This document shows, one piece after another, positions 1 through 64,000 of a stretch of DNA of 64,000 bases. Numbering within the stretch: the stretch's first letter is position 1; the number at the start of each line of letters is the position of its first letter. This stretch comes from a candidate division WOR-3 bacterium. Its GTDB lineage: Bacteria > Hydrothermota > Tepidihabitantia > B3-TA06. The stretch is taken from positions 8,626-72,625 of the forward strand of contig JAGMDF010000082.1 in assembly GCA_023128825.1 (NCBI GenBank), in the 5' to 3' direction. The notes below the pieces were generated by a model. That model was not told the DNA's origin. It saw only the letters and a list, made by a program, of their open reading frames with translations, and made no database searches. Position numbers and translations under genes: made by a program.

Positions 1-1
1 G

Positions 2-463
2 CATCTTGTAAAAGCGGAGGACGTACCGCAGGTTATCCGCAAGACTCTGGGGACAAACAACGGGCGGATAATCGGGACGCTTGTGGAGGATCTGATCGAA
101 AGCAACCGGGAGCATCTGCGCTCGATAGGGTTCAGCCCCAAGATCAACACGGCGGTGCGTGCGCTTTACGGGTTCAACTACGACCGTGTCTACCTGCACC
201 CTCGTGTGAGGCGCTACAGCGAGAACGCGCACCGGATACTCAAGCTTTTGTTCGAGCGGCTTTACGAGTACCTGGTGGGGGGTGGGGAGACCCAGGAGCC
301 TAAGCCGGACGTTTTCACGCAGCTGGATTACTTCGTTCGCTACACCTCCTGCGAGCAGGGTGCTGACCCGGCACAGGTGGTGATGGACTTTGTTGCCGGC
401 ATGACCGACAACTACGCGGTCCGCTGTTTCGAAGAGCTTTATATTCCCAGAGGAATTAGGTAG
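2..463 (+). CDS. dGTP triphosphohydrolase-like HD-domain protein, C-terminal fragment (5' end outside window)
   Basis: The frame is open from nt 2 to TAG 461-463. The tail VMDFVAGMTDNYAVRCFEELY matches the conserved D(F/Y)(I/V)AGMTD.YA C-terminus of Dgt-like phosphohydrolases. Confidence 0.75.
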   Translation, partial: HLVKAEDVPQVIRKTLGTNNGRIIGTLVEDLIESNREHLRSIGFSPKINTAVRALYGFNYDRVYLHPRVRRYSENAHRILKLLFERLYEYLVGGGETQEPKPDVFTQLDYFVRYTSCEQGADPAQVVMDFVAGMTDNYAVRCFEELYIPRGIR

Positions 464-520
464 AAGGAAAATCCTTTTCCTTAAACCTCCCTGTTGCGAA
501 TCAGGAGAGCCGAATCCCAA

Positions 521-658
521 TCAAGCGCCGAAGATTGCTTCGCGGAACACGAAAAACACCAGGATGGCGAAGAAGATAAGCACCACGCTCACCACCACAG
601 CTATGATGCCTATGCGGAAACTGCGGGCGTGACTGACCCTTGGAACCTTTTTAATCAT
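521..658 (-). CDS. Possible 45-aa single-pass membrane peptide
   Basis: Runs from ATG at 658-656 to TGA at 523-521 and is below the ORF-track cutoff. It translates to MIKKVPRVSHARSFRIGIIAVVVSVVLIFFAILVFFVFREAIFGA, one clean hydrophobic helix. It lies antisense to the low-complexity His-rich ORF 494-739. Confidence 0.3.
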   Translation of the reverse strand: MIKKVPRVSHARSFRIGIIAVVVSVVLIFFAILVFFVFREAIFGA

Positions 659-802
659 CGTATAAGTATAACGACTCTGACCCGGTCGTCAAGGGAACGA
701 TGCTCCTTTTCTCATGCGGAGACACTTGTGAACCGATAGGTTAAGAGATCGCAGCGCGATTCAATCACAGGACAGTTTACTCCGTGGTTCACGTGGGGTG
801 CA

Positions 803-1243
803 TCATCTCTCCACGATGGTGACCGGGAAACTCATTGTACCCAAGGGCGTGTCGAAGTAGACAGTGCCCACTATCTTGTATTTCGCTCCAAGGTTCTTGA
901 TCGTGGAGATGATTGCGGTACCCACCTGGGCGTAGTCAAGGGTTACCACCGGCGATATCTTGACCGACCCCCCAGAAGGGATGCGAGTCTTAAGGTTGGA
1001 AACACCGTTGGCCACATGCTCGTCGTTGACGTAGAGGTCGAAGCGCATCCGGTCAAGCACAACGTCTATCCTGTTCGGGTTGGTGACGTCTATGTTGATA
1101 GCGAGCCGCAGGTAGGTGAGGGCGATCTCCTTGATTGAGGTTCCTGCCAGCCGGAACTCACAGTTTTGAAGCTGGGTGCGCCGGAGTATAAAGCAGCCCC
1201 CAAGTACTGAGGCCAGCAAGGCCGCAAGGAGAAACTTCTTCAT
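803..1243 (-). CDS. LEA_2/WHy-domain lipoprotein
   Basis: Lipobox signal MKKFLLAALLASVLGGC. LEA-14/WHy-like pattern DVTNPNRIDVVLDRMRFDLYVNDEHVANG...IPSGGSVKISPVVTLDY. Paralogue of the adjacent gene. Confidence 0.7.
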   Translation of the reverse strand: MKKFLLAALLASVLGGCFILRRTQLQNCEFRLAGTSIKEIALTYLRLAINIDVTNPNRIDVVLDRMRFDLYVNDEHVANGVSNLKTRIPSGGSVKISPVVTLDYAQVGTAIISTIKNLGAKYKIVGTVYFDTPLGTMSFPVTIVER

Positions 1244-1708
1244 CTATAAGAGCGGCAGGTAAAGGCTGGAGATGGTCGTCCAGGAGTGGTATGCGCCGAG
1301 CGGGGTCTCGTAGTAAACCTTGGCCCTGATGCTGTAGGAAGCGGAATGCGATTTGATCATATTGAATATGGCCAAGCCTGCGCTGAGGTAGTCGAGAGCA
1401 ATATTGGCCTTGAATTTTACCGACTCGCCGGGCGGGATGGGCTTATCCTTAAAGCTTGCCGCCCCACCGCCTATCTCCTGGCCGTTGGCGTAGACACTGA
1501 ATTGCATGCGGTCGACTATTACCCCAACCCCGTTCGGGTTGGTAACGTCCATCTCAAGCTCGAGCTTGGCGTAGGTGAGGGCCTTTTCAACGGTCTCTAC
1601 GTCGGCCAGCCGGAACTCGCAGTCCTTGATACCCTTGGGCCGCATGCCCACGCAGCCTGCAAGAAAGATCGATGTCAAGACTGCAATCACGGATAATGTC
1701 TTTCTCAT
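1244..1708 (-). CDS. LEA_2/WHy-domain lipoprotein (paralogue)
   Basis: Start set at the internal ATG 1708-1706 (MRKTLSVIAVLTSIFLAGC lipobox), which has a GGAGGAG SD just upstream. The 338-aa ORF-track extension is antisense to the nitroreductase gene. Same motif: DVTNPNGVGVIVDRMQFSVYANGQEIG...IPPGESVKFKANIALDY. Confidence 0.7.
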   Translation of the reverse strand: MRKTLSVIAVLTSIFLAGCVGMRPKGIKDCEFRLADVETVEKALTYAKLELEMDVTNPNGVGVIVDRMQFSVYANGQEIGGGAASFKDKPIPPGESVKFKANIALDYLSAGLAIFNMIKSHSASYSIRAKVYYETPLGAYHSWTTISSLYLPLL

Positions 1709-1820
1709 AACTCCTCCATGTGAAAGACTACGTTCTAAAACCTGCTTGTCAAGTAGTTCCTTCAATCGAAGGAAGGGACGGGTGGTGTTGACTTGAGGTT
1801 CGAGGGAGGTATTCTTAGTC

Positions 1821-2396
1821 ATGGATAGATGGAGCGCATTTTTTGAATTGGTTGAAACCAGACGAAGCATCCGCCGCTTCGAGGATAAGGAGGTCGAGGA
1901 AGAAAAGATCCGAAAGATACTTGAGGCTCTCAGGCTTGCTCCCTCGTCATCCAACTCCCAGCCCTGGCACGTGGTAGTGGTGAGAGACAAGGAGGTAATC
2001 TCAGCACTCTCAAAGGCCGCACCTGTGGGTTCGCGATTCGTGATCTCGTGGATGTCCGGGGCTCCGCTGGTGTTCGTGCTCACCGTCCGACGCAAGCTGA
2101 CCCACCGTGTGGCGCGGGCCTTCGGACATGCAAACCTCTGGCTTGACGCGGGGATAGCTGGTGAGCATCTTGTACTGGCAGCACAAGCCCTTGGTTTTGG
2201 AACCTGCTGGATAGGCTGGTTCAGTGAAAGGAAGGTTCGCAAGCTTGTTGGACTTACCAAGGCGCATGAGGTGGTCGCCTTGATACCGTGCGGTTATCCG
2301 GCTGAGGAACCCGAACCCCGGCCAAGGAAGAGCCTGGAAGAGATATTCTCCGTGGAGCGATTCGGCGGCTCAGGGGGCATGGATGAGATATCCTAA
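1821..2396 (+). CDS. Nitroreductase family protein
   Basis: RRSIRRFEDKEV...ILEALRLAPSSSNSQPWHVVVV and the C-terminal CWIGWF...IPCGYP are typical of FMN nitroreductase fold proteins. Confidence 0.85.
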   Translation: MDRWSAFFELVETRRSIRRFEDKEVEEEKIRKILEALRLAPSSSNSQPWHVVVVRDKEVISALSKAAPVGSRFVISWMSGAPLVFVLTVRRKLTHRVARAFGHANLWLDAGIAGEHLVLAAQALGFGTCWIGWFSERKVRKLVGLTKAHEVVALIPCGYPAEEPEPRPRKSLEEIFSVERFGGSGGMDEIS

Positions 2397-2414
2397 GGAA
2401 CTTATCCTGGGGTA

Positions 2415-2442
2415 TTGACAAGTGGCGTTACTTCCTTATTAT
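2415..2442 (+). promoter_or_regulatory. Sigma70-type promoter (TTGACA-16-TATTAT)
   Basis: TTGACA at 2415-2420 and TATTAT at 2437-2442. This implies a leader of about 245 nt before ATG 2694. Confidence 0.55.
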
Positions 2443-2693
2443 TGTGATAGTGAAAACTGCATGTGGGAGTACAGGTGATTTTGAGTATTTACGATCGTGC
2501 TGAGGATTATCTCGGCACGCGGGTCGAGGATCACAGCGATAGGGCTAATGGACAGTTTGAGCCATGCAATGATCTTAACCCTCAAACCGATCAGGCAGGC
2601 GGTTATGCCTTATAGCTTTAAGTGCATCCCCGACAGTTATGGACGTAAACCAAGAAACTTAGTTAAAAAAGCACTCTGTCAAGGAGGGAATTT

Positions 2694-4544
2694 ATGAAGA
2701 AAGCCCTTCTCGTTTTCTTGCTTGTGGCAGTAGCGGCGCCTGCTCAGTTCAGCGACGCCGTAGGAACTACTGCACACCCCCTTTTGAAGATAGGATTCGG
2801 GCCGCGTGCGGCGGCGATGGGTAACGCCTATGTAGGACTTGCACCGGACATCACCGCCCTCTGGTGGAATCCCGCAGGTCTCAACCAGCTCAACACCTAC
2901 GAAGCCCTGATCTCGCATCACGAATGGCTGCGGGGCATAAGAGACGAGTTTGCGGCCCTCATATGGCCGCAATCGGCCAACAACACCTTCGGTTTCGCCA
3001 TGAACTTTACAAGTGCTTCAGGCATCGAACGCTGGGATGCAGATAACAATCCGGGAACCGGGGCAGATTCCCTGGTCATGGCCTACGAGGCTATGCTTGT
3101 GGGCTCATACACTCGTCTCTTGGGTGAAAGATTCGGCGTAGGGGCGAGCTTTAAGGGTCTTTATGAGAATCTCGCCGGTCCTGCAGGCTACGGCGGAGCG
3201 GTTGATCTCTCGCTCCACTGGAAGGCTTCCCCGGTCTTCGCTCTGGGCCTTGCCCTGCAGAATCTTGGTCCCGGGATGTTCTATACAGGCGGCATGTATC
3301 TGTTTCCAATGCAGGCTCAGTTAGGTGCGGCACTTACGTTCGAGAATGTCCTCTACGGGTTGAACTTGTTAACCGACGTCCGGGTGCCCTTTGACAACAA
3401 TGTGAGCGTGCATGCCGGTGCCGAGGTTTGGCCGCTTGAGATCCTGGCCGCGCGCGTAGGGTTCCAGTCAGGTCCTCAGACATTGGGAGAGCTCAACTTC
3501 CTTGCCGGTCTGACCGGAGGCGTAGGACTTGTGTTGAACAACTATCGTGTTGATTACGCGATTGCCCCCTACGCCCACCTTGGATTGACTCATCGACTGG
3601 CTCTTATCGCGGCCTTCGGCGAGAGGCCGCGTTACGGCGGCGTCATAGTTCGCGTGATCGATGCGGAGACGAAGAAATCCCTTGCGGCCCATCTTAAGGT
3701 CGAGGGGGTTACCAGGGCAGAGAATGATCTGGTCGAGAATGAAACCTGGGAGCGCAAAGGACTCGCTCCAGGAAGGGTCTCTGCAACCGCCAGCAAGGAA
3801 GACTACTACCCATCCTCCGGTCAGGCCCAGATCAAAGCCGGCCAGACAGCCCAACTCGTCATCGCCCTCTCAAAGATCCCGCCTGGAGGAATAACAGGTC
3901 GTGTCTTCGACGTGAAGACTAACGATCCCCTTGTGGCCACGATTACCTACGAAGGACCCGAAGGGATCAAGGGCGAGGTCAAAACCGACGAAGAGGGCAA
4001 CTACACCATACCTGGACTCTACAGAGGCGACTATGCACTGTTTGCCGAGCCACAGCATCCCAAGTACTTCCCACAGGATGCCGAGGTTAAGGTAGAGGCG
4101 GCAAAAGGCGCCAGGAAGGACTTTGCGCTGCTGCGTGAGAAAGAGCTAATCGTCTTCTACAACGTGAACTTCGAGACCGGCGAGGCCAGGGTCCTTCCCG
4201 ATTTCTACGACGTGCTAGATGAGATCGGCCAGATATTTGCGGATAACCCCACGATCGTGGTGGAGCTGGGTGGACACACCGATTCACGTCCCATAAAGAC
4301 CCCGGAGTTCGCAGACAACGTGGAGCTCTCCCAGGCGCGTGTAGAAGCGGTCCGTGAGTATCTCATAGACAAGTTCCAAATCGATGAAGAACGACTCTCA
4401 GCCAAAGGATACGGCGACACACAACCTATTGCCTCCAATGAGACCGAAGAAGGTATGGCGAAGAACCGCCGCGTGGAGTTCAAGGTACTAACCGGTATTG
4501 AATACTTCCACGAGATCCGCAACATCAGACCAGAGGAAGACTAG
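2694..4544 (+). CDS. Outer-membrane protein: PorV/PorQ-type beta-barrel fused to two carboxypeptidase-regulatory-like domains and an OmpA_C peptidoglycan-binding domain
   Basis: Signal peptide MKKALLVFLLVAVAAPAQF. PorV/Q signature GPRAAAMGNAYVGLAPDITALWWNPAGL. Mid-region GGITGRVFDVKTNDPL...EEGNYTIPGLYRGDYAL (CRD-like). C-terminus ELGGHTDSRP...LSQARVEAVREYL...NRRVEFKV (OmpA_C). SD AAGGAGGG lies upstream. Confidence 0.8.
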   Translation: MKKALLVFLLVAVAAPAQFSDAVGTTAHPLLKIGFGPRAAAMGNAYVGLAPDITALWWNPAGLNQLNTYEALISHHEWLRGIRDEFAALIWPQSANNTFGFAMNFTSASGIERWDADNNPGTGADSLVMAYEAMLVGSYTRLLGERFGVGASFKGLYENLAGPAGYGGAVDLSLHWKASPVFALGLALQNLGPGMFYTGGMYLFPMQAQLGAALTFENVLYGLNLLTDVRVPFDNNVSVHAGAEVWPLEILAARVGFQSGPQTLGELNFLAGLTGGVGLVLNNYRVDYAIAPYAHLGLTHRLALIAAFGERPRYGGVIVRVIDAETKKSLAAHLKVEGVTRAENDLVENETWERKGLAPGRVSATASKEDYYPSSGQAQIKAGQTAQLVIALSKIPPGGITGRVFDVKTNDPLVATITYEGPEGIKGEVKTDEEGNYTIPGLYRGDYALFAEPQHPKYFPQDAEVKVEAAKGARKDFALLREKELIVFYNVNFETGEARVLPDFYDVLDEIGQIFADNPTIVVELGGHTDSRPIKTPEFADNVELSQARVEAVREYLIDKFQIDEERLSAKGYGDTQPIASNETEEGMAKNRRVEFKVLTGIEYFHEIRNIRPEED

Positions 4545-4576
4545 AAGAAACCCTATAAGCAACACAGAACTTTCGA

Positions 4577-4610
4577 CCCCCGTGAGGAGAACCTCACGGG
4601 GGTTGTTATT
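4577..4610 (+). terminator. Rho-independent terminator
   Basis: Perfect 11-bp stem CCCCCGTGAGG / CCTCACGGGGG with loop AGAA, followed by TTGTTATT. Confidence 0.8.
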
Positions 4611-4678
4611 AGACCCCCCAAGCATCAAAAGCAAGCCCCGGTTAGGGGGCTTTGGCTTTTAAACGATGGATCTTTCAG

Positions 4679-4918
4679 TTAATCAGCGCCCAGATAATCG
4701 TCAATATCGTCAACATGTGCCCATATCTCATAATCAACGTCTGGGATAACGCAGCCGCATAACTGCTCAAGGACAGAGATAAGTGCGGGGGCATCCTCGG
4801 GCCAAGACTTGCCTCCCAACCCGTTAAGGGGCGTTTGTGCACTCACCTGATCTATCCCTACACCTGCCCATGCAGCCACCGCCTGATGAACCTGTTCTTT
4901 AGAACAAGAGCTACGCAT
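4679..4918 (-). CDS. Small acidic protein with acyl-carrier-protein-like sequence pattern
   Basis: 79 aa, 29 nt downstream of the TPR gene on the same strand. The pattern GVGIDQVSAQTPLNGLGGKSW...LISVLEQLCGCVIPDVDYEIWAHVDDIDDYL resembles the ACP helix II/III layout, with GGKSW in place of the canonical GxDSL. Confidence 0.4.
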   Translation of the reverse strand: MRSSCSKEQVHQAVAAWAGVGIDQVSAQTPLNGLGGKSWPEDAPALISVLEQLCGCVIPDVDYEIWAHVDDIDDYLGAD

Positions 4919-4947
4919 AATTTGCTCCTTAACTATATGTTTTTATC

Positions 4948-6114
4948 CTACTCAACATCTGAGCTGGGCACTTGCTTAAGCCACTCGTCCAGCTTGACGA
5001 GCTCATTCTTCAACCCCACAGAGTGATACCCCCGACGAGCTTGCTTAAGAAGCTGCTCCAAACCAGTGACCTTAAACCCTAGTTCCTTCACCATTTCACC
5101 AAGCCTTCCGTGAAGCGACAGAAATCGCTCCACATCATCCGCTTTCTCAGCATAGGACAAAGCCTCGGTAAAGTAACGTATCGCCCTATCCACGGCCCCC
5201 TCGTAGACGGCCATCTCACCACGAACCATCTGAATATTACTCATCAGCGAAGCCGAGTCAACCCCTTTTGCCAGTCCTATAGCCTCCCTCAGGAAAGGAC
5301 CAACCTTATCGAGTTGCTCCAACCCTATGTGAACACGGGCAAGATTGCACAAAATAATGGCCAGGTTCTTGCGATCCCCTAACCCCTTAAAAAGTCCATA
5401 TGCCCCTTTCAGAGGTTCCAACGCCTCGGTAAACTCGTCTTGCTTAAGGTGCAGGGCACCACGCCGGAAGTGGGTGATTGCATCGAGTCTCTTATCGTCA
5501 AGTTGTCGAGCGAGTTCCTCAAGTTTCTCGAAACTCTGTATGGCGAGCTTCGGTTCATCCTTTTCCATATAGGAGGAAGCGATGCAGCCATAGCACCCGG
5601 CAAGCCCGCGCAGATCGCCAACATTCTCCAATCGCTTCTTCGCGTCTTCAAGAATCACAATGGCTTGACCGTGATCCCCGTAACGTTGACTGAGGACTGC
5701 CCTGTTTACGAGGATACGTCCCTGAAGACGCACATCCCCGGTGATGTTTGCAAGTGTCAAAGCCTCGCTCCACGCCTTATCAGCCAGGGCGTATCGGTTC
5801 ATGCGCGCGTACACATTCCCTAAGGCCAAAATACTCTTGCAGAGGACCTCAGAATCGCCACAGGTAAGGGCATACCTGCGTGCAATTGTAACGTAATCGA
5901 AGGCCTCGTTCAGTTGACCACGGTTAAGAAGCGCCTCTCCGGCTATCCGATTCAACTCTGCGCTCTCTACAGCCGTAGGGGTATGTTTAAGCCCCTGGAC
6001 AGCACAACGCAATGCATCCTCCGATTTGTCCTTCTTGATACACTCACGAGCCTCGGCAAGGAGCTTCGCGCTTTTACTCCTTCCCTCAGCTAATTCACTT
6101 GTGTTGTTGTTCAA
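4948..6114 (-). CDS. Tetratricopeptide (TPR) repeat protein
   Basis: 388 aa with a TTG start. Repeated A..Y/F..A..L/G 34-residue units run throughout (for example LGNVYARMNRYALADKAWSEAL and CNLARVHIGLEQLDKVGPFLREAI). Confidence 0.85.
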   Translation of the reverse strand: MNNNTSELAEGRSKSAKLLAEARECIKKDKSEDALRCAVQGLKHTPTAVESAELNRIAGEALLNRGQLNEAFDYVTIARRYALTCGDSEVLCKSILALGNVYARMNRYALADKAWSEALTLANITGDVRLQGRILVNRAVLSQRYGDHGQAIVILEDAKKRLENVGDLRGLAGCYGCIASSYMEKDEPKLAIQSFEKLEELARQLDDKRLDAITHFRRGALHLKQDEFTEALEPLKGAYGLFKGLGDRKNLAIILCNLARVHIGLEQLDKVGPFLREAIGLAKGVDSASLMSNIQMVRGEMAVYEGAVDRAIRYFTEALSYAEKADDVERFLSLHGRLGEMVKELGFKVTGLEQLLKQARRGYHSVGLKNELVKLDEWLKQVPSSDVE

Positions 6115-6291
6115 CCTATCCTCTTCTCCATACCTGATTTGAGATTCATCCCATTATTTATATACTCAAAGTCTACTGAAAACGAGCCCCTTGTCAAGCC
6201 TCGCCCGCTAATTGGAGAAAATAGATACTGATTTTTTTTTAAATATTTATATCATTATGCTCAAATCCGTACCCTTGCTACACTCTTCCTC

Positions 6292-6319
6292 TTGACAGAC
6301 CCGCTTTCTGGCCTATACT
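6292..6319 (+). promoter_or_regulatory. Promoter of tRNA-Gly (TTGACA-16-TATACT)
   Basis: TTGACA at 6292-6297 and TATACT at 6314-6319. The tRNA starts at 6333. Confidence 0.65.
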
Positions 6320-6332
6320 TTTCTTACTAGAT

Positions 6333-6405
6333 GCGGATGTAGCTCAGTTGGTAGAGCACAGGCTTCCCAAGCCTGTGGTCGCGGGTTCGAGTCCCGTCGT
6401 CCGCT
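6333..6405 (+). tRNA. tRNA-Gly (anticodon CCC)
   Basis: Cloverleaf read by eye: acceptor GCGGATG/CGTCCGC, D arm GCTC-AGTTGGTA-GAGC, anticodon arm CAGGC-TTCCCAA-GCCTG, T arm GCGGG-TTCGAGT-CCCGT. CCA is not encoded. Confidence 0.9.
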
Positions 6406-6430
6406 TAAGGCGTATTATACTGGAGGCTGA

Positions 6431-7198
6431 ATGGTTCAGTTCGTGTTAGCAGTTCTCTTGATGACAGGTGTGGAGTTGGAGGTGGATTGGAGTGAACTCT
6501 CGGTTCACTTCTATGGACCGGTTGATCTCGCTGGCGACACGCTATATAAGGGGGAGCTCAAGGCGAGTCTCGATTCACTGCTTGCAACCATACCACTCTA
6601 CGCGGAGTTGAGTCTAGGGGATGCAGTGGCTCGTTCACAAGACGCTCAGAATTACTTCCAAACCGTGCTCTCATATCCACAAGTCGTTTCTACTCGCTAC
6701 TCTACCGCGGGAGAGGTTCAGAACGAGTATGTAATAAGTCTGGTTGGACCCTTTCTCGATGAACTCATCCCACGCCTCACGCAACCTGCTTCTTTGCATG
6801 AGCAAGAATCGGATGCCTCAGCCGACGCCGGAGAGAACAACCTGAGCTTCATCCCCAGCACCGGCTTCATTATAGATACGCGAGGAACAGGTTTTCAGCC
6901 GGGTATCTTTCCGCGATTCCTTGATCCACAAGGTAACGTAATCCTTGATGCGGGTAACGTGGATAGGAACGTTTTGTTGGAACGTGGTTATGTGCATTAC
7001 GCATACTCGCCGCGGGCCGCGCTCCAGACACGGGAGCTTGGACTCAACCCCTTGAGGTTGATAGCCGAACGTGCCGCAGGGCGTGATCGCTGCGACATCG
7101 TTCTTTCCGATGCAGATGCAGAACGTATTCTGAGTTCACCGCTTAACCTGCGTTTGCTCTCCGAGTGCCGGGTAACCATCATCATCGACCGGCAATAG
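6431..7198 (+). CDS. Hypothetical protein (short N-terminal hydrophobic segment)
   Basis: 255 aa with SD GGAGG 4 nt before the ATG. Coding-like composition. No motif recognised. Confidence 0.6.
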   Translation: MVQFVLAVLLMTGVELEVDWSELSVHFYGPVDLAGDTLYKGELKASLDSLLATIPLYAELSLGDAVARSQDAQNYFQTVLSYPQVVSTRYSTAGEVQNEYVISLVGPFLDELIPRLTQPASLHEQESDASADAGENNLSFIPSTGFIIDTRGTGFQPGIFPRFLDPQGNVILDAGNVDRNVLLERGYVHYAYSPRAALQTRELGLNPLRLIAERAAGRDRCDIVLSDADAERILSSPLNLRLLSECRVTIIIDRQ

Positions 7199-7320
7199 AA
7201 CGCCGAGCGCTGGAGGGAAAAGGGTATGGGAAAGGCAGGATGGGGATTTGGTGAGATCTAGTTAAGCATTTTCCAGTTTTTCCTATTTGTATCTATGTAA
7301 GAACAACAAGGAGGAACAAA

Positions 7321-7953
7321 ATGAAAAAAGCTCTAACAATCATAGCCTTAATGGCACTAGGGGTGTCAACAGCATTCGGAGGCTCCATCCTATACGAGAC
7401 CCATATTGAGGATAGCCTCGATTTCGCTGGGGAGGGAATCGTAACGGTACTGGAACTAGAATTCACAACAGACCAGCCCAGCATCGTTTCTATTACATAC
7501 GGCGTGTCCAATGGGCATGGGTCAACTTATGGGCTTTCCTATTGGCTAACATGCAATGGAGATTCATTAGGAATGTCGACTTCGTGGAACCGGGGCACAA
7601 GCACTTACATGACCGAACTAGAATCGGGCACTTATACTTTAGGACTAGTGGGTAAGTTTTCCTCTGCAGGAGCTTACGTAGCCAACCCAAGGCTACAAGT
7701 GCTCGTATTTTACAACGACGCTCCCAGTGTCTCAGAAACTCCGCCTAACATCACTCTAACTGAAACCCATTCTATAATATCCTGCGGCCCTTCTGTAACT
7801 GTTCCAGGATGCAGTGAGGTTGTAGACATCTCAGGAAGAAAGGTTGATTGCGAAATCAACGGAGACCGAATCATGGTAAACAGTCTTTCAAGCGGGACCT
7901 ACATTGCAAGAGGTAGTGAAGGAAGAACCACCAAGATAGTGAAGCTGCAGTAG
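7321..7953 (+). CDS. Secreted protein with T9SS-type C-terminal sorting domain
   Basis: Signal peptide MKKALTIIALMALGVSTAFG. C-terminal VVDISGRKVDCEINGDRIMVNSLSSGTYIARGSEGRTTKIVKLQ fits the Por_Secre_tail pattern. SD AAGGAGGAA. Confidence 0.75.
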   Translation: MKKALTIIALMALGVSTAFGGSILYETHIEDSLDFAGEGIVTVLELEFTTDQPSIVSITYGVSNGHGSTYGLSYWLTCNGDSLGMSTSWNRGTSTYMTELESGTYTLGLVGKFSSAGAYVANPRLQVLVFYNDAPSVSETPPNITLTETHSIISCGPSVTVPGCSEVVDISGRKVDCEINGDRIMVNSLSSGTYIARGSEGRTTKIVKLQ

Positions 7954-8083
7954 TAAGGCTTTCTAGCTTTCAAGAATTTACCCCGTGTAATCAACGTAAA
8001 GTGGCCTGGATTGGGTTTGATAGCCCAGTCGGCTACTCTTTTTTACCTAAGTATTGAGTTGTAATTATTCGTAGGAGGATCAG

Positions 8084-8284
8084 ATGGGTGTTACTCCAGA
8101 TAGACCCAAAAAGTTTGTTCACATAGTAAGAATAGGGCAGGAGGTATGGAATCTGACAGGACAGGTAAGAAATGTTTACCGTGTATATAGAAGTTCAGGG
8201 AGGTGGGTACAGACTCAGATTGACCCTGATCCTGAGTTGCCCTATAAGTATAAGGGGCTTGTGGTACGTAAAGACATGGCTTAA
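8084..8284 (+). CDS. Small basic hypothetical protein (66 aa)
   Basis: Strong SD GTAGGAGGATCAG-ATG, and a hairpin terminator follows at 8322-8355. No recognisable family. Confidence 0.35.
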   Translation: MGVTPDRPKKFVHIVRIGQEVWNLTGQVRNVYRVYRSSGRWVQTQIDPDPELPYKYKGLVVRKDMA

Positions 8285-8321
8285 TCCGAGGTTGCGCTCC
8301 TGAACCAACCACAGATAGATC

Positions 8322-8355
8322 TAGCGAGTTCTCTTCCCTCGCTAAGAGCATTTTT
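8322..8355 (+). terminator. Putative rho-independent terminator
   Basis: Stem TAGCGAG (8322-8328) / CTCGCTA (8338-8344), then AGAGCATTTTT. Confidence 0.45.
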
Positions 8356-8364
8356 GGTTAAAGG

Positions 8365-8604
8365 TTAGGAGGACTTGTTTGTTTTGGAGTTCTTCGTTCT
8401 AGACAACTCGGATGCAGAATCCTTACGTTTATAGTCGGTTTCGTAAAAACCACTCCCCTTGAAGATAACCCCTATACCTGTACCTATGAGGCGTTTAACA
8501 GGACTGCCGCACTTCGGACAGCGGCGCAAAGGCTCAGCTGAGATCGGCTGCAGGCGCTCAAAGGCGTATCCGCATACCTTGCAACGGTACTCGTAGATCG
8601 GCAT
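8365..8604 (-). CDS. FmdB-family zinc-ribbon putative regulatory protein
   Basis: Start set at ATG 8604 (MPIYEYRCKVCGYAFERLQPISAEPLRRCPKCGSPVKRL), the canonical CxxC...CxxC FmdB N-terminus. The upstream 9 codons of the track ORF are discarded. Confidence 0.85.
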   Translation of the reverse strand: MPIYEYRCKVCGYAFERLQPISAEPLRRCPKCGSPVKRLIGTGIGVIFKGSGFYETDYKRKDSASELSRTKNSKTNKSS

Positions 8605-8613
8605 ACAACTAAA

Positions 8614-8642
8614 ATTATAGTCCGCACTCACCCCCTTGTCAA
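8614..8642 (-). promoter_or_regulatory. Promoter of the FmdB-like gene (TTGACA-17-TATAAT), near-leaderless
   Basis: The minus strand reads TTGACA(8642-8637)-17 nt-TATAAT(8619-8614), with only 9 nt to ATG 8604 and no SD. Confidence 0.6.
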
Positions 8643-8643
8643 G

Positions 8644-8671
8644 TTGACAAATTCACATGATCGTGTAGAAT
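8644..8671 (+). promoter_or_regulatory. Promoter of the HEAT-repeat gene (TTGACA-16-TAGAAT)
   Basis: TTGACA at 8644-8649 and TAGAAT at 8666-8671. Its -35 box and the divergent one form the palindrome TTGTCAAGTTGACAA (8636-8650). Confidence 0.6.
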
Positions 8672-8699
8672 ATATTAGATTAAAGGCAACTGGAGGAGT

Positions 8700-10280
8700 G
8701 TGATGTTTGTCTGGCTTCTACTTTTCAGTGCCCCGCTTGACTGCGGAGCTTTTGATGTAATGGCGTTTCGTTCCATAGAAGAGCGTCACGAGTACATAGA
8801 CTCCCTTGCCGGGGAGGATCTTTATGGGACGATAAGTCTGTTGAGTGAAGTCTTGAACTGCCCCTCGGAGCAGACGCGTATGTTTGCTGCCGAAGCTCTT
8901 GGGTATCTGAGTGACCCTGGAGCCACACCTGCCCTTAGTGCTGCGCTAAAGTCGCCCTCTACCGGGGTTCGCTACGAGGCCGCATGGTCATTGGGATTGT
9001 TGGGTGATACCTCAGCGGTGACGTCTTTGATTGAGGCGCTTTCTGATCGTGCGGCACCGGTGCGAACCAACGCCGCCTGGGCGCTGGGGGAGATCGCAGA
9101 CGCGCGGGCGATCGGCGCGTTACTGAAGGCCCTTGACGATACCGACCATCGCGTCCGCAAGAACGCAACCGAGGCCTTGGGTAAGCTCGAATCCAAGGAG
9201 GCGGTTCCTATTTTCCTTGAGCGCCTTTCTTCCCTTTCAGGTCCAGAACGCAACAGTACACTCGCCGCACTGACGAAGATCGCCGACCCCCGAGCCACCG
9301 AGGTTCTCGCCCAAGCCGCCACTAACCCCTCCGTTCCTGACCGCCACCTCATAGCACAGGCACTCGGTCGAATGGGCGACACCACCGCTGTAGAGACCTT
9401 GATAAAGCTCTTGGATGATCCCCGGTGGGCCGTTCGTGCGAAGGCGGCGTGGTCGTTGGGAATGCTTAAAGATAAACGCGCGGTAAAACCACTCCAGACA
9501 AAAGCTACAGACAAGAAATCCGAGGTAAGACAGGCGGTGTTCGAGGCGCTCGGACGCTTAGGCGAGATCTCGGCTGAGGACGTCCTGATCGAAGGTCTTG
9601 CGGATGAGAGCGACCTTTGCGTGATGGCCTCAGCACACGCCCTCGGGCTTCTGGGAAGCAGGAAGGCGCTAGAGCCTCTGATCGAGTTAATGTCCAACCC
9701 GGAACCACCGGTGAGGGAGCAGGTGGCCTTTGCCCTGGGCGCGATTGGAGATCCAGCCGCGGCTGCCTCACTGCGCGCGCGACTCAACGACGCCTCATGG
9801 GAGGTCCAACAGGCCTCCGTGACCGCTATCGGAAGGCTCAAGGACGCATCATCCCTCGAATCGCTGCGTCCGGTTTTGTTCCACAAGTTCTGGAGCATTC
9901 GCCTTGCAGGGGTACAGGCTCTGGGCGCAATCGGTGCTTCGGAAGGACTGCCCCTGCTCCAACAGCGCTTCAAGGACGAGCACCCGGACGTGCGGCGCTG
10001 GTCACATCTGGTGGCCTTGAAGCTGGGAGCCGATCCGGGGAAAGCCCTTACCGGTCTCAAAGAAGAAAACCCTTCCTCTGAGATGCTGGAGGCCGCAACC
10101 TACATGGCAGGAGAGGAGGAGTCGTTAGGACCATGGCAAGGAGAGCTGACAGAGGAACGCTTAAAGCTTCTTGAACTGGTTCATACCGATGAAGCCCGAG
10201 CATTACTTGAGTCGCTCTCCATCCCAGCGGACAACCCGGAGCTCGGCGAGCTGCGCTTGATTATCCTAAGGAGCTGGTAG
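8700..10280 (+). CDS. HEAT-repeat (PBS-lyase-type) protein
   Basis: More than 12 tandem units of about 31 aa of the type VR..AA.ALG..GD..AV..L..AL.D. The start is GTG 8700 or ATG 8703, behind GGAGGAG. Confidence 0.85.
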   Translation: MMFVWLLLFSAPLDCGAFDVMAFRSIEERHEYIDSLAGEDLYGTISLLSEVLNCPSEQTRMFAAEALGYLSDPGATPALSAALKSPSTGVRYEAAWSLGLLGDTSAVTSLIEALSDRAAPVRTNAAWALGEIADARAIGALLKALDDTDHRVRKNATEALGKLESKEAVPIFLERLSSLSGPERNSTLAALTKIADPRATEVLAQAATNPSVPDRHLIAQALGRMGDTTAVETLIKLLDDPRWAVRAKAAWSLGMLKDKRAVKPLQTKATDKKSEVRQAVFEALGRLGEISAEDVLIEGLADESDLCVMASAHALGLLGSRKALEPLIELMSNPEPPVREQVAFALGAIGDPAAAASLRARLNDASWEVQQASVTAIGRLKDASSLESLRPVLFHKFWSIRLAGVQALGAIGASEGLPLLQQRFKDEHPDVRRWSHLVALKLGADPGKALTGLKEENPSSEMLEAATYMAGEEESLGPWQGELTEERLKLLELVHTDEARALLESLSIPADNPELGELRLIILRSW

Positions 10281-10478
10281 AAGGACACCAGGATAAGAGC
10301 CGCAGGGTTAACCGTCAATGCCGAAAGTAGGGGGGACAGCGATGATGACTCTCGCAGGTCGCCATCCTTATGGTGCAGCTCCCTTACGGTCGCTACCCTT
10401 CGGACGAACCGCCGATTAGCTTTTTTAAGGAAGACTCTGGATCAGCTAGGAACGCCAATCCACTCTTAAGTGTAAAAT

Positions 10479-10522
10479 GGGGTCCCCGCGAGAATGCGAA
10501 GCAGGCTTGCGGGGTAAAAAAA
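10479..10522 (+). repeat. Family-B hairpin repeat, copy 1 (GGGGTCCCCGC-stem/loop-GCGGGGTAAAAAAA)
   Basis: GGGGTCCCCGCGAGAATGCGAAGCAGGCTTGCGGGGTAAAAAAA. Tandem with copy 2 at a 45-nt period. Confidence 0.8.
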
Positions 10523-10523
10523 C

Positions 10524-10566
10524 GGGGTCCCCGCAAGGAGGCGAAGCATCCTTGTGGGGTAAAAAA
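10524..10566 (+). repeat. Family-B hairpin repeat, copy 2; probable terminator of tRNA-Gln when read on the minus strand
   Basis: GGGGTCCCCGCAAGGAGGCGAAGCATCCTTGTGGGGTAAAAAA abuts the 3' end of tRNA-Gln. On the minus strand each hairpin is followed by a T-run. Confidence 0.75.
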
Positions 10567-10637
10567 CTGGGGGACAGGGACTCGAACCCCGATTAACTGA
10601 TCCAGAGTCAGCCGTCCTGCCATTAGACGATCCCCCA
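10567..10637 (-). tRNA. tRNA-Gln (anticodon CTG)
   Basis: The minus strand reads TGGGGGA-TC-GTCT-AATGGCA-GGAC-G-GCTGA-CTCTGGA-TCAGT-TAAT-CGGGG-TTCGAGT-CCCTG-TCCCCCA-G. The U1-A72 pair is typical of bacterial tRNA-Gln. Confidence 0.9.
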
Positions 10638-10684
10638 ATAGTCAAGATTGATTATAAGGGCCAGGCTAATAATGTCAAGCAGGC

Positions 10685-11956
10685 GTGGCTTTTCTTGATC
10701 TATACAATTCCCAGCGGTTGACTTCCGATCATCACACGATAGAATTCCGTGTGAAGCAAGGTCTAAGGCTTGGAATCTATCTTCATGATCGCTACCGCGG
10801 CGGCGGAAACTTTACTGTTTCCAACTCCGAATCGTTGAACTTCATCAAAAGGTTAAAACTCGCCGAGCAAATCTCCTTGGCCGTCTCGGTCACCCCCATT
10901 CAAGATATAGATCGTGGCAACTATCGAGTCGTTGCAGAAGAACTCGGTATAAACCTGCTGCCTTTGCCTGGCTGGCGTAGCCTTGCAGAGAGCTTAACTT
11001 CAATACCCTTTTCCTTGAGTCGAATTCTGAAGACTGCCCGTAACCTGCTGGCAAAAAGCGACATCCTTTGGTTACGTCTGCCTTCCGGGGTTGCTTTTTT
11101 CTTCTGGTGGCTTGCCAAAAAGCAAAACAAGCCGGTAATCATGCACGTATCGGGCAACGTATTAATCGTAGCCCGGTCACAGAAGTATAAAGGCCTGCGT
11201 CGTCTCACGGCTCGATTGGCTTCCTTTACGCTACACCTGTTGACTCGGTGGATGAGTCGTTATGGAATAACTTTGGTAAGCGGAGGAGAGCTGGAGAAGC
11301 TTTTCTCGACCCCATTACACCCTGTATACCAGCTTGACGATATATTACTTTCTGAAAAGAAGCTACTACCCCCCAAGAGAACCAAGGGAGAGGCAAAGGA
11401 TCTACTCTTCGTCGGGCGATTTGACCACGGCAAGGGCATAGAATTGCTGATTCAAGCTATCGAGGATTTGCGAGTTGATTTCCCAGGGATCAGGTTAAGG
11501 ATGGCGGGTGACGGTCCGCTACTTGAGCCTATGCAAAGATTCGTTGCGGAGCGCAACCTTGAAAAGAACGTAAGGATTCTAGGGTTCGTCCCCGCAACCG
11601 GGCCGCTCGAGCGGCTTTACAAGGAGGCGGATATATTTGTATTACCCTCCGACAAAGGTGAGGGTTTCCCAAGGGTTATTCTTGAGGCATGGGGGTCAGG
11701 ATTGCCTGTTCTGGCAACTCGCTTGGGCGGAATCCCTTACAAGATACACCACGACAAAAACGGCCTGCTTGTCACACCGGGCTCCCGCAAGGAATTATTC
11801 AACGCCCTGCACAGGCTTATTCAGGACGGCAACCTGCGCTATCGTTTGGCTAAAGGTGGATACGAGACGATACGTTCCTTGACCTTTGAACATCAGGCTC
11901 GGCGCATCAGAGAGCTGTTGCATCGGTATTACCCCCACCTTGGGGTCCATCCCTGA
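10685..11956 (+). CDS. Glycosyltransferase, GT4 (GT-B fold) family
   Basis: C-terminal GT1/GT4 signature: LLFVGRFDHGKGIELL...PSDKGEGFPRVILEAWGSGLPVLATRLGGIPYKIHHDKNGLLV. The GTG start is uncertain. Confidence 0.75.
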   Translation: MAFLDLYNSQRLTSDHHTIEFRVKQGLRLGIYLHDRYRGGGNFTVSNSESLNFIKRLKLAEQISLAVSVTPIQDIDRGNYRVVAEELGINLLPLPGWRSLAESLTSIPFSLSRILKTARNLLAKSDILWLRLPSGVAFFFWWLAKKQNKPVIMHVSGNVLIVARSQKYKGLRRLTARLASFTLHLLTRWMSRYGITLVSGGELEKLFSTPLHPVYQLDDILLSEKKLLPPKRTKGEAKDLLFVGRFDHGKGIELLIQAIEDLRVDFPGIRLRMAGDGPLLEPMQRFVAERNLEKNVRILGFVPATGPLERLYKEADIFVLPSDKGEGFPRVILEAWGSGLPVLATRLGGIPYKIHHDKNGLLVTPGSRKELFNALHRLIQDGNLRYRLAKGGYETIRSLTFEHQARRIRELLHRYYPHLGVHP

Positions 11957-12014
11957 TCTGAACCTTGTGATTGCTGTCCCATTGATGAGGGGAATCGCAG
12001 CAGGCCCTCATGTA

Positions 12015-12042
12015 TTGACAGTTGCACGGCAATCAATAGACT
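12015..12042 (+). promoter_or_regulatory. Promoter (TTGACA-16-TAGACT) of the leaderless CDP-alcohol transferase/NTP-transferase/G1PDH operon
   Basis: TTGACA at 12015-12020 and TAGACT at 12037-12042. ATG 12048 lies only 5 nt after the -10 box, and there is no SD. Confidence 0.6.
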
Positions 12043-12047
12043 AGCGG

Positions 12048-12722
12048 ATGAGGAAAATCCCGTCATATCTTAAAGAAACCGACGCCTGGAGCACGGTTCT
12101 CTTTGCCGATCCCCTGGGCATCCCTCTGGCAAGGCTGCTTTCGCATACATCCATCCATCCCAATGTGGTCACGATAGCAAGCCTGGTGCCTGCCTTGGCT
12201 TGTACCTATTTCTTCTGGCGCGGCGATTCCCTCTCGCTTCTATGGGGAGCACTTTTGTTCCAGCTCGCGTGGATTCTCGATTGTACCGACGGCAAGCTTG
12301 CCAAGATGACGGGCAAACAGACGGAGTTTGGAACAAAGCTTGATCCTAAAGTCGACTTCGTGCGCAAACTTCTTACACTGGCAGCCCTGACGTGGGGTAT
12401 ATACCGTCAATTCGGAATCATATGGCTTTTTGTCACCCTGGGTGGCGTTATGTTCCACTACGGTATCCACTTTGTTATTCATCACACTCCGCCACGCATC
12501 AGACAGAAGGAGATACCTCAGGCTCCGGCTGAGGTGAGACTGATCCGCCGGGTAGGACAGCTCTACACAGCCTACGACGAGCAGTTCTTTATCCTTTTCC
12601 TGGGTCCGGCATTGGCCTGGCTTACGCCCCATCTGCCCACCTACGTGATATGGGGTGCAAGCCTCCTTTATGCAATAACCATCCTGATTATCAAGATTCA
12701 GATGAAGCAGAGGGGAAGATGA
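12048..12722 (+). CDS. CDP-alcohol phosphatidyltransferase-family membrane protein
   Basis: Complete signature DG-x2-A(K)-x8-G-x3-D-x3-D in LDCTDGKLAKMTGKQTEFGTKLDPKVD. Several hydrophobic helices. Confidence 0.85.
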   Translation: MRKIPSYLKETDAWSTVLFADPLGIPLARLLSHTSIHPNVVTIASLVPALACTYFFWRGDSLSLLWGALLFQLAWILDCTDGKLAKMTGKQTEFGTKLDPKVDFVRKLLTLAALTWGIYRQFGIIWLFVTLGGVMFHYGIHFVIHHTPPRIRQKEIPQAPAEVRLIRRVGQLYTAYDEQFFILFLGPALAWLTPHLPTYVIWGASLLYAITILIIKIQMKQRGR

Positions 12723-13444
12723 AGGCCATCATCCTGGCCGCAGGCGAAGGTCGCAGGCTTCATCCCCTTACCATCGACCGTCCCAAGGCAATACTCGAGG
12801 TTGGTGGAAGGATGTTGATCGAAAGAGCGCTGTCTGCATTGCGGGGCGCGGGGATTGAAAGATCAGAGGTGATCATCCTGTCCGGACACAAGGTCGAGAA
12901 GTTGAAAGAGGCAGCGCCGGATTGCCGGTTCATTCACAACGAAATCTATGATACAACCAACAACATCTACTCCCTGTGGCTGGCCAGGGGTGAGCTTGTC
13001 GGTCAAGAGTTTTTCCTGCTCAACAGCGACGTCCTTTTTGCTTCGCAGATGGTCAAGGACATACTCCAGGATGCCAGAAGTAGCCTGATGATGGTGGATG
13101 ACGTAAATCCTCTGGTTAAGGAAGAGATGAGGGTGATGGTGAACGGGGAGCAAAGAATCACCGCTATCGCTAAGATCCTTGATCGGGAGCAAAGCGCGGG
13201 CGAATACATCGGACTTGCAAGATTCGGAAAAGACTTCTCTAAAGCGTTCTTTGATAAGATGGACGAGATGATTAAAGCAGGTGAAACCGGTGTGTGGTAC
13301 GAGAACGCCATCGCCGAGATCCTTGGTGAATACCCGATTTATTCCCTCAGTACACGGGGACTGCCCTGGATAGAGGTAGACACCCACGAGGATCTGGCAA
13401 AGGCTCAGGTTATTGCAAAAAAAATTGACAACCTGGAGGCCTAG
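12719..13444 (+). CDS. Nucleotidyltransferase (LicC/IPCT/GlmU-N-type, probable cytidylyltransferase)
   Basis: Start set at ATG 12719, which overlaps the upstream stop (ATGA). N-terminal MKAIILAAGEGRRLHPLTIDRPKAILEV and NNIYSLW motifs. Confidence 0.8.
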   Translation: MKAIILAAGEGRRLHPLTIDRPKAILEVGGRMLIERALSALRGAGIERSEVIILSGHKVEKLKEAAPDCRFIHNEIYDTTNNIYSLWLARGELVGQEFFLLNSDVLFASQMVKDILQDARSSLMMVDDVNPLVKEEMRVMVNGEQRITAIAKILDREQSAGEYIGLARFGKDFSKAFFDKMDEMIKAGETGVWYENAIAEILGEYPIYSLSTRGLPWIEVDTHEDLAKAQVIAKKIDNLEA

Positions 13445-14482
13445 ATGCCCATATTCGGAAGCAGCGTATCACTGCCCATACTGGTGAGGATCGAGGGTAA
13501 CCTGCTGGATAGGGTGAACGAACTCCTTCGCGAGTCCAACCTGCTCTTCACCAAGCCTTTGATAGTTACCATGAAAGAAATTCGATCTATGGCGGATGAG
13601 GTGTCGGCTGGATTCAAAGAACCGCACATCCACGAGATCACCGACAACTCCTACCCTCAGGTGGAGGAGATAGAGGAGGTCATTGATGAGGTCAGACCTG
13701 ACGTGCTCTTAGGTGTAGGAGGCGGCCGGGTGATAGACGTAGCCAAGTTCGCCGGCTCGCGGCGGATTCTTCCTGTGGTCAGCATCCCTACCTCGCTCTC
13801 CAACGATGGCATCTCATCGCCGGTAGCGGTGATTCGTTTCCGCAAAGGCACCCGCAGCGTGGGGGTAAACATGCCTACCGCGGTGCTCGTGGACCTGGGG
13901 GCGATTACCTCCGCGCCCCTCAAAAATCTCAAGGCAGGGGTGGGGGATCTTGTGTCCAACATCTCCGCAACCAACGACTGGCTGATCGCTTATCGCAAGA
14001 CCCACGAACACTACGATACGGTGGCCGCGCTCCTGGCTCGCAAATCAGCGTTCGAGATGCTTGATGCCAGGCGGATCAATCTTACAGACACCTCGTTTTT
14101 AAAGATCCTGGCCGAGGGGCTTATGCTCTCCGGCATCGCCATGGGTATTGCTGGAACCAGCAGGCCCTGCAGTGGTTCGGAGCATCTTTTGAGCCATGCC
14201 TATGACGAGCTTTATCCGGATAAAGTAACGTTGCACGGCGAGCAGGTGGCGATGTTTGCGGTATTTACATCCTATCTTCAGGACGAGCCCTCCGCCTCGG
14301 CCCAAGCCGAGTTCCTTAAGCGAAACGAGTTGATTGCCACCCCCAAGGATATCGGATTAGGGTTCGAGGATTTCAAGAGGATTGTCAAACACGCCCCTTC
14401 CACCCGCCCAGGACGCTACACTATCCTGGAAGAGGTTGACGAGGTGGATAGCGAGAAGGCCTTTCGCAAGGCTTACGGATAA
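13445..14482 (+). CDS. egsA: sn-Glycerol-1-phosphate dehydrogenase homologue (EgsA/AraM family, Fe-ADH_2 fold)
   Basis: Blocks GVGGGRVIDVAKF, IPTSLSNDGISSPVAVI, AGVGDLVSNISATNDWLIAY, RPCSGSEHLLSHAYD, LHGEQVA and RYTIL are collinear with my recollection of archaeal G1PDH (for example GIGGGRSID, PTTASNDGIASP, GMGDIVSNITAVLDW, RPASGSEHLFSHALD, LHGEQ). The ATG abuts the upstream TAG. Confidence 0.75.
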   Translation: MPIFGSSVSLPILVRIEGNLLDRVNELLRESNLLFTKPLIVTMKEIRSMADEVSAGFKEPHIHEITDNSYPQVEEIEEVIDEVRPDVLLGVGGGRVIDVAKFAGSRRILPVVSIPTSLSNDGISSPVAVIRFRKGTRSVGVNMPTAVLVDLGAITSAPLKNLKAGVGDLVSNISATNDWLIAYRKTHEHYDTVAALLARKSAFEMLDARRINLTDTSFLKILAEGLMLSGIAMGIAGTSRPCSGSEHLLSHAYDELYPDKVTLHGEQVAMFAVFTSYLQDEPSASAQAEFLKRNELIATPKDIGLGFEDFKRIVKHAPSTRPGRYTILEEVDEVDSEKAFRKAYG

Positions 14483-14583
14483 TCTTCTTTTCGCAACCCC
14501 TGGGGTAAAGGCTCTAATAAGTTACGTACAATGAGGAACTTATTAACAACATGCGGCAGGGTCCCGTTCTTTGATCTGTTATT

Positions 14584-14617
14584 CTGCAATCTTTTGTCCC
14601 CTGGACAAAAAGGAGCA
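14584..14617 (+). repeat. Family-A hairpin repeat (CTGCRATC-stem-loop-stem-GGAGCAT)
   Basis: CTGCAATC-TTTTGTCC-CCT-GGACAAAA-GGAGCAT. Confidence 0.75.
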
Positions 14618-14645
14618 TTCGATTTTTTTGGGGGCTTCGGGGGGG

Positions 14646-14673
14646 TTGACATCAAGATTTTGCGTCCTAATAT
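14646..14673 (+). promoter_or_regulatory. Promoter of fbp (TTGACA-16-TAATAT)
   Basis: TTGACA at 14646-14651 and TAATAT at 14668-14673. SD TAAGGAGGA precedes ATG 14726. Confidence 0.6.
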
Positions 14674-14725
14674 TCATAGAAATAGTCAAAATCTATCGTT
14701 CTCTTTGAATGATTAAGGAGGATTC

Positions 14726-15814
14726 ATGAGTAAGATAACGCTTTCCGTCATCAAGGCCGACGTCGGCGGTTACGTGGGACACTCGGCCTCGCATCCTGAG
14801 GTGATGGCCAAGGCAGAGGTGATGCTTGACGCAGCCAAGAGGGAGGGAAAGCTCATAGACTTCGAGGTCCTCGCCTGCGGTGACGATCTTGAATTGATCA
14901 TGACCCACACCCACGGCACCGACGCCGAGGTTATTCACAAGCTGGCCTGGGATACCTTTGTTGAAGGCACAGAGGTTGCCAAGAAATTAAAGCTGTACGG
15001 AGCCGGTCAGGATCTTTTAGCCGATGCCTTCTCGGGCAACGTGAAGGGCATGGGTCCGGGTTGTGCGGAGATGGAGTTCGAAGAGCGCAAGAGCGAACCG
15101 GTAATAATCTTCATGGCCGACAAGACCTCGCCCGGCGCGTGGAACTACCCGCTGTACAAGATATTCGCCGATCCGTTCAACACCGCCGGCCTGGTTATCG
15201 ATTCTTCAATGCATGAGGGCTTCACCTTCTTGATCAACGACCCGATGAAGAACAAACGGGTCAAGCTCAATACACCTGAAGAGATGTATGATCTGCTGGC
15301 GCTGATCGGCAGCCACGAGCAGTACGTGGTGGATACGGTGTACCGCAAGGACGGCCTCGTCGCGGCCAAGGCGTCCACACAGAAGCTGGCGCTGATTGCG
15401 GGCAAGTACGTGGGCAAGGACGACCCGGTGATGATCGTTCGCGCCCAGGCGGGCCTGCCAGCTGTGGGCGAGGTGCTGGAGCCGTTCAGCTTCCCCCACG
15501 TGGTCTCAGGCTGGATGCGCGGCTCTCACAACGGGCCCCTGATGCCGGTAAGCTTCAAACAGGCCACTCCGACCCGGTTTGACGGCCCTCCGCGCGTAAT
15601 CGCTGCCGGATTCCAGCTGGCAGACGGAAAACTGATCGGTCCGAGGGACATGTTCGACGATCCGTCGTATGACAGATCGCGAGCCATAGCTAATGAGGTA
15701 GCCGACTACCTGCGCCGCCACGGACCGTTCGAGCCGGGCAGGCTGCCCCACGGTGATATGGAGTACACCACCCTCCCGCAGGTGCTTGAGAAACTTGAAG
15801 ACAGGTTCTCCTAG
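14726..15814 (+). CDS. fbp: Bifunctional fructose-1,6-bisphosphate aldolase/phosphatase (class V FBPase)
   Basis: Near full-length collinearity with the archaeal-type enzyme as I recall it: SVIKADVGGYVGHS, GDDLELIMTH, GAGQDLLADAFSGNVKGMGPG, FMADKTSPGAWNYPLYKIFADPFNTAGLVID, GKYVGKDDPVMIVR, GWMRGSHNGPLMPV, TRFDGPPR. Confidence 0.95.
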   Translation: MSKITLSVIKADVGGYVGHSASHPEVMAKAEVMLDAAKREGKLIDFEVLACGDDLELIMTHTHGTDAEVIHKLAWDTFVEGTEVAKKLKLYGAGQDLLADAFSGNVKGMGPGCAEMEFEERKSEPVIIFMADKTSPGAWNYPLYKIFADPFNTAGLVIDSSMHEGFTFLINDPMKNKRVKLNTPEEMYDLLALIGSHEQYVVDTVYRKDGLVAAKASTQKLALIAGKYVGKDDPVMIVRAQAGLPAVGEVLEPFSFPHVVSGWMRGSHNGPLMPVSFKQATPTRFDGPPRVIAAGFQLADGKLIGPRDMFDDPSYDRSRAIANEVADYLRRHGPFEPGRLPHGDMEYTTLPQVLEKLEDRFS

Positions 15815-16674
15815 TGTTCTTGCGCAAGAATCTGCGCCCCGCCCGCGAAGCGCGCAAGAAGCTCGACCTTAAAGACGGATTGTGGCTTAAATGCGAAAGC
15901 TGCGGCGAGATCCTCTACCGCCGCGAGCTCGATCAATCATGCTGGATCTGCCCCAAGTGCGGTTTCCACTTCCGTGTAGGTCACAAAACCTACATCAAGC
16001 TGCTTCTGGATGAGGGCAAACTGGAAGAGATAGACAGGGGACTCGTGTCTGTTGATCCTTTGCGTTTTCCCAAGTACAAGGAGAAGTACAAAACCTCACG
16101 CAAGAAGACCGGAATGGAAGAGGGGATAGTCTCGGGCAGAGCCGAGATCAATGGTATGCCGGTTATTTTTGCGGCTACGGACTTCGCGTTCATGGGCGGA
16201 AGCATGGGTTCTGTGGTGGGCGAGAAGGTGGCTCGTGCGGCTCGATTGGCTCTGGCCGAACGCAAACCGTTCGTGATGCTTACCGCCTCAGGCGGAGGGG
16301 CACGAATGCAGGAAGGAATCTTCTCCCTCATGCAGATGGCCAAGACCTCAGCCGAGGTTGGCCTGCTCAAACAGGCTCAGATTCCATACATCAACATCCT
16401 GACTCACCCGACGATGGCCGGGGTAATGGCCTCCTTCGCCTCCCTGGGCGACGTGATCATCGCCGAGCCTGGAGCGCTTCTGGGATTTACCGGCCCACGG
16501 GTCATAGAGCAGACCATAGGCGAGAAGCTTCCGCCCGGATTCCAGCGCTCCGAGTTCCTCCTGGAGCACGGCTTCGTGGATATCGTGTGCTCCCGCCGCG
16601 AGCTCAGGGAGACCGTGGCCAGGATACTGAGCATCCTTACCGAACCTCATAAGGAGCCGTCATCTCAGACATAG
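15814..16674 (+). CDS. accD: Acetyl-CoA carboxylase carboxyltransferase beta subunit
   Basis: Zn-ribbon CESCGEILYRRELDQSCWICPKCGFHFR followed by the carboxyltransferase core GRAEINGMPVIFAATDFAFMGGSMGSVVGEK. GTG 15814 overlaps the fbp TAG by 1 nt. Confidence 0.9.
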   Translation: MFLRKNLRPAREARKKLDLKDGLWLKCESCGEILYRRELDQSCWICPKCGFHFRVGHKTYIKLLLDEGKLEEIDRGLVSVDPLRFPKYKEKYKTSRKKTGMEEGIVSGRAEINGMPVIFAATDFAFMGGSMGSVVGEKVARAARLALAERKPFVMLTASGGGARMQEGIFSLMQMAKTSAEVGLLKQAQIPYINILTHPTMAGVMASFASLGDVIIAEPGALLGFTGPRVIEQTIGEKLPPGFQRSEFLLEHGFVDIVCSRRELRETVARILSILTEPHKEPSSQT

Positions 16675-16758
16675 CCTATACAAAAGAAATCATTAAAGGC
16701 GACCCAAAAGGGTTACCCTTTTGCTCGCCTCGCACCGATCTACCTAAGCAGAGGTAAT

Positions 16759-17400
16759 ATGAAGAGCAAAGCTTTGATTGCGACCCTTTTGGCGGGACTC
16801 ATTATTGCGTCCCCCCTTTTCGGTCTTTCACTCAAGTTCGCCCCGGGCTGGGGTGCAGTATGGGCAATCGGTGATGAGATCGAGGAATCGGACATCGGAT
16901 ACAACTTCTCCGGTGCCGTCGAGATCGAGGTCTGGAAAGGATTCGACTACGGCTTTAAATACTACTACTCGGATGTCTCCGCCACGGTTCCCAACACCTT
17001 CAATACCGACACCACCATCACCTCCTATGACGCGGAGTTCGTCCATCACGCGTTTGCGCTCACCAACACCTGGTCTCCAGGCTGGAAATGGGTTGACCCT
17101 TACGTGCGCGGCGCGGTAGGACTATACTCATGGCAGCAGTTGGACGAGGACGGTAATATCTTTGAGGTTATAAATCCTCAGGACACTGCTAAGACAGTAG
17201 AGCTCGCGGCCACCTCTTTCGGAATAAGCGTTGGCGGCGGTATCAAGATATGGCCCATCAAGTACGTGGGGTTCCGGCTCGGAGCAGATTACGACTTTAT
17301 ATTCTCCGAGAACCGGGAACGCTTCGGCTCACAGGACGCAAATGAGAATCTGTTACGGATTGGCGTAGAGGCGATTTTCCGATTGCCAATAAAGGAGTAA
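16759..17400 (+). CDS. Small outer-membrane beta-barrel protein
   Basis: Signal peptide MKSKALIATLLAGLIIASPLFG. Alternating aromatic/Gly-rich strands. Confidence 0.6.
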   Translation: MKSKALIATLLAGLIIASPLFGLSLKFAPGWGAVWAIGDEIEESDIGYNFSGAVEIEVWKGFDYGFKYYYSDVSATVPNTFNTDTTITSYDAEFVHHAFALTNTWSPGWKWVDPYVRGAVGLYSWQQLDEDGNIFEVINPQDTAKTVELAATSFGISVGGGIKIWPIKYVGFRLGADYDFIFSENRERFGSQDANENLLRIGVEAIFRLPIKE

Positions 17401-17458
17401 TGTTCTATCGGGGTTCCCGCTCAGCAGAATGTAAAGGTGAGAAACACAATACGCTCCC

Positions 17459-17495
17459 TGTAGGGGTACGGCATGCCGTGCCCCTAGATTTTTAT
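17459..17495 (+). repeat. Family-C REP-like hairpin (TGTAGGGGTACGGCATGCCGTGCCCCTA) with T-run; probable terminator
   Basis: The 28-nt core is identical to the copy at 19967-19994. The stem is GGGGTACGGC/GCCGTGCCCC and is followed by TTTTTAT. Confidence 0.7.
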
Positions 17496-17672
17496 GCGGC
17501 TTTACCGGGAAGGAATCGTGTCTTGTCCAATTTGTGGGCGACCGAGTCGGTGTTCATAAAGAGCGCCGCTTATCACTCACTATGACTACGATGGTGGAAA
17601 CCACCTTGCTCGCCATGAGTCAGGGCATCGAGTATGGGTAATCGAAAGGCCGTCTGTTTTTATTAACTCATC

Positions 17673-17700
17673 TTGACATCACACATTTTTCTCCTATAAT
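17673..17700 (+). promoter_or_regulatory. Consensus promoter (TTGACA-16-TATAAT) of the radical SAM gene
   Basis: TTGACA at 17673-17678 and TATAAT at 17695-17700. Confidence 0.7.
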
Positions 17701-17708
17701 TGAGTTAT

Positions 17709-17734
17709 GTAATTAACTGACTAGTCAGTTAATT
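17709..17734. promoter_or_regulatory. Perfect 26-bp palindromic operator, presumably for the adjacent TetR-family repressor
   Basis: TAATTAACTGACT|AGTCAGTTAATTA starts 9 nt after the -10 box and so covers the expected transcription start. Confidence 0.65.
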
Positions 17735-17789
17735 ATCGAAAAACGTTGCGGAGCTTTTATCTAAAGGAACTAAGGAAAGGAGACAAAAG

Positions 17790-19235
17790 ATGAATCCTCT
17801 TCAAAAAAGGTTGACCGCTCAAGCAATCAAGGCGGCAGTAAAAAACCCCGGCCTCGCCAGTACACTTCTAAAACCACTCAGGGCAAGAATCAAAAAGGGA
17901 ATTATGGATGCCCAACCCACGAACATACCCTACCTCACTGAAATAAAAACACAGTTTCTTGTGAATCTACTTGAGCAGTCTTTCAAAAACATCCAAAAGG
18001 GGTACTTTTCCACTGAGTATGCTGAAAGGGTACGCGAGACCTTTGTAATGAATGGGTTCCTCGACGAAAGGCGACCCAAAGTCCAGAAAAAGTACAAGGA
18101 TAAGTACGGAATAGAACCCCCCAGCTTCTGTTTGATCTCTCCCACCAAGCACTGCAACCTTAGATGCATAGGATGTTACGCGGCCTCGGAAGCAACTAGC
18201 GCAGCCACACTGGACTATGAGGTGTTCACCAAGCTGCTCCATGAGATGCGCGATCTGATCGGGTCGAACTTCATCGTGATCTCCGGCGGCGAGCCCTTTA
18301 TGTACAACTCCCAGGGCAAGACCCTGCTTGACGCCGTGGAAGAATTCTCCGACATGGTTTTCCTTGTTTACACCAACGGGACACTACTCACCGACGAAAC
18401 GGTGGAAAGGATGGCCGGACTGGGAAACATAACCCCGGCGATATCCGTTGAAGGCTACGAGAAAGAAACCGACGCAAGACGGGGAAAAGGCGTCTATGCG
18501 AAGATTATGGATTCAATGGAGAGGCTTAGACACCGCGGGGTTCCCTTCGGGACATCCGTTACCGCAACCAAGAACAACGTTGAAATCCTGCTGACCGACG
18601 AATTCTACGAGCACTACTTCGAGGAGCTGGGTGCGGTGTATATGTGGATGTTCCACCTGATGCCTATCGGAAGGGCCAGGGACACCATGGATCTGATGAT
18701 TTCTCCTGAGCAGCGCGTTGCGCTTTACAACCAGTGGGAAAGGATGCTCTTCGATAAGAAATACTTTGTCGGAGACTTCTGGAATAGTGGTGCGGCATCG
18801 GATGGCTGCATTGCCTATGGCAGAGAGAGGGGATACTTCTACGTCGACTGGAACGGGAACATCATGCCTTGCGGGTTCGTGCCATACTACAAAGACAATC
18901 TCTACGATCTTTACAGGGATGGTAAGTCAATCGCAGACGGGCTGATGTCGGATCTGTTTGTAAAGGGAAGGAACTGGCAGCACGAATACGGATACGGTCA
19001 ACTGAAGTTCTGTAATAATATACTTACCCCTTGCTCTATCCGCGACCACCACAAATACTTCAGGGAGAATATCCTGGACAACAGCGCGAAGCCTGAGGAT
19101 GAAAATGCAAAGGCAGCGCTCGAAGATCCTGAGTACTACGAGAGACTGGTGGAGTTCGATGAAGAACTTGAGAAGCTCACCCAACCCATCTGGCAGGAGC
19201 GCTACCTTAAAGACCTGAAACGAACCTCACGATGA
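17790..19235 (+). CDS. Radical SAM enzyme with an N-terminal extension of about 115 aa and a twitch/SPASM-like C-terminal Cys cluster
   Basis: CNLRCIGCYA (CxxxCxxC), VISGGEPFMY, YTNGTLLTDE. Downstream cysteines occur in DGCIAY...NIMPCGF and FCNNILTPCS. Confidence 0.85.
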   Translation: MNPLQKRLTAQAIKAAVKNPGLASTLLKPLRARIKKGIMDAQPTNIPYLTEIKTQFLVNLLEQSFKNIQKGYFSTEYAERVRETFVMNGFLDERRPKVQKKYKDKYGIEPPSFCLISPTKHCNLRCIGCYAASEATSAATLDYEVFTKLLHEMRDLIGSNFIVISGGEPFMYNSQGKTLLDAVEEFSDMVFLVYTNGTLLTDETVERMAGLGNITPAISVEGYEKETDARRGKGVYAKIMDSMERLRHRGVPFGTSVTATKNNVEILLTDEFYEHYFEELGAVYMWMFHLMPIGRARDTMDLMISPEQRVALYNQWERMLFDKKYFVGDFWNSGAASDGCIAYGRERGYFYVDWNGNIMPCGFVPYYKDNLYDLYRDGKSIADGLMSDLFVKGRNWQHEYGYGQLKFCNNILTPCSIRDHHKYFRENILDNSAKPEDENAKAALEDPEYYERLVEFDEELEKLTQPIWQERYLKDLKRTSR

Positions 19236-19271
19236 TGCCGCACCTCTATACAGTACAACCCGGGGGGCAGC

Positions 19272-19299
19272 TTGACAGAACTGCCTTTTCTACTATAAT
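19272..19299 (+). promoter_or_regulatory. Promoter of the TetR gene (TTGACA-16-TATAAT)
   Basis: TTGACA at 19272-19277 and TATAAT at 19294-19299. ATG is at 19311. Confidence 0.65.
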
Positions 19300-19310
19300 G
19301 GCAGGTTATT

Positions 19311-19913
19311 ATGTCTGAACGTTCGCCAAGAAAACCAGGAGAGATGCGCCGCCGTGAGATCCTTTCCGCGGCAAGAGAACTCTTTTGCGAATACGGCTTC
19401 GATCAAGTCGGTATGGAGGATGTGGCGAAGAAGGTAGGAATCTCAAAAGCGGCAATCTACTTCTACTACAAGAGTAAGCTTGAGCTTTTCATAGCGATGA
19501 TTAAATCATCACTTGACCAACTAGTGTCGGATCTCAAGGCTGACCTTAAGGATGAATCGAAAAAAGGCATTAAAAACCGCCTTGATGCGGTACTCCACTC
19601 GCTCAGCCGGTATGTCCCTCTGATTTCAAGCATGCGCAGGCTTTTCGAAACCGGAGGAATTCCAGTCGTTCCTGCACGCCACATGACGCTCTTTACGAAA
19701 CGCATCACTCCCAGCATCGAGGAGGTAAAAGAGGTGCTGGCATCTGTTTTCTTCAGTGCACAGAAGACAGGTGAGGTAAGAAAAAATCTAACTCCCCAAA
19801 CGCTGGCAAATGTTTTTCTGGGGCTTGCGTCTTCGCTGGCTGGAATCGAGACGGGCTTCGCGACAGTGAGAGAGATTTTCCTTAAAGGAATCCTCGTAGA
19901 GGAGGCAGGGTAA
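19311..19913 (+). CDS. TetR/AcrR-family transcriptional regulator
   Basis: N-terminal HTH: RRREILSAARELFCEYGFDQVGMEDVAKKVGISKAAIYFYYKSKLELF. Confidence 0.9.
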   Translation: MSERSPRKPGEMRRREILSAARELFCEYGFDQVGMEDVAKKVGISKAAIYFYYKSKLELFIAMIKSSLDQLVSDLKADLKDESKKGIKNRLDAVLHSLSRYVPLISSMRRLFETGGIPVVPARHMTLFTKRITPSIEEVKEVLASVFFSAQKTGEVRKNLTPQTLANVFLGLASSLAGIETGFATVREIFLKGILVEEAG

Positions 19914-19966
19914 GAAAAAACCCAGGTGGGCGTTGCCGTCGTGAGCTTTGCGAAACCTTAAGATAT

Positions 19967-20003
19967 TGTAGGGGTACGGCATGCCGTGCCCCTACTTTTA
20001 TTG
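19967..20003 (+). repeat. Family-C REP-like hairpin, second copy; probable terminator
   Basis: TGTAGGGGTACGGCATGCCGTGCCCCTA followed by CTTTTATT. Same orientation as the copy at 17459. Confidence 0.7.
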
Positions 20004-20051
20004 CAACCACGCATCTTTAATCCAAGGGATCTTCCCATATAACGAGCAAGA

Positions 20052-20080
20052 TTGACTCGCCAAAGGATACTCATTATAAT
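20052..20080 (+). promoter_or_regulatory. Promoter (TTGACT-17-TATAAT), leaderless
   Basis: The -10 box ends 8 nt before ATG 20089, and there is no SD. Confidence 0.6.
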
Positions 20081-20088
20081 GTACGTCC

Positions 20089-21720
20089 ATGGTCAAGATC
20101 AAGCTGGGACGAAGTGCGGTGCGTGAAGTAAAAGAAGGCACCCCTATATCGAAGCTGATCCCTGCGGGTCAGCCCATCATCGCGGCCAAGCTGGAGGGTG
20201 AGCTGGTCGGACTCAACACCTCGCTTACCAAGGACGCGAAGATCGAGTTCGTTCTCGCCACCGATCCCGAAGGCCTGAAGATTCATCAGGAGAGTCTTAT
20301 CTTTGTCCTCACCATGGCCGCCAAACGCGCCTTTCCCGAAGCGAGGCTGGTGGTTGAACATTCAACCTCTAAGGGCTTCTACTGCACCCTAAGAATGGAG
20401 CGTATCATGGAGAAGCGCGACGTTGAGCTTCTTGAGGCTGAGATGCTCGGGCTTCTGGCCGACGATCTGCCCGTCACCATGCGGGAGGTGGATCGGAAGG
20501 AGGCAACCGCCATCTGTAAACGCAACAACAACACCTCAAAGCTGGCGTTATTGGAGTACGCGGATAAGGACGAGTACATTATCCACCGGTGCGGCGATTT
20601 CGCCGACTGGGCAAGAGGGCCGTTGGTTCCTTCAACCGGCTCCTTGTGCGCGTTTGAGCTTCTGCACTATCCACCCGGCTTTATTCTGCGCTACCCCACA
20701 CCTGAATCGTTCCCTGAGCTTCCCACCTTCGTGGAGCAGCCAAAACTCTTCCTTATCTTCCATCACTACGAGCGGTGGAGTGAAGCCTTGGGTATCTCCG
20801 ATATCGGCCACCTCAACCGTCTCATAAGGGAAGATAAAGGCCTTGAATTGGTCAACGTTGCCGAGGCTTTGCACGAGAAGGCCATCGCCCGAATTGCAGA
20901 CCGCATCGCCGCCACCACCATACTCCCCCGCATCGTGCTCATCGCCGGCCCCTCATCTGCCGGGAAAACAACCTTTTCCAAACGACTGGCGGTGCATCTG
21001 CGGGTTAACGGTCTGCGACCCCTGCCGTTGTCGGTGGACGACTACTTCTTCGACCGCTCCAGTACCCCGCTTGACGAGGAGGAAAAGCCCGATTTCGAGG
21101 GAATCGACGCCATTGATTTGGAGTTCTTCAACCAGCAGTTGGTGCTCCTTCTGGAAGGCAAAAGGGTGGATAGACCCCGCTTCGATTTCGAGAGAGGCAG
21201 GCGCTGTTTCGACGGCACCACCATGATCCTGAAGCCAAACGAGATACTTATCGTGGAGGGAATCCACGCGCTCAACCCGCGCCTGACTTCTGCCGTACCC
21301 AAACATCTCAAGTTCAAGATATACGTATCCGCGCTGACCCAGCTCAACTACCACGACCAGCGCATCGTTTCCACCTCTGACACCAGGATGCTGAGACGAA
21401 TGCTGCGCGACTACTCCTACCGCGCTCATACACCCACCAGAACCATGAAGCGGTGGGCTAAGGTGCGCAGGGGCGAGGAGCGCAACGTCTTCCCTTACCA
21501 GGAGTCGGCGGATGAGATGTTTAACTCGGCTCTTATCTATGAACTTGCAGTGATGCGCAACAGGGCAATGAAACTTCTGCGCACTGTCCGAAGCAAGGGC
21601 CTGCGCTCGGAGGCCGAACGCATGATCTCCCTCTTGGAACTGGTCACCCCTATGGACGACGGCGCGGTACCACCTGCATCCATCCTCCGCGAGTTCATCG
21701 GAGGAAGCGTCTTCCGGTAG
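20089..21720 (+). CDS. Uridine-kinase/PRK-family nucleoside kinase with N-terminal TGS-like and ThrRS-SAD-like regions
   Basis: P-loop IVLIAGPSSAGKTTFSKRL, then IVEGIHALNP. The N-terminus MVKIKLGRSAVREVKEGTPISKL...AAKLEGELVGLNT is TGS-like. Confidence 0.75.
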   Translation: MVKIKLGRSAVREVKEGTPISKLIPAGQPIIAAKLEGELVGLNTSLTKDAKIEFVLATDPEGLKIHQESLIFVLTMAAKRAFPEARLVVEHSTSKGFYCTLRMERIMEKRDVELLEAEMLGLLADDLPVTMREVDRKEATAICKRNNNTSKLALLEYADKDEYIIHRCGDFADWARGPLVPSTGSLCAFELLHYPPGFILRYPTPESFPELPTFVEQPKLFLIFHHYERWSEALGISDIGHLNRLIREDKGLELVNVAEALHEKAIARIADRIAATTILPRIVLIAGPSSAGKTTFSKRLAVHLRVNGLRPLPLSVDDYFFDRSSTPLDEEEKPDFEGIDAIDLEFFNQQLVLLLEGKRVDRPRFDFERGRRCFDGTTMILKPNEILIVEGIHALNPRLTSAVPKHLKFKIYVSALTQLNYHDQRIVSTSDTRMLRRMLRDYSYRAHTPTRTMKRWAKVRRGEERNVFPYQESADEMFNSALIYELAVMRNRAMKLLRTVRSKGLRSEAERMISLLELVTPMDDGAVPPASILREFIGGSVFR

Positions 21721-21866
21721 GAAAACAAAAACAAATCCTCCCGCTCTAAGAGCAACTCGAAGACAAAGCACACCCATTAACTAATTGATCCCCCCTCCTG
21801 GGAAGCGAAAAATCGAAAACTAAGATATGCAGCTCAGCTGAAAGGGTGATCTTGCATTCTACTCCC

Positions 21867-21898
21867 CTGCGATCCTTTGCCCGTGGGGCAAGGAGCAT
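21867..21898 (+). repeat. Family-A hairpin repeat
   Basis: CTGCGATC-CTTTGCCC-GTG-GGGCAAG-GAGCAT. Confidence 0.7.
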
Positions 21899-21929
21899 TT
21901 ATTTCGGAGCCATCGACTGAGGTGGATGT

Positions 21930-21957
21930 TTGACTTCCAATTGTTTCGCACTATAAT
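21930..21957 (+). promoter_or_regulatory. Promoter of rpmH operon (TTGACT-16-TATAAT)
   Basis: TTGACT at 21930-21935 and TATAAT at 21952-21957. Confidence 0.65.
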
Positions 21958-21989
21958 CTTAATCGCAGTCTGGCGAAAGGAGAATGTTC

Positions 21990-22127
21990 ATGCCGAAAAG
22001 AACTTATCAACCAAGCAACCTCAAGCGTAAACGCACACATGGCTTTCGTAAACGTAACTCAACCCCTACAGGTAGAGCAATACTGAAGCGTCGCCGTGCC
22101 AAGGGGCGCAAACGCTTATCGGCATAG
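21990..22127 (+). CDS. rpmH: 50S ribosomal protein L34
   Basis: Below the ORF-track cutoff. Translates to [56 protein letters not shown]. Confidence 0.95.
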
Positions 22128-22129
22128 GG

Positions 22130-22477
22130 TTGAAGTTGAATACCGTTCGCTCTGAAAATCTGCCGCGCTCTGAGATTCTTCGTGGTGATAGAAATATAAG
22201 GGCCGTATTGGCCGCCCCGCCGGTATCCAGCGGAGCCCTCATGGCTCATTTCATTGAGGAACCACGCCGCAGGGTGGCGTTCTTTGTCCCGAGAACTATC
22301 GGAAAGGCGGTGGTTCGAAATCGTTGTAAGCGGCGCATGCGTGAAATATACAGACGAATGAAGAGAAAATTCCCGGAGGGCAAAATCATTTTCAGGTTAA
22401 AAAATGAGGTTAATCAAGTTGAGCTTGGTCGGTCCTTTTCTCTATGCGCCCAAAAACTGAGAGGCATGGGTGCGTAA
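22130..22477 (+). CDS. rnpA: Ribonuclease P protein component
   Basis: Positioned after rpmH. Basic RNR-type motif [21 protein letters not shown] start. Confidence 0.85.
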
Positions 22478-22676
22478 GTTATTTATCTGGATCATTCGTG
22501 CGTATCAGATCGTATTTGCAGGAGCACCGCGTAGTTGCCGCTTCGAGCCCACATGTTCGCAGTACGCGGTCGAAGCGATCGAGCGCTACGGTGTGTTGAG
22601 AGGAATTGTTAAAGCCGCCTGGAGGGTTTTGCGCTGCAATCCCTGGAATCCGGGTGGATACGATCCTGTGAGGTAA
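22470..22676 (+). CDS. yidD: Membrane protein insertion efficiency factor YidD
   Basis: YQ...[46 protein letters not shown]. Confidence 0.9.
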
Positions 22677-22678
22677 AT

Positions 22679-24403
22679 GTGAGCGACGGACAACAGCAAA
22701 GAGGAGGTATCTGGTCAACGATCCTGGTGGTGGTGCTGGTCGCGGGAATGCTGCTTATATTTAACTTTTTAAGGAAAGACTCCGGTGGCGGATGTATGGG
22801 TGAGCCGGCAGCTGAAAAATCAACGTCTGCTGCGGTTGGGATGCCCACCAAAGAACCTACCACTGGCAGGGGATCGGAGGAGCGAGCACAGGAGGGACCT
22901 GAAGCGGATTCAATAACCCTTGAGAACGAATATCTCAAGCTCTCATTCCTGGCCTGGCCGTATCATCCCGGCTTTAGAATCACGATGGCGGAACTCAAAG
23001 ATTTCACCCGGAAGAAAGAAGCCACAAGCACTGAACGAATACCGGTCAATCTGCTTGAAGAGTCGGGTTTTGAGATTCTCGGCAAGATGGACTCAAGCCT
23101 TTCGGCCCTCAAACTCGCCGATCGCAGCGACACCTCGGTGACCTTCGTATGGGAAGATACACTGGGTGAGGAGAGATACATTGCAGTGGTTTTGACTGGT
23201 TACGAGCTGCACATTCTCCACTCCGATTCTCTTGAGCCGCTCCTTTTCCACTGCGCAGCAGGGCTTGTGCCTACCGAGCCGGGCGATAAAACTGAACTTA
23301 CCCTTTATCAGCTTTACTATCGTGACGGGGAGAAGAAGGTTCAATACCTTAACGCCAAGCGGATCGGCCAACTAAAGAAAGGCAACCGCGAGATCGAGCC
23401 CGGCCCTTACGAATGGGTGGCGCTTCGTTCCAAGTACTTTACCGCAATCATATTGCCATCAGAACCTGTGGTTGGAAAGATAATCCCCAGCGCAACCAAG
23501 AAGCAACGTATCGGTCTCTCATTCGACATTGAAGGAGGCCGCGAGTTCAGGCTTTACTTCGGTCCCCAGGATTACGAGATCCTGGCAAAGATGGGGCACA
23601 AACTGAGCCGGATTGTTGAACTGGGGGGGTCTGCATTTCGCTGGCTGGGTGTCATCATGCTCAAGATATTCCAGTTCTTTTACCGCATCATCGGCAACTA
23701 TGGAATAGCAATAATTGTATTCTCGATACTTATCAAGCTCGTCTTCCTGCCGCTTTCCCAGGTTCAGCAGCGTTCGATGCAGAAGATGCAGATGCTGCAG
23801 CCCAAGCTCAAGGAACTGCAGGAGCGCTTCAAGGACGATAAGCAACGCCTGAACGAGGAAACCATGAAGCTGTACAAACTTCATGGGGCATCACCGTTCA
23901 AGGGCTGCCTGCCCATGCTTATCCAGCTGCCTGTATTCTTCGGGCTTTACGCGGTGCTGCGCAACGCCATTAGCTTGCGCGGCGCACCGTTTGTCAAGCT
24001 GTTCACGGTAACTATTGTCAAGAACCCCGAAAAGGCCATCAACATCTTTAACTTCATTAGAATCCCCGCCGGCGAATTAACCTGGCTGGCGGATCTGTCC
24101 CAGCACGACCCATTCTACATACTCCCCATTCTCATGGGCGTAGCCTCTGTATTCCAGAGTCTGATGACCAACCCCAATCCACAGCAACGCCTGATGACCT
24201 TCATGATGCCGATTTTTATTACTGTAATCTTCCTTAACTTCCCTTCAGGATTACAGCTATACTGGTTTCTTTTCAATCTCCTCTCCATACTGGAGTTTGC
24301 GATTTTCAGGAGAGGAATGAAAGCTGGAGGAGATCAATGGCAGAGCAAGAGGCCCAAAGAGATAGCTTCGGCGAGGAGCTTGCCGAAATCCTCTCGCAGA
24401 TAG
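22679..24403 (+). CDS. yidC: Membrane protein insertase YidC
   Basis: C-terminal 60-kDa IMP core: NYGIAIIVFSILIKLVFLPLSQVQQRSMQKMQMLQPKLKELQERFKDDKQRLNEETMKLYKLHGASPFKGCLPMLIQLPVFFGLY. Confidence 0.9.
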   Translation: MSDGQQQRGGIWSTILVVVLVAGMLLIFNFLRKDSGGGCMGEPAAEKSTSAAVGMPTKEPTTGRGSEERAQEGPEADSITLENEYLKLSFLAWPYHPGFRITMAELKDFTRKKEATSTERIPVNLLEESGFEILGKMDSSLSALKLADRSDTSVTFVWEDTLGEERYIAVVLTGYELHILHSDSLEPLLFHCAAGLVPTEPGDKTELTLYQLYYRDGEKKVQYLNAKRIGQLKKGNREIEPGPYEWVALRSKYFTAIILPSEPVVGKIIPSATKKQRIGLSFDIEGGREFRLYFGPQDYEILAKMGHKLSRIVELGGSAFRWLGVIMLKIFQFFYRIIGNYGIAIIVFSILIKLVFLPLSQVQQRSMQKMQMLQPKLKELQERFKDDKQRLNEETMKLYKLHGASPFKGCLPMLIQLPVFFGLYAVLRNAISLRGAPFVKLFTVTIVKNPEKAINIFNFIRIPAGELTWLADLSQHDPFYILPILMGVASVFQSLMTNPNPQQRLMTFMMPIFITVIFLNFPSGLQLYWFLFNLLSILEFAIFRRGMKAGGDQWQSKRPKEIASARSLPKSSRR

Positions 24404-24822
24404 TCTCGCTTGCCGGTTTCCGCGCGCGCATAGAATGGCGTAAGCGCGACGATAGCGAATACTACGTCAACGCCCGTACGCGACGCTGGGATGGTCTGCT
24501 CATAGGCCGGGCGGGGGAAAACCTGAGAGCGCTTCAGCTCCTGGTGCACTCGATACTGCAGCACCGTCACGCGAAGATGCCCGCTGTTATAGTTGATGTG
24601 GGTAACTACAAGCAGCGACGCGAAAACTTCCTTCGAAAGAAATCCATGGCCATAGCCAAGGTAGTAAAGGAAACAGGCCGTGAGATGATGCTTGATCCAT
24701 TGACCGACAAGGAACGCAAACTGGTGGAGCAGACCCTGGCCGGTATAGACGGTGTGCGTTCCTATACCATAGGCACCGGCTACCGAAAGAACGTAATCAT
24801 AGCACTTATTGATGTTTCTTGA
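24337..24822 (+). CDS. jag: Jag/KhpB-type KH + R3H RNA-binding protein
   Basis: KH GxxG motif in LLIGRAGENLRALQLLV. R3H-like region LDPLTDKERKLVEQTL...VRSYTIGTGYRKNVII. Conserved position between yidC and mnmE. Confidence 0.75.
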   Translation: MAEQEAQRDSFGEELAEILSQIVSLAGFRARIEWRKRDDSEYYVNARTRRWDGLLIGRAGENLRALQLLVHSILQHRHAKMPAVIVDVGNYKQRRENFLRKKSMAIAKVVKETGREMMLDPLTDKERKLVEQTLAGIDGVRSYTIGTGYRKNVIIALIDVS

Positions 24823-26146
24823 ACGCCTCCAGGATGTTATAGTTGCCCCAGCTACCCCTGGTGGCCGCAGCGCTTTGGCATTAGTGCGGGTCTCAGGCCC
24901 TCAGACGTTAAGGATGTGTGATCAGGTTTTCAGGGGGCGTAAGCCTTTGAGCGGGGCACGTGGGCATCAGGTGCTCACGGGATTCATAGTCGAGGGAGAA
25001 GAGATTATAGATGAGGCCCTGGCTGCTGTTTACCGATCGCCTCACAGCTACACTACCGAGGATCTGGTCGAGTTTTCGGTTCACGGCAACCCGCTTATAG
25101 TGGATCGTGTGACCGATCTTTTGATTGGGATAGGCGCCCGTCTGGCTCGTCCCGGGGAGTTCACCGAGCGGGCTTTTCTTCACGGCAGGCTGGATGTAAC
25201 CCAGGCTGAAGCGGTGCTTGCTACAATCCAGGCCCGAACCATGAAAGGTGTCAAGGCCGCACTGGCGCAACTGCGTGGGGGTCTTACAAAGGAACTGAAG
25301 GGTCTTTCAGACCGGGTGCGCTGGCTTGTAGCCCTTATTGAAGCTCAACTTGAGTTCCCTGAAGAAGACATCCCCGAGGAATCCCTTGCACCCATGTTGG
25401 AGGGAGCTATCGCGGACACCGAGAAGTTAAGGCAGGCGTTTCGCCGCGGGCGCAGCCAGCGCAAGGGCCTGGCGGTCATGATTCTCGGACGCCCCAATGT
25501 CGGCAAATCCACCCTCTTCAATGCCCTCTTGGACGAGGAACGTTCCATCGTAACACCCGTACCTGGAACAACGAGGGATCTGGTAACCGGAATCCTGCGT
25601 TTCTCAACAGGTCAGGTTCGCCTCTTCGACGGCGCAGGAATCGGAATTGCAGAATCGCTTCCCGACCGGATCGCAGTCAGGCGGGCAGTGGGAGCGGCCA
25701 ATCGTGCGGATTTTCTTCTGGTTATGCTTGATGCAACCTCAGGATTTGTCCCGGCCGACACCGAACTCCTAAAGCTCTTGAGGGAAAAACCCGGCATGAT
25801 CGTATGGAACAAGATAGACGCCGTGAAGGAGATCCCTTCCTTAGAAAACGTCGCCGGCGAGCCTGTAGCGGTCTCGGCATTGAAGAGAAAGAATCTCTCC
25901 CCTCTCCTGGATCGGTTAAAAGAAGAAGCCTCAAGCCAGGGAGAGACGTTCTTTGCCAACCGCTTTCAGGAAGAGTGCCTGGAGCGCCTGGCCGTGCATC
26001 TGCGGGCCGCTTTGGACGCGCAGTATCTGGATATGAGGGCAAAGGAACTGCGCGAGGCCATTGCCGATTTCGCAGGAACGGGCCGCCCGGCTCTTAACCA
26101 AAGCATACTTGAAGAGATCTTTTCGCGCTTCTGCGTAGGAAAGTAG
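24809..26146 (+). CDS. mnmE: tRNA modification GTPase MnmE
   Basis: IVAPATPGGRSALALVRVSG, G1 motif GRPNVGKSTLFNAL, TRD, and the diagnostic C-terminal CVGK. Confidence 0.95.
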   Translation: MMFLERLQDVIVAPATPGGRSALALVRVSGPQTLRMCDQVFRGRKPLSGARGHQVLTGFIVEGEEIIDEALAAVYRSPHSYTTEDLVEFSVHGNPLIVDRVTDLLIGIGARLARPGEFTERAFLHGRLDVTQAEAVLATIQARTMKGVKAALAQLRGGLTKELKGLSDRVRWLVALIEAQLEFPEEDIPEESLAPMLEGAIADTEKLRQAFRRGRSQRKGLAVMILGRPNVGKSTLFNALLDEERSIVTPVPGTTRDLVTGILRFSTGQVRLFDGAGIGIAESLPDRIAVRRAVGAANRADFLLVMLDATSGFVPADTELLKLLREKPGMIVWNKIDAVKEIPSLENVAGEPVAVSALKRKNLSPLLDRLKEEASSQGETFFANRFQEECLERLAVHLRAALDAQYLDMRAKELREAIADFAGTGRPALNQSILEEIFSRFCVGK

Positions 26147-26159
26147 GAGGTTATCTAAA

Positions 26160-26564
26160 GTGTATAGACGTTTGCTTTGCTATGTCGAGGCAGGCGAAAC
26201 CCGCCTCGAAGAACTGGAGGGGGTGTTGGATCTGGCTTCCCAACTGCAAAGCCGATTAATAGTATTGGCGGTCTTGCCCGAAGAATCGCCAGATCCATCG
26301 AAGGAAGAGAAGCAAGAACGGGATATTCTCGAAGACAGAACATGGAATTTCCTCTACGAGATCGAGGACGTGGCGTTCGGAAGGGAACTTAAGATCTCAC
26401 TGATGCTCGAGGAAGGCAAACCGGAAGAAACCATCGCCTCGGTGGTCAAGAGCTACGAGGTGGACCTATGCGCCACCTTCCTTTATAAAGGACTTGATGC
26501 CGAGCTTCTTTTGCAAAAACTTGGCTCAACTCCCCTGCTTTTTTTCAACCAGGAGGGACGATGA
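26160..26564 (+). CDS. Hypothetical protein, weakly universal-stress-protein-like
   Basis: 134 aa, GTG start, overlaps ptsN by 4 nt. Only a loose USP-like layout (LLCYVEAGE...LIVLAVLPEE...IASVVKSYEVDL). Confidence 0.45.
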   Translation: MYRRLLCYVEAGETRLEELEGVLDLASQLQSRLIVLAVLPEESPDPSKEEKQERDILEDRTWNFLYEIEDVAFGRELKISLMLEEGKPEETIASVVKSYEVDLCATFLYKGLDAELLLQKLGSTPLLFFNQEGR

Positions 26565-27016
26565 TTCGTATATCAGAGGCTATCCGCGAAGAAGGGATTG
26601 TGCTTAACCTTAAGGCACAGGAAAAGGTTGCCGTAATCAAGGAACTGGTCTCGGTCATGGTAGATCTGGGGTTAATTCAGGACGAAAAAACATTCCTTGC
26701 CGACATCCTTAAGCGGGAGAACCTGGAAAGCACAGGTATTGGTCTTGGTGTAGCAATACCCCATGCCAGAACAACCGCGACCAATGAACTTCTTCTCGCC
26801 TTTGGCCGCTCCGCCAAGGGGGTTGATTTCAACTCGCTCGACGGCAAACCCTCCCACCTTATCTTCCTCATAGCTGCACCCGAGGAGAAGAAATCCCACT
26901 ACATCATGGCGCTTGCCAGGCTCTCAAAGATGCTGCACAAGGAAGAGATGCGCACCAGGTTGTCAAAAGCGGCCACTCCGGCAGAGGTCATGGAAATCTT
27001 GAAAGAAGCAGAGTAA
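26561..27016 (+). CDS. ptsN: PTS EIIA(Ntr/Fru)-type regulatory protein
   Basis: RENLESTGIGLGVAIPHARTT (active-site His region) and HLIFLIAAPEEKKSHYIMALARLSKML. Confidence 0.85.
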   Translation: MIRISEAIREEGIVLNLKAQEKVAVIKELVSVMVDLGLIQDEKTFLADILKRENLESTGIGLGVAIPHARTTATNELLLAFGRSAKGVDFNSLDGKPSHLIFLIAAPEEKKSHYIMALARLSKMLHKEEMRTRLSKAATPAEVMEILKEAE

Positions 27017-27042
27017 GACAATCACAACTCACGTGCTGAAAA

Positions 27043-27071
27043 GGAACGGTCTCTGGTGACCGTTTCTTTTT
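27043..27071. terminator. Bidirectional hairpin terminator between convergent genes
   Basis: GGAACGGTC-TCTGGT-GACCGTTTC followed by TTTTT. It lies between ptsN (+) and the stop of the minus gene at 27077. Confidence 0.6.
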
Positions 27072-27076
27072 ACAGC

Positions 27077-27664
27077 TCAGGGCTGAGGGCGAACGTCAAG
27101 CAGGACGCGCTTGGCAAGGACAGCTTCGGAACCGAATATCTCCTCGGCCTTGTCGTAGAGTGAAATGAACAACTGAAGAAAATACTCGCGAATCTCTTCC
27201 GGAGCAGGGAATGGCTCTGAGATATGAGGGATGATCCCTTCCCAGCTAAGTCCAGGCAAGGCATCCTTAAGCTCGTCAGCCTCTTGCAGGATGGAATCGA
27301 TCTCGTTCTCCCAAAACTCGGCGTCATGCTCGACGTCGCTGAAAAGATCCACAAAAAGCGCCAGGCGATCCGCCTGATGCTCTACGTACCTTTGCAGACT
27401 CTCGCCGCTGTATAAAAAACCGGTCTGCACAAGCCAGGCTATGGAGTGAAGTCCGACCTCGTAGTCCAGACCCGAGGCCAGGATCGCCTCGCGAGCACTA
27501 CGTTCGCCGTCAACCGCCTCAAGGATCAGTCTATCTTGCTCACGCAGAGCCTTGGGAGTCAGCTCGGTCTCCTGGCTGCTCCTGAATAACTTGGCCTCCA
27601 GGGAGCCTATGACAGCTAAAGCTTTCCGAGCACCGAAGGTCAACCTTCGTTTATCCATCCACAA
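27077..27664 (-). CDS. Hypothetical protein
   Basis: 195 aa. Its start overlaps the yceD stop by 14 nt. No motif recognised. Confidence 0.6.
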   Translation of the reverse strand: MWMDKRRLTFGARKALAVIGSLEAKLFRSSQETELTPKALREQDRLILEAVDGERSAREAILASGLDYEVGLHSIAWLVQTGFLYSGESLQRYVEHQADRLALFVDLFSDVEHDAEFWENEIDSILQEADELKDALPGLSWEGIIPHISEPFPAPEEIREYFLQLFISLYDKAEEIFGSEAVLAKRVLLDVRPQP

Positions 27665-28169
27665 GCCTCCTTAGCTTTTCAAAAGGAGAGGGTTTTAGGC
27701 GGGTGTTGCACTTGCAACTTTCACGATTCAGATTGGCACCGCACGAGGGACAAAGCCCCCGGCAATCCTCGCGGCACAGCGCAGCAACCGGCAAGGAGAG
27801 AAGAAACGTATCCCTGACCACGTCCCTGAGATCGACCTCGCCGGTGTAAAACTCCAGATCGGTCGCCTCCGCTTCCAAGTCCTCACCTTGCCCTTTAGCT
27901 TCAGGAAGGAAGGTCACGTTCGCTGAGGTGCCTACACTGTAATCGGTCGGTTCACCGCATCTTGAGCATTCAAGTTCGATACCCGTCTTAAGATCAAGGT
28001 GCAGATCTATCCGATCGCCGGTGCGGACGAGAACAATCGAGCAGTGCAATGGCTCACGGAAGTTGTATGCATCCAGATCGAGTTCCTCTACATTCGCCTC
28101 GATCTCAAAGCGGTTGGAGCCTTCTGCAAGCTGGCTGGGCAGGAATACAAGCGAGGAGTCGCGGCTCAT
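27651..28169 (-). CDS. yceD: YceD/DUF177 family protein (large-subunit rRNA accumulation factor)
   Basis: Start set at ATG 28169, a 4-nt overlap with the upstream stop. C-terminal hallmark LCREDCRGLCPSCGANLNRESCKC. Confidence 0.85.
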   Translation of the reverse strand: MSRDSSLVFLPSQLAEGSNRFEIEANVEELDLDAYNFREPLHCSIVLVRTGDRIDLHLDLKTGIELECSRCGEPTDYSVGTSANVTFLPEAKGQGEDLEAEATDLEFYTGEVDLRDVVRDTFLLSLPVAALCREDCRGLCPSCGANLNRESCKCNTRLKPSPFEKLRRLVDG

Positions 28170-28576
28170 GAGTCCAGAGCCTCCATCATCCCGAGTACCA
28201 AAAGCTCCCTTGCGCGCTTGAAGTGCTCGAAGCCCTCCGGGCTGGAACCGCCAAGAAGCTTCTCGTAGGAGGCTTGTCCCAGATCGGAGATTTCCTCGCG
28301 ATCCTTGCCTGCCGCAAGACGACAGAGTATATCCGCTGCCACGAACATGTGCGGGTCGCACAGCGCACACATGAACTTAAGCAGAGAAAGACGGGAATCC
28401 TTGAGCCTGCCGTAAAGGAAAACCTGATCCTTGTTCCCCTTGCGAGGACAAAGCTCTCCCTTGATTTCCACCTCCGCACCATCTATCTTCCCCATAAGAC
28501 TCTCAGCCGGATTCGAAAACAGACCCTTAAAATAACGAATGATTACAGGCTCTTCCGCCAATTCAGCCTCCTGCAA
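28166..28576 (-). CDS. Divergent NifU_N/IscU-like Fe-S scaffold candidate
   Basis: The layout parallels IscU (Cys in GELCPRKG, FMCALCDPH, ILCRLAAGK), but the last HC motif is replaced by HF. Its start overlaps the upstream cysteine desulfurase gene by 14 nt, so the two appear translationally coupled. Confidence 0.5.
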   Translation of the reverse strand: MQEAELAEEPVIIRYFKGLFSNPAESLMGKIDGAEVEIKGELCPRKGNKDQVFLYGRLKDSRLSLLKFMCALCDPHMFVAADILCRLAAGKDREEISDLGQASYEKLLGGSSPEGFEHFKRARELLVLGMMEALDS

Positions 28577-29891
28577 AGGTAGGCAGGTCGGCGATCTCTT
28601 CGAGTATCCGACTCATCGTAGAAGCAAAGAGCTCAACCTCTTCAAGCGTATTGTAGAGATAGAAGGAGGCGCGGAAGAGTGTGGGACGAAAACCTCCCCA
28701 GAACGCATCGAACTGCTCCTCGTGTGCGTGATACCAGGAGTGGACGCAGAAGGTTCCCTTGCGGATCATGATGTTTGCTCTCCCGTCAAGCTTCTCGTCA
28801 ATGTCAGGCTCGGAATCCGAGAACCGGGTCGCGGGCTTGAGGAGATAGAAGGTGCATATCCCTGAGCGTTCGTCCGGATCGCGCGGCCCCAGTATCTTAA
28901 TCTCAGGGAACCCCTGGAGTCTCTCGGTGAGTGCACGGTTCAGCACCCGTTCATGCTCGGCGATACGTTCAGGCCCGACCTCGGCAAGGAACCGCGCGGC
29001 CGCACCTGCGCCGATGATGCCCGCATAGTTCTGCAAGCCGGCCTCGAACTTGTACGGAGCCTTGAAGTAGCGAGGATGCCCAAAAAGATGGGTATCCTCC
29101 ACCGTGCCACCGCCAACGATAAAAGGCTGGATCACCGACTCGTCGTTTAGAAACTCCTTTCGTCCGTAAAGCACCCCTACCCCAGTGGGACCGCACATCT
29201 TGTGGATAGAGAAGGCGATAAAGTCAACACCCAGTCCCTGCACGTTCACCTGTTTGTGCGGCACGCTCTGTGCAGCATCAAGGAAAACAAAAGCGTCAGG
29301 GTTTTGAGCCCTGGTAAGCCTCACTACCTCCCTTATCACCTCATCAGGGATCGACGTACCGTCAAGATTCGATGAGTGGCACAAACTCACCATCCGCACC
29401 TTGCCCCCCTCTTCCTCCAGGACCTTACGGAACGCCTCCAGGTGGAATCTGTTTTGCTCATCTGCAGGTATGGCACGGTGCTTTGATACGATACCCCGTT
29501 CCACAAGCTCCTGCCATGGGCAGAGATTGGAGTTGTGCTCCTTGTCGGTGGTTAAAACAACGTCTTCAGGATTCCATCGCAGCGACTGGGCCACCAGATT
29601 GATCGCCTCGGTGGTGTTCTTGGTGAATACGATCTCCTTGATGCTCGATGCCCCGATAAGCTGTCTTATGGCTTCTCTGGACTCCTCAACCCCTTTATCC
29701 ACCTGGGCAGCGAACCAGTGGGTGCTGCGCTCGCCGCAAGCCGGATATCGGTTGTAGTAATCAAGGATAGCATCAATAACCGGCTGCGGCTTAAGCGTCA
29801 TGCATGCGTTGTCGAAATAGATCGGCGGGCGGCCTCCTCGCTCCTGATTTAAGGATGGGAACAAATTCCGATAATCTTTGAGTTCAGTCAT
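28563..29891 (-). CDS. Cysteine desulfurase (class V aminotransferase, SufS/CsdA-like)
   Basis: PLP-Lys region FIAFSIHKMCGPTGVGVLYGRKEF and active-site Cys loop RKGTFCVHS. Confidence 0.9.
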   Translation of the reverse strand: MTELKDYRNLFPSLNQERGGRPPIYFDNACMTLKPQPVIDAILDYYNRYPACGERSTHWFAAQVDKGVEESREAIRQLIGASSIKEIVFTKNTTEAINLVAQSLRWNPEDVVLTTDKEHNSNLCPWQELVERGIVSKHRAIPADEQNRFHLEAFRKVLEEEGGKVRMVSLCHSSNLDGTSIPDEVIREVVRLTRAQNPDAFVFLDAAQSVPHKQVNVQGLGVDFIAFSIHKMCGPTGVGVLYGRKEFLNDESVIQPFIVGGGTVEDTHLFGHPRYFKAPYKFEAGLQNYAGIIGAGAAARFLAEVGPERIAEHERVLNRALTERLQGFPEIKILGPRDPDERSGICTFYLLKPATRFSDSEPDIDEKLDGRANIMIRKGTFCVHSWYHAHEEQFDAFWGGFRPTLFRASFYLYNTLEEVELFASTMSRILEEIADLPTFAGG

Positions 29892-29897
29892 TCCCTA

Positions 29898-29925
29898 ATC
29901 ATAATAAAGATTAGCCGCCTGTCAA
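29898..29925 (-). promoter_or_regulatory. Promoter (TTGACA-16-TATGAT), leaderless
   Basis: On the minus strand the -35 box is at 29925-29920 and the -10 box at 29903-29898. ATG 29891 lies 6 nt downstream with no SD. Confidence 0.6.
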
Positions 29926-29935
29926 TTGAGGAGAC

Positions 29936-29963
29936 TTGACATCTTAGTGGGTTGAGTTAGGAT
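29936..29963 (+). promoter_or_regulatory. Promoter (TTGACA-16-TAGGAT)
   Basis: TTGACA at 29936-29941 and TAGGAT at 29958-29963. SD AAAGGAGG precedes ATG 29983. Confidence 0.55.
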
Positions 29964-29982
29964 AGAGCAAAGGAGGCGACTG

Positions 29983-31671
29983 ATGAAAAAAGTGGTGTTG
30001 ATTATGGGAGGGCTGATTTTATGCGGCTCACTTTGGGCTACCGCTCCGATGAGGGAAGGTCCATACCCCAGGGAAGCAATTCCCTCTCCTCTGATGCCGG
30101 ACACCATGAATCCATTGAAACTGCGCTTCAACTATCTTTACGAGTTTGCACAGATTGCCCAGTTCTGCGCCGAATGGCAGCTGGACGAGGCGGATTCTGC
30201 AGATCACGGCGGGATGATAGAGGCGGAAACAGGCCCTCTGCGCCCGGTAATCCAGACCGACAACACCCTGGAGGCGATCTGGGTGTGGGCGCGCTACGGG
30301 GAATTTACCGGAGATACGGCCAGGTTCCGGGAGAATATCGACAAAGCATGGTTTTACTGCAACAACTTCCCCGCCTGGCAGGAGGAGGGTGAGCCGGGTG
30401 CCCATTATTACCGCAACCACAACTGCGCGTGGGGCGTGGCGGCGGAGCAGCGCTACCGCGCGGTGTATGCTGACGACGCCTACAGGTGGTATGCCGATTC
30501 CTGTGCGGAGTTCATGAAGTTCCATCCCATGAACATCTGGAACATGGTCAACCGCTTCGTCACCGGCTGGTGCGCGGGTTGGCTGTACTCCTACGGGGTG
30601 GAGCGAGAAGACGGCGAGGCCCGGGACAGTGCGTGCTCGTTCGCCGACAGCCTGCTCAGCTTCATCGAACCCCAGATCGAGGCAAAGCTCGGGGACGAAA
30701 GGTGGGCGATGTCTGCAGGAACCATGGTGTGGGGCATCTGTAACTCCGCCTTTCAGCGAGATAGTCTCAGAGGCAAGGAATGGATCGAGGCAAACGGCCC
30801 CTACCTTGATACCTTCCAGACCTGGTATGCCAACGATTATTTCTCCTGGGATAACGCCTGGAACGTGGGGTTTGCCAACGGCCACGGCGCGATGTACGAT
30901 ATATCGCATGATCCTACTTATGCCCGCCACCACCGCTGGCTCACCCACAAGCTTCTTTCCTACGATACCGACTCGGACGGCGGGATAATGGCCACCACCC
31001 AGGACGTGGATACCACGGACATGACCTGGGTGTCATTATATCTCTGCATGATGGGTCTTGACCGGTTGATCGGAGAAGTTTATGACTACGACGCGGGCGC
31101 GCTGGAGATTGTGGGACTCCACGACGGTGATCAGATAGAGGAGGGAACCCGGATGGACCTGGTGGCGGTGGTTTCGAATTACGGTCGAGAGCCGCTCAGC
31201 AACGTAAAGGTGACACTTTCTGGCGACGCATCGGGTTCGGCTGAATCAGACCTTGCCTTCCTTGGGATGGACACGATAACGCTCGTATTTGATTGGCTTG
31301 TACCTGATTCGGCTGTGCTTACCCTGACGACATCACATCCACAGGACGAAGATCACGCTAACGACACATTGATCGTGCGGCTGAACAAAGCGGCAGGCAT
31401 AAATGAGGGGTCGAAAAAACCGTCGAGATTACATCTGGAGGTCGCCTCCCTGACAAAATCGATCTGCCGCATTACTTATGCCCTTCCTGAGGGGAATCAC
31501 GGTGAGCTTTCGCTCTACAACATCCTCGGCGCCAAAGTCAAAAGAGAAAACCTGAGGACTTCTGATGGAGTAGTGGATTGGGATCTTTCCGGGCTACCCG
31601 GCGGGGTTTACTTCGTCCGGCTCAACTCAGGAGATCATCACATCACAAGGCGGCTTACCTTGTTGCGTTAA
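29983..31671 (+). CDS. Secreted protein with T9SS-type C-terminal sorting domain (N-terminal region possibly alpha/alpha-toroid-like)
   Basis: Signal peptide MKKVVLIMGGLILCGSLWA. C-terminus ELSLYNILGAKVKRENL...WDLSGLPGGVYFVRLNSGDHHITRRLTLLR. Confidence 0.75.
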   Translation: MKKVVLIMGGLILCGSLWATAPMREGPYPREAIPSPLMPDTMNPLKLRFNYLYEFAQIAQFCAEWQLDEADSADHGGMIEAETGPLRPVIQTDNTLEAIWVWARYGEFTGDTARFRENIDKAWFYCNNFPAWQEEGEPGAHYYRNHNCAWGVAAEQRYRAVYADDAYRWYADSCAEFMKFHPMNIWNMVNRFVTGWCAGWLYSYGVEREDGEARDSACSFADSLLSFIEPQIEAKLGDERWAMSAGTMVWGICNSAFQRDSLRGKEWIEANGPYLDTFQTWYANDYFSWDNAWNVGFANGHGAMYDISHDPTYARHHRWLTHKLLSYDTDSDGGIMATTQDVDTTDMTWVSLYLCMMGLDRLIGEVYDYDAGALEIVGLHDGDQIEEGTRMDLVAVVSNYGREPLSNVKVTLSGDASGSAESDLAFLGMDTITLVFDWLVPDSAVLTLTTSHPQDEDHANDTLIVRLNKAAGINEGSKKPSRLHLEVASLTKSICRITYALPEGNHGELSLYNILGAKVKRENLRTSDGVVDWDLSGLPGGVYFVRLNSGDHHITRRLTLLR

Positions 31672-32851
31672 ACTCCTTCCAAGCGGGAAGTATAACCTTA
31701 TAGTAGTACTCCTCGGCAAGACGCTTGCGGTCGAAACGTTCGCCTACTTTTCTTGCTCGCTTTGACATCTTGCGTAATCGAGCGGGGTCCTTAAGTAATG
31801 CTGCGGTTTGTTCTGCCAAGAGCTGGGGGGATGAATCAAGGATACCTGCTTTGTTGTCTGTAATCAACCGCTTTGTCTCTATGTAGAAGTCAGGGTCAAG
31901 CAATCCGATAACCGGTAGACCAGCCGCCAGGTACTCATATTCTTTCGCGCCTATCGCTCCCCGGTAAGCGGGGCAGTTACCCAAAAGAGCGTTTAACCCT
32001 AAGCGAGCGCGACCCAAGAGTCCTGGGAGTTTCTCAGGAGGGTGAGGGAACTCAATGAACACATTCTTCCATAAACCGAGACGGTCTATTCCCTCAAGGA
32101 ATTCCCTGCCAATCGGATTATCCAGGTTTGAAATAAAAAGGGCGCGCAATGATGGGTAAAGGCCTGCAAGAAACCGTAGGTATTTCAATAGACCTGCCGG
32201 GTTTCTGATTGCTATGAAGGTGCCAGAGTAAACGATATCGAATTCCTTCTTTACAGAAAGTCCTCCCGCAGAGATGCTCGTTTCGCTGCCATTACGCACC
32301 ACGAATAGTCGATGAGATGGGTAGTCGAGAAACTCCACCAGCTCTTTCTTGAGCCAATCGGTAACCGTGGTTATCCGGGAGGCCCTTACCCCCAGACGTT
32401 TCAATGAATTGATCTGAAAGGTCTTAAATGCCGTATGTATCAGCGTTGTTTTAGCCCGGATACCTCCCTGAGGCAAATCCCTCACATCAAGTATAAAAGG
32501 AACCCCAAGTCGCTTAGCCAACAAGTAACCCTCCCACATAGGCCATGCCGGAGGAATACTTGCCACTACAGCATCAGGATTGAGAGTTTTAACCTTCCGT
32601 AACAATCTGGAGAATGTCCAAGGAAGGTGTAGGAAATCGAGACGCAACCTGGCGAGGGGGAAGACAAGCCTGTTATAGCCCGTTGGTTTGTTAACATGTT
32701 CGGGTGCCACCACAGTAACTTGAGTCAACGCGCTCCAGTATTTGGCAAATGAATGAAGCCGCGAAGCGGCTGCCCCTCTAAAGGGAGGAAAAAGTGGTGC
32801 AAGTATCAAAATGTGAGGTCTTGGGGTATCCATATCCTGATAATGCTTCAT
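31655..32851 (-). CDS. Glycosyltransferase (GT4-like)
   Basis: GT-B layout, with the N-terminus ILILAPLFPPFRGAAASR and the C-terminus GAKEYEYLAAGLPVIG. It sits next to the flippase and wecB genes. Confidence 0.7.
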   Translation of the reverse strand: MKHYQDMDTPRPHILILAPLFPPFRGAAASRLHSFAKYWSALTQVTVVAPEHVNKPTGYNRLVFPLARLRLDFLHLPWTFSRLLRKVKTLNPDAVVASIPPAWPMWEGYLLAKRLGVPFILDVRDLPQGGIRAKTTLIHTAFKTFQINSLKRLGVRASRITTVTDWLKKELVEFLDYPSHRLFVVRNGSETSISAGGLSVKKEFDIVYSGTFIAIRNPAGLLKYLRFLAGLYPSLRALFISNLDNPIGREFLEGIDRLGLWKNVFIEFPHPPEKLPGLLGRARLGLNALLGNCPAYRGAIGAKEYEYLAAGLPVIGLLDPDFYIETKRLITDNKAGILDSSPQLLAEQTAALLKDPARLRKMSKRARKVGERFDRKRLAEEYYYKVILPAWKEFNATR

Positions 32852-32873
32852 CTTTTTAACGCTTCAAATCGCA

Positions 32874-34346
32874 TCAATCTTGTTCTCTTCGCAGAAATAT
32901 CTTTCTGAGAAACTTACGTTCAGAGGGAAGGAGAAATCCTGAAAATGTCAAGCCGGCAAAATAAAGGGCACTGCCCCCACCCAGCTTGATCAGGGAACCC
33001 AGCAGCGGGGTAAGTGGATGCCAGAAGAAACTTCCGGCAGTAATACTCAAACTTACCAAGGCGATGAGCAGGATGCGCTTGATCTCGTAGGGTATCTTCA
33101 TAAGTCGGCGGCTAAAAAAGATCATTGCCAAAAGCATCGCAGTGTAAGAAACGAGTGAGGCAAGCGCAGCCGCCCAAAGTCCGATCTTAGGTAATAAGAT
33201 TACATTAATTAACACGACAACTGCCGCTCCAATTAACGAGGTCCACGTGAAGAATCCTGTTCTTCTCTTTATGTAGCAAGGGGTAGATATAATGCTGTAG
33301 GCGCCGTAAAGACAAATCCCTAGAAGGAGAACGGGAATAAGGGGGTAACCCTCCCAGTATTCCGGTTTTTTGGCGATAATCTGCACAAGCTCTTTTGCGC
33401 ACCCCCCGATCACAATTAGCGCCCAGCCGCCGATGAACAGCATGTAAGTAAGTACACGAGAGGTTATCCTGGGAAGATCATCTCTTTCCTTAATAGAAAA
33501 AGCGTAGGGGATCCAGGCCAGGTTAACCGTCGCAACCAAAAGAAAAGAAACCAGGTTAGCAATATTCACAGCGAACCCATACACCCCCACCGCAGCTTCG
33601 CCAAGAACAGGCTTTATGAGCCAGCGATCAAGCATGTTTCTGATCCAGAAAAAGGCCATATTGGGAACCAAAGGCAGTGCATACCGGAACATGCTGCCCA
33701 AACTCTTAAAAGAAAACTTGATTCCTCGAGTATAAACATATACGATTGCTGTCACTGGTAAGAAGAACACCAGCGCCATAATCACATCTACCTGGTATAG
33801 CCCCACAAGGTCTCTTTTCAAAACCACGAGGAAGATAACCATCAATCCCACTTTGACCAGAGACTTGGCTATTGTAAAGATAGTGTAGACGCCCGGACGT
33901 CTCTCGCAGCGCAGGAAGGAAAGGAAAATAAAGCTGGGTGGTGTCAGCGTAGTAAAGATTGCAAACAACCGAAGTATAGCTACTGCATCCGGGGTGTCCA
34001 AAGCCATGAGTCGTGCCAGTTGTGGGGCAAAGAGGAAAGTCAACCCACCTATTAAGAAGGAGGTTATAACACTGAAGGTGAACCCGGTGGAGATGACGGT
34101 TCGGCGTTCTTCAGGGGTCTTGACTTTGTAGAAATCGGCTATAACTGCCTGTTCGATTGAAAGCAGAATAATAATTTTAAGAATTTCGTAAAGGGGTATA
34201 GTCAAGTTGCGGATCCCGTAACTCGCGATGGGAAGATAGGCGGAGTAGAGGGGAAGCAACACAAATCGAATAAGACGGTCGCTGGCGTTGCCGATCCCGT
34301 ATATCAACGTATCTTTAGTAAGGCTCTTGAAATCCTTTAAGGCCAT
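32874..34346 (-). CDS. Polysaccharide biosynthesis protein / Wzx-type flippase (MOP superfamily)
   Basis: 490 aa with about 12-14 hydrophobic helices. N-terminus TLIYGIGNASDRLIRFVLLPLYSAYL is typical of oligosaccharide flippases. Confidence 0.8.
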   Translation of the reverse strand: MALKDFKSLTKDTLIYGIGNASDRLIRFVLLPLYSAYLPIASYGIRNLTIPLYEILKIIILLSIEQAVIADFYKVKTPEERRTVISTGFTFSVITSFLIGGLTFLFAPQLARLMALDTPDAVAILRLFAIFTTLTPPSFIFLSFLRCERRPGVYTIFTIAKSLVKVGLMVIFLVVLKRDLVGLYQVDVIMALVFFLPVTAIVYVYTRGIKFSFKSLGSMFRYALPLVPNMAFFWIRNMLDRWLIKPVLGEAAVGVYGFAVNIANLVSFLLVATVNLAWIPYAFSIKERDDLPRITSRVLTYMLFIGGWALIVIGGCAKELVQIIAKKPEYWEGYPLIPVLLLGICLYGAYSIISTPCYIKRRTGFFTWTSLIGAAVVVLINVILLPKIGLWAAALASLVSYTAMLLAMIFFSRRLMKIPYEIKRILLIALVSLSITAGSFFWHPLTPLLGSLIKLGGGSALYFAGLTFSGFLLPSERKFLRKIFLRREQD

Positions 34347-34352
34347 AAGGTC

Positions 34353-35456
34353 TTATAAGCCCAGGGCCTTAAGTATCTCCTGCTGCATCCGCTCGACCGC
34401 CTTGCCGTTGCCAAACGCCTCTAGATCGGGCGGTTGATCCGGAAGCGTTAGTTGCGCGATTCCCTCCAGTATAGCTTTGGGATCTGTACCTACAATATGG
34501 TTCCATCCTTCCTCAAGCGTTTCCGGCCACTCGGTCTCCTCCCGAAGCGTAAGACAGGGACGGGAAAGGAAGTATGCTTCGCGCTGCACGCCGCCAGAAT
34601 CCGTAAGGATCAAGGAAGCATGTTCCTCCAGCACAAGCATGTCGAGATAAGATACCGGAGGGATTACGTCGATGTTATCCAGATCGTGAGAGGAAAGCTT
34701 ATCCAGTGTCTTGGCGGTTCGCGGATGACACGGAAAAATGATACGGGGGCGATCTTCGCGGATAAATGCTTTGATGATCATTCCAAGCTTGCTTTCGTCG
34801 TCAACGTTGGAAGGTCGATGCATGGTTAAAAGCCAGAAGGGCTGATCATTCAACGCCAAACGATCGAGCACATCCGAGGTTTCGTGAGCCCGCGGCAGGA
34901 AGTAATGAAGGGTATCCAAAAGAATGTCCCCGGTGTGAATCACTCCATCTTTGCGTCCTTCCTTTTTGAGGTTGTTAACCGAGGTCGGTGTAGGGCAAAA
35001 CAAAATTTCCGAAACCGCATCGGTTACTATACGATTTATTTCTTCCGGCATCCTGCGGTTGCCGCTGCGTAGCCCTGCCTCAACGTGAGCAACCGGGATG
35101 TGGAGCTTTACCGCGGCTAAGGCTCCGGCGAGCGTTGAGTTGGTGTCGCCGTAAACTATGACCAGATCAGGCTTCTCATCCATAAGCACCTTCTCGATCC
35201 CAATCATCGCATCGCCGGTCTGACGGGCGTGGGTTCCTGAACCTACACCAAGATCGAAGTCAGGACGGTAGTTGAGTTCGTCGAAAAAGACCTGTGCCAT
35301 GTCAGGGCTGTAGTGCTGACCGGTATGAAGATGAAGGTGGGTCAATCCCGGAGCTTCTCTGGCTAAAGTCCTAGAAAGCATCGCCGCCTTGATGAACTGG
35401 GGACGGGCACCGACTACTGAGAGGAGCTTTCTCTGCGCTCCAGGAACATCAAACAT
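34353..35456 (-). CDS. wecB: UDP-N-acetylglucosamine 2-epimerase (non-hydrolysing)
   Basis: VVGARPQFIKAA, VYGDTNSTLAGALAAVKLHIPVAHVEAGLRS, PEEINR, LTDSGGVQREA. Confidence 0.9.
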   Translation of the reverse strand: MFDVPGAQRKLLSVVGARPQFIKAAMLSRTLAREAPGLTHLHLHTGQHYSPDMAQVFFDELNYRPDFDLGVGSGTHARQTGDAMIGIEKVLMDEKPDLVIVYGDTNSTLAGALAAVKLHIPVAHVEAGLRSGNRRMPEEINRIVTDAVSEILFCPTPTSVNNLKKEGRKDGVIHTGDILLDTLHYFLPRAHETSDVLDRLALNDQPFWLLTMHRPSNVDDESKLGMIIKAFIREDRPRIIFPCHPRTAKTLDKLSSHDLDNIDVIPPVSYLDMLVLEEHASLILTDSGGVQREAYFLSRPCLTLREETEWPETLEEGWNHIVGTDPKAILEGIAQLTLPDQPPDLEAFGNGKAVERMQQEILKALGL

Positions 35457-35461
35457 GCTGA

Positions 35462-35489
35462 ATCATAAATGAGATTTTCCCTATGTCAA
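35462..35489 (-). promoter_or_regulatory. Promoter (TTGACA-16-TATGAT) of wecB operon, leaderless
   Basis: The minus-strand -10 box ends 5 nt before ATG 35456, and there is no SD. Confidence 0.6.
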
Positions 35490-35512
35490 TAAGCACAACC
35501 AGAGTGCCCTCA

Positions 35513-35541
35513 TTGACAGAAGCCAGCAAGCGAGGTATTAT
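35513..35541 (+). promoter_or_regulatory. Promoter (TTGACA-17-TATTAT) of lptFG, leaderless
   Basis: The -10 box ends 5 nt before ATG 35547, and there is no SD. Confidence 0.6.
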
Positions 35542-35546
35542 TTGGT

Positions 35547-36752
35547 ATGTGGAGATTCCCGCGCTACGTTCTGCGGCAGTACCTCGTCCCTCTCGTTCTT
35601 GCATGGGCGGTGCTTACCGGCGTATTCCTTATGGACAGGCTCTTTCTGCTTGTAGATCTCATCGTCCGCAAAGGCCTGGCACTACAGCACGTTTTGGAGA
35701 TACTCCTCTACACCTTGCCATTTGTCATGGCCATGTCGGTTCCACTCGCATCACTTGCAGGTGCGATGATGACCTTCGGCAGGCTGGCTCAGGACAACGA
35801 GATACTTGCCTTGCGTTCTGCAGGAGTGAGACTCTTTTCGGTTTTTGTACCCATGCTTTGGTTTACCGCATTGCTTGCAGGAGTCATGGTCTACTTCAAT
35901 CTCTACGTGCTGCCTGAGGCCAACCACCGCGTAAGGAACATGCTCGCGGACGTCTCGAGCAAGAAGCCTACGGCGCGTATTGAGGAGGGACTCTTTAACG
36001 AAGATTTCCCAGGCTACACCATATACATCGCCCGAAAGGACGAGCGCCGCTCCAGGATCTACGATGTGATGGTATATGTAAAGAAGAGCACGGTTCCCAC
36101 GATGATCACGGCACCCGAGGGCAAACTTGAGGTCACCGCGGATGAACGCTACATGATAATGACTCTCTACGGGAGCGAGATCCACGAACAGGTGGGGGAT
36201 AACTACCGGCGCATCCAGTCGGACACGCAGGTAATCAACCTTGAGATGAACACCGAACTTATAAGGCGGGAACGCAGCAGGCGTTCGGAAAGGGAGATGA
36301 CCCTCCCAATGCTTGCGGCGGATATAGAGAAAAACAGAGAGAAGACAGGGGAATATGAAGCAGAACTCACAGAAGTGGGGAGCAACAAGATTAAACGTGA
36401 GGAGCTCGGTCGTCGCATCGAGAGCCTGGGGCGAAGGATCAACAGCCTGCGGGCCGAGATACACAAGTCTATTGCCTTTGCGATTGCTGGGATTATCTTC
36501 CTGTGTTTCGGAGCTGCCCTTGGAGGCAAGCTTCGTCGAGGTGGAATCGGGCTTGCGATTGTACTGAGCCTTATCTTCTTTGCGTTCTACTACATCCTTC
36601 TCATTGGCGGAGAGAACCTTGCCAAGTCAGGCAAATTGGTCGCATGGATCGCGATGTGGATGCCAAACCTCATCTTTCTCCCGTTCACAGTGGAGATCTT
36701 TGGGGAGGTATTTTTCGAGAACTCCCTCTTCCTGTGGAGACTGCGCCGATGA
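35547..36752 (+). CDS. lptF: LptF/LptG-family LPS export permease
   Basis: YjgP/YjgQ N-terminus RYVLRQYLVPLVLAWAVLTGVFLMDRLF and periplasmic beta-jellyroll region. Confidence 0.8.
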   Translation: MWRFPRYVLRQYLVPLVLAWAVLTGVFLMDRLFLLVDLIVRKGLALQHVLEILLYTLPFVMAMSVPLASLAGAMMTFGRLAQDNEILALRSAGVRLFSVFVPMLWFTALLAGVMVYFNLYVLPEANHRVRNMLADVSSKKPTARIEEGLFNEDFPGYTIYIARKDERRSRIYDVMVYVKKSTVPTMITAPEGKLEVTADERYMIMTLYGSEIHEQVGDNYRRIQSDTQVINLEMNTELIRRERSRRSEREMTLPMLAADIEKNREKTGEYEAELTEVGSNKIKREELGRRIESLGRRINSLRAEIHKSIAFAIAGIIFLCFGAALGGKLRRGGIGLAIVLSLIFFAFYYILLIGGENLAKSGKLVAWIAMWMPNLIFLPFTVEIFGEVFFENSLFLWRLRR

Positions 36753-37831
36753 GCCGCATCGATCGTTTCCTCGCACGTGAGTTCATCCTTTTTGCCCTGC
36801 TGGGGCTGGTGACGGTGGTGGTTATCTATGATCTGATCAACCTTATTGAACGAATGGGCTACTTCCTGCGCTATAAGGCCGCGGCAGTGGAGATATTGCT
36901 TTACTACGTCTACGATCTTCCAGCGACGGTTGAACTGCTCCTGCCGGTGGGTTTTGCATTGGGTGTGTTCATGGTGATCGGACGTCTTATTCGGTCGAAC
37001 GAGCTTGTACCCCTTTTCGCCTCCGGGGTAAATCTTTATCGCTTGTTTGCGGTGTTCCTTGCCGTATCTCTCTTCGTAGCCGCTCTTGCGTTCCTTGGAG
37101 GCGAGTTCCTCGCTCCCCGCGTAAAGACCCGTTTTGTGGAATACAAGACTGAAGCCATAGAAAAACGCAAAACGAAACGAATGAAAACAAAGAACCGGGT
37201 TTTCTATCTTTCGGAGAGTGGACGTGTTTACTACATCCGCCAGCTTCGCATCTCAGACAGCCTTGCCTTGGACCTCGTGATATGGGAACTTGACCCTGAA
37301 AGAAAGATCCAACGCAGTATTCGCGTAAAAAGCGCAAGATACTCATCAAAGCGGGGCTGGAATGGAGAGCGGGTTGAGATTCACGATTTCAGTAAGGAGG
37401 AAACAGGGTTCAAAAGTTACCCCAGCCGTTCGCTGCCTGAGATTACGGAGACCCCTGAAGAGCTTGGGGTTCGCACCAAGGGAACCGACGAGATGGGGGT
37501 TGGTGAACTCGGAGACTACATACAACGCATGAGAGCTGCAGGGTCAAACGTGGCGGTTGAGCTCGTCGAGCAGCACTTCCGCTTCTCATCCCCTCTGGTT
37601 GTTGTAATCGTAACGGTAATCTCGCTGGCTGCAGCTACCCTGCTCAGAAAGGGCAACATAGCCCTGGGGATCGGTCTGGGGCTTTTATTGAGTTTCCTTT
37701 ACTGGGGTGCGATCCAGGCGTCGCGAGCCTTCGGGTACGCAGGCGTTTTGCCGCCATGGCTTGCCGCCTGGCTCCCGAATGTCTTGTTTTTTGGTCTTTC
37801 AGGAGTATTATTGGCAAAAGTCAAACGTTAA
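36749..37831 (+). CDS. lptG: LptF/LptG-family LPS export permease
   Basis: Start set at ATG 36749, which overlaps the lptF stop (ATGA). MSRIDRFLAREFILFALLGLV. Confidence 0.8.
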   Translation: MSRIDRFLAREFILFALLGLVTVVVIYDLINLIERMGYFLRYKAAAVEILLYYVYDLPATVELLLPVGFALGVFMVIGRLIRSNELVPLFASGVNLYRLFAVFLAVSLFVAALAFLGGEFLAPRVKTRFVEYKTEAIEKRKTKRMKTKNRVFYLSESGRVYYIRQLRISDSLALDLVIWELDPERKIQRSIRVKSARYSSKRGWNGERVEIHDFSKEETGFKSYPSRSLPEITETPEELGVRTKGTDEMGVGELGDYIQRMRAAGSNVAVELVEQHFRFSSPLVVVIVTVISLAAATLLRKGNIALGIGLGLLLSFLYWGAIQASRAFGYAGVLPPWLAAWLPNVLFFGLSGVLLAKVKR

Positions 37832-37844
37832 GTTGGAGGTTTGT

Positions 37845-38906
37845 ATGAAGAGGTTACTGGTTTGCCTCACATTTGTCTTGGCCATTGCAGGCTGCGGCAA
37901 GAAACCGGTGCACATAATCTATGAAGGCGACCCTATTGTCACCGATACCTTCCCAGGCCGCATATTTATAATAGCCTCTGATCCTTCAAGCACGAATCTG
38001 GCCATAGGATTCTCAGACAGCCTTGTTATGATATGGGATCCGGTTGAGCGCGAACCCATAAAGAAGATTCGCCGACACCGCCACATCATCAACGACCTCG
38101 CCTTCTCACCCGACGGCATTCTCCTCGCGGTGGCCAGCGCAGACGAGGTGTTGACAGTCAACGACTTGCGCAGGGACCAACTCGTCGACTCGATAGTGCT
38201 CTTCAACGGTGCGGTCACCAGCGTAGACTTTTCCTCCGACGGACGCTTCATGGCCGCGGGTTTCACTGGCAGCGAGGTAGAAGTCTGGGACGTGGCTAAA
38301 CGCGAACGGTTCGGCAAGTTCAGTGGACACACCGGGGTGGTCACCGATCTGAAGTTCAGACCCGGAACGTCCGAGCTTTACACCACAGGACGCGACAGCC
38401 TGTTCTATATCGCGGATGTGGAGGACACCGTATCCTTCAAATCCAAACAGAGCTACGGCTACCTGACGGTGATAGCCTTTTCACCCGACGGGGAATACTT
38501 CGCCACCGGAGGCACCGATAAACTCGTTAAGGGATGGAGATGGGTAGGGGAAGAACTCCACTCCGTAGGCTGGTACCAGAGCGATCTTGGAAACGTGCTC
38601 GACCTTGTGTTCCTGCCGGACGGCTCAAGGATGGTGGCCGTGGACCAGGAGGGACAGGTTGTCTTCTTGAAGCGTACCGAGCCGGTTGATACAACCAAGG
38701 AGAAAGGTCTTGAAAGCGGCGGGGTATTCAGGCTGGGAATCGTTGAAGTCGGACGATTCAAGGCGCATGATGGAGCCATCCGTGCCTGTGCAATCTCAGC
38801 TGACGGCACCAGGCTTTATACAGGCGGAGATGACCGCACGCTCAAGGTGTGGGATACAGAAGCCATCCTTGCCCAACTGAAAGCCAAGGCACCCGAGGAG
38901 AAGTAA
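37845..38906 (+). CDS. WD40 beta-propeller lipoprotein
   Basis: Start set at ATG 37845 (MKRLLVCLTFVLAIAGC lipobox). Repeated ...H...V..L.FSPDG....A..D....VWD units. Confidence 0.8.
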   Translation: MKRLLVCLTFVLAIAGCGKKPVHIIYEGDPIVTDTFPGRIFIIASDPSSTNLAIGFSDSLVMIWDPVEREPIKKIRRHRHIINDLAFSPDGILLAVASADEVLTVNDLRRDQLVDSIVLFNGAVTSVDFSSDGRFMAAGFTGSEVEVWDVAKRERFGKFSGHTGVVTDLKFRPGTSELYTTGRDSLFYIADVEDTVSFKSKQSYGYLTVIAFSPDGEYFATGGTDKLVKGWRWVGEELHSVGWYQSDLGNVLDLVFLPDGSRMVAVDQEGQVVFLKRTEPVDTTKEKGLESGGVFRLGIVEVGRFKAHDGAIRACAISADGTRLYTGGDDRTLKVWDTEAILAQLKAKAPEEK

Positions 38907-39044
38907 GCTCTTAAACTCACGAACCTAAAGACTGCAGGGAGCATCACAGATGGTTAGTGGTTGGCCGCTATCCAAGCAAAGAAAGAAAATACCCTAACCA
39001 GATTGAACTCCCCTCAAAAAGGCCCTGGATACGGCTGGTTTGAT

Positions 39045-39605
39045 CTAGCCTTTCTTCCCTTCGATCCGGCGCGCCAGGGAGCCAAGCTCATCTATTGTCG
39101 GTTTAATATTCTCTATCTCTTCACGAGGGATACCCTTTACTTCAAAATCCTTCACCGCACGCTTCAGGCTCCAGAGCTTCATCAGGAAAACATTAAGCGT
39201 CCGTTTGCGTTCAGCAGCGGCCTTTTCTACCTCCTTATCCCCCTCTTCGTCGCCACTGGCCGCCTCGATCTCCTCAAGCTCGGCGGTAACCGCATCCCCT
39301 AACGCCTCTATGTGACGCAGTAAGCGCTTGGCATCCCCACGGGAAAGATCGTGCTCCAACAGCACCACAGCCCCTGTAAGGCTCATGGTGCGAACGCCGC
39401 CCTCGCGCTTTAATAGGGTATCCGGAACGGCCACAGTATCCACCACAACCACCGTGTCTACTATAGTATCTACCGCGTGCTGCGCGGTGGTATCTTTCGA
39501 GGTCTCATCCTGGATTATGACCACTATCTTTTCTTCCTTCGCTTTCCGGCAAAAAATCGCTCCCCCAAGCACACATAAAGCAAGAAGCACCAATAACTTC
39601 CTCAT
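39045..39605 (-). CDS. Hypothetical secreted protein, co-transcribed with the adenylate cyclase
   Basis: Signal-like MRKLLVLLALCVLGGAIFC. 4-nt overlap with the upstream cyclase stop. Confidence 0.55.
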   Translation of the reverse strand: MRKLLVLLALCVLGGAIFCRKAKEEKIVVIIQDETSKDTTAQHAVDTIVDTVVVVDTVAVPDTLLKREGGVRTMSLTGAVVLLEHDLSRGDAKRLLRHIEALGDAVTAELEEIEAASGDEEGDKEVEKAAAERKRTLNVFLMKLWSLKRAVKDFEVKGIPREEIENIKPTIDELGSLARRIEGKKG

Positions 39606-40927
39606 GTCTTAACCTCCTTGGGTTGAAGTAGTTCAAATACCTCTATCTCGGCATCCCCGTAATCTTCTATCTTTAGACGCCGCTGGGCAAACATCAAACG
39701 CTCGCCCACAAGCTCACGAGTACGAACGGATACAAGTATCTCGCCCTGCATAGCCGCCTCCTGCAACCGCTCGGCGAAGTTAACGCTCTCCCCTATGATT
39801 GTATACTCCATCCTACGGGAAGAGCCGATGTTGCCTGCAATGGCCGTGCCCGTATGTATCCCCATCCCCATCTGTATCTGGACCTTGCCTTCGTTCTCAC
39901 GCTGGAAATTCAATCTGGCGATCACACGCTGTATACCAAGGGCTGCCTGGCATGTCCGCAAAGCGTAGTCCTTCTGCGACAGAGGCGCATTCCAAAAAGC
40001 GAGGAAGCCGTCGCCCATGAACTTATCCAGCACCCCTTCATTCTCGATTATTACGTCAATTACGGGAGCGAAGTAGTGGTTAAGCAAGGCGATGATCTCC
40101 TCGGGTGCCATGTGCTGGGAGAACTTAGTGAAGCCCCGGATGTCTGCAAAGAGAATCGAGACCTCACGCCGATCACCCTTAAGATTAACGAATTCCTTCT
40201 CGGAGAGTATCTTCTCAGCAACCTGGCGGGTGACGTAGCGTTTGAAGATGCGCTTAACGAATTCGCCTTCTTCCAGCCCGCGCATCATCCAGTTGAACGC
40301 CTCCCCCAGAACACCCACCTCGTCTCTTGATTTAACGGTGACGCGGGCAGCCAGATTCCCTTTACCAACCTCCTGCATCGCCGAGGCAAGTGTACGCAGT
40401 GGTTTTGTGCTTCTGCGTGCGAAGAGAAGAATCAGCACTATCCCTACCACGAACGCGGCTGCACCTACAACAACAATCCGCCAGACAAAATCCCATATCC
40501 CCCGCTCAAGATTGGCCAACGAGTAGACGAGATCTATGGTATAAGCCGCCTCCTCCGCTTGTGCGTTTCGTATCTCCGCATGGTAGCGCTGTCTGCGGCC
40601 GCCTTCCGGCGTCTGGCGCTTCTCGCTTAAAACCGTATCAGCTGAAGCTATTGTAATTTCAACAAGATCAAGATCGTAGCCCGCGGCACGAAAACGACTG
40701 GAGAAGATCTCGGAAAGATATGCACCAAATTCCGCATCAGGCATCTGGTTACGGGCAATACGGAGGGTATTGATAACATCAACCACCCTGTATTTAGCGT
40801 CACGTTCCTTGGCCTTGATAAAGAAGTTAGCCGACATCACCAGAACCCCCGCTAACAGCAGACCGTAGAGCGCACTAAAGATTATAACCAGCTTACCCGC
40901 AAGCCCCATACCCTGTCTTTTCATCAT
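39602..40927 (-). CDS. Class III adenylate/guanylate cyclase with TM sensor and HAMP domain
   Basis: HAMP region RSTKPLRTLASAMQEVGKGNLAARV. Cyclase core VSILFADIRGFTKFSQ...DKFMGDGFLAFWNAP...GIHTGTAIAGNIGS. Confidence 0.9.
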   Translation of the reverse strand: MMKRQGMGLAGKLVIIFSALYGLLLAGVLVMSANFFIKAKERDAKYRVVDVINTLRIARNQMPDAEFGAYLSEIFSSRFRAAGYDLDLVEITIASADTVLSEKRQTPEGGRRQRYHAEIRNAQAEEAAYTIDLVYSLANLERGIWDFVWRIVVVGAAAFVVGIVLILLFARRSTKPLRTLASAMQEVGKGNLAARVTVKSRDEVGVLGEAFNWMMRGLEEGEFVKRIFKRYVTRQVAEKILSEKEFVNLKGDRREVSILFADIRGFTKFSQHMAPEEIIALLNHYFAPVIDVIIENEGVLDKFMGDGFLAFWNAPLSQKDYALRTCQAALGIQRVIARLNFQRENEGKVQIQMGMGIHTGTAIAGNIGSSRRMEYTIIGESVNFAERLQEAAMQGEILVSVRTRELVGERLMFAQRRLKIEDYGDAEIEVFELLQPKEVKT

Positions 40928-41046
40928 GATAGCATACTCCGCATTAAGAACTTGTCAAGGGTGCGCAACGAGCTAAAACTCATAAGTAAAACAATTGACA
41001 AATCCCCAGGTTGGATTATCCTTCAGGTATAAACGACGGAGGCAAG

Positions 41047-41520
41047 ATGAAGCATGTGCTTTTAGTGGTGTTGGTGTGTTCAACTGTCTTCTCAGGAGCA
41101 GCATTAGCCGCCCATTCAGGCCACGGGAATATAGGGGTAGGCGTTGCGTTGGGGGCGCCGATAGGGCTCTCCGGCAAATTCTGGATCTTTAACAGAAGCG
41201 CTATTGATGCCGTACTTGGTTGGGATTTTCAATACCAACGGTTCGCCTTTCAAGGGGGATACCTGTATCATTTCCCCATCGAGAACGTTTCAAAAGGTTA
41301 TCTGGCGGGCTATGCAGGAGTTGGTGGATTGCTCAAGCTCAGCCCCCCTTCTGATGAACGACCCGATGCATCAATTATCTTCTCTGGTCGACTTCCCATA
41401 GGACTGGAGTATATCTACAAGCCGATAAGTTTCTTTGCCGAAATCGATCCCCTTCTGGATTTCCACCCTAACCTGTACTTTGATTTCGCAGGCGGGGTGG
41501 GCTTCAGGTTCTATTTCTAA
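41047..41520 (+). CDS. Small outer-membrane beta-barrel protein
   Basis: Start set at ATG 41047 (MKHVLLVVLVCSTVFSGAALA). Gly/aromatic strands and a terminal GVGFRFYF. Confidence 0.55.
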   Translation: MKHVLLVVLVCSTVFSGAALAAHSGHGNIGVGVALGAPIGLSGKFWIFNRSAIDAVLGWDFQYQRFAFQGGYLYHFPIENVSKGYLAGYAGVGGLLKLSPPSDERPDASIIFSGRLPIGLEYIYKPISFFAEIDPLLDFHPNLYFDFAGGVGFRFYF

Positions 41521-41531
41521 CTCAAAAGGTG

Positions 41532-41570
41532 AAGGAGCGGCCCTCAGGCCGCTCCTTACTTGTCTTGAAT
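41532..41570 (+). terminator. Hairpin terminator
   Basis: AAGGAGCGGCC-CTCA-GGCCGCTCCTT (11-bp perfect stem) followed by a weak T-rich tail ACTTGTCTTG. Confidence 0.55.
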
Positions 41571-41634
41571 TCTCTATACGGAGAGTGTGGATTCCCTTTG
41601 ACTACCAGTGAAGCTACTTTCCACTGGAAGGAAA

Positions 41635-42723
41635 CTACTCTTCGCTGACGACAAAGCGCCAGGGCTTTAAGCCCGTCGTGTCTTTAGTTGCTCCCCATAA
41701 ATCCGTGGGAACCGGGTACCAGTAGTAGGTAACACCCGCCGATACCTCTACCGAATACTCCGCGGTCTCCAAACTATCTGCCACCGGGGCTCCCAGATCC
41801 GAAACGAAGACTGTATCCTTTTCCGGATCGGGCGCGAAGTAGAGATCGTAGATAAGTGGGTCACCGTCCAAATCATTGGGGCGCCAGAGCAGCTTTACAA
41901 AACCGCTGGCTGGAGGATCTATAGGAACGAAAGTGTCAGGGGGAGTTGGCGAATAGGCTGCCGGGACCCTGTTCTCGCCTCGCTCAAAGTGAAAGACCTC
42001 GCTTTCGGACTCCTGACCGTAGGGATCCCTTGTTAGAATCATCCAATAGTAATGCGTTTCAGGACGTAGATACGGAGGATCTTTGTCCCACTGAGAGGTT
42101 CCCCACGAGCCCGTATCAGGGACGGTGCCCTTATTAGTCTCGTATACCAACTTTATGTTGCCGGGACTCCCCTCGCCGAACCAAACCTCAAAGGTCAGTT
42201 CTTGTTTCGGGTACTTGTCAGGGTCACTACCCTGCCACTTCATAATCAGGGAAGCCAGTTGAAGTGTTTTATCGTTTTCTGGAGCCATCAAATTGGCCTT
42301 GTTGGGGGGATCGTTTGGGATCCTGATGAGGTAGGAAAGGGACTCCGAGACCCCTTCGTTTACAGCCGCATCGTATGCTTTCGCGCTGATGATGTATACC
42401 ACGCTGTCTTCAAGTTCCTGGGTTTGCCACTCGTAGACGTACTCGTTTTCACTTCCACCGGTGGGTTCGGTTAAGTATGATCCCACGTATTCATCGTTTA
42501 CAAAGAACTTGACCGTATCAACACCAACGTCGTCAGTAGCTGTTGCGATTACCTTCGCCACTCCTTTGATGACATCACCGTCTATCTCCGACCTGTAGTT
42601 ATCGGTTGACTGAACGACAATGCTTATCTCAGGGGGTTCGGTGTCTTCCGGTTTGCAGCCTACGAACGCTCCCATACCCACAACCAACACCAGTACAATC
42701 ACAGCCACAGAGACTTTCTTCAT
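41635..42723 (-). CDS. Lipoprotein with Ig-like/FN3-like domains
   Basis: Signal/lipobox MKKVSVAVIVLVLVVGMGAFVGC. VDTVKFFVNDEYVG is typical of Big-like domains. Function unknown. Confidence 0.65.
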   Translation of the reverse strand: MKKVSVAVIVLVLVVGMGAFVGCKPEDTEPPEISIVVQSTDNYRSEIDGDVIKGVAKVIATATDDVGVDTVKFFVNDEYVGSYLTEPTGGSENEYVYEWQTQELEDSVVYIISAKAYDAAVNEGVSESLSYLIRIPNDPPNKANLMAPENDKTLQLASLIMKWQGSDPDKYPKQELTFEVWFGEGSPGNIKLVYETNKGTVPDTGSWGTSQWDKDPPYLRPETHYYWMILTRDPYGQESESEVFHFERGENRVPAAYSPTPPDTFVPIDPPASGFVKLLWRPNDLDGDPLIYDLYFAPDPEKDTVFVSDLGAPVADSLETAEYSVEVSAGVTYYWYPVPTDLWGATKDTTGLKPWRFVVSEE

Positions 42724-42802
42724 TGTGCACCTCCTAACGTGCTTTATTTCATCCTAATACAGAAGAATACCCCTGGAGTGAAGCTTGTCAAGACCTGCTG
42801 GC

Positions 42803-42830
42803 TTGACTTCCAGCTTTAATCAGTTATATT
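42803..42830 (+). promoter_or_regulatory. Promoter of tRNA-Leu (TTGACT-16-TATATT)
   Basis: TTGACT at 42803-42808 and TATATT at 42825-42830. The tRNA starts at 42841. Confidence 0.6.
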
Positions 42831-42840
42831 TATGATCGTT

Positions 42841-42922
42841 GCCGGGGTGGTGAAATTGGCAGACACGTACGTTTGAGGGGCGTATGGGTAACTCCGTGCG
42901 GGTTCAAGTCCCGCCCCCGGCA
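42841..42922 (+). tRNA. tRNA-Leu (anticodon GAG)
   Basis: Class II tRNA: acceptor GCCGGGG/CCCCGGC, anticodon arm TACGT-TTGAGGG-GCGTA, long variable arm, T arm GCGGG-TTCAAGT-CCCGC. Confidence 0.9.
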
Positions 42923-42972
42923 TTAAATCCTCCTTTCGTCCTGCGGACAAAAGATCGGAAAAAGATTTATTG

Positions 42973-43003
42973 AAGAGCTGGTAACGTCAGCTCTTTCGTT
43001 TTT
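42973..43003. terminator. Bidirectional hairpin terminator
   Basis: AAGAGCTG-GTAACGT-CAGCTCTT with T-runs on both strands. It lies between tRNA-Leu (+) and the minus-strand operon that ends at 43042. Confidence 0.6.
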
Positions 43004-43037
43004 CTGCGATCTTTCCTGCGTGGCAGGAAAGGAGCAT
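43004..43037 (+). repeat. Family-A hairpin repeat, 4 nt from the stop codon of the minus-strand gene
   Basis: CTGCGATC-TTTCCTGC-GTG-GCAGGAAA-GGAGCAT. Confidence 0.75.
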
Positions 43038-43041
43038 AAAT

Positions 43042-43413
43042 TTAGTAACCGAGGCGGCGCAGCTCGGCATCGGACAGCCCGAAGAAGTGGCCTATCTCGT
43101 GAAGAACCACACGGCGCAGGAGCGTCTTGATCTCGGAAGGTGCACTGGCGTAGCGCTCAATCAGAGATTTGTAGATAACGATCCGATCCGGCCAAAGACC
43201 GTAACCCGTTGCCCCTCTCCGACGAAGCGGAACGCCGTGGTAGAAACCCAGAACCCGACCACCCATAAACGAGGGCGGATCCGCGGCATCAGGGTAATCC
43301 TTGACCGCGATAACGATGTTGCGCTCGTCTAAAGCCTGCTTGAATTTTGCCGGCAGTCCCTCAATCGTCTCCCTCACGATCCGCTCGAACTCCTCGCGAC
43401 CAAGCTTGCTCAT
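43042..43413 (-). CDS. Small zincin-like metallopeptidase family protein (HExxH)
   Basis: Start set at ATG 43413, which overlaps the xerD stop. VVLHEIGHFFGLSDAEL carries the HExxH motif. The layout resembles the DUF1025/Zincin_1 family. Confidence 0.75.
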   Translation of the reverse strand: MSKLGREEFERIVRETIEGLPAKFKQALDERNIVIAVKDYPDAADPPSFMGGRVLGFYHGVPLRRRGATGYGLWPDRIVIYKSLIERYASAPSEIKTLLRRVVLHEIGHFFGLSDAELRRLGY

Positions 43414-52155: not shown

Positions 52156-52338
52156 AATAAAAGCCTTAATAACCCCTCCTTGGTGGGTTACCTAACTTCT
52201 TCTTAGAGCAGATGTTTGCTCTCGTTCCGTAATTATACCCCATTAGACGCAGAAATCACTCAAAAGTAAAATCCGCGTCCTCGAGACCTCGTTACTGATC
52301 TTACACACCAGACGCAAAAATTATTCAAAAGGTTTCTC

Positions 52339-52376
52339 TACCCCACGCCGTCACTACATGACGCCGCGGGGACCCC
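52339..52376 (-). repeat. Family-B hairpin repeat (minus orientation)
   Basis: The minus strand reads GGGGTCCCCGCGGCGTCATGTAGTGACGGCGTGGGGTA, close to the copy at 61013. Confidence 0.7.
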
Positions 52377-52382
52377 GACTTA

Positions 52383-52414
52383 ACGCTCCTTTTTGCATAC
52401 GCAAAAAGATCGCG
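52383..52414 (-). repeat. Family-A hairpin repeat (minus orientation, variant flank ACGCTCC)
   Basis: The plus strand reads ACGCTCC-TTTTTGC-ATAC-GCAAAAA-GATCGCG. Confidence 0.65.
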
Positions 52415-52537
52415 ATTTAATACACCTCTATTCAAAAGGTGACTCATCTTATCCCTCCCCCTCCCACACACAGCATGAGAGACCACTCCTGCTATAAATT
52501 AAGGGGACGGCCACAGCCGCCCCCTTAAGATTTCTCT

Positions 52538-52571
52538 CTGCGACCTTTCTCCCCATGGGAGAAAGGAGCAT
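52538..52571 (+). repeat. Family-A hairpin repeat, 2 nt from the stop codon of the PorV-like gene
   Basis: CTGCGACC-TTTCTCCC-CAT-GGGAGAAA-GGAGCAT. Confidence 0.75.
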
Positions 52572-52573
52572 TT

Positions 52574-53656
52574 TTAAAACGCTATTCCCAGCGAAGCGCG
52601 ATGAACCGGCGCTAAATACCAGTGCCACTCGAAGCTGTAGTCAACCGCTACGTCGTAGCTTCCGACAGGTATCTTGACGCCAAGCCCTGCCGAGGGGCCG
52701 CGGGTGTTGCGGTTAGAAAGCACTTCACGAGCAATAGTGGCGGCATCAACGGATGTGGTGCCTTCTTCGTCGTCTCCAAAATCGGGTGCGGTGTTGAGAC
52801 CTAAACCCAGGCGCAAGAAAAGCGTCTCGTTGAGCCCATACTCCAGGCCGATGGCACCCTTGGCAGGCTGGTCCGATATATGAGCGAAATCCGCTGTCAT
52901 GGTAAGACGTGAGGGGGGACCTTCAATAAGGTCTATGGCCACACCGCCAGCAAATGTGAAGGGCATGTGGAAAGGTTCGGATTTGTAGGTGGACGGTATG
53001 TCCTCGGTCTGAAGGGTATCCTTTCTGGTGTTGAAGATGAGACCTTCACCTTTGTATGCCATGTCCGGACCGAAGTGCTGCACCACGAATCCCAACCTGA
53101 AGTTGCGTATCCCGACGTTATAGGTAGCACCGACATCAACCGCGAATCCCCAGGCGGCAACTCGATGCAGGGTAAGGTCGATGGCTTTAAGGGTGACACC
53201 CGCCGAGAACTTTTCAGTCATCTTGCGTCCATAGGATATACCCACCGCGTAGTTGTTGGCCATGTAGTAGTTACCCGTACCGTCTTGATCATCGTAGGTC
53301 GTGATTTCAATCGGGCCGGAAAGGTGCGCGAGAACCTGAAAACCTAACGCGTCGAGTTCGCTTAAGGGAACTCCGAGTGCAAGATTCTCTTCAAGCATGC
53401 CGGCAAAGAGGATCGCCTGCCCGAAGGTCCCGGCTATCCTGTCCATATTAGCTATCCCGGCCGGGTTCCAGAATAAAGCGTCCGGTCCGTCGGCCAAGGC
53501 GGTATAGGCACACCCCATAGCTATGGGGCGGGCACCGCCGCCCATCGTAAGGAAGGACACGGAGGCACCGGACCCACCCAGACGTGCCGAAAGCGGCGTC
53601 GCGATCACCGCCAGGGCCAGGATGCTGAGGACAAGGAGTCTTCTACTCGTCTTCAT
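52574..53656 (-). CDS. PorV/PorQ-family outer-membrane beta-barrel
   Basis: Signal MKTSRRLLVLSILALAVIATPLSA. Signature GGGARPIAMGCAYTALADGPDALFWNPAGIANM. Terminal aromatic residue (GIAF). Confidence 0.75.
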   Translation of the reverse strand: MKTSRRLLVLSILALAVIATPLSARLGGSGASVSFLTMGGGARPIAMGCAYTALADGPDALFWNPAGIANMDRIAGTFGQAILFAGMLEENLALGVPLSELDALGFQVLAHLSGPIEITTYDDQDGTGNYYMANNYAVGISYGRKMTEKFSAGVTLKAIDLTLHRVAAWGFAVDVGATYNVGIRNFRLGFVVQHFGPDMAYKGEGLIFNTRKDTLQTEDIPSTYKSEPFHMPFTFAGGVAIDLIEGPPSRLTMTADFAHISDQPAKGAIGLEYGLNETLFLRLGLGLNTAPDFGDDEEGTTSVDAATIAREVLSNRNTRGPSAGLGVKIPVGSYDVAVDYSFEWHWYLAPVHRASLGIAF

Positions 53657-53665
53657 CTTTTCCTC

Positions 53666-56600
53666 CTACCGGATGATGGCAAACTTGCCAACTTTGGTTT
53701 TCTTCTTGCCGTCCGAGGTTTCGGCCTCAACCTGCCAGATATACAAGCCGCTTGTACAGTCCATTCCTGCTTCGGTTAAGAGATCCCATTCCTCGGAACC
53801 TGCAGCTCCATAGAGGCCTTCTCCATCGTGCTCGATCGTACGAATCAAAAGACCCGCCGAGTTGAAGATCCTGATACTACACTTGAGGGGCAGGCGCTGG
53901 AAGATCACGTGACGGTCGTACTGACTGCGATCCCAGGGGGCGCGTACGTAGTAGGGGTTGGGAACAACCCGGACGTCGTCAAGGGTCTGGGTGGTGTCGT
54001 CTTCATCCAAACGAGCTGCAAACGTAGTGTAGCGGAAGCGATCCTCTTCGCTGGTAGCTTTGAGCGTCTTTATGAGGAACTTGTCCCCGGGCTCAGGCGG
54101 TATAACGTACCTTGTGGTGTCCCAACCTATCGTGTCGTTAGTAACGGTATCGACAATCGGCCTCCGGGTCGTAGCCGTGTCAACGAAGGAGAGTTTGAAC
54201 ACCTCCTTACCAGGCTTTATCTCTTCCCAGTAGATGGAAACACTGGTGTTGCCCGTGATGTCCAAGCGATCAATGTTCGGGTCGCCGTCTTTATTCCATA
54301 GGAAAGATTCCACCGGCTCGTTATTATCGTATCGATTAACCACCACAGGGCCCCACCGATCTTTACCATCTTGTGCGCTGTCAACCACTGTTACAAGGTA
54401 ATCGATGGTGTAGGGAACAGGTCTTCCTCGAATTGCGTTGGTCCAATCCATATTCCAATACATGTCGGTCTTAGAGGGTCTCTCGAGCCAGCCGGTATAG
54501 AGGGTGTCAATCAACTCCTCGACATCCAGGGTGTCAATGGGAACAGAGGCAACCTGAACCAGCACCCCGTCGATGATCGGACCGCTCAGCTCGCCCGCGT
54601 GCGTAAGGAAGCTGTCGAGAACGAGGGAGTCGGCATCAACGTCCTTGAAGTAGGCGTACTTGATGATGTCCAGGGTGTCTATCGTCACATCCGATCCTTC
54701 GATAATGGTATCGATCCTGGTCACCGCGCGGAAGCCGACCTCGTACTCGTGGCCTGTGATCTCGTCCGGGGAGATGAGGCTGTCTCTAACCAGCGCGCTG
54801 CCGTCGCCAGCAACACGAATTACCGGCCCGACCATCGCATCCTGCCAGCCCATCGGGTTGGAGCGGGAAACCGCCCAGTAGGTTTTGCCGGTCTTGCCGC
54901 CTTCAAGCGACTCCACACCTTCGGTGGGTTGAGGTTTAGAATAGGATGTAACGGAGTAGTAGTAGATCTGACCGTTGCGAACATCCTCATCGACGTAGTA
55001 GTGACGCACGCCGACCTGCCCGCCGAGCTGAGTTTCGGTGTAAGTGTTAATGGTGAAGACCTCGCCGTGAATCGGTTCAAGGATGTCTCCAGTAGCGCCT
55101 GAGTCGGCGTCTGAGATGCAGTACTGCCCGCCGTCGATAAAGATTATATCTCCGGACTCGTAGGGATAGTAGTGGGGGCCGTCGACGCCGCCGGTAATCG
55201 GGTCTGCATTGGTTACCGTAACTCCGGGCAAAACAGGCTTAACGATGGTGGTGATCTGACCGGCCGTGACGTTACCTACAGTACCAGCTACCCTTGCCTC
55301 GATATTAACGTCCACCGGGGTTCCCGGAGGGTCAATCGTCCCGTTTTGCGTAGTCTCGAACTCCACGTATCCGAAGACAGGGTTGTCTGCATCGGTGGCG
55401 ACGATTGTACCTTTGGGAATCAGCGTGTCACCGGGACCAGGAGTAAAGGTCACTTTACCCTTGGCTTTTACCGCTGCGGGAAAAGCCTTGGGGGTGCCGT
55501 TGAGTTTGTCAAGCACGCAGTAACCACTTTCTTCAAGGGCATCGGGGTTGTAGGTCAGGATGTTCTGGGTTGCAACGTCATAGACGATGTAATACTTGTA
55601 AGAGGTGTCCTTCTTGTCCTGCTGGAATGTGAGGGTGTAGGTGTTGGGCTCGAATCCGTACTCGGCTGGTTCCTTGCGAGTGAATTCATTGTAGTATACC
55701 TCAAGGAACTCGATGCTGGCCTTGCTCGGCCCGGATGTGTGTTCGACAACGGCCGTATCCGGATTTTTCGAATCCTTCAGATCGTAGTCGCCAAGGAGTT
55801 GCCAGGTCTCTGAGAGCCCCGAAAGACTCTTGTAGATCCGGTAACCTTCAAAGGTCGGCTGACCGCTCATCGGATCAATATAGTGCTCAGATTCACTGCC
55901 CCAGGTAAGATAGACTACGCTGTCGCCGGGAATCACCGAAAGGGAGGGGTTCGGAGGAGGTGCGTAGCCGAAGTAACCGTTCTCGAACTGAATCTTAGCA
56001 GACTTGGCCTTCTCTTTGAGTTCATCAAAAGAGTAGGCAACGATCACCGCGATGGTTAACTCCACCTCTTCATCAGGCTTCAGGTGCGGATAAGGGCCGC
56101 AGTTCATGAGCATGCGTACGTCGTTAGGCTTATCATAAGTCCAAAACTCCGTATGGGCCATGTAAGCGTACTTGAGACTGTCCTGTCCCAGGTTGTCTAT
56201 CTCATAACCGTTCGGCCAGGTCTCGAAGCCTGTTAGTCCGATATCCAGAGGGGTATCGAGGAAAACAGCACCTATGTATCCTGCCGGGGTAACCCAGCCT
56301 TCCTCCGAGCCGTTGGCATCGTAGGTGTAACCCATGTTGAGTTCCTGATCGAACCCGATCAGATCGTCCCAGAAACCGTCATCACCTGCACTGGTTCCAC
56401 CCTCTCCGATGTCGTTGTCCATGAAGAAGGAGAAGTAGACCGAATCCAGCGGGAAGTCGTTCATATTCCTAATCTTGTAGTTGATGAAGATGTAGGAATT
56501 GTTGTACTCGTAGTTCCAGGCATACGTACGCTGCTCGATTCTTAGCCCCTGCCCACGCAAGTCGTAGGCACCTGTTGAGAGTATCCATATGCACGTGGCG

Positions 56601-57349
56601 TCGTTGGCCGGAATCCAGTCCCCGCCGCAGGCGTAGCTATCCTGCTCGGAGATGATGTCTCCGTTTCCAAAGGGACCAGGGCTGACCTCAGGCATCTGTA
56701 TTGCACGGCGATACTTGTTGATCGTGGTATCCGTAAACGGCCAGAGCACCTGGTAGTCAAGAGGGGTAGTTCCGGGAGTGGCAAAGAGCCTTCCGCCTTC
56801 ACCGTCATACCCGTAGCCTTGAGGGATGGTCATATCACTGAAGTAAAGCCCGAGGTTGCTGATGTCGCGCATGCCGCCTGCGATTTTCATCTCCGGAGCG
56901 GCCATAGCTCCAATGTCCGAGTTAAAGGCACCCTTGGAGACGTTATAGACCATCTCGTCTCCAACCGGGTAGTGGCTGCCGACCCACAGACCCCACGCAT
57001 AGGTGTAGAACTGCTCTGAGCCTTTGGGATACTCGGCGTTCCTGCCTCTCGTGTTAGGATAAAGCCTGCTAGACTCTATGGGGAATTCCCCTCTGTATTC
57101 GTGTTCGTCTGCCGGGTGGCGGGCGAATGTGCCGCCCTGAAGGGTATTGCTGACCAGGAAGTCTGAGATGTTTCCTGCGTCTACCCACCATATCATCCAC
57201 CAGGAGGCCGCCTCGTTTGTCGCCACGGTCAAGAGACGGTTTTGATTTTGGGGTGCAAGCTGAACGTCGCTATCCATTCTGGCAAGAACGGGTAAAGCCA
57301 GAAACACGAGGCTCGCTAAAACAAGGATTGTTTTTCTTTTCATCGTCAT
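53666..57349 (-). CDS. 1227-aa secreted protein of unknown function with T9SS/FlgD-Ig-like C-terminal sorting domain
   Basis: Signal peptide MTMKRKTILVLASLVFLALPVLA. C-terminus VVPNPYYVRAPWDRSQ...CSIRIFNSAGLLIRTIEHDG...WDLLTEAGMDCTSGLYIWQVEAETSDGKKKTKVGKFAIIR. No catalytic motif recognised. Confidence 0.8.
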   Translation of the reverse strand: MTMKRKTILVLASLVFLALPVLARMDSDVQLAPQNQNRLLTVATNEAASWWMIWWVDAGNISDFLVSNTLQGGTFARHPADEHEYRGEFPIESSRLYPNTRGRNAEYPKGSEQFYTYAWGLWVGSHYPVGDEMVYNVSKGAFNSDIGAMAAPEMKIAGGMRDISNLGLYFSDMTIPQGYGYDGEGGRLFATPGTTPLDYQVLWPFTDTTINKYRRAIQMPEVSPGPFGNGDIISEQDSYACGGDWIPANDATCIWILSTGAYDLRGQGLRIEQRTYAWNYEYNNSYIFINYKIRNMNDFPLDSVYFSFFMDNDIGEGGTSAGDDGFWDDLIGFDQELNMGYTYDANGSEEGWVTPAGYIGAVFLDTPLDIGLTGFETWPNGYEIDNLGQDSLKYAYMAHTEFWTYDKPNDVRMLMNCGPYPHLKPDEEVELTIAVIVAYSFDELKEKAKSAKIQFENGYFGYAPPPNPSLSVIPGDSVVYLTWGSESEHYIDPMSGQPTFEGYRIYKSLSGLSETWQLLGDYDLKDSKNPDTAVVEHTSGPSKASIEFLEVYYNEFTRKEPAEYGFEPNTYTLTFQQDKKDTSYKYYIVYDVATQNILTYNPDALEESGYCVLDKLNGTPKAFPAAVKAKGKVTFTPGPGDTLIPKGTIVATDADNPVFGYVEFETTQNGTIDPPGTPVDVNIEARVAGTVGNVTAGQITTIVKPVLPGVTVTNADPITGGVDGPHYYPYESGDIIFIDGGQYCISDADSGATGDILEPIHGEVFTINTYTETQLGGQVGVRHYYVDEDVRNGQIYYYSVTSYSKPQPTEGVESLEGGKTGKTYWAVSRSNPMGWQDAMVGPVIRVAGDGSALVRDSLISPDEITGHEYEVGFRAVTRIDTIIEGSDVTIDTLDIIKYAYFKDVDADSLVLDSFLTHAGELSGPIIDGVLVQVASVPIDTLDVEELIDTLYTGWLERPSKTDMYWNMDWTNAIRGRPVPYTIDYLVTVVDSAQDGKDRWGPVVVNRYDNNEPVESFLWNKDGDPNIDRLDITGNTSVSIYWEEIKPGKEVFKLSFVDTATTRRPIVDTVTNDTIGWDTTRYVIPPEPGDKFLIKTLKATSEEDRFRYTTFAARLDEDDTTQTLDDVRVVPNPYYVRAPWDRSQYDRHVIFQRLPLKCSIRIFNSAGLLIRTIEHDGEGLYGAAGSEEWDLLTEAGMDCTSGLYIWQVEAETSDGKKKTKVGKFAIIR

Positions 57350-57361
57350 TTCTCCTCTGGC

Positions 57362-60300
57362 CTAAAAGCTCACACGGATGCCGAAGCGCAGCTCACGCGG
57401 AGCACCAAACATCGCCGGACTCTGAGCGTAGTAATGCTCCCAGTCAGCAACATCGGCCTGCCAGTTTTCGTATTCGTCTGCAAAGCCGTTGCTTGCGTAG
57501 TTGCGGTAGTTGGCCTCTTCGTAGACAGGGCGTCCACCGTTGTCGTCAGGGAGACCCGTATTGCTGTAAACATTCACCACGTTACGCCAGTCAAAGATGT
57601 TGCGAACATCGAAGTACGCTCCCAGCCTGAGTCTCTCTCCCAGAGGGAACCACTTCTCCAGCTTGGCATCCAGGGTCTTGGTGCCCGGCATACGCCGGGT
57701 GCCCATGGGTATTATGTTGCCGCGGGAGTCGGTTCCCCAGTAAGGCTGCCCGGAAGCGTAGTTGAACTGAACGTTCAGATTGGTCAGTCTCAAAGCTTTG
57801 ACTGAGAAGTCCGGGGCAAGATAGAAGTTCAAGTTGGCCTTGAGCGAGTGTGTAACGTCGAACTCCAACGGGTACTCGTGCTTCGGGGGCTCAAGAGCGG
57901 TGCCGCGATAGCGGTAGTAGAACTCACGCCCTGAAGAACCGGTACCCTTGGCATCCATGAAGGAGTAGGTTATATTCCAGGAAAGAAAGCGGGCTGCCCG
58001 ACGAACCAAACCCACATCGAAACCCGTGACCTTGGCAAAATCCTCGATTACGTACACGGTGTAGGTCGAAAGTTTACCCTTGTAGATTGTGTTTACGCTA
58101 CGGGTAGCCAGAAGATTCTCCTGATCCTTGTAGTAACCCTTAAGCTCAAACGCCATGTCATTGGATATGGCGTACTTGTATCCCGCCTGGTAGAAGATCG
58201 TCTTAAGAGGCGGCAGATTGGGGTTACCCAGCAGAGGTACGCCCACGGTGATGTCGGCTTCCAGATTCTCATAAAGATCCTGCAGGTTGACCGGCTGGAA
58301 GAAGTGACCGTAGGAAGCATACATCATGGATTTTTCAGACACCGCGAAGGAGATCGAAAGACGAGGGCTGAACTGGAATTTAGGCTTTGCAACTACCTTG
58401 CCGGAGTCGATGTTCTCAGGGTCAACAAAGTAGTCGGATGCAGGATGGAAGAAATCGAAGCGAACGCCCGCGTTAAGCTCCAAATCCTCGTACTTGATCT
58501 TGTCCTGAACGTAGGCCGCAGCGATGATCGGTTCCTTGTGGTAGGTATCGTTGTAGGGGTTCTCGTTGACAAACTGGATACTCTTGTAGTCGAGGAAATG
58601 ATAGTTTCCGCTCATGCCTGCCTTGAACCAGTGGACCTCGTTGGGGTTCCAGTCGAAGGAAGCGTCAGCTATGTACTTGGTGGTGTTGCGCTCCGCCCAG
58701 TAGGGGAAGAAGTAGTAACGGAAACGACGGAACAAGGGGTCGGTGTTGTAACGAACGTAATAGAGATTCCCTGAACTCTCAAGGCTGTCCTCGTAGGGAT
58801 TATCAACGGTGGTATCCTTCCAGTTCTGCCAGAGGTCGTAGTAGTGTTTGTAGAGGTCAAAATCGAAGAGGTGGTAGTGCACGCCTACGGTGTCAATTAT
58901 TGTATCCGTTCCTTCAATCCTGGTTTCAACCGTGGGCCGCCACTCGTTGACCTCGTACCAGCGCCAGTTGAGGGACTCAAGCTGCTCCTTACAGCCTACC
59001 CATCGGAATACGCTGTCGCCGTCTATAAGGTAGCCGTTCTTTTTGACGTACTCGTTGTGGAAGAACCAGACCGCGGAGTCCGGATCCTCAGTGATGGCTG
59101 AGTAGCGCTCAAGGATGTTGAAGTAAATAGAGTCCTGGGTGTTGTTGTCAACGTAGGCAAAGGTTGACTCTGGGATATAAAAGCTCATGGAGTCCGCGTT
59201 GTAGATGCGCTGTAAGGTCGAGTCTATTATGGTGTCTCCTTCTTCGGAGATGGTGGTATCATGTTCCCACCAGGTCCGACCGTAGGCCCAGGTTACCCAA
59301 TCCATCAGCATACGACCCACCATGCGGAAATCGTTGTAATGCGCGCCGTCCATGTAGGAGGTCTTGCTATGGGTGTTGAATGTACCTACGTTGACCGTGT
59401 ACGCTATCTTGTCAATACGCTGATTGACCTTGAGATTCAACTGATAGTTGTCCTGGTTAACCATAGGTCCATTCTGTAACCAGATGCCTTTCGAGTAGGC
59501 GTGGCTGTAGCCATGACGCCAGGTGTTGGAGTAGTTGCCTGAAAGGGTAAACTTAGCTCCACCCTCTGTCGGTCGCCAGGCAAGCTTAAGCGTTCCGTTC
59601 TTGCGGTGCTGATCGTTGAATGGGAGTCTGTTTTCGTGTTCGAGGATGTTCCCGGAGATGAAGAAGGAGGAACGCGGCAGACCCAGCGGCCCGCCAAAGG
59701 ACAAGGATCCCTTGTTATGCCACATATCCTTGTTCGGATATTTGATCGGATCCTTACTCAGCCTCAGGTGAGCGTCGGTTTCATACTCGGCTGTGCCCTC
59801 GAATCTCTGGCTACTGCCTTCACGGGTGACGATGTTGACCACCGCGGACATCGCATCGCCGTACTCGGCATTGAAGGTGCCGGTGTTAATGGTTATCTCC
59901 TGAATAGCCGTGTTGTCTATGTAGACGCCCGATTGACCGGTCACTGGATCGTTGGCGTTGATACCGTCAACCACGTAGACCACCTCGTTGGTTCGGCCGC
60001 CCTGGATGTGCAGACCTGACGAGTAGCCACTCGCAGTCTCGGTAGCTCCAGCTACAAGCCTTACAACGTCCTGGTAGTTATCCACCGGCATACGTATGAT
60101 CTCCCCACGCTCTATGGGATGTGGCTCCGTTGTGAGAAGCGGGCGGGTGGCCGTAATTATTTGCACCGGCATATCGATGCTTCCGGGCTTTAACCTTGCA
60201 TCCTGTTTGGTAACCTGGTCGGCCGTAACCTTGACACCGCTCACCACAACAACCTGGTAGCCAATCATCGAGAACTCAAGGGTGTATTCGCCGGCACGAA

Positions 60301-60514
60301 GGTTAGAGATCACGTAGGTTCCATCCATGCCGGTTGCAGCACCAGTGACGGACTCACCATTCTGTCGCACGATGACGTTTACAGAGGGCAGTGGATCTCC
60401 TGTTCCGGCGTCTCTTACCCGCCCGGTGATCTTCCCCATGATACCGGCCATTAAAAGACCTGGAATGAGAAGTAACACCATGGCGAGAAAGACGCCCCTT
60501 ACTTTTACTCTCAC
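57362..60514 (-). CDS. TonB-dependent receptor with N-terminal carboxypeptidase-regulatory-like domain
   Basis: GKITGRVRDAGTGDPLPSVNVIV (CarbopepD_reg), plug region VVRLVAGATE...LHIQGGRTNEVVYVVDGINANDP, and barrel terminus RELRFGIRVSF. GTG start behind AGGAGG. Confidence 0.85.
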   Translation of the reverse strand: MRVKVRGVFLAMVLLLIPGLLMAGIMGKITGRVRDAGTGDPLPSVNVIVRQNGESVTGAATGMDGTYVISNLRAGEYTLEFSMIGYQVVVVSGVKVTADQVTKQDARLKPGSIDMPVQIITATRPLLTTEPHPIERGEIIRMPVDNYQDVVRLVAGATETASGYSSGLHIQGGRTNEVVYVVDGINANDPVTGQSGVYIDNTAIQEITINTGTFNAEYGDAMSAVVNIVTREGSSQRFEGTAEYETDAHLRLSKDPIKYPNKDMWHNKGSLSFGGPLGLPRSSFFISGNILEHENRLPFNDQHRKNGTLKLAWRPTEGGAKFTLSGNYSNTWRHGYSHAYSKGIWLQNGPMVNQDNYQLNLKVNQRIDKIAYTVNVGTFNTHSKTSYMDGAHYNDFRMVGRMLMDWVTWAYGRTWWEHDTTISEEGDTIIDSTLQRIYNADSMSFYIPESTFAYVDNNTQDSIYFNILERYSAITEDPDSAVWFFHNEYVKKNGYLIDGDSVFRWVGCKEQLESLNWRWYEVNEWRPTVETRIEGTDTIIDTVGVHYHLFDFDLYKHYYDLWQNWKDTTVDNPYEDSLESSGNLYYVRYNTDPLFRRFRYYFFPYWAERNTTKYIADASFDWNPNEVHWFKAGMSGNYHFLDYKSIQFVNENPYNDTYHKEPIIAAAYVQDKIKYEDLELNAGVRFDFFHPASDYFVDPENIDSGKVVAKPKFQFSPRLSISFAVSEKSMMYASYGHFFQPVNLQDLYENLEADITVGVPLLGNPNLPPLKTIFYQAGYKYAISNDMAFELKGYYKDQENLLATRSVNTIYKGKLSTYTVYVIEDFAKVTGFDVGLVRRAARFLSWNITYSFMDAKGTGSSGREFYYRYRGTALEPPKHEYPLEFDVTHSLKANLNFYLAPDFSVKALRLTNLNVQFNYASGQPYWGTDSRGNIIPMGTRRMPGTKTLDAKLEKWFPLGERLRLGAYFDVRNIFDWRNVVNVYSNTGLPDDNGGRPVYEEANYRNYASNGFADEYENWQADVADWEHYYAQSPAMFGAPRELRFGIRVSF

Positions 60515-60850
60515 GTTAAACCTCCTAGCTCTAGCTGGATGGGTTTTTCAACATAACTCTATGTGAACTGGGGTCGGAATACTCCGATTACAAAGAATTG
60601 ACGCACCTCCTTTTCTTTCGTGGGAATTCACACTTTGACATTCACTCATAATAACCGTCCGTTTTTGCAGGCCGCCCTAGAAAGCCCAACATTAACTCAT
60701 CTGCTCAAGAGGGTTACACGGGGAGACAATCCAACTCCTTCGTGTATACCTTCGTATTTGAGTATAGGTTTCTTTCCTGACTTGTCAAGTGGTAGGAAAT
60801 CTGTGCGCCAGGAGATCATTGCCAGGGGGTGGGCCTACATTTAACAAACC

Positions 60851-60901
60851 GTGTGGAACGGGCTCTCTAGCCCGTTCTTTTATATTATGCACAGGCTGGA
60901 G
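60851..60901 (+). repeat. Family-D direct repeat, copy 1 (about 52 nt, contains a terminator-like hairpin)
   Basis: GTGTGGAACGGGCTCTCTAGCCCGTTCTTTTATATTATGCACAGGCTGGAG. Hairpin GAACGGGC-TCTCTA-GCCCGTTC followed by TTTTAT. Confidence 0.8.
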
Positions 60902-60962
60902 CACCCGACGGGGGTACACTGGTATGGAGTGCGACAACGCGGTTGTCGCACTCCAAAGTTAT

Positions 60963-60997
60963 ATGCTCCTTTTTACCTGGCGGTAAAAAGATCGCAG
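60963..60997 (-). repeat. Family-A hairpin repeat (minus orientation)
   Basis: The plus strand reads ATGCTCC-TTTTTACC-TGGC-GGTAAAAA-GATCGCAG. Confidence 0.75.
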
Positions 60998-61012
60998 TAT
61001 AGAACTGTCCTA

Positions 61013-61053
61013 GGGGTCCCCGCGGCGTTACGAAGTAACGGCGTGGGGTAAAG
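61013..61053 (+). repeat. Family-B hairpin repeat
   Basis: GGGGTCCCCGCGGCGTTACGAAGTAACGGCGTGGGGTAAAG. Confidence 0.7.
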
Positions 61054-61094
61054 TTACACCTCCCCCTTGACGGGGGAGAGTAGGGAGGGGGATT

Positions 61095-61132
61095 GTCATT
61101 GCGAGCGAACGAAGTGAGCGAAGCAATCTCGT
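61095..61132 (-). repeat. Family-E repeat
   Basis: The plus strand reads GTCATTGCGAGCGAACGAAGTGAGCGAAGCAATCTCGT. The minus strand reads GAGATTGCTTCGCTCACTTCGTTCGCTCGCAATGAC. Confidence 0.6.
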
Positions 61133-61241
61133 AAAGATGACAAAGGCGTCTCAGTCATTATGAGGAGCGAGTGTTCGTGACGAGCGACATGACACCGAAG
61201 GACGACGCTTGCGGAGTAATCTCATTCTGCAAGGCGGTGCT

Positions 61242-61297
61242 ATGAGATCGCCACACTTCCCCGCCTCTTACGAGGCGGACGGTCGGTCGCGATGACA
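61242..61297 (+). repeat. Family-E repeat
   Basis: ATGAGATCGCCACACTTCCCCGCCTCTTACGAGGCGGACGGTCGGTCGCGATGACA, with internal hairpin CCGCCTC-TTAC-GAGGCGG. Confidence 0.6.
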
Positions 61298-61361
61298 TTT
61301 AATCTTCCCCTCCCCTGGTGGGAGGGGTCGGAGACGAAGTCGACGGGGGAAGGGGAAACAT

Positions 61362-61395
61362 ATGCTCCTTTTCGCCTGTGGCGAAAAGATCGCAG
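61362..61395 (-). repeat. Family-A hairpin repeat (minus orientation)
   Basis: The plus strand reads ATGCTCC-TTTTCGCC-TGT-GGCGAAAA-GATCGCAG. Confidence 0.75.
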
Positions 61396-61440
61396 AGAAA
61401 GAATCGGTACATTCCCTTCGGGAATAGCTAGCGGCCCCGC

Positions 61441-61492
61441 GTGTGGAACGGGCTCTCTAGCCCGTTCTTTTATGATTATCCACAGGCTGGAG
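61441..61492 (+). repeat. Family-D direct repeat, copy 2
   Basis: GTGTGGAACGGGCTCTCTAGCCCGTTCTTTTATGATTATCCACAGGCTGGAG. It differs from copy 1 by one indel and one substitution. Confidence 0.8.

Positions 61493-64000: not shown

Follow-up and report, generated by a model that had tools for sequence, protein, structure and literature searches.

The window, by which we mean the whole 64-kb stretch of DNA analysed, carries a gene for a 616-aa protein in which an outer membrane barrel is followed by two carboxypeptidase-regulatory-like domains (CRD) and an OmpA-like domain. The features of the gene, with the basis of each call in brackets, are as follows.

2694..4544, + strand: complete gene, PorV/PorQ-family barrel, two CRD and OmpA_C, 616 aa (ORF and translation, domain matches, model, selection)
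2694..2744, + strand: predicted Sec signal peptide MKKALLVFLLVAVAAPA, without a lipobox cysteine (sequence reading)
2766..2888, + strand: N-terminal hatch or plug segment, aa 25-65 (short helices in the model; motif)
2898..3617, + strand: 14-stranded beta-barrel, aa 69-308 (DSSP strand list, fold matches)
3630..3878, + strand: CRD1, carboxypeptidase-regulatory-like Ig domain, aa 313-395 (Pfam CarboxypepD_reg, model, own HMM)
3879..4136, + strand: CRD2, carboxypeptidase-regulatory-like Ig domain, aa 396-481 (Pfam, best stretch aa 400-479)
4137..4493, + strand: OmpA_C-like peptidoglycan-binding domain, aa 482-600, with D530/N542/R549 (Pfam OmpA, PDB matches)
4633..4662, + strand: hairpin resembling a terminator, followed by a T-rich tail, some 90 nt past the barrel-gene stop (consensus scan alone)

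The ORF begins with an ATG that has AAGGAGG 6 nt on its 5′ side and is a real gene and not a chance ORF, because it has full-length homologue clusters and a low dN/dS. Cleavage of the signal peptide is predicted before Q18, and the pattern at this site (A-x-A followed by QF) is kept in homologues. The hatch carries the FadL-superfamily motif G-x-R-A-x-x-M-G...W-N-P-A-G, the stretch GPRAAAMGNAYVGLAPDITALWWNPAGL quoted in the original prediction corresponding to aa 35-62, and six of its residues (G34, R38, G43, D52, W58 and N59) are invariant across 25 homologues. An AlphaFold2 model of the protein (mean pLDDT 82) placed the helical hatch at aa 25-65, 14 beta-strands at aa 69-308, beta-sandwiches at 315-394 (CRD1, with seven strands) and 398-479, and an alpha/beta OmpA-like domain at 485-598. 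The outward-facing barrel loops are short in this model, and the last barrel strand ends ...LALIAAF. Pfam CarboxypepD_reg matched two stretches of the protein (49.9 bits; cutoff, 32.3) and OmpA (PF00691) matched aa 493-592 (60.4 bits against a gathering threshold of 27.2). The three-part architecture that had been read from the letters is thus borne out by domain matches above cutoff and by the model.

The Barrel Belongs to the PorV/PorQ Family

The NCBIfam PorV/PorQ family model (NF033709, cutoff 90) matched aa 25-306 of the full protein with 138.7 bits and the barrel portion alone with 141.6 bits. The scores for PorV proper (NF033710, 59.8-63.5 bits) and PorQ proper (NF033711, 73.2-76.9 bits) lie far under their equivalog cutoffs of 250 and 220, respectively. 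The best fold matches of the barrel were the PorV structures 6h3i_F and 8gl6_F, and PorV was the top match in every structure and PDB-sequence comparison. The PorV/PorQ-type barrel that had been proposed was therefore confirmed by family score, strand number and nearest fold. We rejected FadL/TodX identity, FadL being an alternative named in the original prediction, given that PorV ranked first throughout and that Toluene_X (FadL/TodX, PF03349) gave no match to the 616-aa protein at E up to 1; PorP/SprF identity was likewise rejected, as no PorP/SprF model matched the barrel at E up to 0.01 in NCBIfam or up to 0.05 in Pfam.

Like PorV of F. johnsoniae and PorQ of P. gingivalis, the window protein has an N-terminal hatch motif and a FadL-like barrel of 14 strands, and porU-porV-type arrangements likewise have a barrel gene after a CTD-bearing gene. 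It differs in that it is only about 22% identical to PorV, has a smaller barrel with short loops, and bears a predicted periplasmic CRD-CRD-OmpA_C extension of about 300 aa that PorV and PorQ lack; moreover, PorV and PorQ occur in Bacteroidota, whereas the window-type family occurs in WOR-3 and Cloacimonadota. OmpA and OprF likewise carry an OmpA_C domain after the barrel, which is periplasmic and binds peptidoglycan non-covalently, as is predicted for the window protein, and they share with it an internal last strand with a terminal aromatic residue, but theirs is an 8-strand barrel of another family, without Ig spacers and without genetic coupling to CTD cargo. Weak matches to Pfam UPF0164 were found in the 616-aa protein and in 22/30 variant relatives. 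The FadL-like proteins of Treponema in this Pfam family are FadL-superfamily barrels with periplasmic C-terminal extensions, which are helical or TPR-like rather than Ig plus OmpA_C, and we know of no linkage of these proteins to CTD cargo.

The Predicted Periplasmic Tail Resembles That of PorE

The PorE model (NF052230) matched aa 400-579, that is, CRD2 and OmpA_C, with 66.2 bits against a whole-protein cutoff of 600, and the CHU_0125 family model (NF053607) matched the OmpA part alone with 83.2 bits against a cutoff of 620. PorE identity was rejected on this score together with the lack of TPR, beta-propeller and lipobox cysteine, and CHU_0125 identity was rejected on its score and the confinement of the match to the OmpA part. 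Bacteroidota proteins of the PorE/CHU_0125 type are nevertheless the nearest relatives of the tail outside the family, which agrees with the PorE-like CRD and OmpA_C modules anticipated for it. The OmpA_C domain matched PDB 6top with an E of 6e-15. In PorE the peptidoglycan-contact triad is D576/N584/R591 (PMC7192894); D530, N542 and R549 of the window protein correspond to it and are invariant in 25 homologues.

In P. gingivalis, PG1035, PorP and PorE form an arrangement of cargo, barrel and peptidoglycan tether (PMC9143113), and porP-like/porE-like gene pairs are also present in F. johnsoniae (PMC9143113, PMC7192894). The relatives of the window protein follow the same logic, with a CTD surface protein, a barrel encoded directly downstream, and CRD plus OmpA_C with a D/N/R triad. 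The parts differ: the barrel is PorP/SprF-type in the Porphyromonas system and PorV/Q-type here, the cargo tail is type B there and type-A-like in the relatives of the window protein, and PorE (PG1058) is a separate lipoprotein with TPR and beta-propeller domains and one CRD, whereas the window protein has the tether fused to the barrel, two CRD and neither of those domains. The fusion does not qualify as a Rosetta stone in the strict sense for contact between PorE and PorP, because the partner of PorE is PorP and the window barrel has no PorP/SprF match; at most, the fusion may be an analogous solution with a PorV/Q-type barrel.

In Relatives the Barrel Gene Follows an FG-GAP Gene with a Type-A-like CTD Tail

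A homology search returned about 30 full-length homologue clusters with identities down to 37%, and about 60 clusters share the barrel-CRD-CRD-OmpA architecture (61 proteins among the sequences parsed), in addition to variants with other spacers. About 360 representatives reach an E of 1e-30 or lower. Most named members belong to MAGs of candidate division WOR-3, and one is from Cloacimonadota; WOR-3 and Cloacimonadota assemblies with the gene include GCA_965648905.1, GCA_964624585.1 and GCA_016934635.1. Ten distant representatives carry record names of 'OmpA family protein [WOR-3]' or the generic 'MotB' only. A search limited to the barrel yielded just four proteins and did not recover the full-length family already known, and no taxonomic survey was drawn from it. 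Within this barrel subfamily a C-terminal OmpA domain is the rule and not a rare fusion, with many spacer types. Among the variants, a barrel-OmpA-OmpA gene (L094) follows a CTD protein gene with a 4-bp overlap, and a related barrel-X-OmpA gene (L095) stands solitary among housekeeping genes.

At 13 independent homologue loci the barrel gene lies directly 3′ of a gene for an FG-GAP protein of about 1030-1230 aa, usually with a stop/start overlap (L001/L016, L002/L003, L004, L007/L008, L011, L012 twice, L013, L014, L017, L018, L019, L020 and the Cloacimonadota locus L021 have this partner). Measured at seven loci, the spacing extended from genes overlapping by 11 bp to genes 3 bp apart, and the gaps at L012 and L021 are longer. 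In L002 the barrel gene occupies 10001-11839. The FG-GAP proteins of different loci are mutually homologous, and their tails share PNPF, IYNRAGE and WDG..G..APGVYLY motifs and a basic end, conserved in seven lineages. Type-A CTDs were taken to be defined by TIGR04183 / PF18962 (23 / 27 bits) together with C-terminal PNP, I-x-D/N-x-x-G-R/E-x-V and G-V/I-Y motifs. All of these motifs are present in the partner tails, while the scores remain under the curated cutoff of every CTD model (Por_Secre_tail, 16-19 bits, cutoff 23; FlgD_ig, 24-26 bits, cutoff 27; CHU_C, 22-24 bits, cutoff 27); we call the tails type-A-like. The ancestral first gene of the operon encodes a BamB-like propeller (86 bits with the BamB model, cutoff 285) and, unlike the CTD-cargo gene, is present in the closer clade only.

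A Deletion Scar Precedes the Barrel Gene in the Window

In the window, the following features lie upstream of the barrel gene.

2415..2442, + strand: promoter-like site TTGACA-16-TATTAT, conserved promoter of the ancestral four-gene operon (11/12 consensus match)
2463..2477, + strand: conserved RBS GTGGGAG and conserved start-codon position (GTG 2475), both from the first gene of the ancestral operon (alignment, translation from 2475)
2475..2688, + strand: pseudogene remnant, last ~75 codons of the FG-GAP cargo CTD (tblastn, CTD-tail alignment)

The promoter-like site aligns with the spacer between the nitroreductase gene and the first operon gene of L002, L007, L014, L009 and L006, and the GTG start of the BamB-like propeller gene is now fused to CTD codons. 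The remnant was matched in two frames by tblastn with the L002 and L007 FG-GAP proteins (E about 1e-9); it is frameshifted, contains stop codons, and holds the barrel-gene RBS at its 3′ end. In the window, tblastn for a second copy of the FG-GAP cargo found the remnant alone. As read from these alignments, a deletion of about 6 kb has removed the FG-GAP cargo gene and two further operon genes. The same junction is found in L006 and L096. The relatives form a series that starts with the full operon, continues with mini-ORFs (128 and 62 aa) of two lineages that underwent deletion independently, and ends with the frameshifted scar of the window. A single deletion shared by the window and L009 was rejected from the neighbour-joining topology (a tree without support values) and from the differing junctions.

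Although its cis cargo has been lost, the barrel gene is still subject to strong purifying selection. Its dN/dS against close relatives is 0.127 and 0.086, and in the orphaned copies dN/dS is 0.06-0.12 across all four domains. The window protein keeps 60/63 family-invariant positions, and only 4/63 are changed in any orphan, all of them outside the predicted surface loops. Given the low dN/dS and the largely kept invariant positions, we rejected a relaxation of constraint in the orphaned copies.

A Second Barrel Pair and the Type IX Context

The window holds a second pair of genes of this kind.

52574..53656, - strand: second PorV/PorQ-family barrel, 360 aa, without a periplasmic tail (NF033709, 146.8 bits against 90)
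53666..57349, - strand: 1227-aa predicted secreted protein that ends in a type-A-like CTD tail, partner of the second barrel (own CTD HMM, tail read directly)

The second barrel is 31% identical to the first over 207 aa, and its gene lies 9 bp downstream of the CTD-bearing gene. The 1227-aa protein is not homologous to the FG-GAP cargo; its tail reads VPNPY...IRIFNSAGLLI...SGLYIW...FAIIR, and it matched our own CTD HMM with an E of 4e-5 and, weakly, the PorZ and PorU C-termini. CTDs encoded in the window besides the one at 53666-57349 include one at 29983-31671. A protein above the Por_Secre_tail cutoff also lies within the window, and the lineage has a PorU-like C25 peptidase that bears a CTD. 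No T9SS translocon or motor gene (SprA/Sov, PorK/L/M/N) was found in the 64-kb window or among the called flank genes, and no T9SS core gene is linked to the barrel gene across 15 or more loci. The link to T9SS made in the original prediction stands in part, on the CTD signals of the lineage and the cargo gene upstream in relatives, and is not supported as regards the translocon in the sequence covered. Our literature search found no relevant report of a T9SS in WOR-3 or of a PorV-OmpA fusion.

Discussion

We lean towards the view that the family is a wall-fixed dock for CTD-bearing surface proteins, made of a PorV/Q-type barrel and a PorE-like tail. The 14-stranded barrel would sit in the outer membrane with its C-terminus running into the periplasm, where the two Ig-like spacers would lead to an OmpA_C that binds the diaminopimelate of peptidoglycan, so that the barrel would be held to the cell wall. 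Ancestrally, it would have been a dedicated, immobile dock for the type-A-like CTD of the large FG-GAP surface protein encoded directly upstream and translationally coupled to it, giving a chain from surface protein through CTD, barrel and Ig spacers to peptidoglycan; passage of the cargo would presumably depend on a T9SS translocon. A single polypeptide would thereby take on the role that in Porphyromonas is shared between the PorP barrel and the PorE lipoprotein, which serve the type-B cargo PG1035; the docking would resemble PorQ holding PorZ. PorV binds type-A CTDs, PorQ anchors PorZ, the genes for cargo, PorP-like and PorE-like proteins adjoin, and attachment of non-mobile cargo to the wall has been put forward (PMC12618676, PMC10947112, PMC9143113). 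In the window lineage the operon promoter was kept in front of the barrel gene after the deletion and, since the gene is still constrained without its cargo, the orphan barrel would serve CTD proteins encoded elsewhere or act as a general membrane-to-wall staple. Several observations count against a dock: the partner tails score under every curated CTD cutoff, no T9SS translocon or motor gene was found in the window or the flanks covered, the barrel is far from the PorV and PorQ equivalog cutoffs, the short loops of the model would offer less CTD-binding surface than PorV, two lineages without the cargo gene keep the constraint on the barrel undiminished, and the L095 variant is solitary.

Alternatively, the protein may be a general staple between outer membrane and peptidoglycan, the lineage's functional equivalent of OmpA/OprF, with the FG-GAP link reflecting co-regulation of envelope proteins and not physical docking, and the barrel serving as an anchor only. 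Such a cargo-independent role would explain both the constrained orphans, which have survived two independent cargo losses, and the solitary L095 variant, and it fits the intact OmpA_C binding triad and the prevalence of C-terminal OmpA domains across the subfamily. We still regard it as rather unlikely: linkage to a CTD gene is kept from WOR-3 to Cloacimonadota (32% identity), a pattern for which co-regulation by itself hardly accounts, the barrel is a member of the only family for which binding of such CTDs is known, and the tail-less paralogue in the same window also pairs with a CTD protein. Retention of the gene after loss of the neighbouring cargo, together with the family membership, the PorE-like tail, and the CTD proteins and PorU-like peptidase of the lineage, would also suit a core part of a type IX-like machinery, a general PorV/PorQ equivalent for all CTD cargo whose tail would, like PorE, fix the secretion or attachment complex to the wall. 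This we consider improbable, as a wall-fixed barrel could not shuttle cargo laterally like PorV, the genomes have several PorV-family barrels, each beside its own CTD gene and hence suggestive of dedicated pairs, the PorV, PorQ and PorE equivalog cutoffs are missed widely, and the 15 or more loci lack linked core genes.

Accessory barrels have reportedly been seen of late in BAM complexes of Bacteroidota, and a BamB-like propeller gene heads the ancestral operon. Even so, a BAM-associated accessory barrel, or a FadL-type channel for hydrophobic compounds with a wall-binding tail, seems very improbable, given the consistent first rank of PorV, the lack of a Toluene_X match, the low BamB score and the restriction of the BamB-like gene, unlike the CTD-cargo gene, to the closer clade.

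Returning to the dock, surface retention of T9SS cargo that is not lipid-linked and the wall fixing of the machinery are only partly understood, and the model of PorE, PorP and cargo rests on pull-downs from a single species. The family described here offers a natural polypeptide in which barrel, spacers and peptidoglycan binder are joined, with a CTD gene adjoining in nearly all relatives, and hence a simple system for CTD-barrel recognition and for the distance between membrane and wall. It extends the PorV family, and would extend CTD-based surface display, to the candidate phylum WOR-3, and the deletion series provides a natural experiment in which the barrel keeps a selected function without cis-encoded cargo. 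It is possible, if somewhat doubtful, that these proteins are a previously undescribed class of wall-fixed CTD docks outside Bacteroidota, each barrel-tether fusion having its own type-A-like CTD protein. If so, WOR-3 (Caldifarciminota) and Cloacimonadota would have in CTD-barrel docking combined with wall anchoring an old modular route to a fixed surface layer, and the PorV/Q-type barrels of Bacteroidota would be predicted to contact PorE-like tethers.

Architecture and family of the barrel protein

The barrel gene (2694-4544, +) is an intact ORF of 616 codons that begins at ATG, with AAGGAGG lying 6 nt ahead of it. Its product begins with a Sec signal peptide, MKKALLVFLLVAVAAPA followed by QF, without a lipobox cysteine, and the motif quoted in the original prediction was located at aa 35-62. 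The three-part architecture proposed there was confirmed, with NCBIfam NF033709 'PorV/PorQ family' (aa 25-306, 138.7 bits, cutoff 90), Pfam CarboxypepD_reg (CRD; two stretches, 49.9 against 32.3) and Pfam OmpA (60.4 against 27.2) all scoring above cutoff. An AlphaFold2 model built on an alignment of 25 homologues (mean pLDDT 82) contained the following elements.

aa 25-65, short N-terminal helical hatch
aa 69-308, 14 beta-strands
aa 315-394 and 398-479, two seven-strand sandwiches
aa 485-598, alpha/beta OmpA-like domain

The predicted mature N-terminus is a Gln (A-x-A before QF; 2745-2750, aa 18-19) that is kept in homologues. It recalls the 'Q-rule', the Bacteroidetes pattern for signal peptidase I substrates (PMC5837995), and is absent from other secreted proteins in the window.

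PorV ranked first for the barrel in three independent comparisons. A PDB profile search returned F. johnsoniae PorV (6h3i_F, E 2.4e-14), and Foldseek returned PorV 8gl6_F and 6h3i_F (E 7e-14; TM on target 0.66-0.69), the TM values for the other barrels FadL and TodX being 0.52 and 0.46. The barrel therefore belongs to the PorV/PorQ branch of the FadL superfamily. PorV proper and PorQ proper were ruled out by equivalog scores of 60-77 bits against cutoffs of 220-250, and PorP/SprF models searched with the barrel gave zero matches.

FadL and PorV barrels have both termini in the periplasm, so the CRD-CRD-OmpA_C tail should be periplasmic. The NCBIfam PorE model covers aa 400-579 (CRD2 and OmpA_C), scoring 66 bits where the cutoff is 600, and D530, N542 and R549 of the OmpA_C domain (in GHTD...N-VELSQAR), invariant in the 25-member alignment, correspond to PorE D576, N584 and R591, whose side chains touch peptidoglycan in the crystal structure of PorE (PMC7192894). 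Many Bacteroidota loci matched the aa 400-600 module when species-representative genomes were scanned, and the sole one inspected, from Lacibacter (L047), encodes a full-length PorE/CHU_0125-type protein. Given this resemblance the tail is PorE-like, whereas the whole protein is not a PorE, as it lacks the TPR, propeller and lipid anchor of PorE. The original interpretation is partly supported: the likening of these modules to PorE was right, while the accompanying proposal of a 'Rosetta stone' for the PorE-PorP pair does not hold strictly because the barrel family differs from PorP.

A deleted cargo gene upstream of the barrel gene

In relatives, a gene for an FG-GAP-repeat protein lies directly upstream of the barrel gene in every homologue locus having upstream sequence (cargo-linked loci L001/L016, L002/L003, L004, L007/L008, L011, L012, L013, L014, L017-L020 and Cloacimonadota L021). 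Spacing was measured in seven loci, the extremes being an overlap of 11 bp and a gap of 3 bp; L012 and L021 have longer gaps, roughly 70-270 bp by called or matched start. These upstream proteins are mutually homologous, 1027-1229 aa long where complete, and hallmarks of a type-A T9SS C-terminal domain (CTD) are present in their final ~90 residues, namely HNFPNPF, VxLxIYNRAGExV, WDG..G..APGVYLY and a basic end, although these tails score slightly below the curated cutoffs of the Por_Secre_tail, FlgD_ig and CHU_C models. The FG-GAP gene of the closer clade has two extra genes in front of it, one for a BamB-like PQQ propeller and one for a protein of ~440-480 aa whose FlgD_ig-type tail scores above cutoff. 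Of two variant loci, L094 (barrel-OmpA-OmpA) likewise sits downstream of a CTD protein gene with a 4-bp overlap, and L095 (barrel-X-OmpA) stands alone amid housekeeping genes.

Several side observations were made at these loci. A WOR-3-like contig (L012, 6052-8597) holds a second tandem cargo-barrel pair whose barrel protein has two CRD domains without OmpA, and several such proteins also occurred among the parsed representatives. Directly downstream of the barrel gene, L011 encodes a HEAT-repeat protein that weakly matches BamE (5257-6480); the window encodes a 526-aa HEAT-repeat protein at 8700-10280. Window ORFs of 255 and 210 aa (6431-7198 and 7321-7953) had no Pfam/NCBIfam match, and L006 and L009 carry a 255-aa gene at the equivalent site downstream of their barrel genes, alike in position and length.

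Only ~300 bp separate the barrel gene from the nitroreductase gene (1821-2396) in the window. This stretch, 2397-2693, is spacer-like in appearance and is a deletion scar, because the FG-GAP CTD can still be recognised by its last ~75 codons at 2472-2688, in two frames with stop codons inside, and because the sites listed below align with the region ahead of the operon's first gene in L002, L007 and L014.

2415-2442 (+), promoter-like site TTGACA-16-TATTAT
2463-2469 (+), RBS GTGGGAG
2475 (+), GTG at the ancestral start-codon position of the first operon gene

Reading from GTG 2475 passes straight into CTD codons (V-ILSIYDRAEDYLG...). By comparison with syntenic L002 and L007, the loss amounts to about 6 kb and runs from codon 2 of the first operon gene to ~codon 953 of the FG-GAP gene. 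The same scar is present in a 97% relative (L006), and a 78% relative (L096) retains this junction in a mini-ORF of 62 aa, intact but decayed; the deletion is therefore older than the divergence of the three lineages. In L009/L010 the remnant is different, an ORF of 128 aa that uses the same start codon, and in an NJ tree (no support values) full-operon lineages separate L009/L010 from the window clade, which points to a second, independent cargo loss.

In the adjoining region (803-2260, -), relatives carry a pair of neighbouring LEA_2 genes, about 146-159 aa in length. Given these and the overlap with the opposite-strand nitroreductase gene, the 338-aa ORF at 1244-2260 (-) is probably over-extended.

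Constraint on the orphaned barrel gene and spread of the family

The dN/dS ratio was 0.127 between the window copy and L006 (42 synonymous and 18 non-synonymous differences) and 0.086 against L096, where each of the four domains gave 0.06-0.12 at a dS of ~1.5, near saturation. The window copy retained 60 of the 63 positions invariant in 13 cargo-linked homologues, and no orphan-specific changes in predicted surface loops were found among the 63. Judged from these substitution patterns, the orphaned gene has stayed functional.

HMMER, run exhaustively against 1.84 billion representatives, yielded 359 proteins at E <= 1e-30. The top matches, together with the earlier homologue set, were parsed using HMMs of the four segments, which gave 61 proteins of barrel-CRD-CRD-OmpA type, 27 with another spacer before OmpA, several with two or three OmpA domains after the barrel and 29 with the barrel only. 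Spacers in the variant set include FlgD_ig-type Ig domains (9/30), TPR, fn3 and TSP_3. From these counts and varied spacers, a wall-binding tail is the usual state within this barrel subfamily. Database labels are generic only, named members being called 'PorV/PorQ family protein' or 'OmpA family protein' from candidate division WOR-3 (now phylum Caldifarciminota); full-length matches in GTDB representatives came from WOR-3 MAGs, two unclassified MAGs and one Cloacimonadota MAG. No description of the architecture or its operon was found in the searchable literature. Two further fusions, P0031 (1054 aa; barrel, then ~740 aa bearing a FlgD_ig domain) and L037 of Latescibacteria (7140-8900; ~300-aa N-terminal extension ahead of the same barrel), could be either real or gene-calling artefacts.

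CTD proteins elsewhere in the window

The window is ordinary chromosome, with YidC, MnmE, LptF/LptG, class V FBPase, AccD, glycosyltransferases, a MacB-type efflux set and three tRNAs. The presence of LptF/LptG makes the host an LPS-bearing diderm. The fructose-1,6-bisphosphatase (14726-15814) is of archaeal type (PF01950, 609 bits). No T9SS core genes were found within the 64-kb window. A 562-aa secreted protein (29983-31671) has a T9SS type-A sorting domain scoring above cutoff as Por_Secre_tail in NCBIfam (TIGR04183, 28.5 against 23) and Pfam (PF18962, 28.0 against 27), which shows that this genome uses CTD signals; the protein also has a weak CBM9-like region. In addition, the window has a second cargo-barrel pair, its members 9 bp apart.

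53666-57349 (-), 1227-aa secreted protein with type-A-like CTD tail, upstream member
52574-53656 (-), 360-aa barrel-only PorV/PorQ-family gene (NF033709, 146.8 bits)

These follow a 1050-aa CRD+Plug TonB-dependent-receptor-like protein in a three-gene row (52574-60514, -; order receptor-like, CTD protein, barrel; gaps 12 and 9 bp). The 1227-aa protein gave an unexpected Pfam Baseplate_J match at aa 625-723 (49 bits against 21). In a WOR-3 MAG, L009 encodes a PorU-like Peptidase_C25 protein bearing a FlgD_ig-type CTD (13675-17038, -; 133 and 41 bits), adjoining a 470-aa CTD protein gene and a few kb from the barrel gene, which suggests that a sortase-like attachment step may operate in the WOR-3 phylum.

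Proposed role of the barrel protein

PorV binds type-A CTDs, PorZ is held at the surface by PorQ, PorP-like barrel genes sit directly downstream of their own type-B cargo genes, PorP is tied to peptidoglycan by PorE, and wall anchoring of non-mobile cargo through such complexes has been proposed (PMC12618676, PMC10947112, PMC9143113). The present family shares the three-part logic of cargo-PorP-PorE but differs in barrel type, in the type-A-like cargo tail and in having the tether fused to the barrel. The best-supported reading is that the barrel protein would be a wall-fixed dock for CTD-bearing surface proteins. That it is a general membrane-to-wall staple and nothing else appears unlikely; retention of the gene after cargo loss is compatible with such a staple and with service to CTD proteins in trans. 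Being wall-bound, the barrel as a dock would anchor rather than shuttle, and the orphaned copy may either serve CTD proteins encoded elsewhere or staple the membrane to the wall.

Follow-up and report, generated by a model that had tools for sequence, protein, structure and literature searches.

Why would a bacterium encode, in a single operon, a dehydrogenase of the sn-glycerol-1-phosphate (G1P) dehydrogenase (G1PDH) family, a cytidylyltransferase and a CDP-alcohol phosphotransferase? This question is raised by three genes of a WOR-3 bacterium within the 64-kb stretch of DNA that was analysed here as a whole (the window; Table 1). We conclude, with moderate confidence, that the operon makes G1P, the glycerol phosphate enantiomer regarded as archaeal, converts it to the activated form CDP-glycerol and links the glycerophosphate to a glycan or lipid of the cell envelope.

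The preliminary description of this locus had proposed a leaderless operon of three coupled genes behind one promoter. The ORF coordinates bear out the coupling, with genes 1 and 2 overlapping by an ATGA at 12719-12722, and the TAG stop of gene 2 (13442-44) abutting the ATG start of gene 3 (13445-47). Shine-Dalgarno sequences were found for gene 2 (GAGGGG) and gene 3 (GGAGG), none was found upstream of gene 1, and an in-frame TAG lies two codons 5' of the gene 1 ATG at 12048. The promoter-like site also stood, as a 10/12 match in the promoter scan, with its -10 hexamer ending 5 nt before this ATG, which would imply a leaderless or near-leaderless mRNA. In the orthologous locus L004, the same hexamers are present upstream in an identical layout; in L002, whose orthologues share 66% protein identity, they can be recognized by eye, with 8 nt between the -10 hexamer and the ATG. 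Leaderless or near-leaderless transcription, predicted from the promoter position and the lack of a Shine-Dalgarno sequence before gene 1, is thus plausible.

Table 1. Features of the operon and its neighbours in the 64-kb window
Feature	Position	Strand	Description
GT4a glycosyltransferase	10685-11956	+	Glycos_transf_1, 130 bits; immediately upstream of operon
Sigma-70-like promoter	12015-12042	+	-35 TTGACA (12015-12020), 16-nt spacer, -10 TAGACT (12037-12042)
Gene 1	12048-12722	+	224 aa; type-A CDP-alcohol phosphotransferase
Gene 1 catalytic signature	12279-12356	+	D78-CT-DG-KL-AK-x8-G-TKL-D-PKV-D103; regex match on translation
Gene 2	12719-13444	+	241 aa, from ATG of ATGA; LicC/IPCT-type nucleotidyltransferase
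Gene 3	13445-14482	+	345 aa; G1PDH-family (EgsA/AraM) NAD(P)H-dependent dehydrogenase
FBP aldolase/phosphatase	14726-15814		PF01950, 609 bits; downstream of operon
Second glycan locus	31655-35456	-	GT4b, Wzx-type flippase, UDP-GlcNAc 2-epimerase; beside LptF/LptG (Pfam)

Sequence comparisons place gene 3 inside the G1PDH family and not with GldA or DHQS. It matched Fe-ADH_2 in Pfam (92.9 bits), and it scored 249.7 bits with the G1PDH model of NCBIfam (NF002022) but 66.9 with the GldA and 28.3 with the AroB model. Its PDB matches were 3ce9 (159 bits), a structural-genomics protein of unproven activity annotated as 'glycerol dehydrogenase', and the G1PDHs of Methanocaldococcus jannaschii (143.7 bits) and P. 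calidifontis (136 bits), with AraM (90 bits) and GldA (at most 52.7 bits) scoring lower. Profile scores for the family were 261 and 237 bits for EgsA and 149 bits for AraM, and in a neighbour-joining tree the protein fell between AraM and EgsA of archaea. The zinc ligands D168, H247 and H264, which align with D148, H226 and H247 of the M. jannaschii enzyme, are invariant. The motifs SRPxSG and RxxR, common to experimentally verified EgsA and AraM proteins, are largely kept; R321 and R324 of the latter motif do not vary in A1, and 3ce9 has K at the first position. These results agree with the earlier claim of collinearity with archaeal EgsA, for which all the quoted motifs were present, and gene 3 is predicted to convert DHAP to G1P. 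The accompanying view that G1PDH is rare in bacteria, with AraM as the exception, has to be abandoned: a scan of species-representative genomes gave at least 600 matches, with 596 confirmed among the matches listed, and conservation in Streptomyces is genus-wide.

The gene 3 score lies below the NF002022 equivalog cut-off of 413 bits, an observation that counts against the envelope reading and would fit an enzyme acting on dihydroxyacetone or another keto-phosphate, leading to CDP-2-glycerol or another CDP-polyol. In Streptococcus pneumoniae, Gtp1, which has been described as resembling the gene 3 family, reduces dihydroxyacetone, not DHAP, en route to CDP-2-glycerol, and the Gtp1-Gtp2-Gtp3 system pairs this reductase with a LicC-like cytidylyltransferase. 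The existence of that pathway (PMC1391919), together with the presence in the family of structural-genomics proteins such as 3ce9, favours such a substrate. We nevertheless consider it improbable, given that no kinase or phosphotransferase equivalent to Gtp3 was found beside the pair in any locus with annotated neighbours, that the active-site residues are conserved as described above, and that gene 3 is bracketed by verified G1PDHs in both score and tree.

The assignment of gene 2 as a LicC/IPCT-type nucleotidyltransferase was likewise upheld. It carries NTP_transf_3/NTP_transferase domains (Pfam), its top solved relative is LicC (1jyk, 61.5 bits), it scored 59.4 bits with the phosphonate cytidylyltransferase 6pd1, and its top NCBIfam match is the IPCT half of IPCT/DIPPS (NF041135, 73.7 bits). 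We predict that it is a CTP:sn-glycerol-1-phosphate cytidylyltransferase. A nucleotidyltransferase of the window type (37% identity and 173 bits to gene 2) is fused to a type-A-like CDP-alcohol phosphotransferase in protein P0326, which is distinct from canonical IPCT/DIPPS.

Gene 1 matched PF01066 (52.8 bits, cut-off 22) and contains, as had been claimed, the complete motif D78-x2-DG-x2-AK-x8-G-x3-D-x3-D103, in which, among 20 homologues, D78, D81, G82, A85, G95 and D99 never vary and D103 hardly does. All scores against characterised NCBIfam equivalogs were far below the cut-offs; the top match was archaetidylinositol-phosphate synthase (55 bits, cut-off 180), and PgsA-type models scored poorly. 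The protein combines six TM helices with a juxtamembrane helix (AF2 model, pLDDT 92.4), and its nearest solved relative in both sequence (36.8 bits) and fold (TMq 0.65) is AF2299, with DIPPS (4mnd) as a structural neighbour. AF2299 has a small, hydrophilic donor pocket in which CDP-glycerol is bound, the six-TM architecture is associated with soluble acceptors, and neither AF2299 nor DIPPS processes lipids, whereas CHPT1 and CEPT1, the solved lipid-acceptor enzymes of the family, have extra TM helices (PMC4634129). Gene 1 is predicted to be a CDP-glycerol:acceptor glycerophosphotransferase.

That these closest solved relatives are non-lipid, six-TM enzymes speaks against the envelope reading and would suit a compatible solute. 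By analogy with IPCT/DIPPS, CDP-glycerol might be joined to a soluble phospho-alcohol (glycerol-3-phosphate or inositol-1-phosphate) and the product dephosphorylated to diglycerol phosphate or glycerophosphoinositol. Solutes of this type occur in thermophiles, and FBP aldolase/phosphatase, which is encoded in the window, is typical of thermophiles and deep-branching autotrophs. In addition, the IPCT half is the top family match of gene 2, and in archaea CDP-1-glycerol has been named as the donor in glycerophosphoinositol synthesis (PMC8262930). However, the operon scored only 73.7 and 31.3 bits with the IPCT/DIPPS models (cut-off 580), and neither the annotated genes of the window nor the tables of homologous loci that were read contained a phosphatase. 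Inositol-phosphate synthase, whose consistent presence in homologous operons the preliminary description would have taken as contrary to its proposal, was found neither in any homologous context examined nor among the annotated window genes. A solute is therefore quite improbable, the more so because the module lies within polysaccharide or teichoic-acid clusters in most lineages and is near-universal in mesophilic Streptomyces, where it occurs together with a TagGH-like exporter.

We found that in 88 of 91 loci (83/85 plus 5/6 further loci) the G1PDH-like gene has a gene 2-like nucleotidyltransferase as its direct neighbour, and that 79 of the 91 also have a CDP-alcohol phosphotransferase within 3 kb. 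The pair is present in WOR-3/Stahlbacteria, Streptomyces/Streptacidiphilus, other Actinomycetota MAGs, Carboxydothermus, Sarcina, Kerfeldbacteria and further MAGs; the three-gene operon is common to WOR-3, Streptomyces, Firmicutes and CPR bacteria. The pair usually lies within glycopolymer clusters containing Wzx/Wzy, TagO/A/F-like or TagGH-like proteins and GT2 or GT4 glycosyltransferases. For example, L089 has the order Wzx, methyltransferase, type-A transferase (47% identical to gene 1), nucleotidyltransferase, G1PDH, GT2, Wzy_C, GT4, GT2 and Bac_transf; L087 has Wza, Ugd and Wzc with Wzy_C farther along; in L007, GT4 and Wzx are directly upstream of the module; and the L002 module is set between GT4b and Wzx, in a locus syntenic with window positions 29983-38906 (tblastn). 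Some partner genes are of a kind that uses CDP-glycerol: in Carboxydothermus, where TagO-like and TagA-like genes are also present, the pair is flanked by PF04464 TagB/F-type glycerophosphotransferases, and so it is on a 1.1-Mb actinobacterial contig. The Streptomyces context comprises a second CDP-alcohol phosphotransferase, a GT2 and a TagG/H-like ABC exporter, with the cluster genes kept in at least 75% of 929 complete genomes (PMC13118837).

The three genes are also found without glycan neighbours, in L092 (WOR-3) and in L006 and L090 (beside rpoD/dnaG or ileS), and these loci, which fit diacylglycerol or a soluble phospho-alcohol equally well, count against the envelope reading. A core standing alone among housekeeping genes is what a universal lipid acceptor would lead one to expect, as in a Kennedy-type route in which CDP-sn-1-glycerol and diacylglycerol would give phosphatidylglycerol (PG), or a phosphoglycolipid, directly, with the natural sn-1' head group and bypassing CDP-DAG, PgsA and PGP phosphatase. 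The stereochemistry would be exact, since natural PG made in this way needs G1P, not G3P (PMC8262930), and transfer of head groups from CDP-inositol to lipids by small bacterial CDP-alcohol phosphotransferases has been proposed or reported (PMC9246714, its reference 34). The poor PgsA-type scores weigh against PG, although they would be expected for a different reaction, as do the structural remoteness of gene 1 from CHPT1/CEPT1 (E about 0.5) and their extra TM helices (PMC4634129), and the embedding of the L089 homologue in a Wzx/Wzy repeat-unit cluster. Furthermore, Streptomyces keeps the module with an exporter and GT2. It does so despite making PG by the canonical route. Overall we regard PG as a possible but unlikely product.

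An archaeal-type ether lipid, with G1P as backbone and gene 1 as head-group transferase, has precedents in AraM/PcrB of Bacillus and in a proposal for FCB-group bacteria; phylogenomic studies have read bacterial G1PDH homologues in this way (PMC6431249, PMC5059525), and both the family of gene 3 and the archaetidylinositol-phosphate synthase match of gene 1, low as it is, would agree. However, no GGGPS/PcrB, DGGGPS/UbiA-type prenyltransferase or CarS was found among the annotated genes of the window or in the homologous-locus tables that were read, and the ether-lipid pathway has no place for the invariant partner, a cytidylyltransferase with soluble substrates. Any bearing on archaeal-type lipid stereochemistry is thus unsupported, and we give this alternative very little credence.

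In the window, the flanking genes were as previously described. GT4a probably works with the module by making or lengthening the glycan or glycolipid that serves as acceptor: its adjacency to the module is kept in L004, L005 and L093, L002 has another GT4 beside the module, in L007 a GT4 is found upstream with one gene (Wzx) in between, and none lies beside it in L092. A functional link to FBP aldolase/phosphatase is unlikely, because this gene has its own promoter-like site (14646-14673, promoter scan) and is no longer next to the module in L002 or L092. The second glycan locus lies outside the operon and provides context. No dedicated exporter was found in the window operon, which also counts against the envelope reading.

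The most economical reading remains the route from DHAP through G1P and CDP-glycerol to an alcohol, as first proposed, reinforced by the adjacency across phyla, the natural fusion of nucleotidyltransferase and CDP-alcohol phosphotransferase, and AF2299 as the closest solved relative. Among the three products suggested for it, a glycoconjugate fits best with the Wzx/Wzy, TagO/TagA/TagF-like and TagGH clusters, PG is possible, and a solute is the least supported. The operon may be a self-contained supply and transfer module for sn-1 glycerophosphate. Gene 3 would reduce DHAP to G1P, as suggested by its family and intact active site; for gene 2, a LicC/IPCT-type fold, obligate adjacency to gene 3 and a CDP-dependent partner suggest that it would form CDP-sn-1-glycerol from G1P and CTP; and gene 1, as a class-I enzyme with six TM helices, would move glycerophosphate from this presumed donor to a hydroxyl of a membrane-associated acceptor, releasing CMP. 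The likeliest acceptor would be an envelope glycan or glycolipid, lipid-linked or lipid-anchored, that is produced by the neighbouring GT4. Its modification at the cytoplasmic face, followed by export, would give a teichoic-acid-like glycerophosphate decoration on a surface glycan of this WOR-3 diderm. In other phyla the pair may feed TagF-like or CDP-alcohol-type transferases, and a TagF-like polymerase is able to use enantiopure CDP-1-glycerol for polymer synthesis (PMC8262930). The new result is the comparative linkage of the cytidylyltransferase-G1PDH pair; if the reading is true, bacteria have a G1P to CDP-glycerol route that textbooks assume they lack.

Several known systems resemble this module in part. 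IPCT/DIPPS likewise makes a phospho-alcohol, activates it with a LicC/IPCT-fold enzyme and moves it with a six-TM phosphotransferase, and fused relatives exist, but the WOR-3 operon has a G1PDH-family dehydrogenase in place of MIPS, separate genes, no phosphatase and a context of envelope glycan assembly. AF2299 of Archaeoglobus fulgidus, solved with CMP and CDP, accommodates the glycerol of CDP-glycerol (PMC4634129), but shares only about 20% identity with gene 1, carries at its N-terminus a cytidylyltransferase-like domain not present in gene 1, and is described as not processing lipids. AraM with PcrB in Bacillus subtilis, and archaeal EgsA, share the family and metal-binding residues of gene 3, whereas the WOR-3 module has no prenyltransferase partner, and its G1P is predicted to enter a CDP-activated donor of head groups or decorations instead of a lipid backbone. 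Bacterial Kennedy-type routes (Treponema LicC with CDP-choline:DAG phosphotransferase, Rhodothermus CDP-inositol and a proposed Bacteroides vulgatus cluster) also combine a LicC-like enzyme, a small CDP-alcohol phosphotransferase and a soluble CDP-alcohol donor (PMC9246714), but the WOR-3 alcohol would be glycerol phosphate from a dedicated G1PDH, with a lipid as a candidate acceptor. Gtp1-Gtp2-Gtp3 is a dedicated pathway, encoded in a capsule locus, to an uncommon isomer of CDP-glycerol (PMC1391919), but it yields CDP-2-glycerol and needs a glycerol-2-phosphotransferase absent from the WOR-3 module. Finally, the GpsA/GlpK-TagD-TagB/TagF pathway of wall teichoic acid and capsule uses CDP-sn-3-glycerol to place glycerophosphate on lipid-linked glycans at the cytoplasmic face, and PF04464 TagB/F-like genes adjoin the pair in Carboxydothermus and the actinobacterial contig. 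The WOR-3 cytidylyltransferase is LicC/GT-A-like, not TagD-like (PF01467), the dehydrogenase is of another family, and the transferase is PF01066 rather than PF04464, so that the module may be a functional alternative to GpsA/TagD/TagF, built from other protein families and predicted to use the opposite glycerol enantiomer.

Three forward-strand genes, encoding a CDP-alcohol phosphotransferase (gene 1), a LicC/IPCT-type cytidylyltransferase (gene 2) and a dehydrogenase of the sn-glycerol-1-phosphate dehydrogenase (G1PDH) family (gene 3), form a tightly packed operon (see table). The translational couplings given in the preliminary description were found as described, with the gene 1 stop and gene 2 start sharing the ATGA at 12719-12722 and the gene 2 TAG (13442-13444) abutting the gene 3 ATG. 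The same description had called the operon leaderless. The layout and the conserved promoter hexamers fit this view, but for the first cistron itself a leaderless or near-leaderless state is only plausible, since 5 nt separate the end of the -10 hexamer from the ATG at 12048, the reading frame is closed by a stop two codons before that ATG, no Shine-Dalgarno sequence precedes gene 1, and the same hexamers occur upstream of the orthologous operons of two other WOR-3 loci, L004 and, by eye, L002, the latter only 66% identical at the protein level. Shine-Dalgarno-like sequences precede gene 2 (GAGGGG) and gene 3 (GGAGG) at normal spacing. A site scan found no terminator-like site after 14482, and Rfam at gathering thresholds matched only three tRNAs in the window, and no riboswitch close to the operon. 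Between 6 and 20 kb the base composition was unremarkable, giving no signature of horizontal transfer. Identical proteins have been deposited as an "iron-containing alcohol dehydrogenase family protein" (MCK4232708.1) and a "phosphocholine cytidylyltransferase family protein" (MCK4232707.1), with both entries assigned to a candidate division WOR-3 bacterium; a relative at 80% carries the label Candidatus Stahlbacteria.

Coordinates of the operon and of other features in the window
Feature	Position	Strand	Details
HEAT-repeat protein gene	8700-10280		526 aa
tRNA gene	10567-10637	-	Rfam, 58 bits; immediately upstream of GT4a
Promoter-like site of this tRNA gene	10651-10678	-	TTGACA, 16 nt, TATAAT
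Glycosyltransferase gene GT4a	10685-11956		upstream of operon
Promoter-like site of operon	12015-12042	+	TTGACA, 16-nt spacer, TAGACT; promoter scan
Gene 1	12048-12722	+	ORF, 224 aa
Gene 2	12719-13444	+	ORF, 241 aa
Gene 3	13445-14482	+	ORF, 345 aa
Promoter-like site of FBP aldolase/phosphatase	14646-14673		
Region with class V FBP aldolase/phosphatase	14726-16674		594 bits
Start of AccD-type carboxyltransferase	15814		GTG
Second envelope-glycan locus	29983-38906		Por_Secre_tail protein, GT4b, Wzx-type flippase, UDP-GlcNAc 2-epimerase, LptF, LptG, WD40 protein
tRNA, Zincin_1 and recombinase region	42841-44378		
tRNA gene	42841-42922	+	
Tyrosine recombinase gene	43410-44378	-	Phage_integrase/SAM_1 type
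Baseplate_J-like protein gene	53666-57349	-	1227 aa

We found that gene 3 belongs, as had been proposed, to the G1PDH family and not to the glycerol dehydrogenases or dehydroquinate synthases (DHQS), with a score of 249.7 bits against NF002022 versus 66.9 for GldA and 28.3 for AroB; the score against Fe-ADH_2 (PF13685) was 92.9 bits (cut-off, 28). The NF002022 score lies below the equivalog cut-off of 413 bits, and gene 3 is a G1PDH family member outside the curated archaeal EgsA equivalog. A profile of the bacterial clade, run against the PDB, matched the G1PDHs of M. jannaschii (261 bits) and P. calidifontis (237 bits) and structure 9h4x (149 bits), which we take from its sequence to be B. 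subtilis AraM, with glycerol dehydrogenases at no more than 101 bits and DHQS at no more than 53. In a rough neighbour-joining tree, the window clade falls between the archaeal pair on one side and AraM/3ce9 on the other; by the scores and this position, the gene 3 clade thus has experimentally verified G1PDHs on either side. The metal-binding residues D168, H247 and H264 correspond in the alignment to D148, H226 and H247 of M. jannaschii G1PDH, reportedly the ligands of that enzyme (Carbone et al. 2015). Across 20 homologues both histidines are fully conserved, and D168 is almost so. Neither the annotated window genes nor the gene tables of homologous loci contained an inositol-phosphate synthase, GGGPS/PcrB, a UbiA-type prenyltransferase or a TagD-type cytidylyltransferase. 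Archaeal-type lipid synthesis via gene 3 was rejected, because every other gene of that pathway was missing from these two sets, and an inositol-based pathway was discarded because they hold no MIPS gene. A rival reading is that gene 3 acts on a different substrate, for which pneumococcal Gtp1 is reportedly a precedent, but this would need a kinase, and none was present in any locus with annotated neighbours.

The assignment of gene 2 to the LicC/IPCT-type nucleotidyltransferases also held: LicC (1jyk) scored 61.5 bits over residues 1-234 (full length) and the phosphonate cytidylyltransferase 6pd1 59.4 bits, the IPCT half of NF041135 (IPCT/DIPPS) gave 73.7 bits, and the LicC-type nucleotide-binding loop G-x-G-x-R-L is present as LAAGEGRRL at residues 6-14. 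We infer the use of CTP by gene 2 only from its coupling to a CDP-dependent transferase. The nearest named relatives of gene 2 outside WOR-3 include proteins of the archaea Methanofollis and Thermococcus (P0183 and P0244; about 40-43% identity). Both are native G1P makers, so CDP-1-glycerol may be produced in archaea by this enzyme family too.

Gene 1 encodes a class-I CDP-alcohol phosphotransferase (PF01066, 52.8 bits), and the complete signature of this family, D-x2-DG-x2-AR/K-x8-G-x3-D-x3-D, occupies residues 78-103 and is conserved in homologues. The AF2 model (pLDDT 92.4) has a juxtamembrane helix and six TM helices (14-31, 38-58, 61-88, 93-122, 124-146, 175-188 and 196-221). Its closest solved relative is A. 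fulgidus AF2299 (36.8 bits by sequence, TMq 0.65 by fold), followed among the Foldseek neighbours by PIP synthases and DIPPS; CHPT1, which uses a lipid acceptor, is only remotely similar (E about 0.5). AF2299 has been described as a non-lipid-processing enzyme, whose small hydrophilic donor pocket takes the glycerol of CDP-glycerol (PMC4634129). The characterised NCBIfam equivalogs all scored far under cut-off (AIPS, 55 vs 180; PIPS, 47 vs 170), and PgsA (CDP-DAG:G3P phosphatidyltransferase; TIGR00560) gave 28.7 bits against the 109.1 of its equivalog level. The resemblance to AF2299 and DIPPS, together with the six-TM core, would suit synthesis of a compatible solute such as diglycerol phosphate or glycerophosphoinositol; however, this fits poorly with an operon that has no phosphatase and is a poor match to the mesophilic Streptomyces and the polysaccharide clusters in which homologues occur. 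The Foldseek placement of the model does not tell whether the acceptor is a glycan or glycolipid or is instead soluble. A word-indexed search for gene 1 homologues gave 28 matches, and a full HMM scan revealed distant relatives and fusions. For example, P0326 (530 aa, NCBI, 38.8-kb contig) joins a window-type nucleotidyltransferase (NTP; 37% identity, 173 bits) to a CDP-alcohol transferase resembling gene 1, and does not qualify as a canonical IPCT/DIPPS (103 bits vs a cut-off of 580).

Scanning the G1PDH-clade alignment against one genome per species gave at least 600 matches, with 596 of the 600 listed confirmed, which, together with the presence of module genes in at least 75% of 929 Streptomyces genomes, contradicts the earlier statement that G1PDH is rare in bacteria. 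We kept 80 loci, mostly from Streptomyces, the others being from Streptacidiphilus, Actinomycetota MAGs, a Kerfeldbacteria (CPR) genome, Sarcina and other MAGs. By an ORF-based count, a gene 2 homologue directly adjoins the G1PDH-like gene in 83 of 85 loci, and the same was true of five of six further loci found by exact-protein look-up. A stricter count (tblastn HSP coordinates, 150-nt window) gave 66/91, an under-count because HSPs begin inside genes, and the ORF-based figure is therefore preferred. A CDP-alcohol transferase lies within 3 kb in 79 of the 91 loci, and 70 have two such transferases; about seventy of the 91 are Streptomyces, and the independent lineages number roughly ten. Solitary G1PDH-like genes of about 37-41% identity, without an adjacent cytidylyltransferase, were seen in L009 and L011, beside GH57/glucodextranase-like genes, and in L086, beside a gene for a 613-aa thiol-reductase-like protein. 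In the neighbour-joining tree these interleave with the NTP-linked genes, so loss or gain of the linkage has happened more than once.

Many of the loci are envelope-glycan clusters. In Carboxydothermus (L001), the order is TagO-like, TagB/F-like (PF04464), DUF5693, TagA-like, NTP and G1PDH; PF04464 adjoins the pair only there and in L088, an actinobacterial 1.1-Mb contig, where it is divergent. L087 reads Wza, Ugd, Wzc, NTP, G1PDH and, further on, Wzy_C, and Kerfeldbacteria L007 reads GT4, Wzx, NTP, G1PDH and a CDP-alcohol transferase of a second kind (type B). L089 is a textbook repeat-unit cluster, with Wzx, a methyltransferase, a gene-1-like (type A) transferase 47% identical to the gene 1 product, NTP, G1PDH, GT2, Wzy_C, GT4, GT2 and Bac_transf. 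In WOR-3 the three-gene core is constant and its location variable. The order GT4a, module and FBPase is common to the window, L004, L005 and L093, and the module stands alone in L092. In L002, the module with a type-B transferase is inserted exactly between GT4b and the Wzx flippase, at a locus syntenic with the second envelope-glycan locus of the window, where these two genes adjoin. In two further lineages (L006 and L090), the core lies among housekeeping genes.

As a conserved genetic unit the module is well supported; its biochemistry, which is entirely inferential, would run as follows. Judging from sequence, gene 3 would reduce DHAP to sn-glycerol-1-phosphate and gene 2 would join this with CTP to give CDP-sn-1-glycerol; we consider these two steps together quite probable. 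Gene 1 would then move glycerophosphate from this putative donor onto a hydroxyl of an acceptor, with release of CMP. CDP-glycerol is the most economical intermediate, because the dehydrogenase and cytidylyltransferase genes remain linked in different phyla, because the third gene, which varies, encodes either a CDP-alcohol phosphotransferase or a CDP-glycerol glycerophosphotransferase of PF04464, and because AF2299 binds CDP-glycerol. The chemistry is feasible, since a TagF-like polymerase accepts enantiopure CDP-1-glycerol in vitro (PMC8262930). From the glycan-cluster contexts, we favour as acceptor an envelope glycan or glycolipid that is linked to or anchored by a lipid and that the adjacent GT4 probably assembles; L089 and the insertion in L002 are the best backing for this. 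Kennedy-type phosphatidylglycerol synthesis from CDP-sn-1-glycerol and DAG is chemically attractive, as the natural head group is sn-1', and would fit the stand-alone occurrences of the core, but it leaves the exporter- and polymerase-rich contexts unexplained.

In Streptomyces, the cluster (for example, L003:3303-10551) consists of a type-A CDP-alcohol transferase fused to DUF5941 (about 600-650 aa), NTP, an araM-like G1PDH, a type-B transferase (about 260 aa), GT2 and a TagG/H-like ABC exporter. Its conservation is genus-wide, with about 70 further Streptomyces loci besides L003; in the L003 gene table, the only one from Streptomyces read this far, squalene/phytoene-synthase and amino-oxidase genes follow. 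The 2026 synteny survey behind the 929-genome figure found the cluster genes syntenic with araM/tagG/tagH and still rates them as "orphan" and uncharacterised (PMC13118837). Lipoteichoic acid (LTA) is produced by actinomycetes without LtaS, by a pathway unknown as of 2011 (PMC3196553). The Streptomyces cluster is a candidate for the LtaS-independent poly(glycerophosphate) pathway of these organisms, and supplies concrete candidate genes for actinobacterial LTA synthesis.

Several other features of the window were recorded. The class V FBP aldolase/phosphatase downstream of the operon scores over its equivalog cut-off, and the AccD-type carboxyltransferase after it begins at a GTG overlapping its stop; the two genes are kept together in L004, L005 and L093. 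Such enzymes are typical of thermophiles and deep-branching autotrophs. A functional link to the operon was rejected, as a separate promoter-like site precedes the FBPase gene and L002 and L092 do not keep it next to the module. Upstream, the tRNA gene is preceded on its strand by a perfect 12/12 match to the promoter consensus, the strongest promoter-like site in the scanned region. HEAT/PBS-lyase repeats make up nearly all of the HEAT-repeat protein (7 HEAT_2 stretches, 284 bits); GC is locally raised (0.56-0.61) in its gene, which is kept upstream of GT4a in L004 and L005. Farther away, the tyrosine recombinase gene, preceded by a tRNA gene and one for a Zincin_1 protein, could represent XerC/D or an integration hotspot. 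The Baseplate_J-like domain (49 bits) occurs in a protein whose neighbours are a 360-aa protein without a Pfam match and a 1050-aa CarboxypepD_reg/Plug outer-membrane protein, and the locus may be left over from a contractile-injection or phage-tail-like system.

The bacterial "G1PDH" clan has long been debated as a relic or a transfer of archaeal lipid synthesis. We tentatively suggest, as a possibility with the odds against it, that its deep-branching bacterial members supply CDP-sn-1-glycerol for cytoplasmic assembly of sn-Gro1P into the envelope, with the window and Streptomyces modules forming the missing LtaS-independent route to LTA-type poly(Gro1P) polymers and to the decoration of glycans with Gro1P. 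If so, class-I CDP-alcohol phosphotransferases would act as glycan or polymer glycerophosphotransferases, an activity that, to our knowledge, has so far not been demonstrated for them. Free Gro1P and CDP-1-Gro are considered probably absent from most bacteria, and the Gro1P in LTA, PG, rhamnose polysaccharides or LPS has all been assumed to derive from phosphatidylglycerol (PMC8262930); a widespread G1PDH-cytidylyltransferase pair would overturn this view and give glycopolymer biosynthesis a new donor as well as a new family of transferases. In the literature covered, bacterial G1PDH homologues have been treated only as markers of the lipid divide, serving as evidence on LUCA's membranes (PMC5059525, PMC6431249), and these arguments would need re-reading if the role of the homologues is glycopolymer decoration.

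A full-text literature search found no account of a G1P cytidylyltransferase, bacterial CDP-1-glycerol synthesis, DUF5941 or the gene triad. Comparison with known systems showed that, against the 580 bits of the NF041135 equivalog level for the IPCT/DIPPS pathway, gene 2 scores 73.7 and gene 1 31.3 bits, and that the myo-inositol-1-phosphate synthase of that pathway has no counterpart in either the annotated genes of the window or the homologous-locus gene tables. The TagD (PF01467) and TagB/F (PF04464) families of the teichoic-acid pathway are both absent from the window operon. The module thus belongs to neither pathway by these comparisons, yet it works like both GpsA/TagD/TagF and MIPS/IPCT/DIPPS.

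Follow-up and report, generated by a model that had tools for sequence, protein, structure and literature searches.

The best explanation for family A, as we call the group of short hairpins dispersed through the window (the whole 64,000-nucleotide stretch that was analysed), is a REP-like palindrome confined to one lineage, which is under selection as a single-strand hairpin and is passed on mostly at fixed sites, with copies gained or lost at times. We favour this reading with evenly balanced confidence. The family itself is real, its polarity with respect to gene ends is striking, and its kind, REP-like, is familiar. It would represent a third kind of REP-like repeat, tagged neither GTAG nor CGTC and provided with a distinctive two-helix foot, in a phylum that had no cultured member until recently, and it is apparently new to the literature, as far as literature searches show.

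The window contains eight intact copies and one broken copy (Table 1). The pattern CTGCRAYC-N15-25-GGAGCRT has six exact matches, four on the plus strand (14584, 21867, 43004 and 52538) and two on the minus strand (60963 and 61362), against a chance level of 0.01 matches in shuffles. A diverged seventh copy (52383–52415, minus strand, TCGCGATC...GGAGCGT) completes the set that a previous, sequence-only reading of the window had listed. That reading gave all seven copies, their stem sequences and the distances to two stop codons (4 nt to 43042 and 2 nt to 52574) correctly, but its count was incomplete, an eighth copy (42927–42960) and the disrupted one (700–754), both on the minus strand, having been overlooked. 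In a scan with a covariance model (R1) built from a seed of 64 distinct family-A copies, the eight intact copies scored 32–60 bits (E 5e-14 to 3e-6) and no other convincing match was seen in the window. The broken copy has its 5' arm lost or interrupted, and no family-type hairpin was obtained when it was folded. The genes beside the window copies are unrelated housekeeping genes.

Table 1. Family-A copies and associated features in the window. Copies are written in the order 5' flank, 5' arm, loop, 3' arm and 3' flank.
Feature	Position	Strand	Sequence	Score (bits)	Setting
Disrupted family-A copy	700..754	-	CTGCGATCT, 23 unrelated nt, TCTC-CGCAT-GAGAAAAGGAGCAT	9.5 (E 3.2)	
Family-A copy	14584..14618	+	CTGCAATC-TTTTGTCC-CCT-GGACAAAAA-GGAGCAT	36.8	Flanked by a Fe-ADH-like gene (stop at 14482) on one side and the FBPase gene promoter on the other
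Promoter-like element (consensus match only)	14646..14673	+	TTGACA-N16-TAATAT		27 nt 3' of the 14584 copy; kept in L019
Family-A copy, short stem	21867..21898	+	CTGCGATC-CTTTGCCC-GTG-GGGCAAG-GAGCAT	38.5	5' of the promoter (21930-21957) ahead of yidC
Promoter-like element (consensus match only)	21930..21957	+	TTGACT-N16-TATAAT		31 nt 3' of the 21867 copy; kept in L073 and L040
tRNA-Leu(GAG)	42840..42923	+			3' end abutted by the 42927 copy
Family-A copy (eighth)	42927..42960	-	TTCCGATC-TTTTGTCC-GCA-GGACGAAA-GGAGGAT	55.9	GGAGGAT end 3 nt from the tRNA-Leu 3' end
Terminator-like hairpin	42972..42996	+	GAAGAGCTGG-TAA-CGTCAGCTCTTT, then CGTTTTT		Between two outward-facing family-A copies
Family-A copy (headline copy of the sequence-only reading)	43004..43037	+	CTGCGATC-TTTCCTGC-GTG-GCAGGAAA-GGAGCAT	56.8	GGAGCAT end 4 nt from the stop of a minus-strand Zincin_1 gene (43042-43635); CTGCGATC end directly 3' of the T-tract of the 42972-42996 hairpin
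Diverged family-A copy	52383..52415	-	TCGCGATC-TTTTTGC-GTAT-GCAAAAA-GGAGCGT	31.8	
Family-A copy	52538..52571	+	CTGCGACC-TTTCTCCC-CAT-GGGAGAAA-GGAGCAT	52.8	GGAGCAT end 2 nt from the stop of a minus-strand gene (52574-53656); GC-rich hairpin with T-rich tail just upstream
Family-A copy	60963..60997	-	CTGCGATC-TTTTTACC-GCCA-GGTAAAAA-GGAGCAT	48.1	Inside a 1.1-kb non-coding stretch (60515-61600); orthologue in L081
Family-A copy	61362..61395	-	CTGCGATC-TTTTCGCC-ACA-GGCGAAAA-GGAGCAT	60.1 (best in window)	Identical copy in L081

The same fold accounts for every intact copy. Three bases of the 5' flank (TGC) pair with three of the 3' flank (GCA) to give an outer helix of 3 bp, which is separated by a fixed internal loop (GA unpaired on the 5' side, A on the 3' side) from an inner helix of 9–11 bp. 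The base of the inner helix is fixed, with TC pairing to GG through a T·G wobble and a C-G pair and TTTT pairing to AAAA above them. Its top 2–4 pairs and the loop of 3–4 nt are variable, with compensatory changes, and hypervariability is confined to the top two pairs, at each of which 5–6 standard pair types are found. The length of the stem varies as well, the whole element spanning 32–35 nt in the window and 33–38 nt in most related copies (11, 62, 18 and 21 copies of 33, 34, 35 and 36 nt, respectively), and the consensus reads CTGCGATCTTTT..AAAAGGAGCAT(TTA).

The covariation of the stem, claimed at the outset from seven copies, is borne out on larger sets. Its score is 0.339 for 64 distinct copies, against 0.086 for shuffled copies and at most 0.088 when the partners are slid, and 0.287 against 0.067 for 144 distinct copies. 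In this larger set 98% of the cells are paired, a percentage that is partly built in by the choice of a seed set with paired stems, a selection that extended neither to the outer helix nor to the pair types. The hairpin is thus under structural constraint and its flanks are conserved, as had been proposed. The flanks had also been described as single-stranded, and this is not simply so, because TGC and GCA pair and covary, TC pairs with GG, and only the GA / A loop is left unpaired. The middle pair of the outer helix is G-C in 134 and C-G in 7 of the 144 distinct copies, and compensated changes of this helix are seen in the window in the 42927 copy (TCC/GGA) and in the 52383 copy (CGC/GCG).

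A closer inspection of the loops distinguishes the two strands. On the strand that runs from CTGCGATC to GGAGCAT, 42 triloops are of the G-N-A type (GAA 22, GCA 10, GTA 7 and GGA 3) versus 6 of the complementary T-N-C type (TTC 2, TGC 1, TAC 0 and TCC 3). The loop is closed by a C-G pair in 114 of 138 copies, and the T·G wobble at the base of the inner helix is kept in 139 of 144 distinct copies. Predicted stability favours this forward strand in 108/119 copies with RNA parameters and in 106/119 with DNA parameters, which is about 90%. Mismatches within the stem gave no strand signal (10 G·T versus 10 A·C). The wobble, the loops and the predicted stabilities together support the proposed folded single strand.

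Where a copy adjoins a stop codon, it is the weaker, complementary strand that enters the mRNA, and the loop signature tracks the element and not the transcript. Triloops of the cGNAg type are classic hyperstable DNA mini-hairpins; the d(GCGAAGC) mini-hairpins are reportedly due to Hirao and co-workers, and the triloop bonuses are said to come from SantaLucia. Most family-A tips are of this kind, being G-N-A triloops closed by C-G. Literal GCGAAGC tips occur in the hairpins of a second family, B (see below), and the canonical terminators nearby have mostly four-base loops such as GAAA or GCAA. Since cGNAg triloops typify stable DNA mini-hairpins and the signature is independent of the direction of transcription, folding as single-stranded DNA is favoured, and family A probably folds in this form, as judged from general loop stabilities. 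The mini-hairpin differs from family A in being a thermodynamic motif and not an element family, and the likeness suggests folding at the DNA level without proving it.

Family A is restricted to one lineage. A 21-base pattern searched in a collection of species-representative genomes gave more than 94 stretches, all but two of them from seven WOR-3 / Candidatus Stahlbacteria genomes, and the two outside matches (Pseudomonas and Lachnospiraceae) are about what is expected by chance for such a pattern. The covariance model finds 163 matches in approximately 0.66 Mb of the seven genomes. A metagenome scan added 120 stretches, with some 200 more copies in metagenome contigs, and a stricter regular expression applied to genomes and metagenome contigs together gave 361 copies in 1.58 Mb. 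Identity of the window to the copy-bearing contigs is 89–98% for some and about 80% for others, and the window therefore derives from a genome related to theirs. Among viral-classified contigs a single copy was seen, on one contig, and a phage link was rejected on this count. In the window only tRNAs reach the Rfam gathering threshold, and a permissive search on the element gave nothing above 14 bits, so that family A matches no Rfam family at threshold.

The placement of the copies was analysed with genes called by a home-made codon-bias program, a crude tool that nevertheless suffices to assign strands and gene ends. Hardly any copy is genic, only 4 of 149 lying inside a called gene. Tandem regions contain 42 copies in the sense of the genes and 38 in antisense, convergent regions 31 copies (in 59 regions) and divergent regions 13 copies (in 53 regions). 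In the tandem regions of the independent metagenome set, 38 copies are in sense and 28 in antisense, which adds up to 80 versus 66 for both sets, and orientation relative to transcription is therefore unbiased. No bias of orientation was found with respect to GC skew, AT skew or coding strand either.

The polarity becomes apparent at gene ends. In 23 of 67 cases the GGAGCAT end and the stop codon of a gene reading into the element are -1 to +4 nt apart, where uniform placement within the spacer, assumed in this calculation, predicts 2.2 (P < 5e-5), and the CTGCGATC end is equally near a stop codon in only 1 of 69. The metagenome set replicates this polarity, with 32/86 against 3.6 expected for the GGAGCAT end and 2/95 for the other. 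Thus, the remark made earlier on the basis of two window copies, that the element starts just after stop codons, generalises strongly. The adjoining stops are genuine and varied (TAA, TAG and TGA). At two unrelated tRNA genes a family-A copy lies 3–4 nt from the 3' end, and this equal spacing indicates that the adjacency concerns gene 3' ends generally and not translation.

Other features surround the element in a similarly ordered manner. At its GGAGCAT end, a TTGACA -35 box follows at 4–12 nt in 11 of 143 copies, and a co-oriented GGGGTCCCC hairpin ('family B') begins at 4–9 nt in 25 of 143; the flank downstream is A/T-rich (TTAAWT), T making up about 37% of its first 8 nt. A few genes use the GGAG of the element as ribosome-binding site. 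The CTGCGATC end is preceded by a pyrimidine/T-rich tract, and a GC-rich hairpin ends within 14 nt upstream of it in 29 of 139 copies, 16 of these hairpins having a T-rich tail. A symmetric module composed of gene, stop, copy on the complementary strand, bidirectional terminator, copy on the forward strand, stop and gene is seen at 42927–43037 of the window, where tRNA-Leu takes one side, and also in L004/L035 and in L061. The outward-facing paired copies have different stems.

The comparison of copies with one another points to age and to slow turnover. Identity from copy to copy stops at the edges of the core of about 34 nt and decays immediately outside it, which argues against a larger mobile unit; a MITE, with its terminal inverted repeats and a unit of 50–500 bp, was likewise rejected, since similarity ends with the core and a consistent target-site duplication was not seen. 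Identical copies within one genome are almost absent, so the copies must be old and diverse. At orthologous sites the stems change in place by compensation: the 43004 copy has the arms TTTTCTGC/GCAGAAAA in L061, a double compensatory change, the 21867 copy has TTTTCGCC/GGCGAAAA in L073 and L040, and L084 compared with L012 provides a further case. The orthologue of the 14584 copy in L019 differs in its loop, and the variant at 42927 also adjoins tRNA-Leu in L061. In alignable pairs the fixed parts are 95% identical in place, versus 85–93% for their flanks, a modest difference.

Gain and loss are both seen. Only one reasonably clean gain was found, a site filled in L084 and empty in L012, where an extra 43 nt with a possible 4-nt TTCT repeat follow a hairpin plus TTTCT and the stem is that of a neighbouring copy; the other filled/empty pairs have no repeat. 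Between species, about 22 syntenic intergenic regions are concordant for family A and about 11 discordant, and in high-identity comparisons the element is missing in 8 of 195. One loss among close relatives is a deletion between CTCCTTT microhomologies, the rest being complex rearrangements of the repeat mosaic. Local hopping, looked for as sharing of tips between neighbouring copies, was not significant (P = 0.33), although single cases exist. REPIN populations show old, diverse copies and slow, mostly vertical dynamics (bioRxiv 10.1101/2021.07.10.451892), and the turnover of family A fits this behaviour; it is that neither of an active transposon nor of a strictly fixed regulatory site.

Family A most resembles the REP repeats of E. 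coli. Like REP, BIME and REPIN sequences it is an imperfect palindrome of 20–40 bp that numbers about 100 or more per Mb, lies outside genes and is specific to a lineage (PMC3733652, PMC2817692). REPs are biased to tandem and convergent over divergent regions (PMC3733652), and family A favours the same regions, i.e. those downstream of genes. It also occurs in mosaic clusters and inverted pairs, it lies close to stop codons, and it persists vertically as diverse copies with a low duplication rate, as REPINs do. On the other hand, the two REP superfamilies are defined by a GTAG or CGTC tetranucleotide at one end (PMC3733652), and neither GTAG/CTAC nor CGTC/GACG is found in the family-A consensus, the GTAG repeats of these genomes being a separate family. 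Family A differs further in its flanks, which are both conserved, lack symmetry and form the outer helix beyond the fixed internal loop, and in its strictly one-sided adjacency to gene 3' ends. Its inverted pairs have unrelated stems, and therefore the long hairpin of a REPIN is not possible.

A RAYT homologue, expected of a REP-RAYT system, is present in a sister genome. A search with E. coli RayT against all ORFs of 0.73 Mb, in genomes that are only partly sampled, gave one Y1_Tnp/RAYT-like ORF (L082, 4252–4770; E = 2e-9), which matches PF01797 at 35.4 bits, above the curated cut-off. On either side of this ORF lies GTAGCGCGGGCTCTCAGCCCGCG, a REP of the classical GTAG-plus-hairpin type, and not family A, and hairpins headed by GTAGGGGC with variable stems number 75 in 0.65 Mb of the same genomes. 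The lineage thus has an ordinary REP-RAYT system, beside which family A stands separately; no association of family A with a RAYT was seen in the part of the genomes sampled, the sole RAYT-like gene there having GTAG repeats of its own, and a second RAYT may lie in the remainder. The genes flanked by family-A copies are ordinary and none is transposase-like.

The sequence-only reading had set the element apart from REP copies on account of its covarying stems. This contrast fails on two grounds. The GTAG-headed REPs and the GGGGTCCCC hairpins of the same genomes also combine fixed bases with variable, compensated stems, and family A itself behaves as a repeat does, being intergenic, lineage-specific, gained and lost, and set in a mosaic with GTAG REPs, B hairpins, terminators and 11-nt arrays. 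The latter are phased TGG[AT]CAAAAG arrays of 3–7 tandem 11-nt units, found at 12 or more loci.

Under the REP-like reading, one specific strand of family A would be kept as a hairpin, probably folding as single-stranded DNA. New copies would arise rarely, through an enzyme that acts in trans on the structure or through local duplication during replication, and the element would otherwise be inherited vertically, as in REP/REPIN populations. Effects on the host would be secondary: a hairpin in the mRNA right after the stop, an occasional Shine-Dalgarno site, or a spacer between terminator and promoter. The tight one-sided contact with gene ends (2–4 cases expected against 23/67 and 32/86 observed) is not what random insertion followed by selection would give, and an insertion preference or a function is therefore needed; the contact might come from a preference for insertion beside terminator T-tracts together with compaction of the spacer, or from a secondary function. 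Against the REP-like reading stand the absence of a GTAG/CGTC tag, the RAYT flanked by another repeat, the ordinary nature of the genes beside family-A copies, the single clean gain and the inconsistent target-site duplication.

A first rival is an element acting at RNA 3' ends, a reading that we think unlikely. In mRNAs and tRNA precursors the order would be stop or 3' end, then AUGCUCC-hairpin-GAUCGCAG, then terminator, and the hairpin might shield the stop codon and the coding region from 3'-5' exonucleases, serve as a processing mark or hold back the ribosome at termination. The last role has a precedent in E. coli, where Liang, Rudd and Deutscher are said to have found in 2015 that REPs close to stop codons slow the terminating ribosome. 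Besides the excess of stops within 4 nt in both sets, this explanation draws on the genuine and varied nature of those stops, which the element does not supply, on the 3–4 nt spacing at two independent tRNA genes, on the strong covariation of the hairpin and on the symmetric modules, which give each convergent transcript its own copy before a shared terminator. The immediate 3'-UTR hairpin proposed from the two window copies is a poor fit if read purely at the RNA level. The transcript would bear the less stable strand, with an A·C mismatch in place of the T·G wobble and with UNC loops, and the loop signature is independent of the transcript. Half of the tandem-region copies are oppositely oriented, and stop adjacency is virtually absent there. 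Many copies lie 4–12 nt upstream of a -35 box, probably outside transcripts; the adjacency to tRNA ends argues against a role linked to the ribosome, and no Rfam family matches.

The well-folding strand is the transcribed one if family A works as a one-way back-up terminator or insulator, and the polarity is explained at once. Here the hairpin read from CTGCGATC to GGAGCAT, with its A/U-rich tail, would halt read-through past a canonical terminator, before polymerases enter a convergent gene or tRNA in antisense or pass the next promoter, and a lineage-specific factor might read the flanks. The GC-rich hairpins upstream of the CTGCGATC end, part of them with T-rich tails, are in agreement with this arrangement, and so are the A/T-rich TTAAWT flank downstream and the contact of the 3' end with -35 boxes, with the 3' ends of tRNAs and with stops of genes that face it. 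One window copy, 52538, passes a simple terminator scan, but it is the only one of eight that does; the tail is not a U-tract, the stem base is A-U rich and broken by the internal loop, ordinary terminators need no conserved flanks, and about 40% of the copies (the <E< and <E> classes) lie where forward transcription is not expected. We consider this reading decidedly unlikely. A similarly low probability is given to the idea that family A is a polar 'boundary' module for which the lineage has a factor of its own. The well-folding strand would always point from a terminator toward what is to be shielded, be it the stop codon or tRNA 3' end of an opposing gene or the -35 box of the next promoter; if true, transcription units of WOR-3 would be delimited by a sequence-specific insulator or fail-safe terminator of a new kind, working in one direction. 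A further rival is a protein-binding site in double-stranded DNA, for instance for a protein that also recognises the phased TGG[AT]CAAAAG arrays. Both arms contain GGNNAAAAG, inverted, this motif also occurs as 3–7 tandem 11-nt units at the array loci, and the orientation of family A is neutral to transcription and to replication proxies. A duplex site, however, gives no reason for two NN positions to stay complementary (98% paired, 5–6 pair types) or for the asymmetry of the G-N-A loops, and the two conserved flanks are not symmetric; we regard it as very improbable.

Two known systems resemble family A in part. Intrinsic terminators share with it a stable hairpin at gene ends and an A/T-rich 3' flank, and family A often lies beside canonical terminators and just 5' of the next promoter. 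It differs in having its T-run on the 5' arm and its A-run on the 3' arm, no real U-tract and conserved flanks, and an intrinsic terminator, which calls for a G+C-rich stem with a U-tract right after it, was rejected for most copies on the window scan (1/8) and the tail of about 37% T. The sub-terminal hairpins of IS200/IS605 elements, folded single-stranded DNA handled by HUH Y1 enzymes, are likewise strand-specific with a hairpin shape conserved above the stem sequence, and the conserved nucleotides at the foot of the family-A hairpin could be recognition or cleavage sites. Family A, in contrast, consists of one hairpin and carries no cargo; a fixed target tetranucleotide, an orientation bias in replication proxies and, in the DNA sampled, an associated transposase were not seen.

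Several further identities were considered and rejected. A sigma-54 promoter, suggested by TGG..N..GCA, would have a fixed GG-N10-GC spacing, which is absent, the distance in the window copies being 12, 11 or 10 nt from start to start and varying with stem length. A small ORF from the ATG of the complementary strand (stop-ATGCTCC...) does not fit lengths of 33–36 nt, which shift the frame, nor the adjacency at tRNA genes. The TTA flank of the element does not supply the stop codon, since TAA, TAG and TGA all adjoin it and their offset varies from -1 to +4. For a kink-turn, read from the sequence, no tandem G·A arrangement fits either strand.

Family A adds to the repeats that lack a known transposase, such as the CGTC REPs, and bears on how such repeats arise and persist. 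Its replicated polarity, in which about one relevant case in three has the same end of the element no more than 4 nt from a gene 3' end, is a testable handle for distinguishing an insertion preference from a function at transcript ends. The R1 model allows family-A sites to be masked or marked in WOR-3 genomes. Such sites cause contig breaks, spurious ORFs and mis-called starts.

Close inspection of the window and of the related stretches compared with it (L-numbered; WOR-3/Stahlbacteria genomes, metagenome or viral contigs) showed that the REP-like hairpin repeat family A has other repeat families for company. At 25 of the 143 family-A copies a hairpin of family B begins 4–9 nt past the GGAGCAT end, in the same orientation without exception. 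This second hairpin, found at many loci, is built of GGGGTCCCC, a variable stem, often closed by a GCGAAGC tip, and a final GGGGT. Its presence varies among orthologous sites, being seen in L073 and L040 and missing at window 21900.

A further family carries the classical GTAG head, with GTAGGGGC followed by a variable hairpin (for example TGTAGGGGTACGGCATGCCGTGCCCCTA), and occurs at many loci; a count over 0.65 Mb gave 75 occurrences of GTAGGGGC. Between the two copies in the window lies a 2.67-kb segment with the genes 17790–19235 and 19311–19913, and this segment is absent from contig L019, which is 89% identical to the window. It is possible that the difference between both sequences arose by insertion or deletion via the GTAG repeats.

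In a Stahlbacteria genome (L082), a gene resembling RAYT, the Y1/IS200-like transposase tied to REP repeats, has the direct repeat GTGTAGCGCGGGCTCTCAGCCCGCG[A/T]ATAATCT on either side; gene and flanking repeats (4237–4807) form a REPtron-like unit.

Coordinates of repeat elements and of the RAYT-like gene (further 11-nt arrays occur at other loci)
Feature	Stretch	Position	Strand	Description
GTAG-headed repeat	window	17459-17491		
GTAG-headed repeat	window	19967-19999		
Family B hairpin	window	10474-10518		
Family B hairpin	window	10519-10563		
Family B hairpin	window	61008-61052		
Family B hairpin	window	~52341-52376		
RAYT-like gene	L082	4252-4770	minus	172 aa, Pfam Y1_Tnp, HIH motif
11-nt motif array	L002	5541		
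11-nt motif array	L010	6480		
11-nt motif array	L015	717		
11-nt motif array	L034	26 and 1209		
11-nt motif array	L058	3537		
11-nt motif array	L072	7025		
Family-A copy, single	L096	5023-5058		viral-classified contig, IMGVR_UViG_3300024429_000021

Further repeats lie outside genes. The gene-free 1.1-kb stretch 60515–61600 of the window holds both copies of an exact 34-nt repeat, CGTGTGGAACGGGCTCTCTAGCCCGTTCTTTTAT (60850–60883 and 61440–61473), a terminator-like hairpin with a T-tract on the plus strand, each lying some 45–80 nt away from a family-A copy. In L003 a 1.3-kb mosaic without genes (4200–5500), extending from a Mg-chelatase-like (ComM/YifB-type) gene to a tRNA, contains four family-A copies; several repeat families combine there into a composite unit, about 200 nt long, that is duplicated at a spacing of 693 nt. 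The 11-nt motif TGG[AT]CAAAAGN, similar to one family-A arm (GGNNAAAAG), forms tandem arrays of 3–7 units at no fewer than 12 intergenic loci, usually with an A-run ahead of them. The units are phased at one helical turn, and this phasing points to DNA curvature or to a protein array of the iteron kind.

Family A itself may supply ribosome-binding sites. In a few genes (L011 ~2270, L017 ~6700, L041 and L055) the ATG lies 2–7 nt downstream of GGAGCAT or GGAGCAC, and the GGAG of the element, half buried within the foot of the hairpin, is likely to be their Shine-Dalgarno sequence; ORF callers lengthen these genes upstream, straight through the element.

The region 2833–3436 of L060 presents a tandem pair of family-A copies, separated by 6 nt, at the contig end, and a 119-aa gene (weak, sub-threshold Pfam match to Replic_Relax) flanked by two copies with identical stems. 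Contig ends frequently fall in these repeats, which suggests that they break assemblies. The single family-A copy on a viral-classified contig (L096) could lie in host DNA bordering a provirus, or the contig could come from a phage of this lineage.

Follow-up and report, generated by a model that had tools for sequence, protein, structure and literature searches.

Three adjacent genes in a candidate division WOR-3 bacterium, which encode a TonB-dependent receptor, a large secreted protein (here termed BIG) and a PorV/PorQ-family barrel, are proposed with moderate confidence to specify an outer-membrane nutrient-uptake complex that would work in the manner of SusC/SusD or XusA/XusB but be assembled differently. 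The trio lies in a window of 64,000 nucleotides, the whole stretch of DNA that was analysed. Its genes are inherited in an all-or-none fashion: among 57 loci that match BIG and have sequence on both sides, both neighbours are present in 49 and neither in eight, and in no case is only one of them found.

Organization of the locus

The piece spanning positions 52574-60514 contains exactly three minus-strand ORFs (ORF list), and their coordinates confirm the tight spacing noticed when the sequence was first read, with gaps of 12 nt between receptor and BIG (57350-57361) and 9 nt between BIG and barrel (53657-53665). Shine-Dalgarno sequences are found at both junctions, GAGGAG ahead of BIG and TAGGAGG, which overlaps the stop codon, ahead of the barrel, and AGGAGG precedes the start codon of the receptor. 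These short gaps and ribosome-binding sites, together with a promoter-like site ahead of the genes and hairpins after them (Table 1), are the evidence on which we propose that the three genes form one operon. The hairpins likely mark its end, whilst the promoter-like site is a consensus match, such sites being no more numerous in this region than in shuffles. The repeat-filled non-coding region of about 1.1 kb reported upstream was also seen; it contains no ORF of at least 80 aa (ORF list), has no Rfam match and carries several hairpins as well as two copies of a 53-nt direct repeat, which lie 590 nt from each other.

Table 1. Coordinates of the features discussed, numbered from the first letter of the window
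Feature	Position	Strand	Details
TonB-dependent receptor gene	57362..60514	-	1050 aa; GTG start
CarboxypepD_reg N-terminal extension of receptor	60188..60430	-	residues 29-109; PF13620, 65.1 bits (cut-off 32.3)
Plug domain of receptor	59849..60115	-	residues 134-222; PF07715, 31.1 bits (cut-off 23.9)
BIG gene	53666..57349	-	1227 aa; ATG start; secreted multidomain protein; Sec signal peptide, residues 1-23; no lipobox cysteine
BIG head, N-terminal beta-supersandwich	55964..57211	-	about residues 47-462; best-conserved part
Phage baseplate-J-like insert in BIG	55181..55477	-	residues 625-723; PF04865, E 6e-13
BIG C-terminal Ig-like sorting domain	53669..53998	-	residues 1118-1227; PorZ/PorU-CTD-like
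PorV/PorQ-family barrel gene	52574..53656	-	360 aa; ATG start
Promoter-like site	60761..60788	-	TTGACA-16-TATACT; 11/12 matches; ~250 nt upstream of receptor start
Non-coding leader/spacer	60515..61600	.	1086 nt; repeats and hairpins
Two hairpins	52491..52566	-	directly 3' of barrel stop; the second followed by AATTTAT; read from sequence
Other T9SS cargo in window	29983-31671		canonical tail
PorV-family/PorE-like fusion in window	2694-4544		second PorV-family protein

The TonB-dependent receptor

Pfam, NCBIfam and profile matches bear out the three identities that the sequence-only reading had assigned, namely a TonB-dependent receptor, a secreted protein of type IX secretion system (T9SS) type and a PorV-like barrel. 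The receptor is composed of a signal peptide, a CarboxypepD_reg N-terminal extension, a TonB-box-like stretch behind this extension (PVQIITATRP, read by eye), a Plug and a large barrel. A profile search also aligned this extension with that of a SusC homologue (9hfj). The TonB_dep_Rec_b-barrel family (PF00593) is annotated by Pfam on orthologues of the receptor, and the NCBIfam search returned partial matches to TIGR01785 and TIGR01786. When a profile of 24 orthologues was compared with solved transporters, the matches were to PhuR (6e-25, barrel region), Cir (5e-23), XusA (9gbc; 1e-18) and PfeA, of which XusA best covers the N-terminal third of the profile. With a Plug and a homologous C-terminal barrel, the protein is predicted to belong to the TonB-dependent transporters. 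Assignment to the SusC/RagA family was rejected, as the NCBIfam search (E<=0.01) returned no SusC/RagA model and the four transporters named above are the closest of known structure. The resemblance to SusC/SusD that had been suggested holds for the layout of receptor and surface partner and for the CarboxypepD_reg extension, but not for the family of the receptor.

No ExbB-ExbD-TonB genes are present within the 64-kb window. In one related locus (L003) an ExbB-ExbD-ExbD-TonB set lies directly upstream of the module, and the ExbB family is present in seven loci of relatives. A genuine import function of the receptor appears likely from its Plug, extension and importer-related barrel, from these ExbBD-TonB neighbours and from the pairs of divergent triads in some genomes described below.

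BIG and its C-terminal sorting domain

The body of BIG is covered by no Pfam or NCBIfam family, in keeping with the earlier failure to recognise a function or motif in this protein. The AlphaFold2 model (pLDDT 85.4, pTM 0.71) predicts an all-beta protein with a beta-supersandwich head, Fn3 and beta-sandwich domains, a baseplate-J-like insert and an Ig-like C-terminal domain (CTD). Invariant acidic motifs (FMDNDIG, DDLIGFD and GYTYD) mark the head, whose predicted fold resembles the non-catalytic N-domains of GH15/GH94 enzymes. A GH15/GH65/GH94-type hydrolase or phosphorylase was rejected, since the catalytic (alpha/alpha)6 barrel is not found after the supersandwich. The same fold occurs in non-carbohydrate proteins, including the YidC periplasmic domain and copper amine oxidases, so glycan binding by the head is taken as no more than a lead.

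The middle region is the most variable part of BIG between close relatives, and the baseplate-J-like domain is a clean insertion/deletion of ~100 aa between close homologues. This insert shares 38% identity with the phiCD508 baseplate protein and 40-45% with phage baseplate wedge proteins. Only profile positions 19-111 of 255 are matched, which argues against BIG being a phage baseplate J protein (gpJ/gp6-like wedge), and no tail genes lie nearby. Neither this Baseplate_J domain nor the fold of the N-terminal domain had been noticed from the sequence alone.

The CTD aligns with the C-terminal end of both the PorZ and the PorU model, weakly in the window BIG (21-23 bits) and with a best E of 1.5e-8 in the family, and the first half of this domain ranks among the best-conserved stretches of BIG. 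A PorZ-like CTD is present in 24 of 31 BIG homologues and a generic T9SS tail (TIGR04183) in one of the 31. The curated models PF18962, PF13860 and TIGR04183 gave no hit to the window CTD at E<=0.01; a C-terminal Ig-like sorting domain is thus retained from the T9SS/FlgD-Ig-type tail originally described, but it is not a standard FlgD-Ig or type A tail by these models. The homology of this domain, coupled with the N-terminal Sec signal, would place BIG among T9SS cargo with PorZ/PorU-like CTDs. It is established that the CTDs of PorZ and PorU are retained.

The PorV/PorQ-family barrel

The third protein scores 146.8 bits on the NCBIfam model of the PorV/PorQ family (NF033709; cut-off 90), a model that all of its 40 homologues match too. 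It fits a 14-stranded FadL-like barrel closest to PorV and scores slightly higher on the PorQ model (60.1) than on that of PorV (43.2). These scores, and 69.1 for PorV2, lie below the respective equivalog cut-offs of 220, 250 and 325, so that the protein is rejected as PorQ, PorV or PorV2 and, as judged from its sequence, is a distinct paralogue in the family. PorQ is the best equivalog for all 40 homologues, each of which is below the PorQ cut-off. The BamG model reaches only E 0.0018 on the window barrel, and five of the 40 homologues pass 1e-5.

Conservation of the trio and its genomic context

The lack of conserved linkage in relatives that the sequence-only reading had named as a refutation was not observed: a synteny comparison extends the all-or-none conservation of the triad over many FCB-related candidate phyla. 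The loci are carried by WOR-3/Stahlbacteria, Gemmatimonadota, Calditrichota, Zixibacteria, Marinimicrobia, Fermentibacteria, Ignavibacteria and others, amounting to about ten phylum-level lineages as counted from the titles of genome records. In the 49 independent loci gene order is unchanged and the median gaps are 18 and 10.5 nt; because order and tight spacing recur in this way, the arrangement is far beyond chance. A reverse search from three distant barrel homologues (28-30% identity) placed two of them in receptor-BIG-barrel triads, in each of which profile comparison identified the middle gene as a BIG homologue (E 1e-40 and 1e-52), the third being arranged differently.

The eight loci devoid of both neighbours match the BIG head only (query residues about 17-450), from which it follows that the part of BIG travelling with receptor and barrel is its last ~750 residues, which include the special CTD. 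Canonical Por_Secre_tail CTDs occur on matching proteins from the protein search (P0050, P0053, P0055 and P0061). Divergent triads are present twice per genome in some cases, in tandem in L016 and as two loci in one Fermentibacteria MAG, a pattern typical of nutrient-uptake paralogues.

The neighbours of the relatives' loci are heterogeneous and none outside the module is universal. One locus (L004) includes LacI, a sugar ABC transporter, two GH130 and one GH2; L082 has a T9SS GH16, L081 has a GH30, and T9SS peptidases (M6, S8 and M10) as well as an Opp-type ATPase occur in other loci. These catabolic settings count in favour of nutrient uptake. In the window, the trio is flanked by a MacAB-TolC efflux set and NlpC/P60, which give no hint as to substrate, and no T9SS core genes were seen in the 64 kb.

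Proposed mechanism and comparison with known systems

Starting from the observed gene identities, folds, PorZ-like CTD and co-inheritance, the mechanism that we infer involves surface retention of BIG, contacts between the proteins, import and a substrate. The receptor would provide the energised import channel. BIG would be exported by Sec and subsequently, via its CTD, by the type IX secretion system. As BIG lacks a lipobox, a protein anchor is needed if it remains on the cell, and the barrel probably holds it there; BIG would then be neither released nor lipid-anchored, its PorZ-like CTD staying bound to the co-encoded PorQ/PorV-like barrel much as PorZ is held by PorQ, and PorU by PorV, in Porphyromonas. 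That a PorV paralogue linked to its cargo might serve as a dedicated tether had already been put forward, and the PorZ-like CTD and the leaning of the barrel towards PorQ make this suggestion both more specific and more plausible. The supersandwich head of BIG would capture, and possibly process, an extracellular polymer or oligomer, to which the variable middle domains may contribute, and BIG would present the captured substrate to the receptor. Overall, the sequence-only reading is partly supported: it stands as to gene identities, conservation and the plausibility of a tether, whereas the tail is not of standard FlgD-Ig type by the curated models and the likeness to SusC/SusD does not extend to the family of the receptor.

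In common with SusC/SusD and RagA/RagB, the gene for a TonB-dependent transporter extended by CarboxypepD_reg directly precedes that for a large partner, which for BIG is predicted to be exposed at the surface; paralogous copies occur within a genome, and the genes are now and then embedded in catabolic loci beside secreted hydrolases. Unlike those systems, the partner here is an all-beta, putative T9SS cargo without a lipobox rather than a SusD-like TPR lipoprotein, the receptor has no SusC/RagA match and a PorV/PorQ-family barrel is an obligatory third component. BIG itself was rejected as a SusD/RagB partner, as it is all-beta and has no SusD Pfam hit; of the family features, the extension of the receptor is the only one shared with SusC. 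In XusA/XusB, the Bacteroides system for xenosiderophore uptake, an extended TonB-dependent transporter is likewise joined by a dedicated surface capture protein. XusB is a lipoprotein, and we know of no involvement of T9SS or of a PorV-like barrel in that system.

The closest parallels for the proposed retention are PorQ-PorZ and PorV-PorU of Porphyromonas gingivalis, with which the trio has in common a CTD of PorZ/PorU type and a barrel scoring best on PorQ. These systems differ in that BIG has neither the beta-propellers of PorZ nor the peptidase domain of PorU, and in function, which there is cargo attachment and is here proposed to be uptake. To our knowledge, porQ and porZ are neither adjacent nor linked to a TonB-dependent receptor. 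The BamG-BamH pair of the Bacteroidota BAM complex, by contrast, includes a lipoprotein, BamH, and serves barrel assembly. PorZ has been reported to be a T9SS protein that is kept on the surface through its binding to the barrel PorQ, and anchoring of PorU by PorV has likewise been published (PMC5562754): in P. gingivalis a T9SS-exported surface protein is held by a PorV/PorQ-family barrel, as is proposed here. Cargo-linked cognate shuttles have been published for type B CTDs, where a SprF/PorP-like partner determines secretion and final localisation of the cargo (PMC12618676). The SprF/PorP-like shuttles of Flavobacterium johnsoniae resemble the trio in the linkage of a cargo gene to its own outer-membrane partner, but that barrel is PorP/SprF rather than PorV/PorQ, the CTD of its cargo is of type B where that of BIG is of a PorZ-like type A, and no receptor takes part.

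Alternative explanations

An alternative that we regard as rather unlikely is that the barrel is solely a cargo-specific T9SS shuttle for BIG, as SprF is for SprB. BIG would then be released, or its CTD cleaved and the protein attached to glycolipid, yielding a binding protein or enzyme that is either free or anchored to LPS, and the receptor would be co-transcribed for uptake of the product without a stable three-protein complex. Type B CTD cargos do have cognate, linked shuttles (PMC12618676), PorV acts as a shuttle (PMC5562754) and the linkage data fit transient and permanent partnership alike. Moreover, the module of most other phyla includes a fourth gene, absent at the window locus, for a T9SS cargo whose tail is canonical; such a cargo gene follows the barrel in ~30 loci, so the barrel could serve secretion at the locus more generally. 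However, those fourth-gene proteins, like the unlinked head-domain paralogues, carry canonical CTDs recognised by Pfam, whereas that of BIG is consistently PorZ-like; PorZ is itself a case of anchoring, and the BIG CTD is well conserved in its first half, as expected of a lasting interface.

We consider it improbable that BIG and the barrel form a local PorZ-PorQ arm of the T9SS attachment complex, serving secretion or surface biogenesis rather than nutrient import, with the BIG head binding surface glycolipid and the receptor-like barrel being a PG0534-type protein. The PorZ-like CTD, the PorQ-leaning barrel, the carbohydrate-enzyme-like head and the T9SS cargo genes around many loci are compatible with such a role. 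PG0534, which is annotated as a TonB-dependent receptor, is listed among proteins needed for T9SS function in P. gingivalis (PMC5445135), which leaves room for a role on the secretion side. Against this, BIG is rejected as PorZ, as its match to NF052228 reaches 23 bits (cut-off 260) and is confined to ~90 C-terminal model positions, with no beta-propeller region. Two divergent triads in a genome, including a tandem, would be unusual for core machinery, ExbBD-TonB lies directly upstream in several loci, one triad sits inside the LacI/ABC/GH130/GH2 catabolic locus and the closest solved relatives of the receptor are nutrient importers.

That BIG is mainly an adhesin, surface-layer or phage-interaction protein whose variable middle is the functional part, linked to the receptor through shared regulation or envelope assembly, accords with its large multi-Ig/Fn3 architecture and with the phage domain that comes and goes there, but is very improbable given the strict linkage to a receptor across phyla and the concentration of conservation in the head with its invariant acidic residues.

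No description of this module was found in the searchable literature. As a nutrient-uptake complex, the trio would probably act on glycans or peptides, and probably on different ones in different lineages, and it may represent the counterpart, in about ten little-studied phyla, of the SusC/SusD nutrient-capture pair of Bacteroidetes.

Operon anatomy and flanking DNA

The sequence-only reading had described a tight operon encoding a TonB-dependent receptor, a 1227-residue signal-peptide protein with a T9SS-type sorting domain (here called BIG) and a PorV/PorQ-type barrel, and an ORF listing bore out the three genes of this triad at the coordinates tabulated below, with gaps of 12 and 9 nt. A Shine-Dalgarno sequence precedes all three starts, that of the barrel overlapping the BIG stop codon, and a strong promoter-like pair of hexamers (TTGACA-16-TATACT) is found ~250 nt upstream of the operon; the barrel stop codon is followed by two hairpins. 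The upstream spacer of 1086 nt, which has no ORF of at least 80 aa, contains several hairpins, one type of which is also found downstream of the operon. It includes a direct repeat in which, on the plus strand, a run of T residues follows a GC-rich hairpin, and within the 64 kb the copies of the GCGATCTTTT-loop-AAAAGGAGC hairpin are confined to the operon flanks. Searching these leader repeats and hairpins against Rfam matched no family and returned only sub-threshold microRNA noise.

The surrounding DNA is ordinary chromosome, with yidC, mnmE, lptF/G and wecB present, and the locus is most closely related to those of Candidatus Stahlbacteria / WOR-3 MAGs (93-94% protein identity). Downstream on the same strand, beyond a hairpin-rich spacer of ~420 nt, stands an efflux set consisting of a TolC-like OEP, HlyD, an ABC ATPase and MacB/FtsX. 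Five related loci from other Stahlbacteria (L008, L010, L012-L014) carry a 401-445-aa ORF family after the barrel, likened to the TolC-like gene of the window by size and position alone.

Features of the triad, its flanks and associated genes in the window
Feature	Coordinates	Strand	Remarks
Receptor gene	57362-60514	minus	1050 aa, GTG start
BIG gene	53666-57349	minus	1227 aa
Phage baseplate-J/wedge-like domain in BIG	55181..55477	minus	residues 625-723, Pfam E 6e-13
Barrel gene	52574-53656	minus	360 aa
53-nt direct repeat	60850..60901, 61440..61492		two copies 590 nt apart
Hairpin family GCGATCTTTT-loop-AAAAGGAGC	52385..52413, 60965..60995, 61364..61393		three copies
Efflux set	47833..52155	minus
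Sorting-domain protein	29983..31671	plus	562 aa
Barrel fusion protein	2694..4544	plus	616 aa

Conservation of the three-gene linkage

The three genes are inherited together. In a set of 5.8 billion proteins, 97 BIG homologues were found, none of which bears a functional name; most are called 'hypothetical' and a few 'T9SS type A sorting domain-containing protein', and one UniRef homologue takes its name from the baseplate insert discussed below. Six look-ups of diverse homologues found a receptor and a barrel at the locus in every case. The plain order receptor-BIG-barrel occurs in L004, L006 and L007, and in L005 (Ignavibacteriaceae) BIG is followed by two unrelated genes, the receptor and the barrel. 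In a WOR-3 subclade (L001/L002, L003) an additional NHL/PKD protein lies between BIG and the barrel; this ~600-aa repeat protein gives a four-gene variant in L001, L003, L020-L022, L025 and L078.

A scan of 185,579 species genomes yielded 73 related loci, the recorded lineages of which are Stahlbacteria/WOR-3, Gemmatimonadota, Calditrichota, Zixibacteria, Delongbacteria, Eisenbacteria, Fermentibacteria, Neomarinimicrobiota, Ignavibacterium and one 'Cytophagia' MAG; MAGs assigned to Ignavibacterium album, Caldithrix and Marinimicrobia are among the matches. When flanking ORFs were scored with the window's own receptor and barrel, the 57 loci with room on both sides of the BIG homologue gave an all-or-none pattern, both partners being present in 49, neither in 8 and one alone in 0, and the median intergenic gaps in triad loci are 18 and 10.5 nt. 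The 8 neighbour-less loci match only the N-terminal beta-supersandwich, or head, of BIG (query residues about 17-450), and head-only paralogues from the protein search carry canonical Por_Secre_tail CTDs (C-terminal sorting domains). The C-terminal ~750 residues of BIG and its CTD are thus what co-inherits with receptor and barrel, and they are likely to form the docking part. A reverse search from three distant barrel homologues (28-30% identity) recovered receptor-BIG-barrel triads for two of them, and profile comparison identified the middle gene of each as a BIG homologue (E 1e-40 and 1e-52); the third has a different gene arrangement. Two divergent triads occur in some genomes, either in tandem (L016) or at two loci (one Fermentibacteria MAG).

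The receptor and the barrel

Both the CarboxypepD_reg and the Plug domain of the receptor exceed Pfam cut-offs, and a profile of 24 orthologues matched the solved TonB-dependent transporters PhuR (6e-25), Cir (5e-23), XusA (9gbc, 1e-18) and PfeA, whilst no SusC/RagA model in NCBIfam was matched. These results make the receptor a true TonB-dependent transporter that has an N-terminal extension of the SusC type and lies outside the SusC family; its assignment to SusC/RagA is unsupported, and the triad does not belong to the SusC/SusD family. The structure 9gbc, which matches the N-terminal third of the receptor, was rejected as a T9SS component, being cited in a paper on Bacteroides xenosiderophore uptake. 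We take it to be the transporter XusA.

The triad barrel is a member of the PorV/PorQ family. Elsewhere in the window, the barrel fusion protein combines a PorV/PorQ-family barrel (residues 25-306; NF033709, 138.7 bits against a cut-off of 90) with a CarboxypepD_reg domain (400-479) and an OmpA peptidoglycan-binding domain (493-592), its C-terminal part scoring 66 bits with the PorE model. It is a second PorV-family paralogue of this genome, apparently tethered to the cell wall.

BIG, its head domain and the baseplate-J insert

BIG has a Sec signal peptide and no lipobox. Profile searches of Pfam, NCBIfam and the PDB matched its baseplate-J insert and CTD and placed the body in no family. In the full-length model (pLDDT 85.4, pTM 0.71) the head is followed by an Fn3-like domain with insertions, more beta-sandwiches and the terminal Ig-like CTD. 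Membership of the glycoside hydrolases/phosphorylases was rejected, the likeness being limited to the non-catalytic supersandwich, with no alpha/alpha barrel. BIG is also not a PorZ orthologue, scoring 23 bits with the PorZ model against a cut-off of 260.

An exhaustive phmmer search with the head returned 38 representatives at E<=1e-30 and 461 at E<=1e-3; among 10 distant matches sampled, no Pfam domain was found except T9SS tails, present in 3. The C-terminal half of the head (mature residues about 240-440; mature numbering is full-length minus 27) recurs in several hundred unannotated proteins of 300-1900 aa (including P0169-P0279), and by sequence similarity it represents an unnamed domain family far larger than the triad-linked proteins. 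The head as a whole is shared with unlinked T9SS cargos and has invariant residues, many of them acidic (D284, D286, D301, D317, E322, D363, D383, R247, R385 and W325); it is likely to be a ligand-binding or processing module.

The baseplate-J insert (~100 aa) is 40-45% identical to Clostridioides, Thermus and Brevibacillus phage proteins and 38% identical to the phiCD508 baseplate protein. It might suggest that BIG is an adhesin or phage-interaction protein, a rival reading judged unlikely. The insert is a clean insertion/deletion found in only ~9 of the closest BIG homologues and cleanly missing from others that are 60-76% identical elsewhere, and BIG does not itself belong to the baseplate-J family.

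Neighbouring genes and T9SS context

Clustering of 775 flanking ORFs revealed nothing beyond the triad that is common to all loci, whether as a fourth partner or as a pointer to the substrate. The most frequent additional genes are restricted to particular lineages: a fourth T9SS cargo (~30 loci), an Opp ATPase (9), NHL/PKD proteins (8), M6 peptidases (8) and ExbB (7). The fourth gene, on the same strand after the barrel in other phyla (e.g. L040:14104-16152, L045:14035-16638 and L076:10032-12194), codes for a family of 680-890-aa proteins in which the canonical T9SS tail (a FlgD_ig/Por_Secre_tail CTD) is the sole Pfam domain. The window has no homologue of it, only a CTD-limited match at 29956-31668. 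The sorting-domain protein of the window (TIGR04183, 28.5 bits against a cut-off of 23) has no other recognisable domain, and its canonical type A tail shows that the genome has ordinary T9SS cargos beside the PorZ-like CTD of BIG.

In some relatives ExbB/ExbD/TonB lie upstream of the triad, and T9SS peptidases (M6, S8, M10) and an Opp-type ATPase lie nearby. Glycan-catabolic neighbours comprise LacI, a sugar ABC transporter, GH130 and GH2 in L004, GH16 in L082 and GH30 in L081. No SusD-type gene accompanies the receptor family at the loci examined.

A candidate uptake complex and its alternatives

Starting from the observed identities, folds, CTD type and co-inheritance of the three proteins, we infer a surface-retained BIG, contacts among the proteins, import and a substrate. 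The best-supported reading, drawn from genomics and single-chain structure models, is a TonB-dependent uptake complex in which the receptor would import and the T9SS would deliver BIG as its surface partner. BIG would then be retained at the surface through a non-covalent contact between its PorZ-like CTD and the PorQ-like barrel encoded with it. Functionally, SusCD/RagAB and XusAB come closest to the triad; in anchoring logic, PorQ-PorZ and SprF-SprB do, and BamG-BamH is a further case of a surface protein supported by a FadL-fold barrel (PMC12578637). PorQ-PorZ and PorV-PorU provide precedent for barrel-held surface proteins (PMC5562754), and the published linkage of cognate shuttles to their cargo is a principle that holds here too (PMC12618676). 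A full-text literature search found no description of a receptor/T9SS-cargo/PorV-like module.

There are two further, less probable alternatives. In one, the barrel may be a transient shuttle for BIG and nothing more. In the other, the triad may serve attachment or biogenesis in the manner of PorZ/PorQ, its receptor being of the PG0534 type (PMC5445135); the anchoring likeness to PorQ-PorZ sits beside the finding that BIG falls outside the PorZ family. Beyond the uptake reading itself, a wider proposal is offered tentatively, its probability being judged a little short of even: that the triad represents an undescribed class of TonB-dependent uptake machine, widespread in FCB-related phyla outside Bacteroidota, whose substrate-capturing lid is a giant T9SS-exported protein rather than a lipoprotein, permanently docked by a PorZ-like CTD on its own PorQ-like barrel.

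Implications

Polymer capture in the FCB group is known mostly from the SusC/SusD systems of Bacteroidota. Its sister and candidate phyla, among them WOR-3, Marinimicrobia, Calditrichota, Zixibacteria, Gemmatimonadota, Fermentibacteria and Ignavibacteria, possess TonB-dependent receptors and reach high abundance in sediments, digesters and the dark ocean. The conserved receptor-cargo-barrel module would be a candidate capture-and-import machine for these phyla. BIG and the cargo encoded by the fourth gene each emerge from the analysis as an unnamed protein family, together with a supersandwich head domain in several hundred unannotated proteins, those checked including T9SS cargos; all three are concrete targets for structure and for genetics in carriers that can be cultivated, and they bear on the T9SS, on TonB-dependent transport and on candidate-phylum ecology. 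If the proposal is true, the role of the T9SS would widen from secretion to the assembly of uptake complexes, the T9SS and PorV-family barrels would be structural parts of nutrient import, functionally replacing SusD, and PorV/PorQ-family barrels would be seen as dedicated permanent anchors beyond the Porphyromonas attachment complex.
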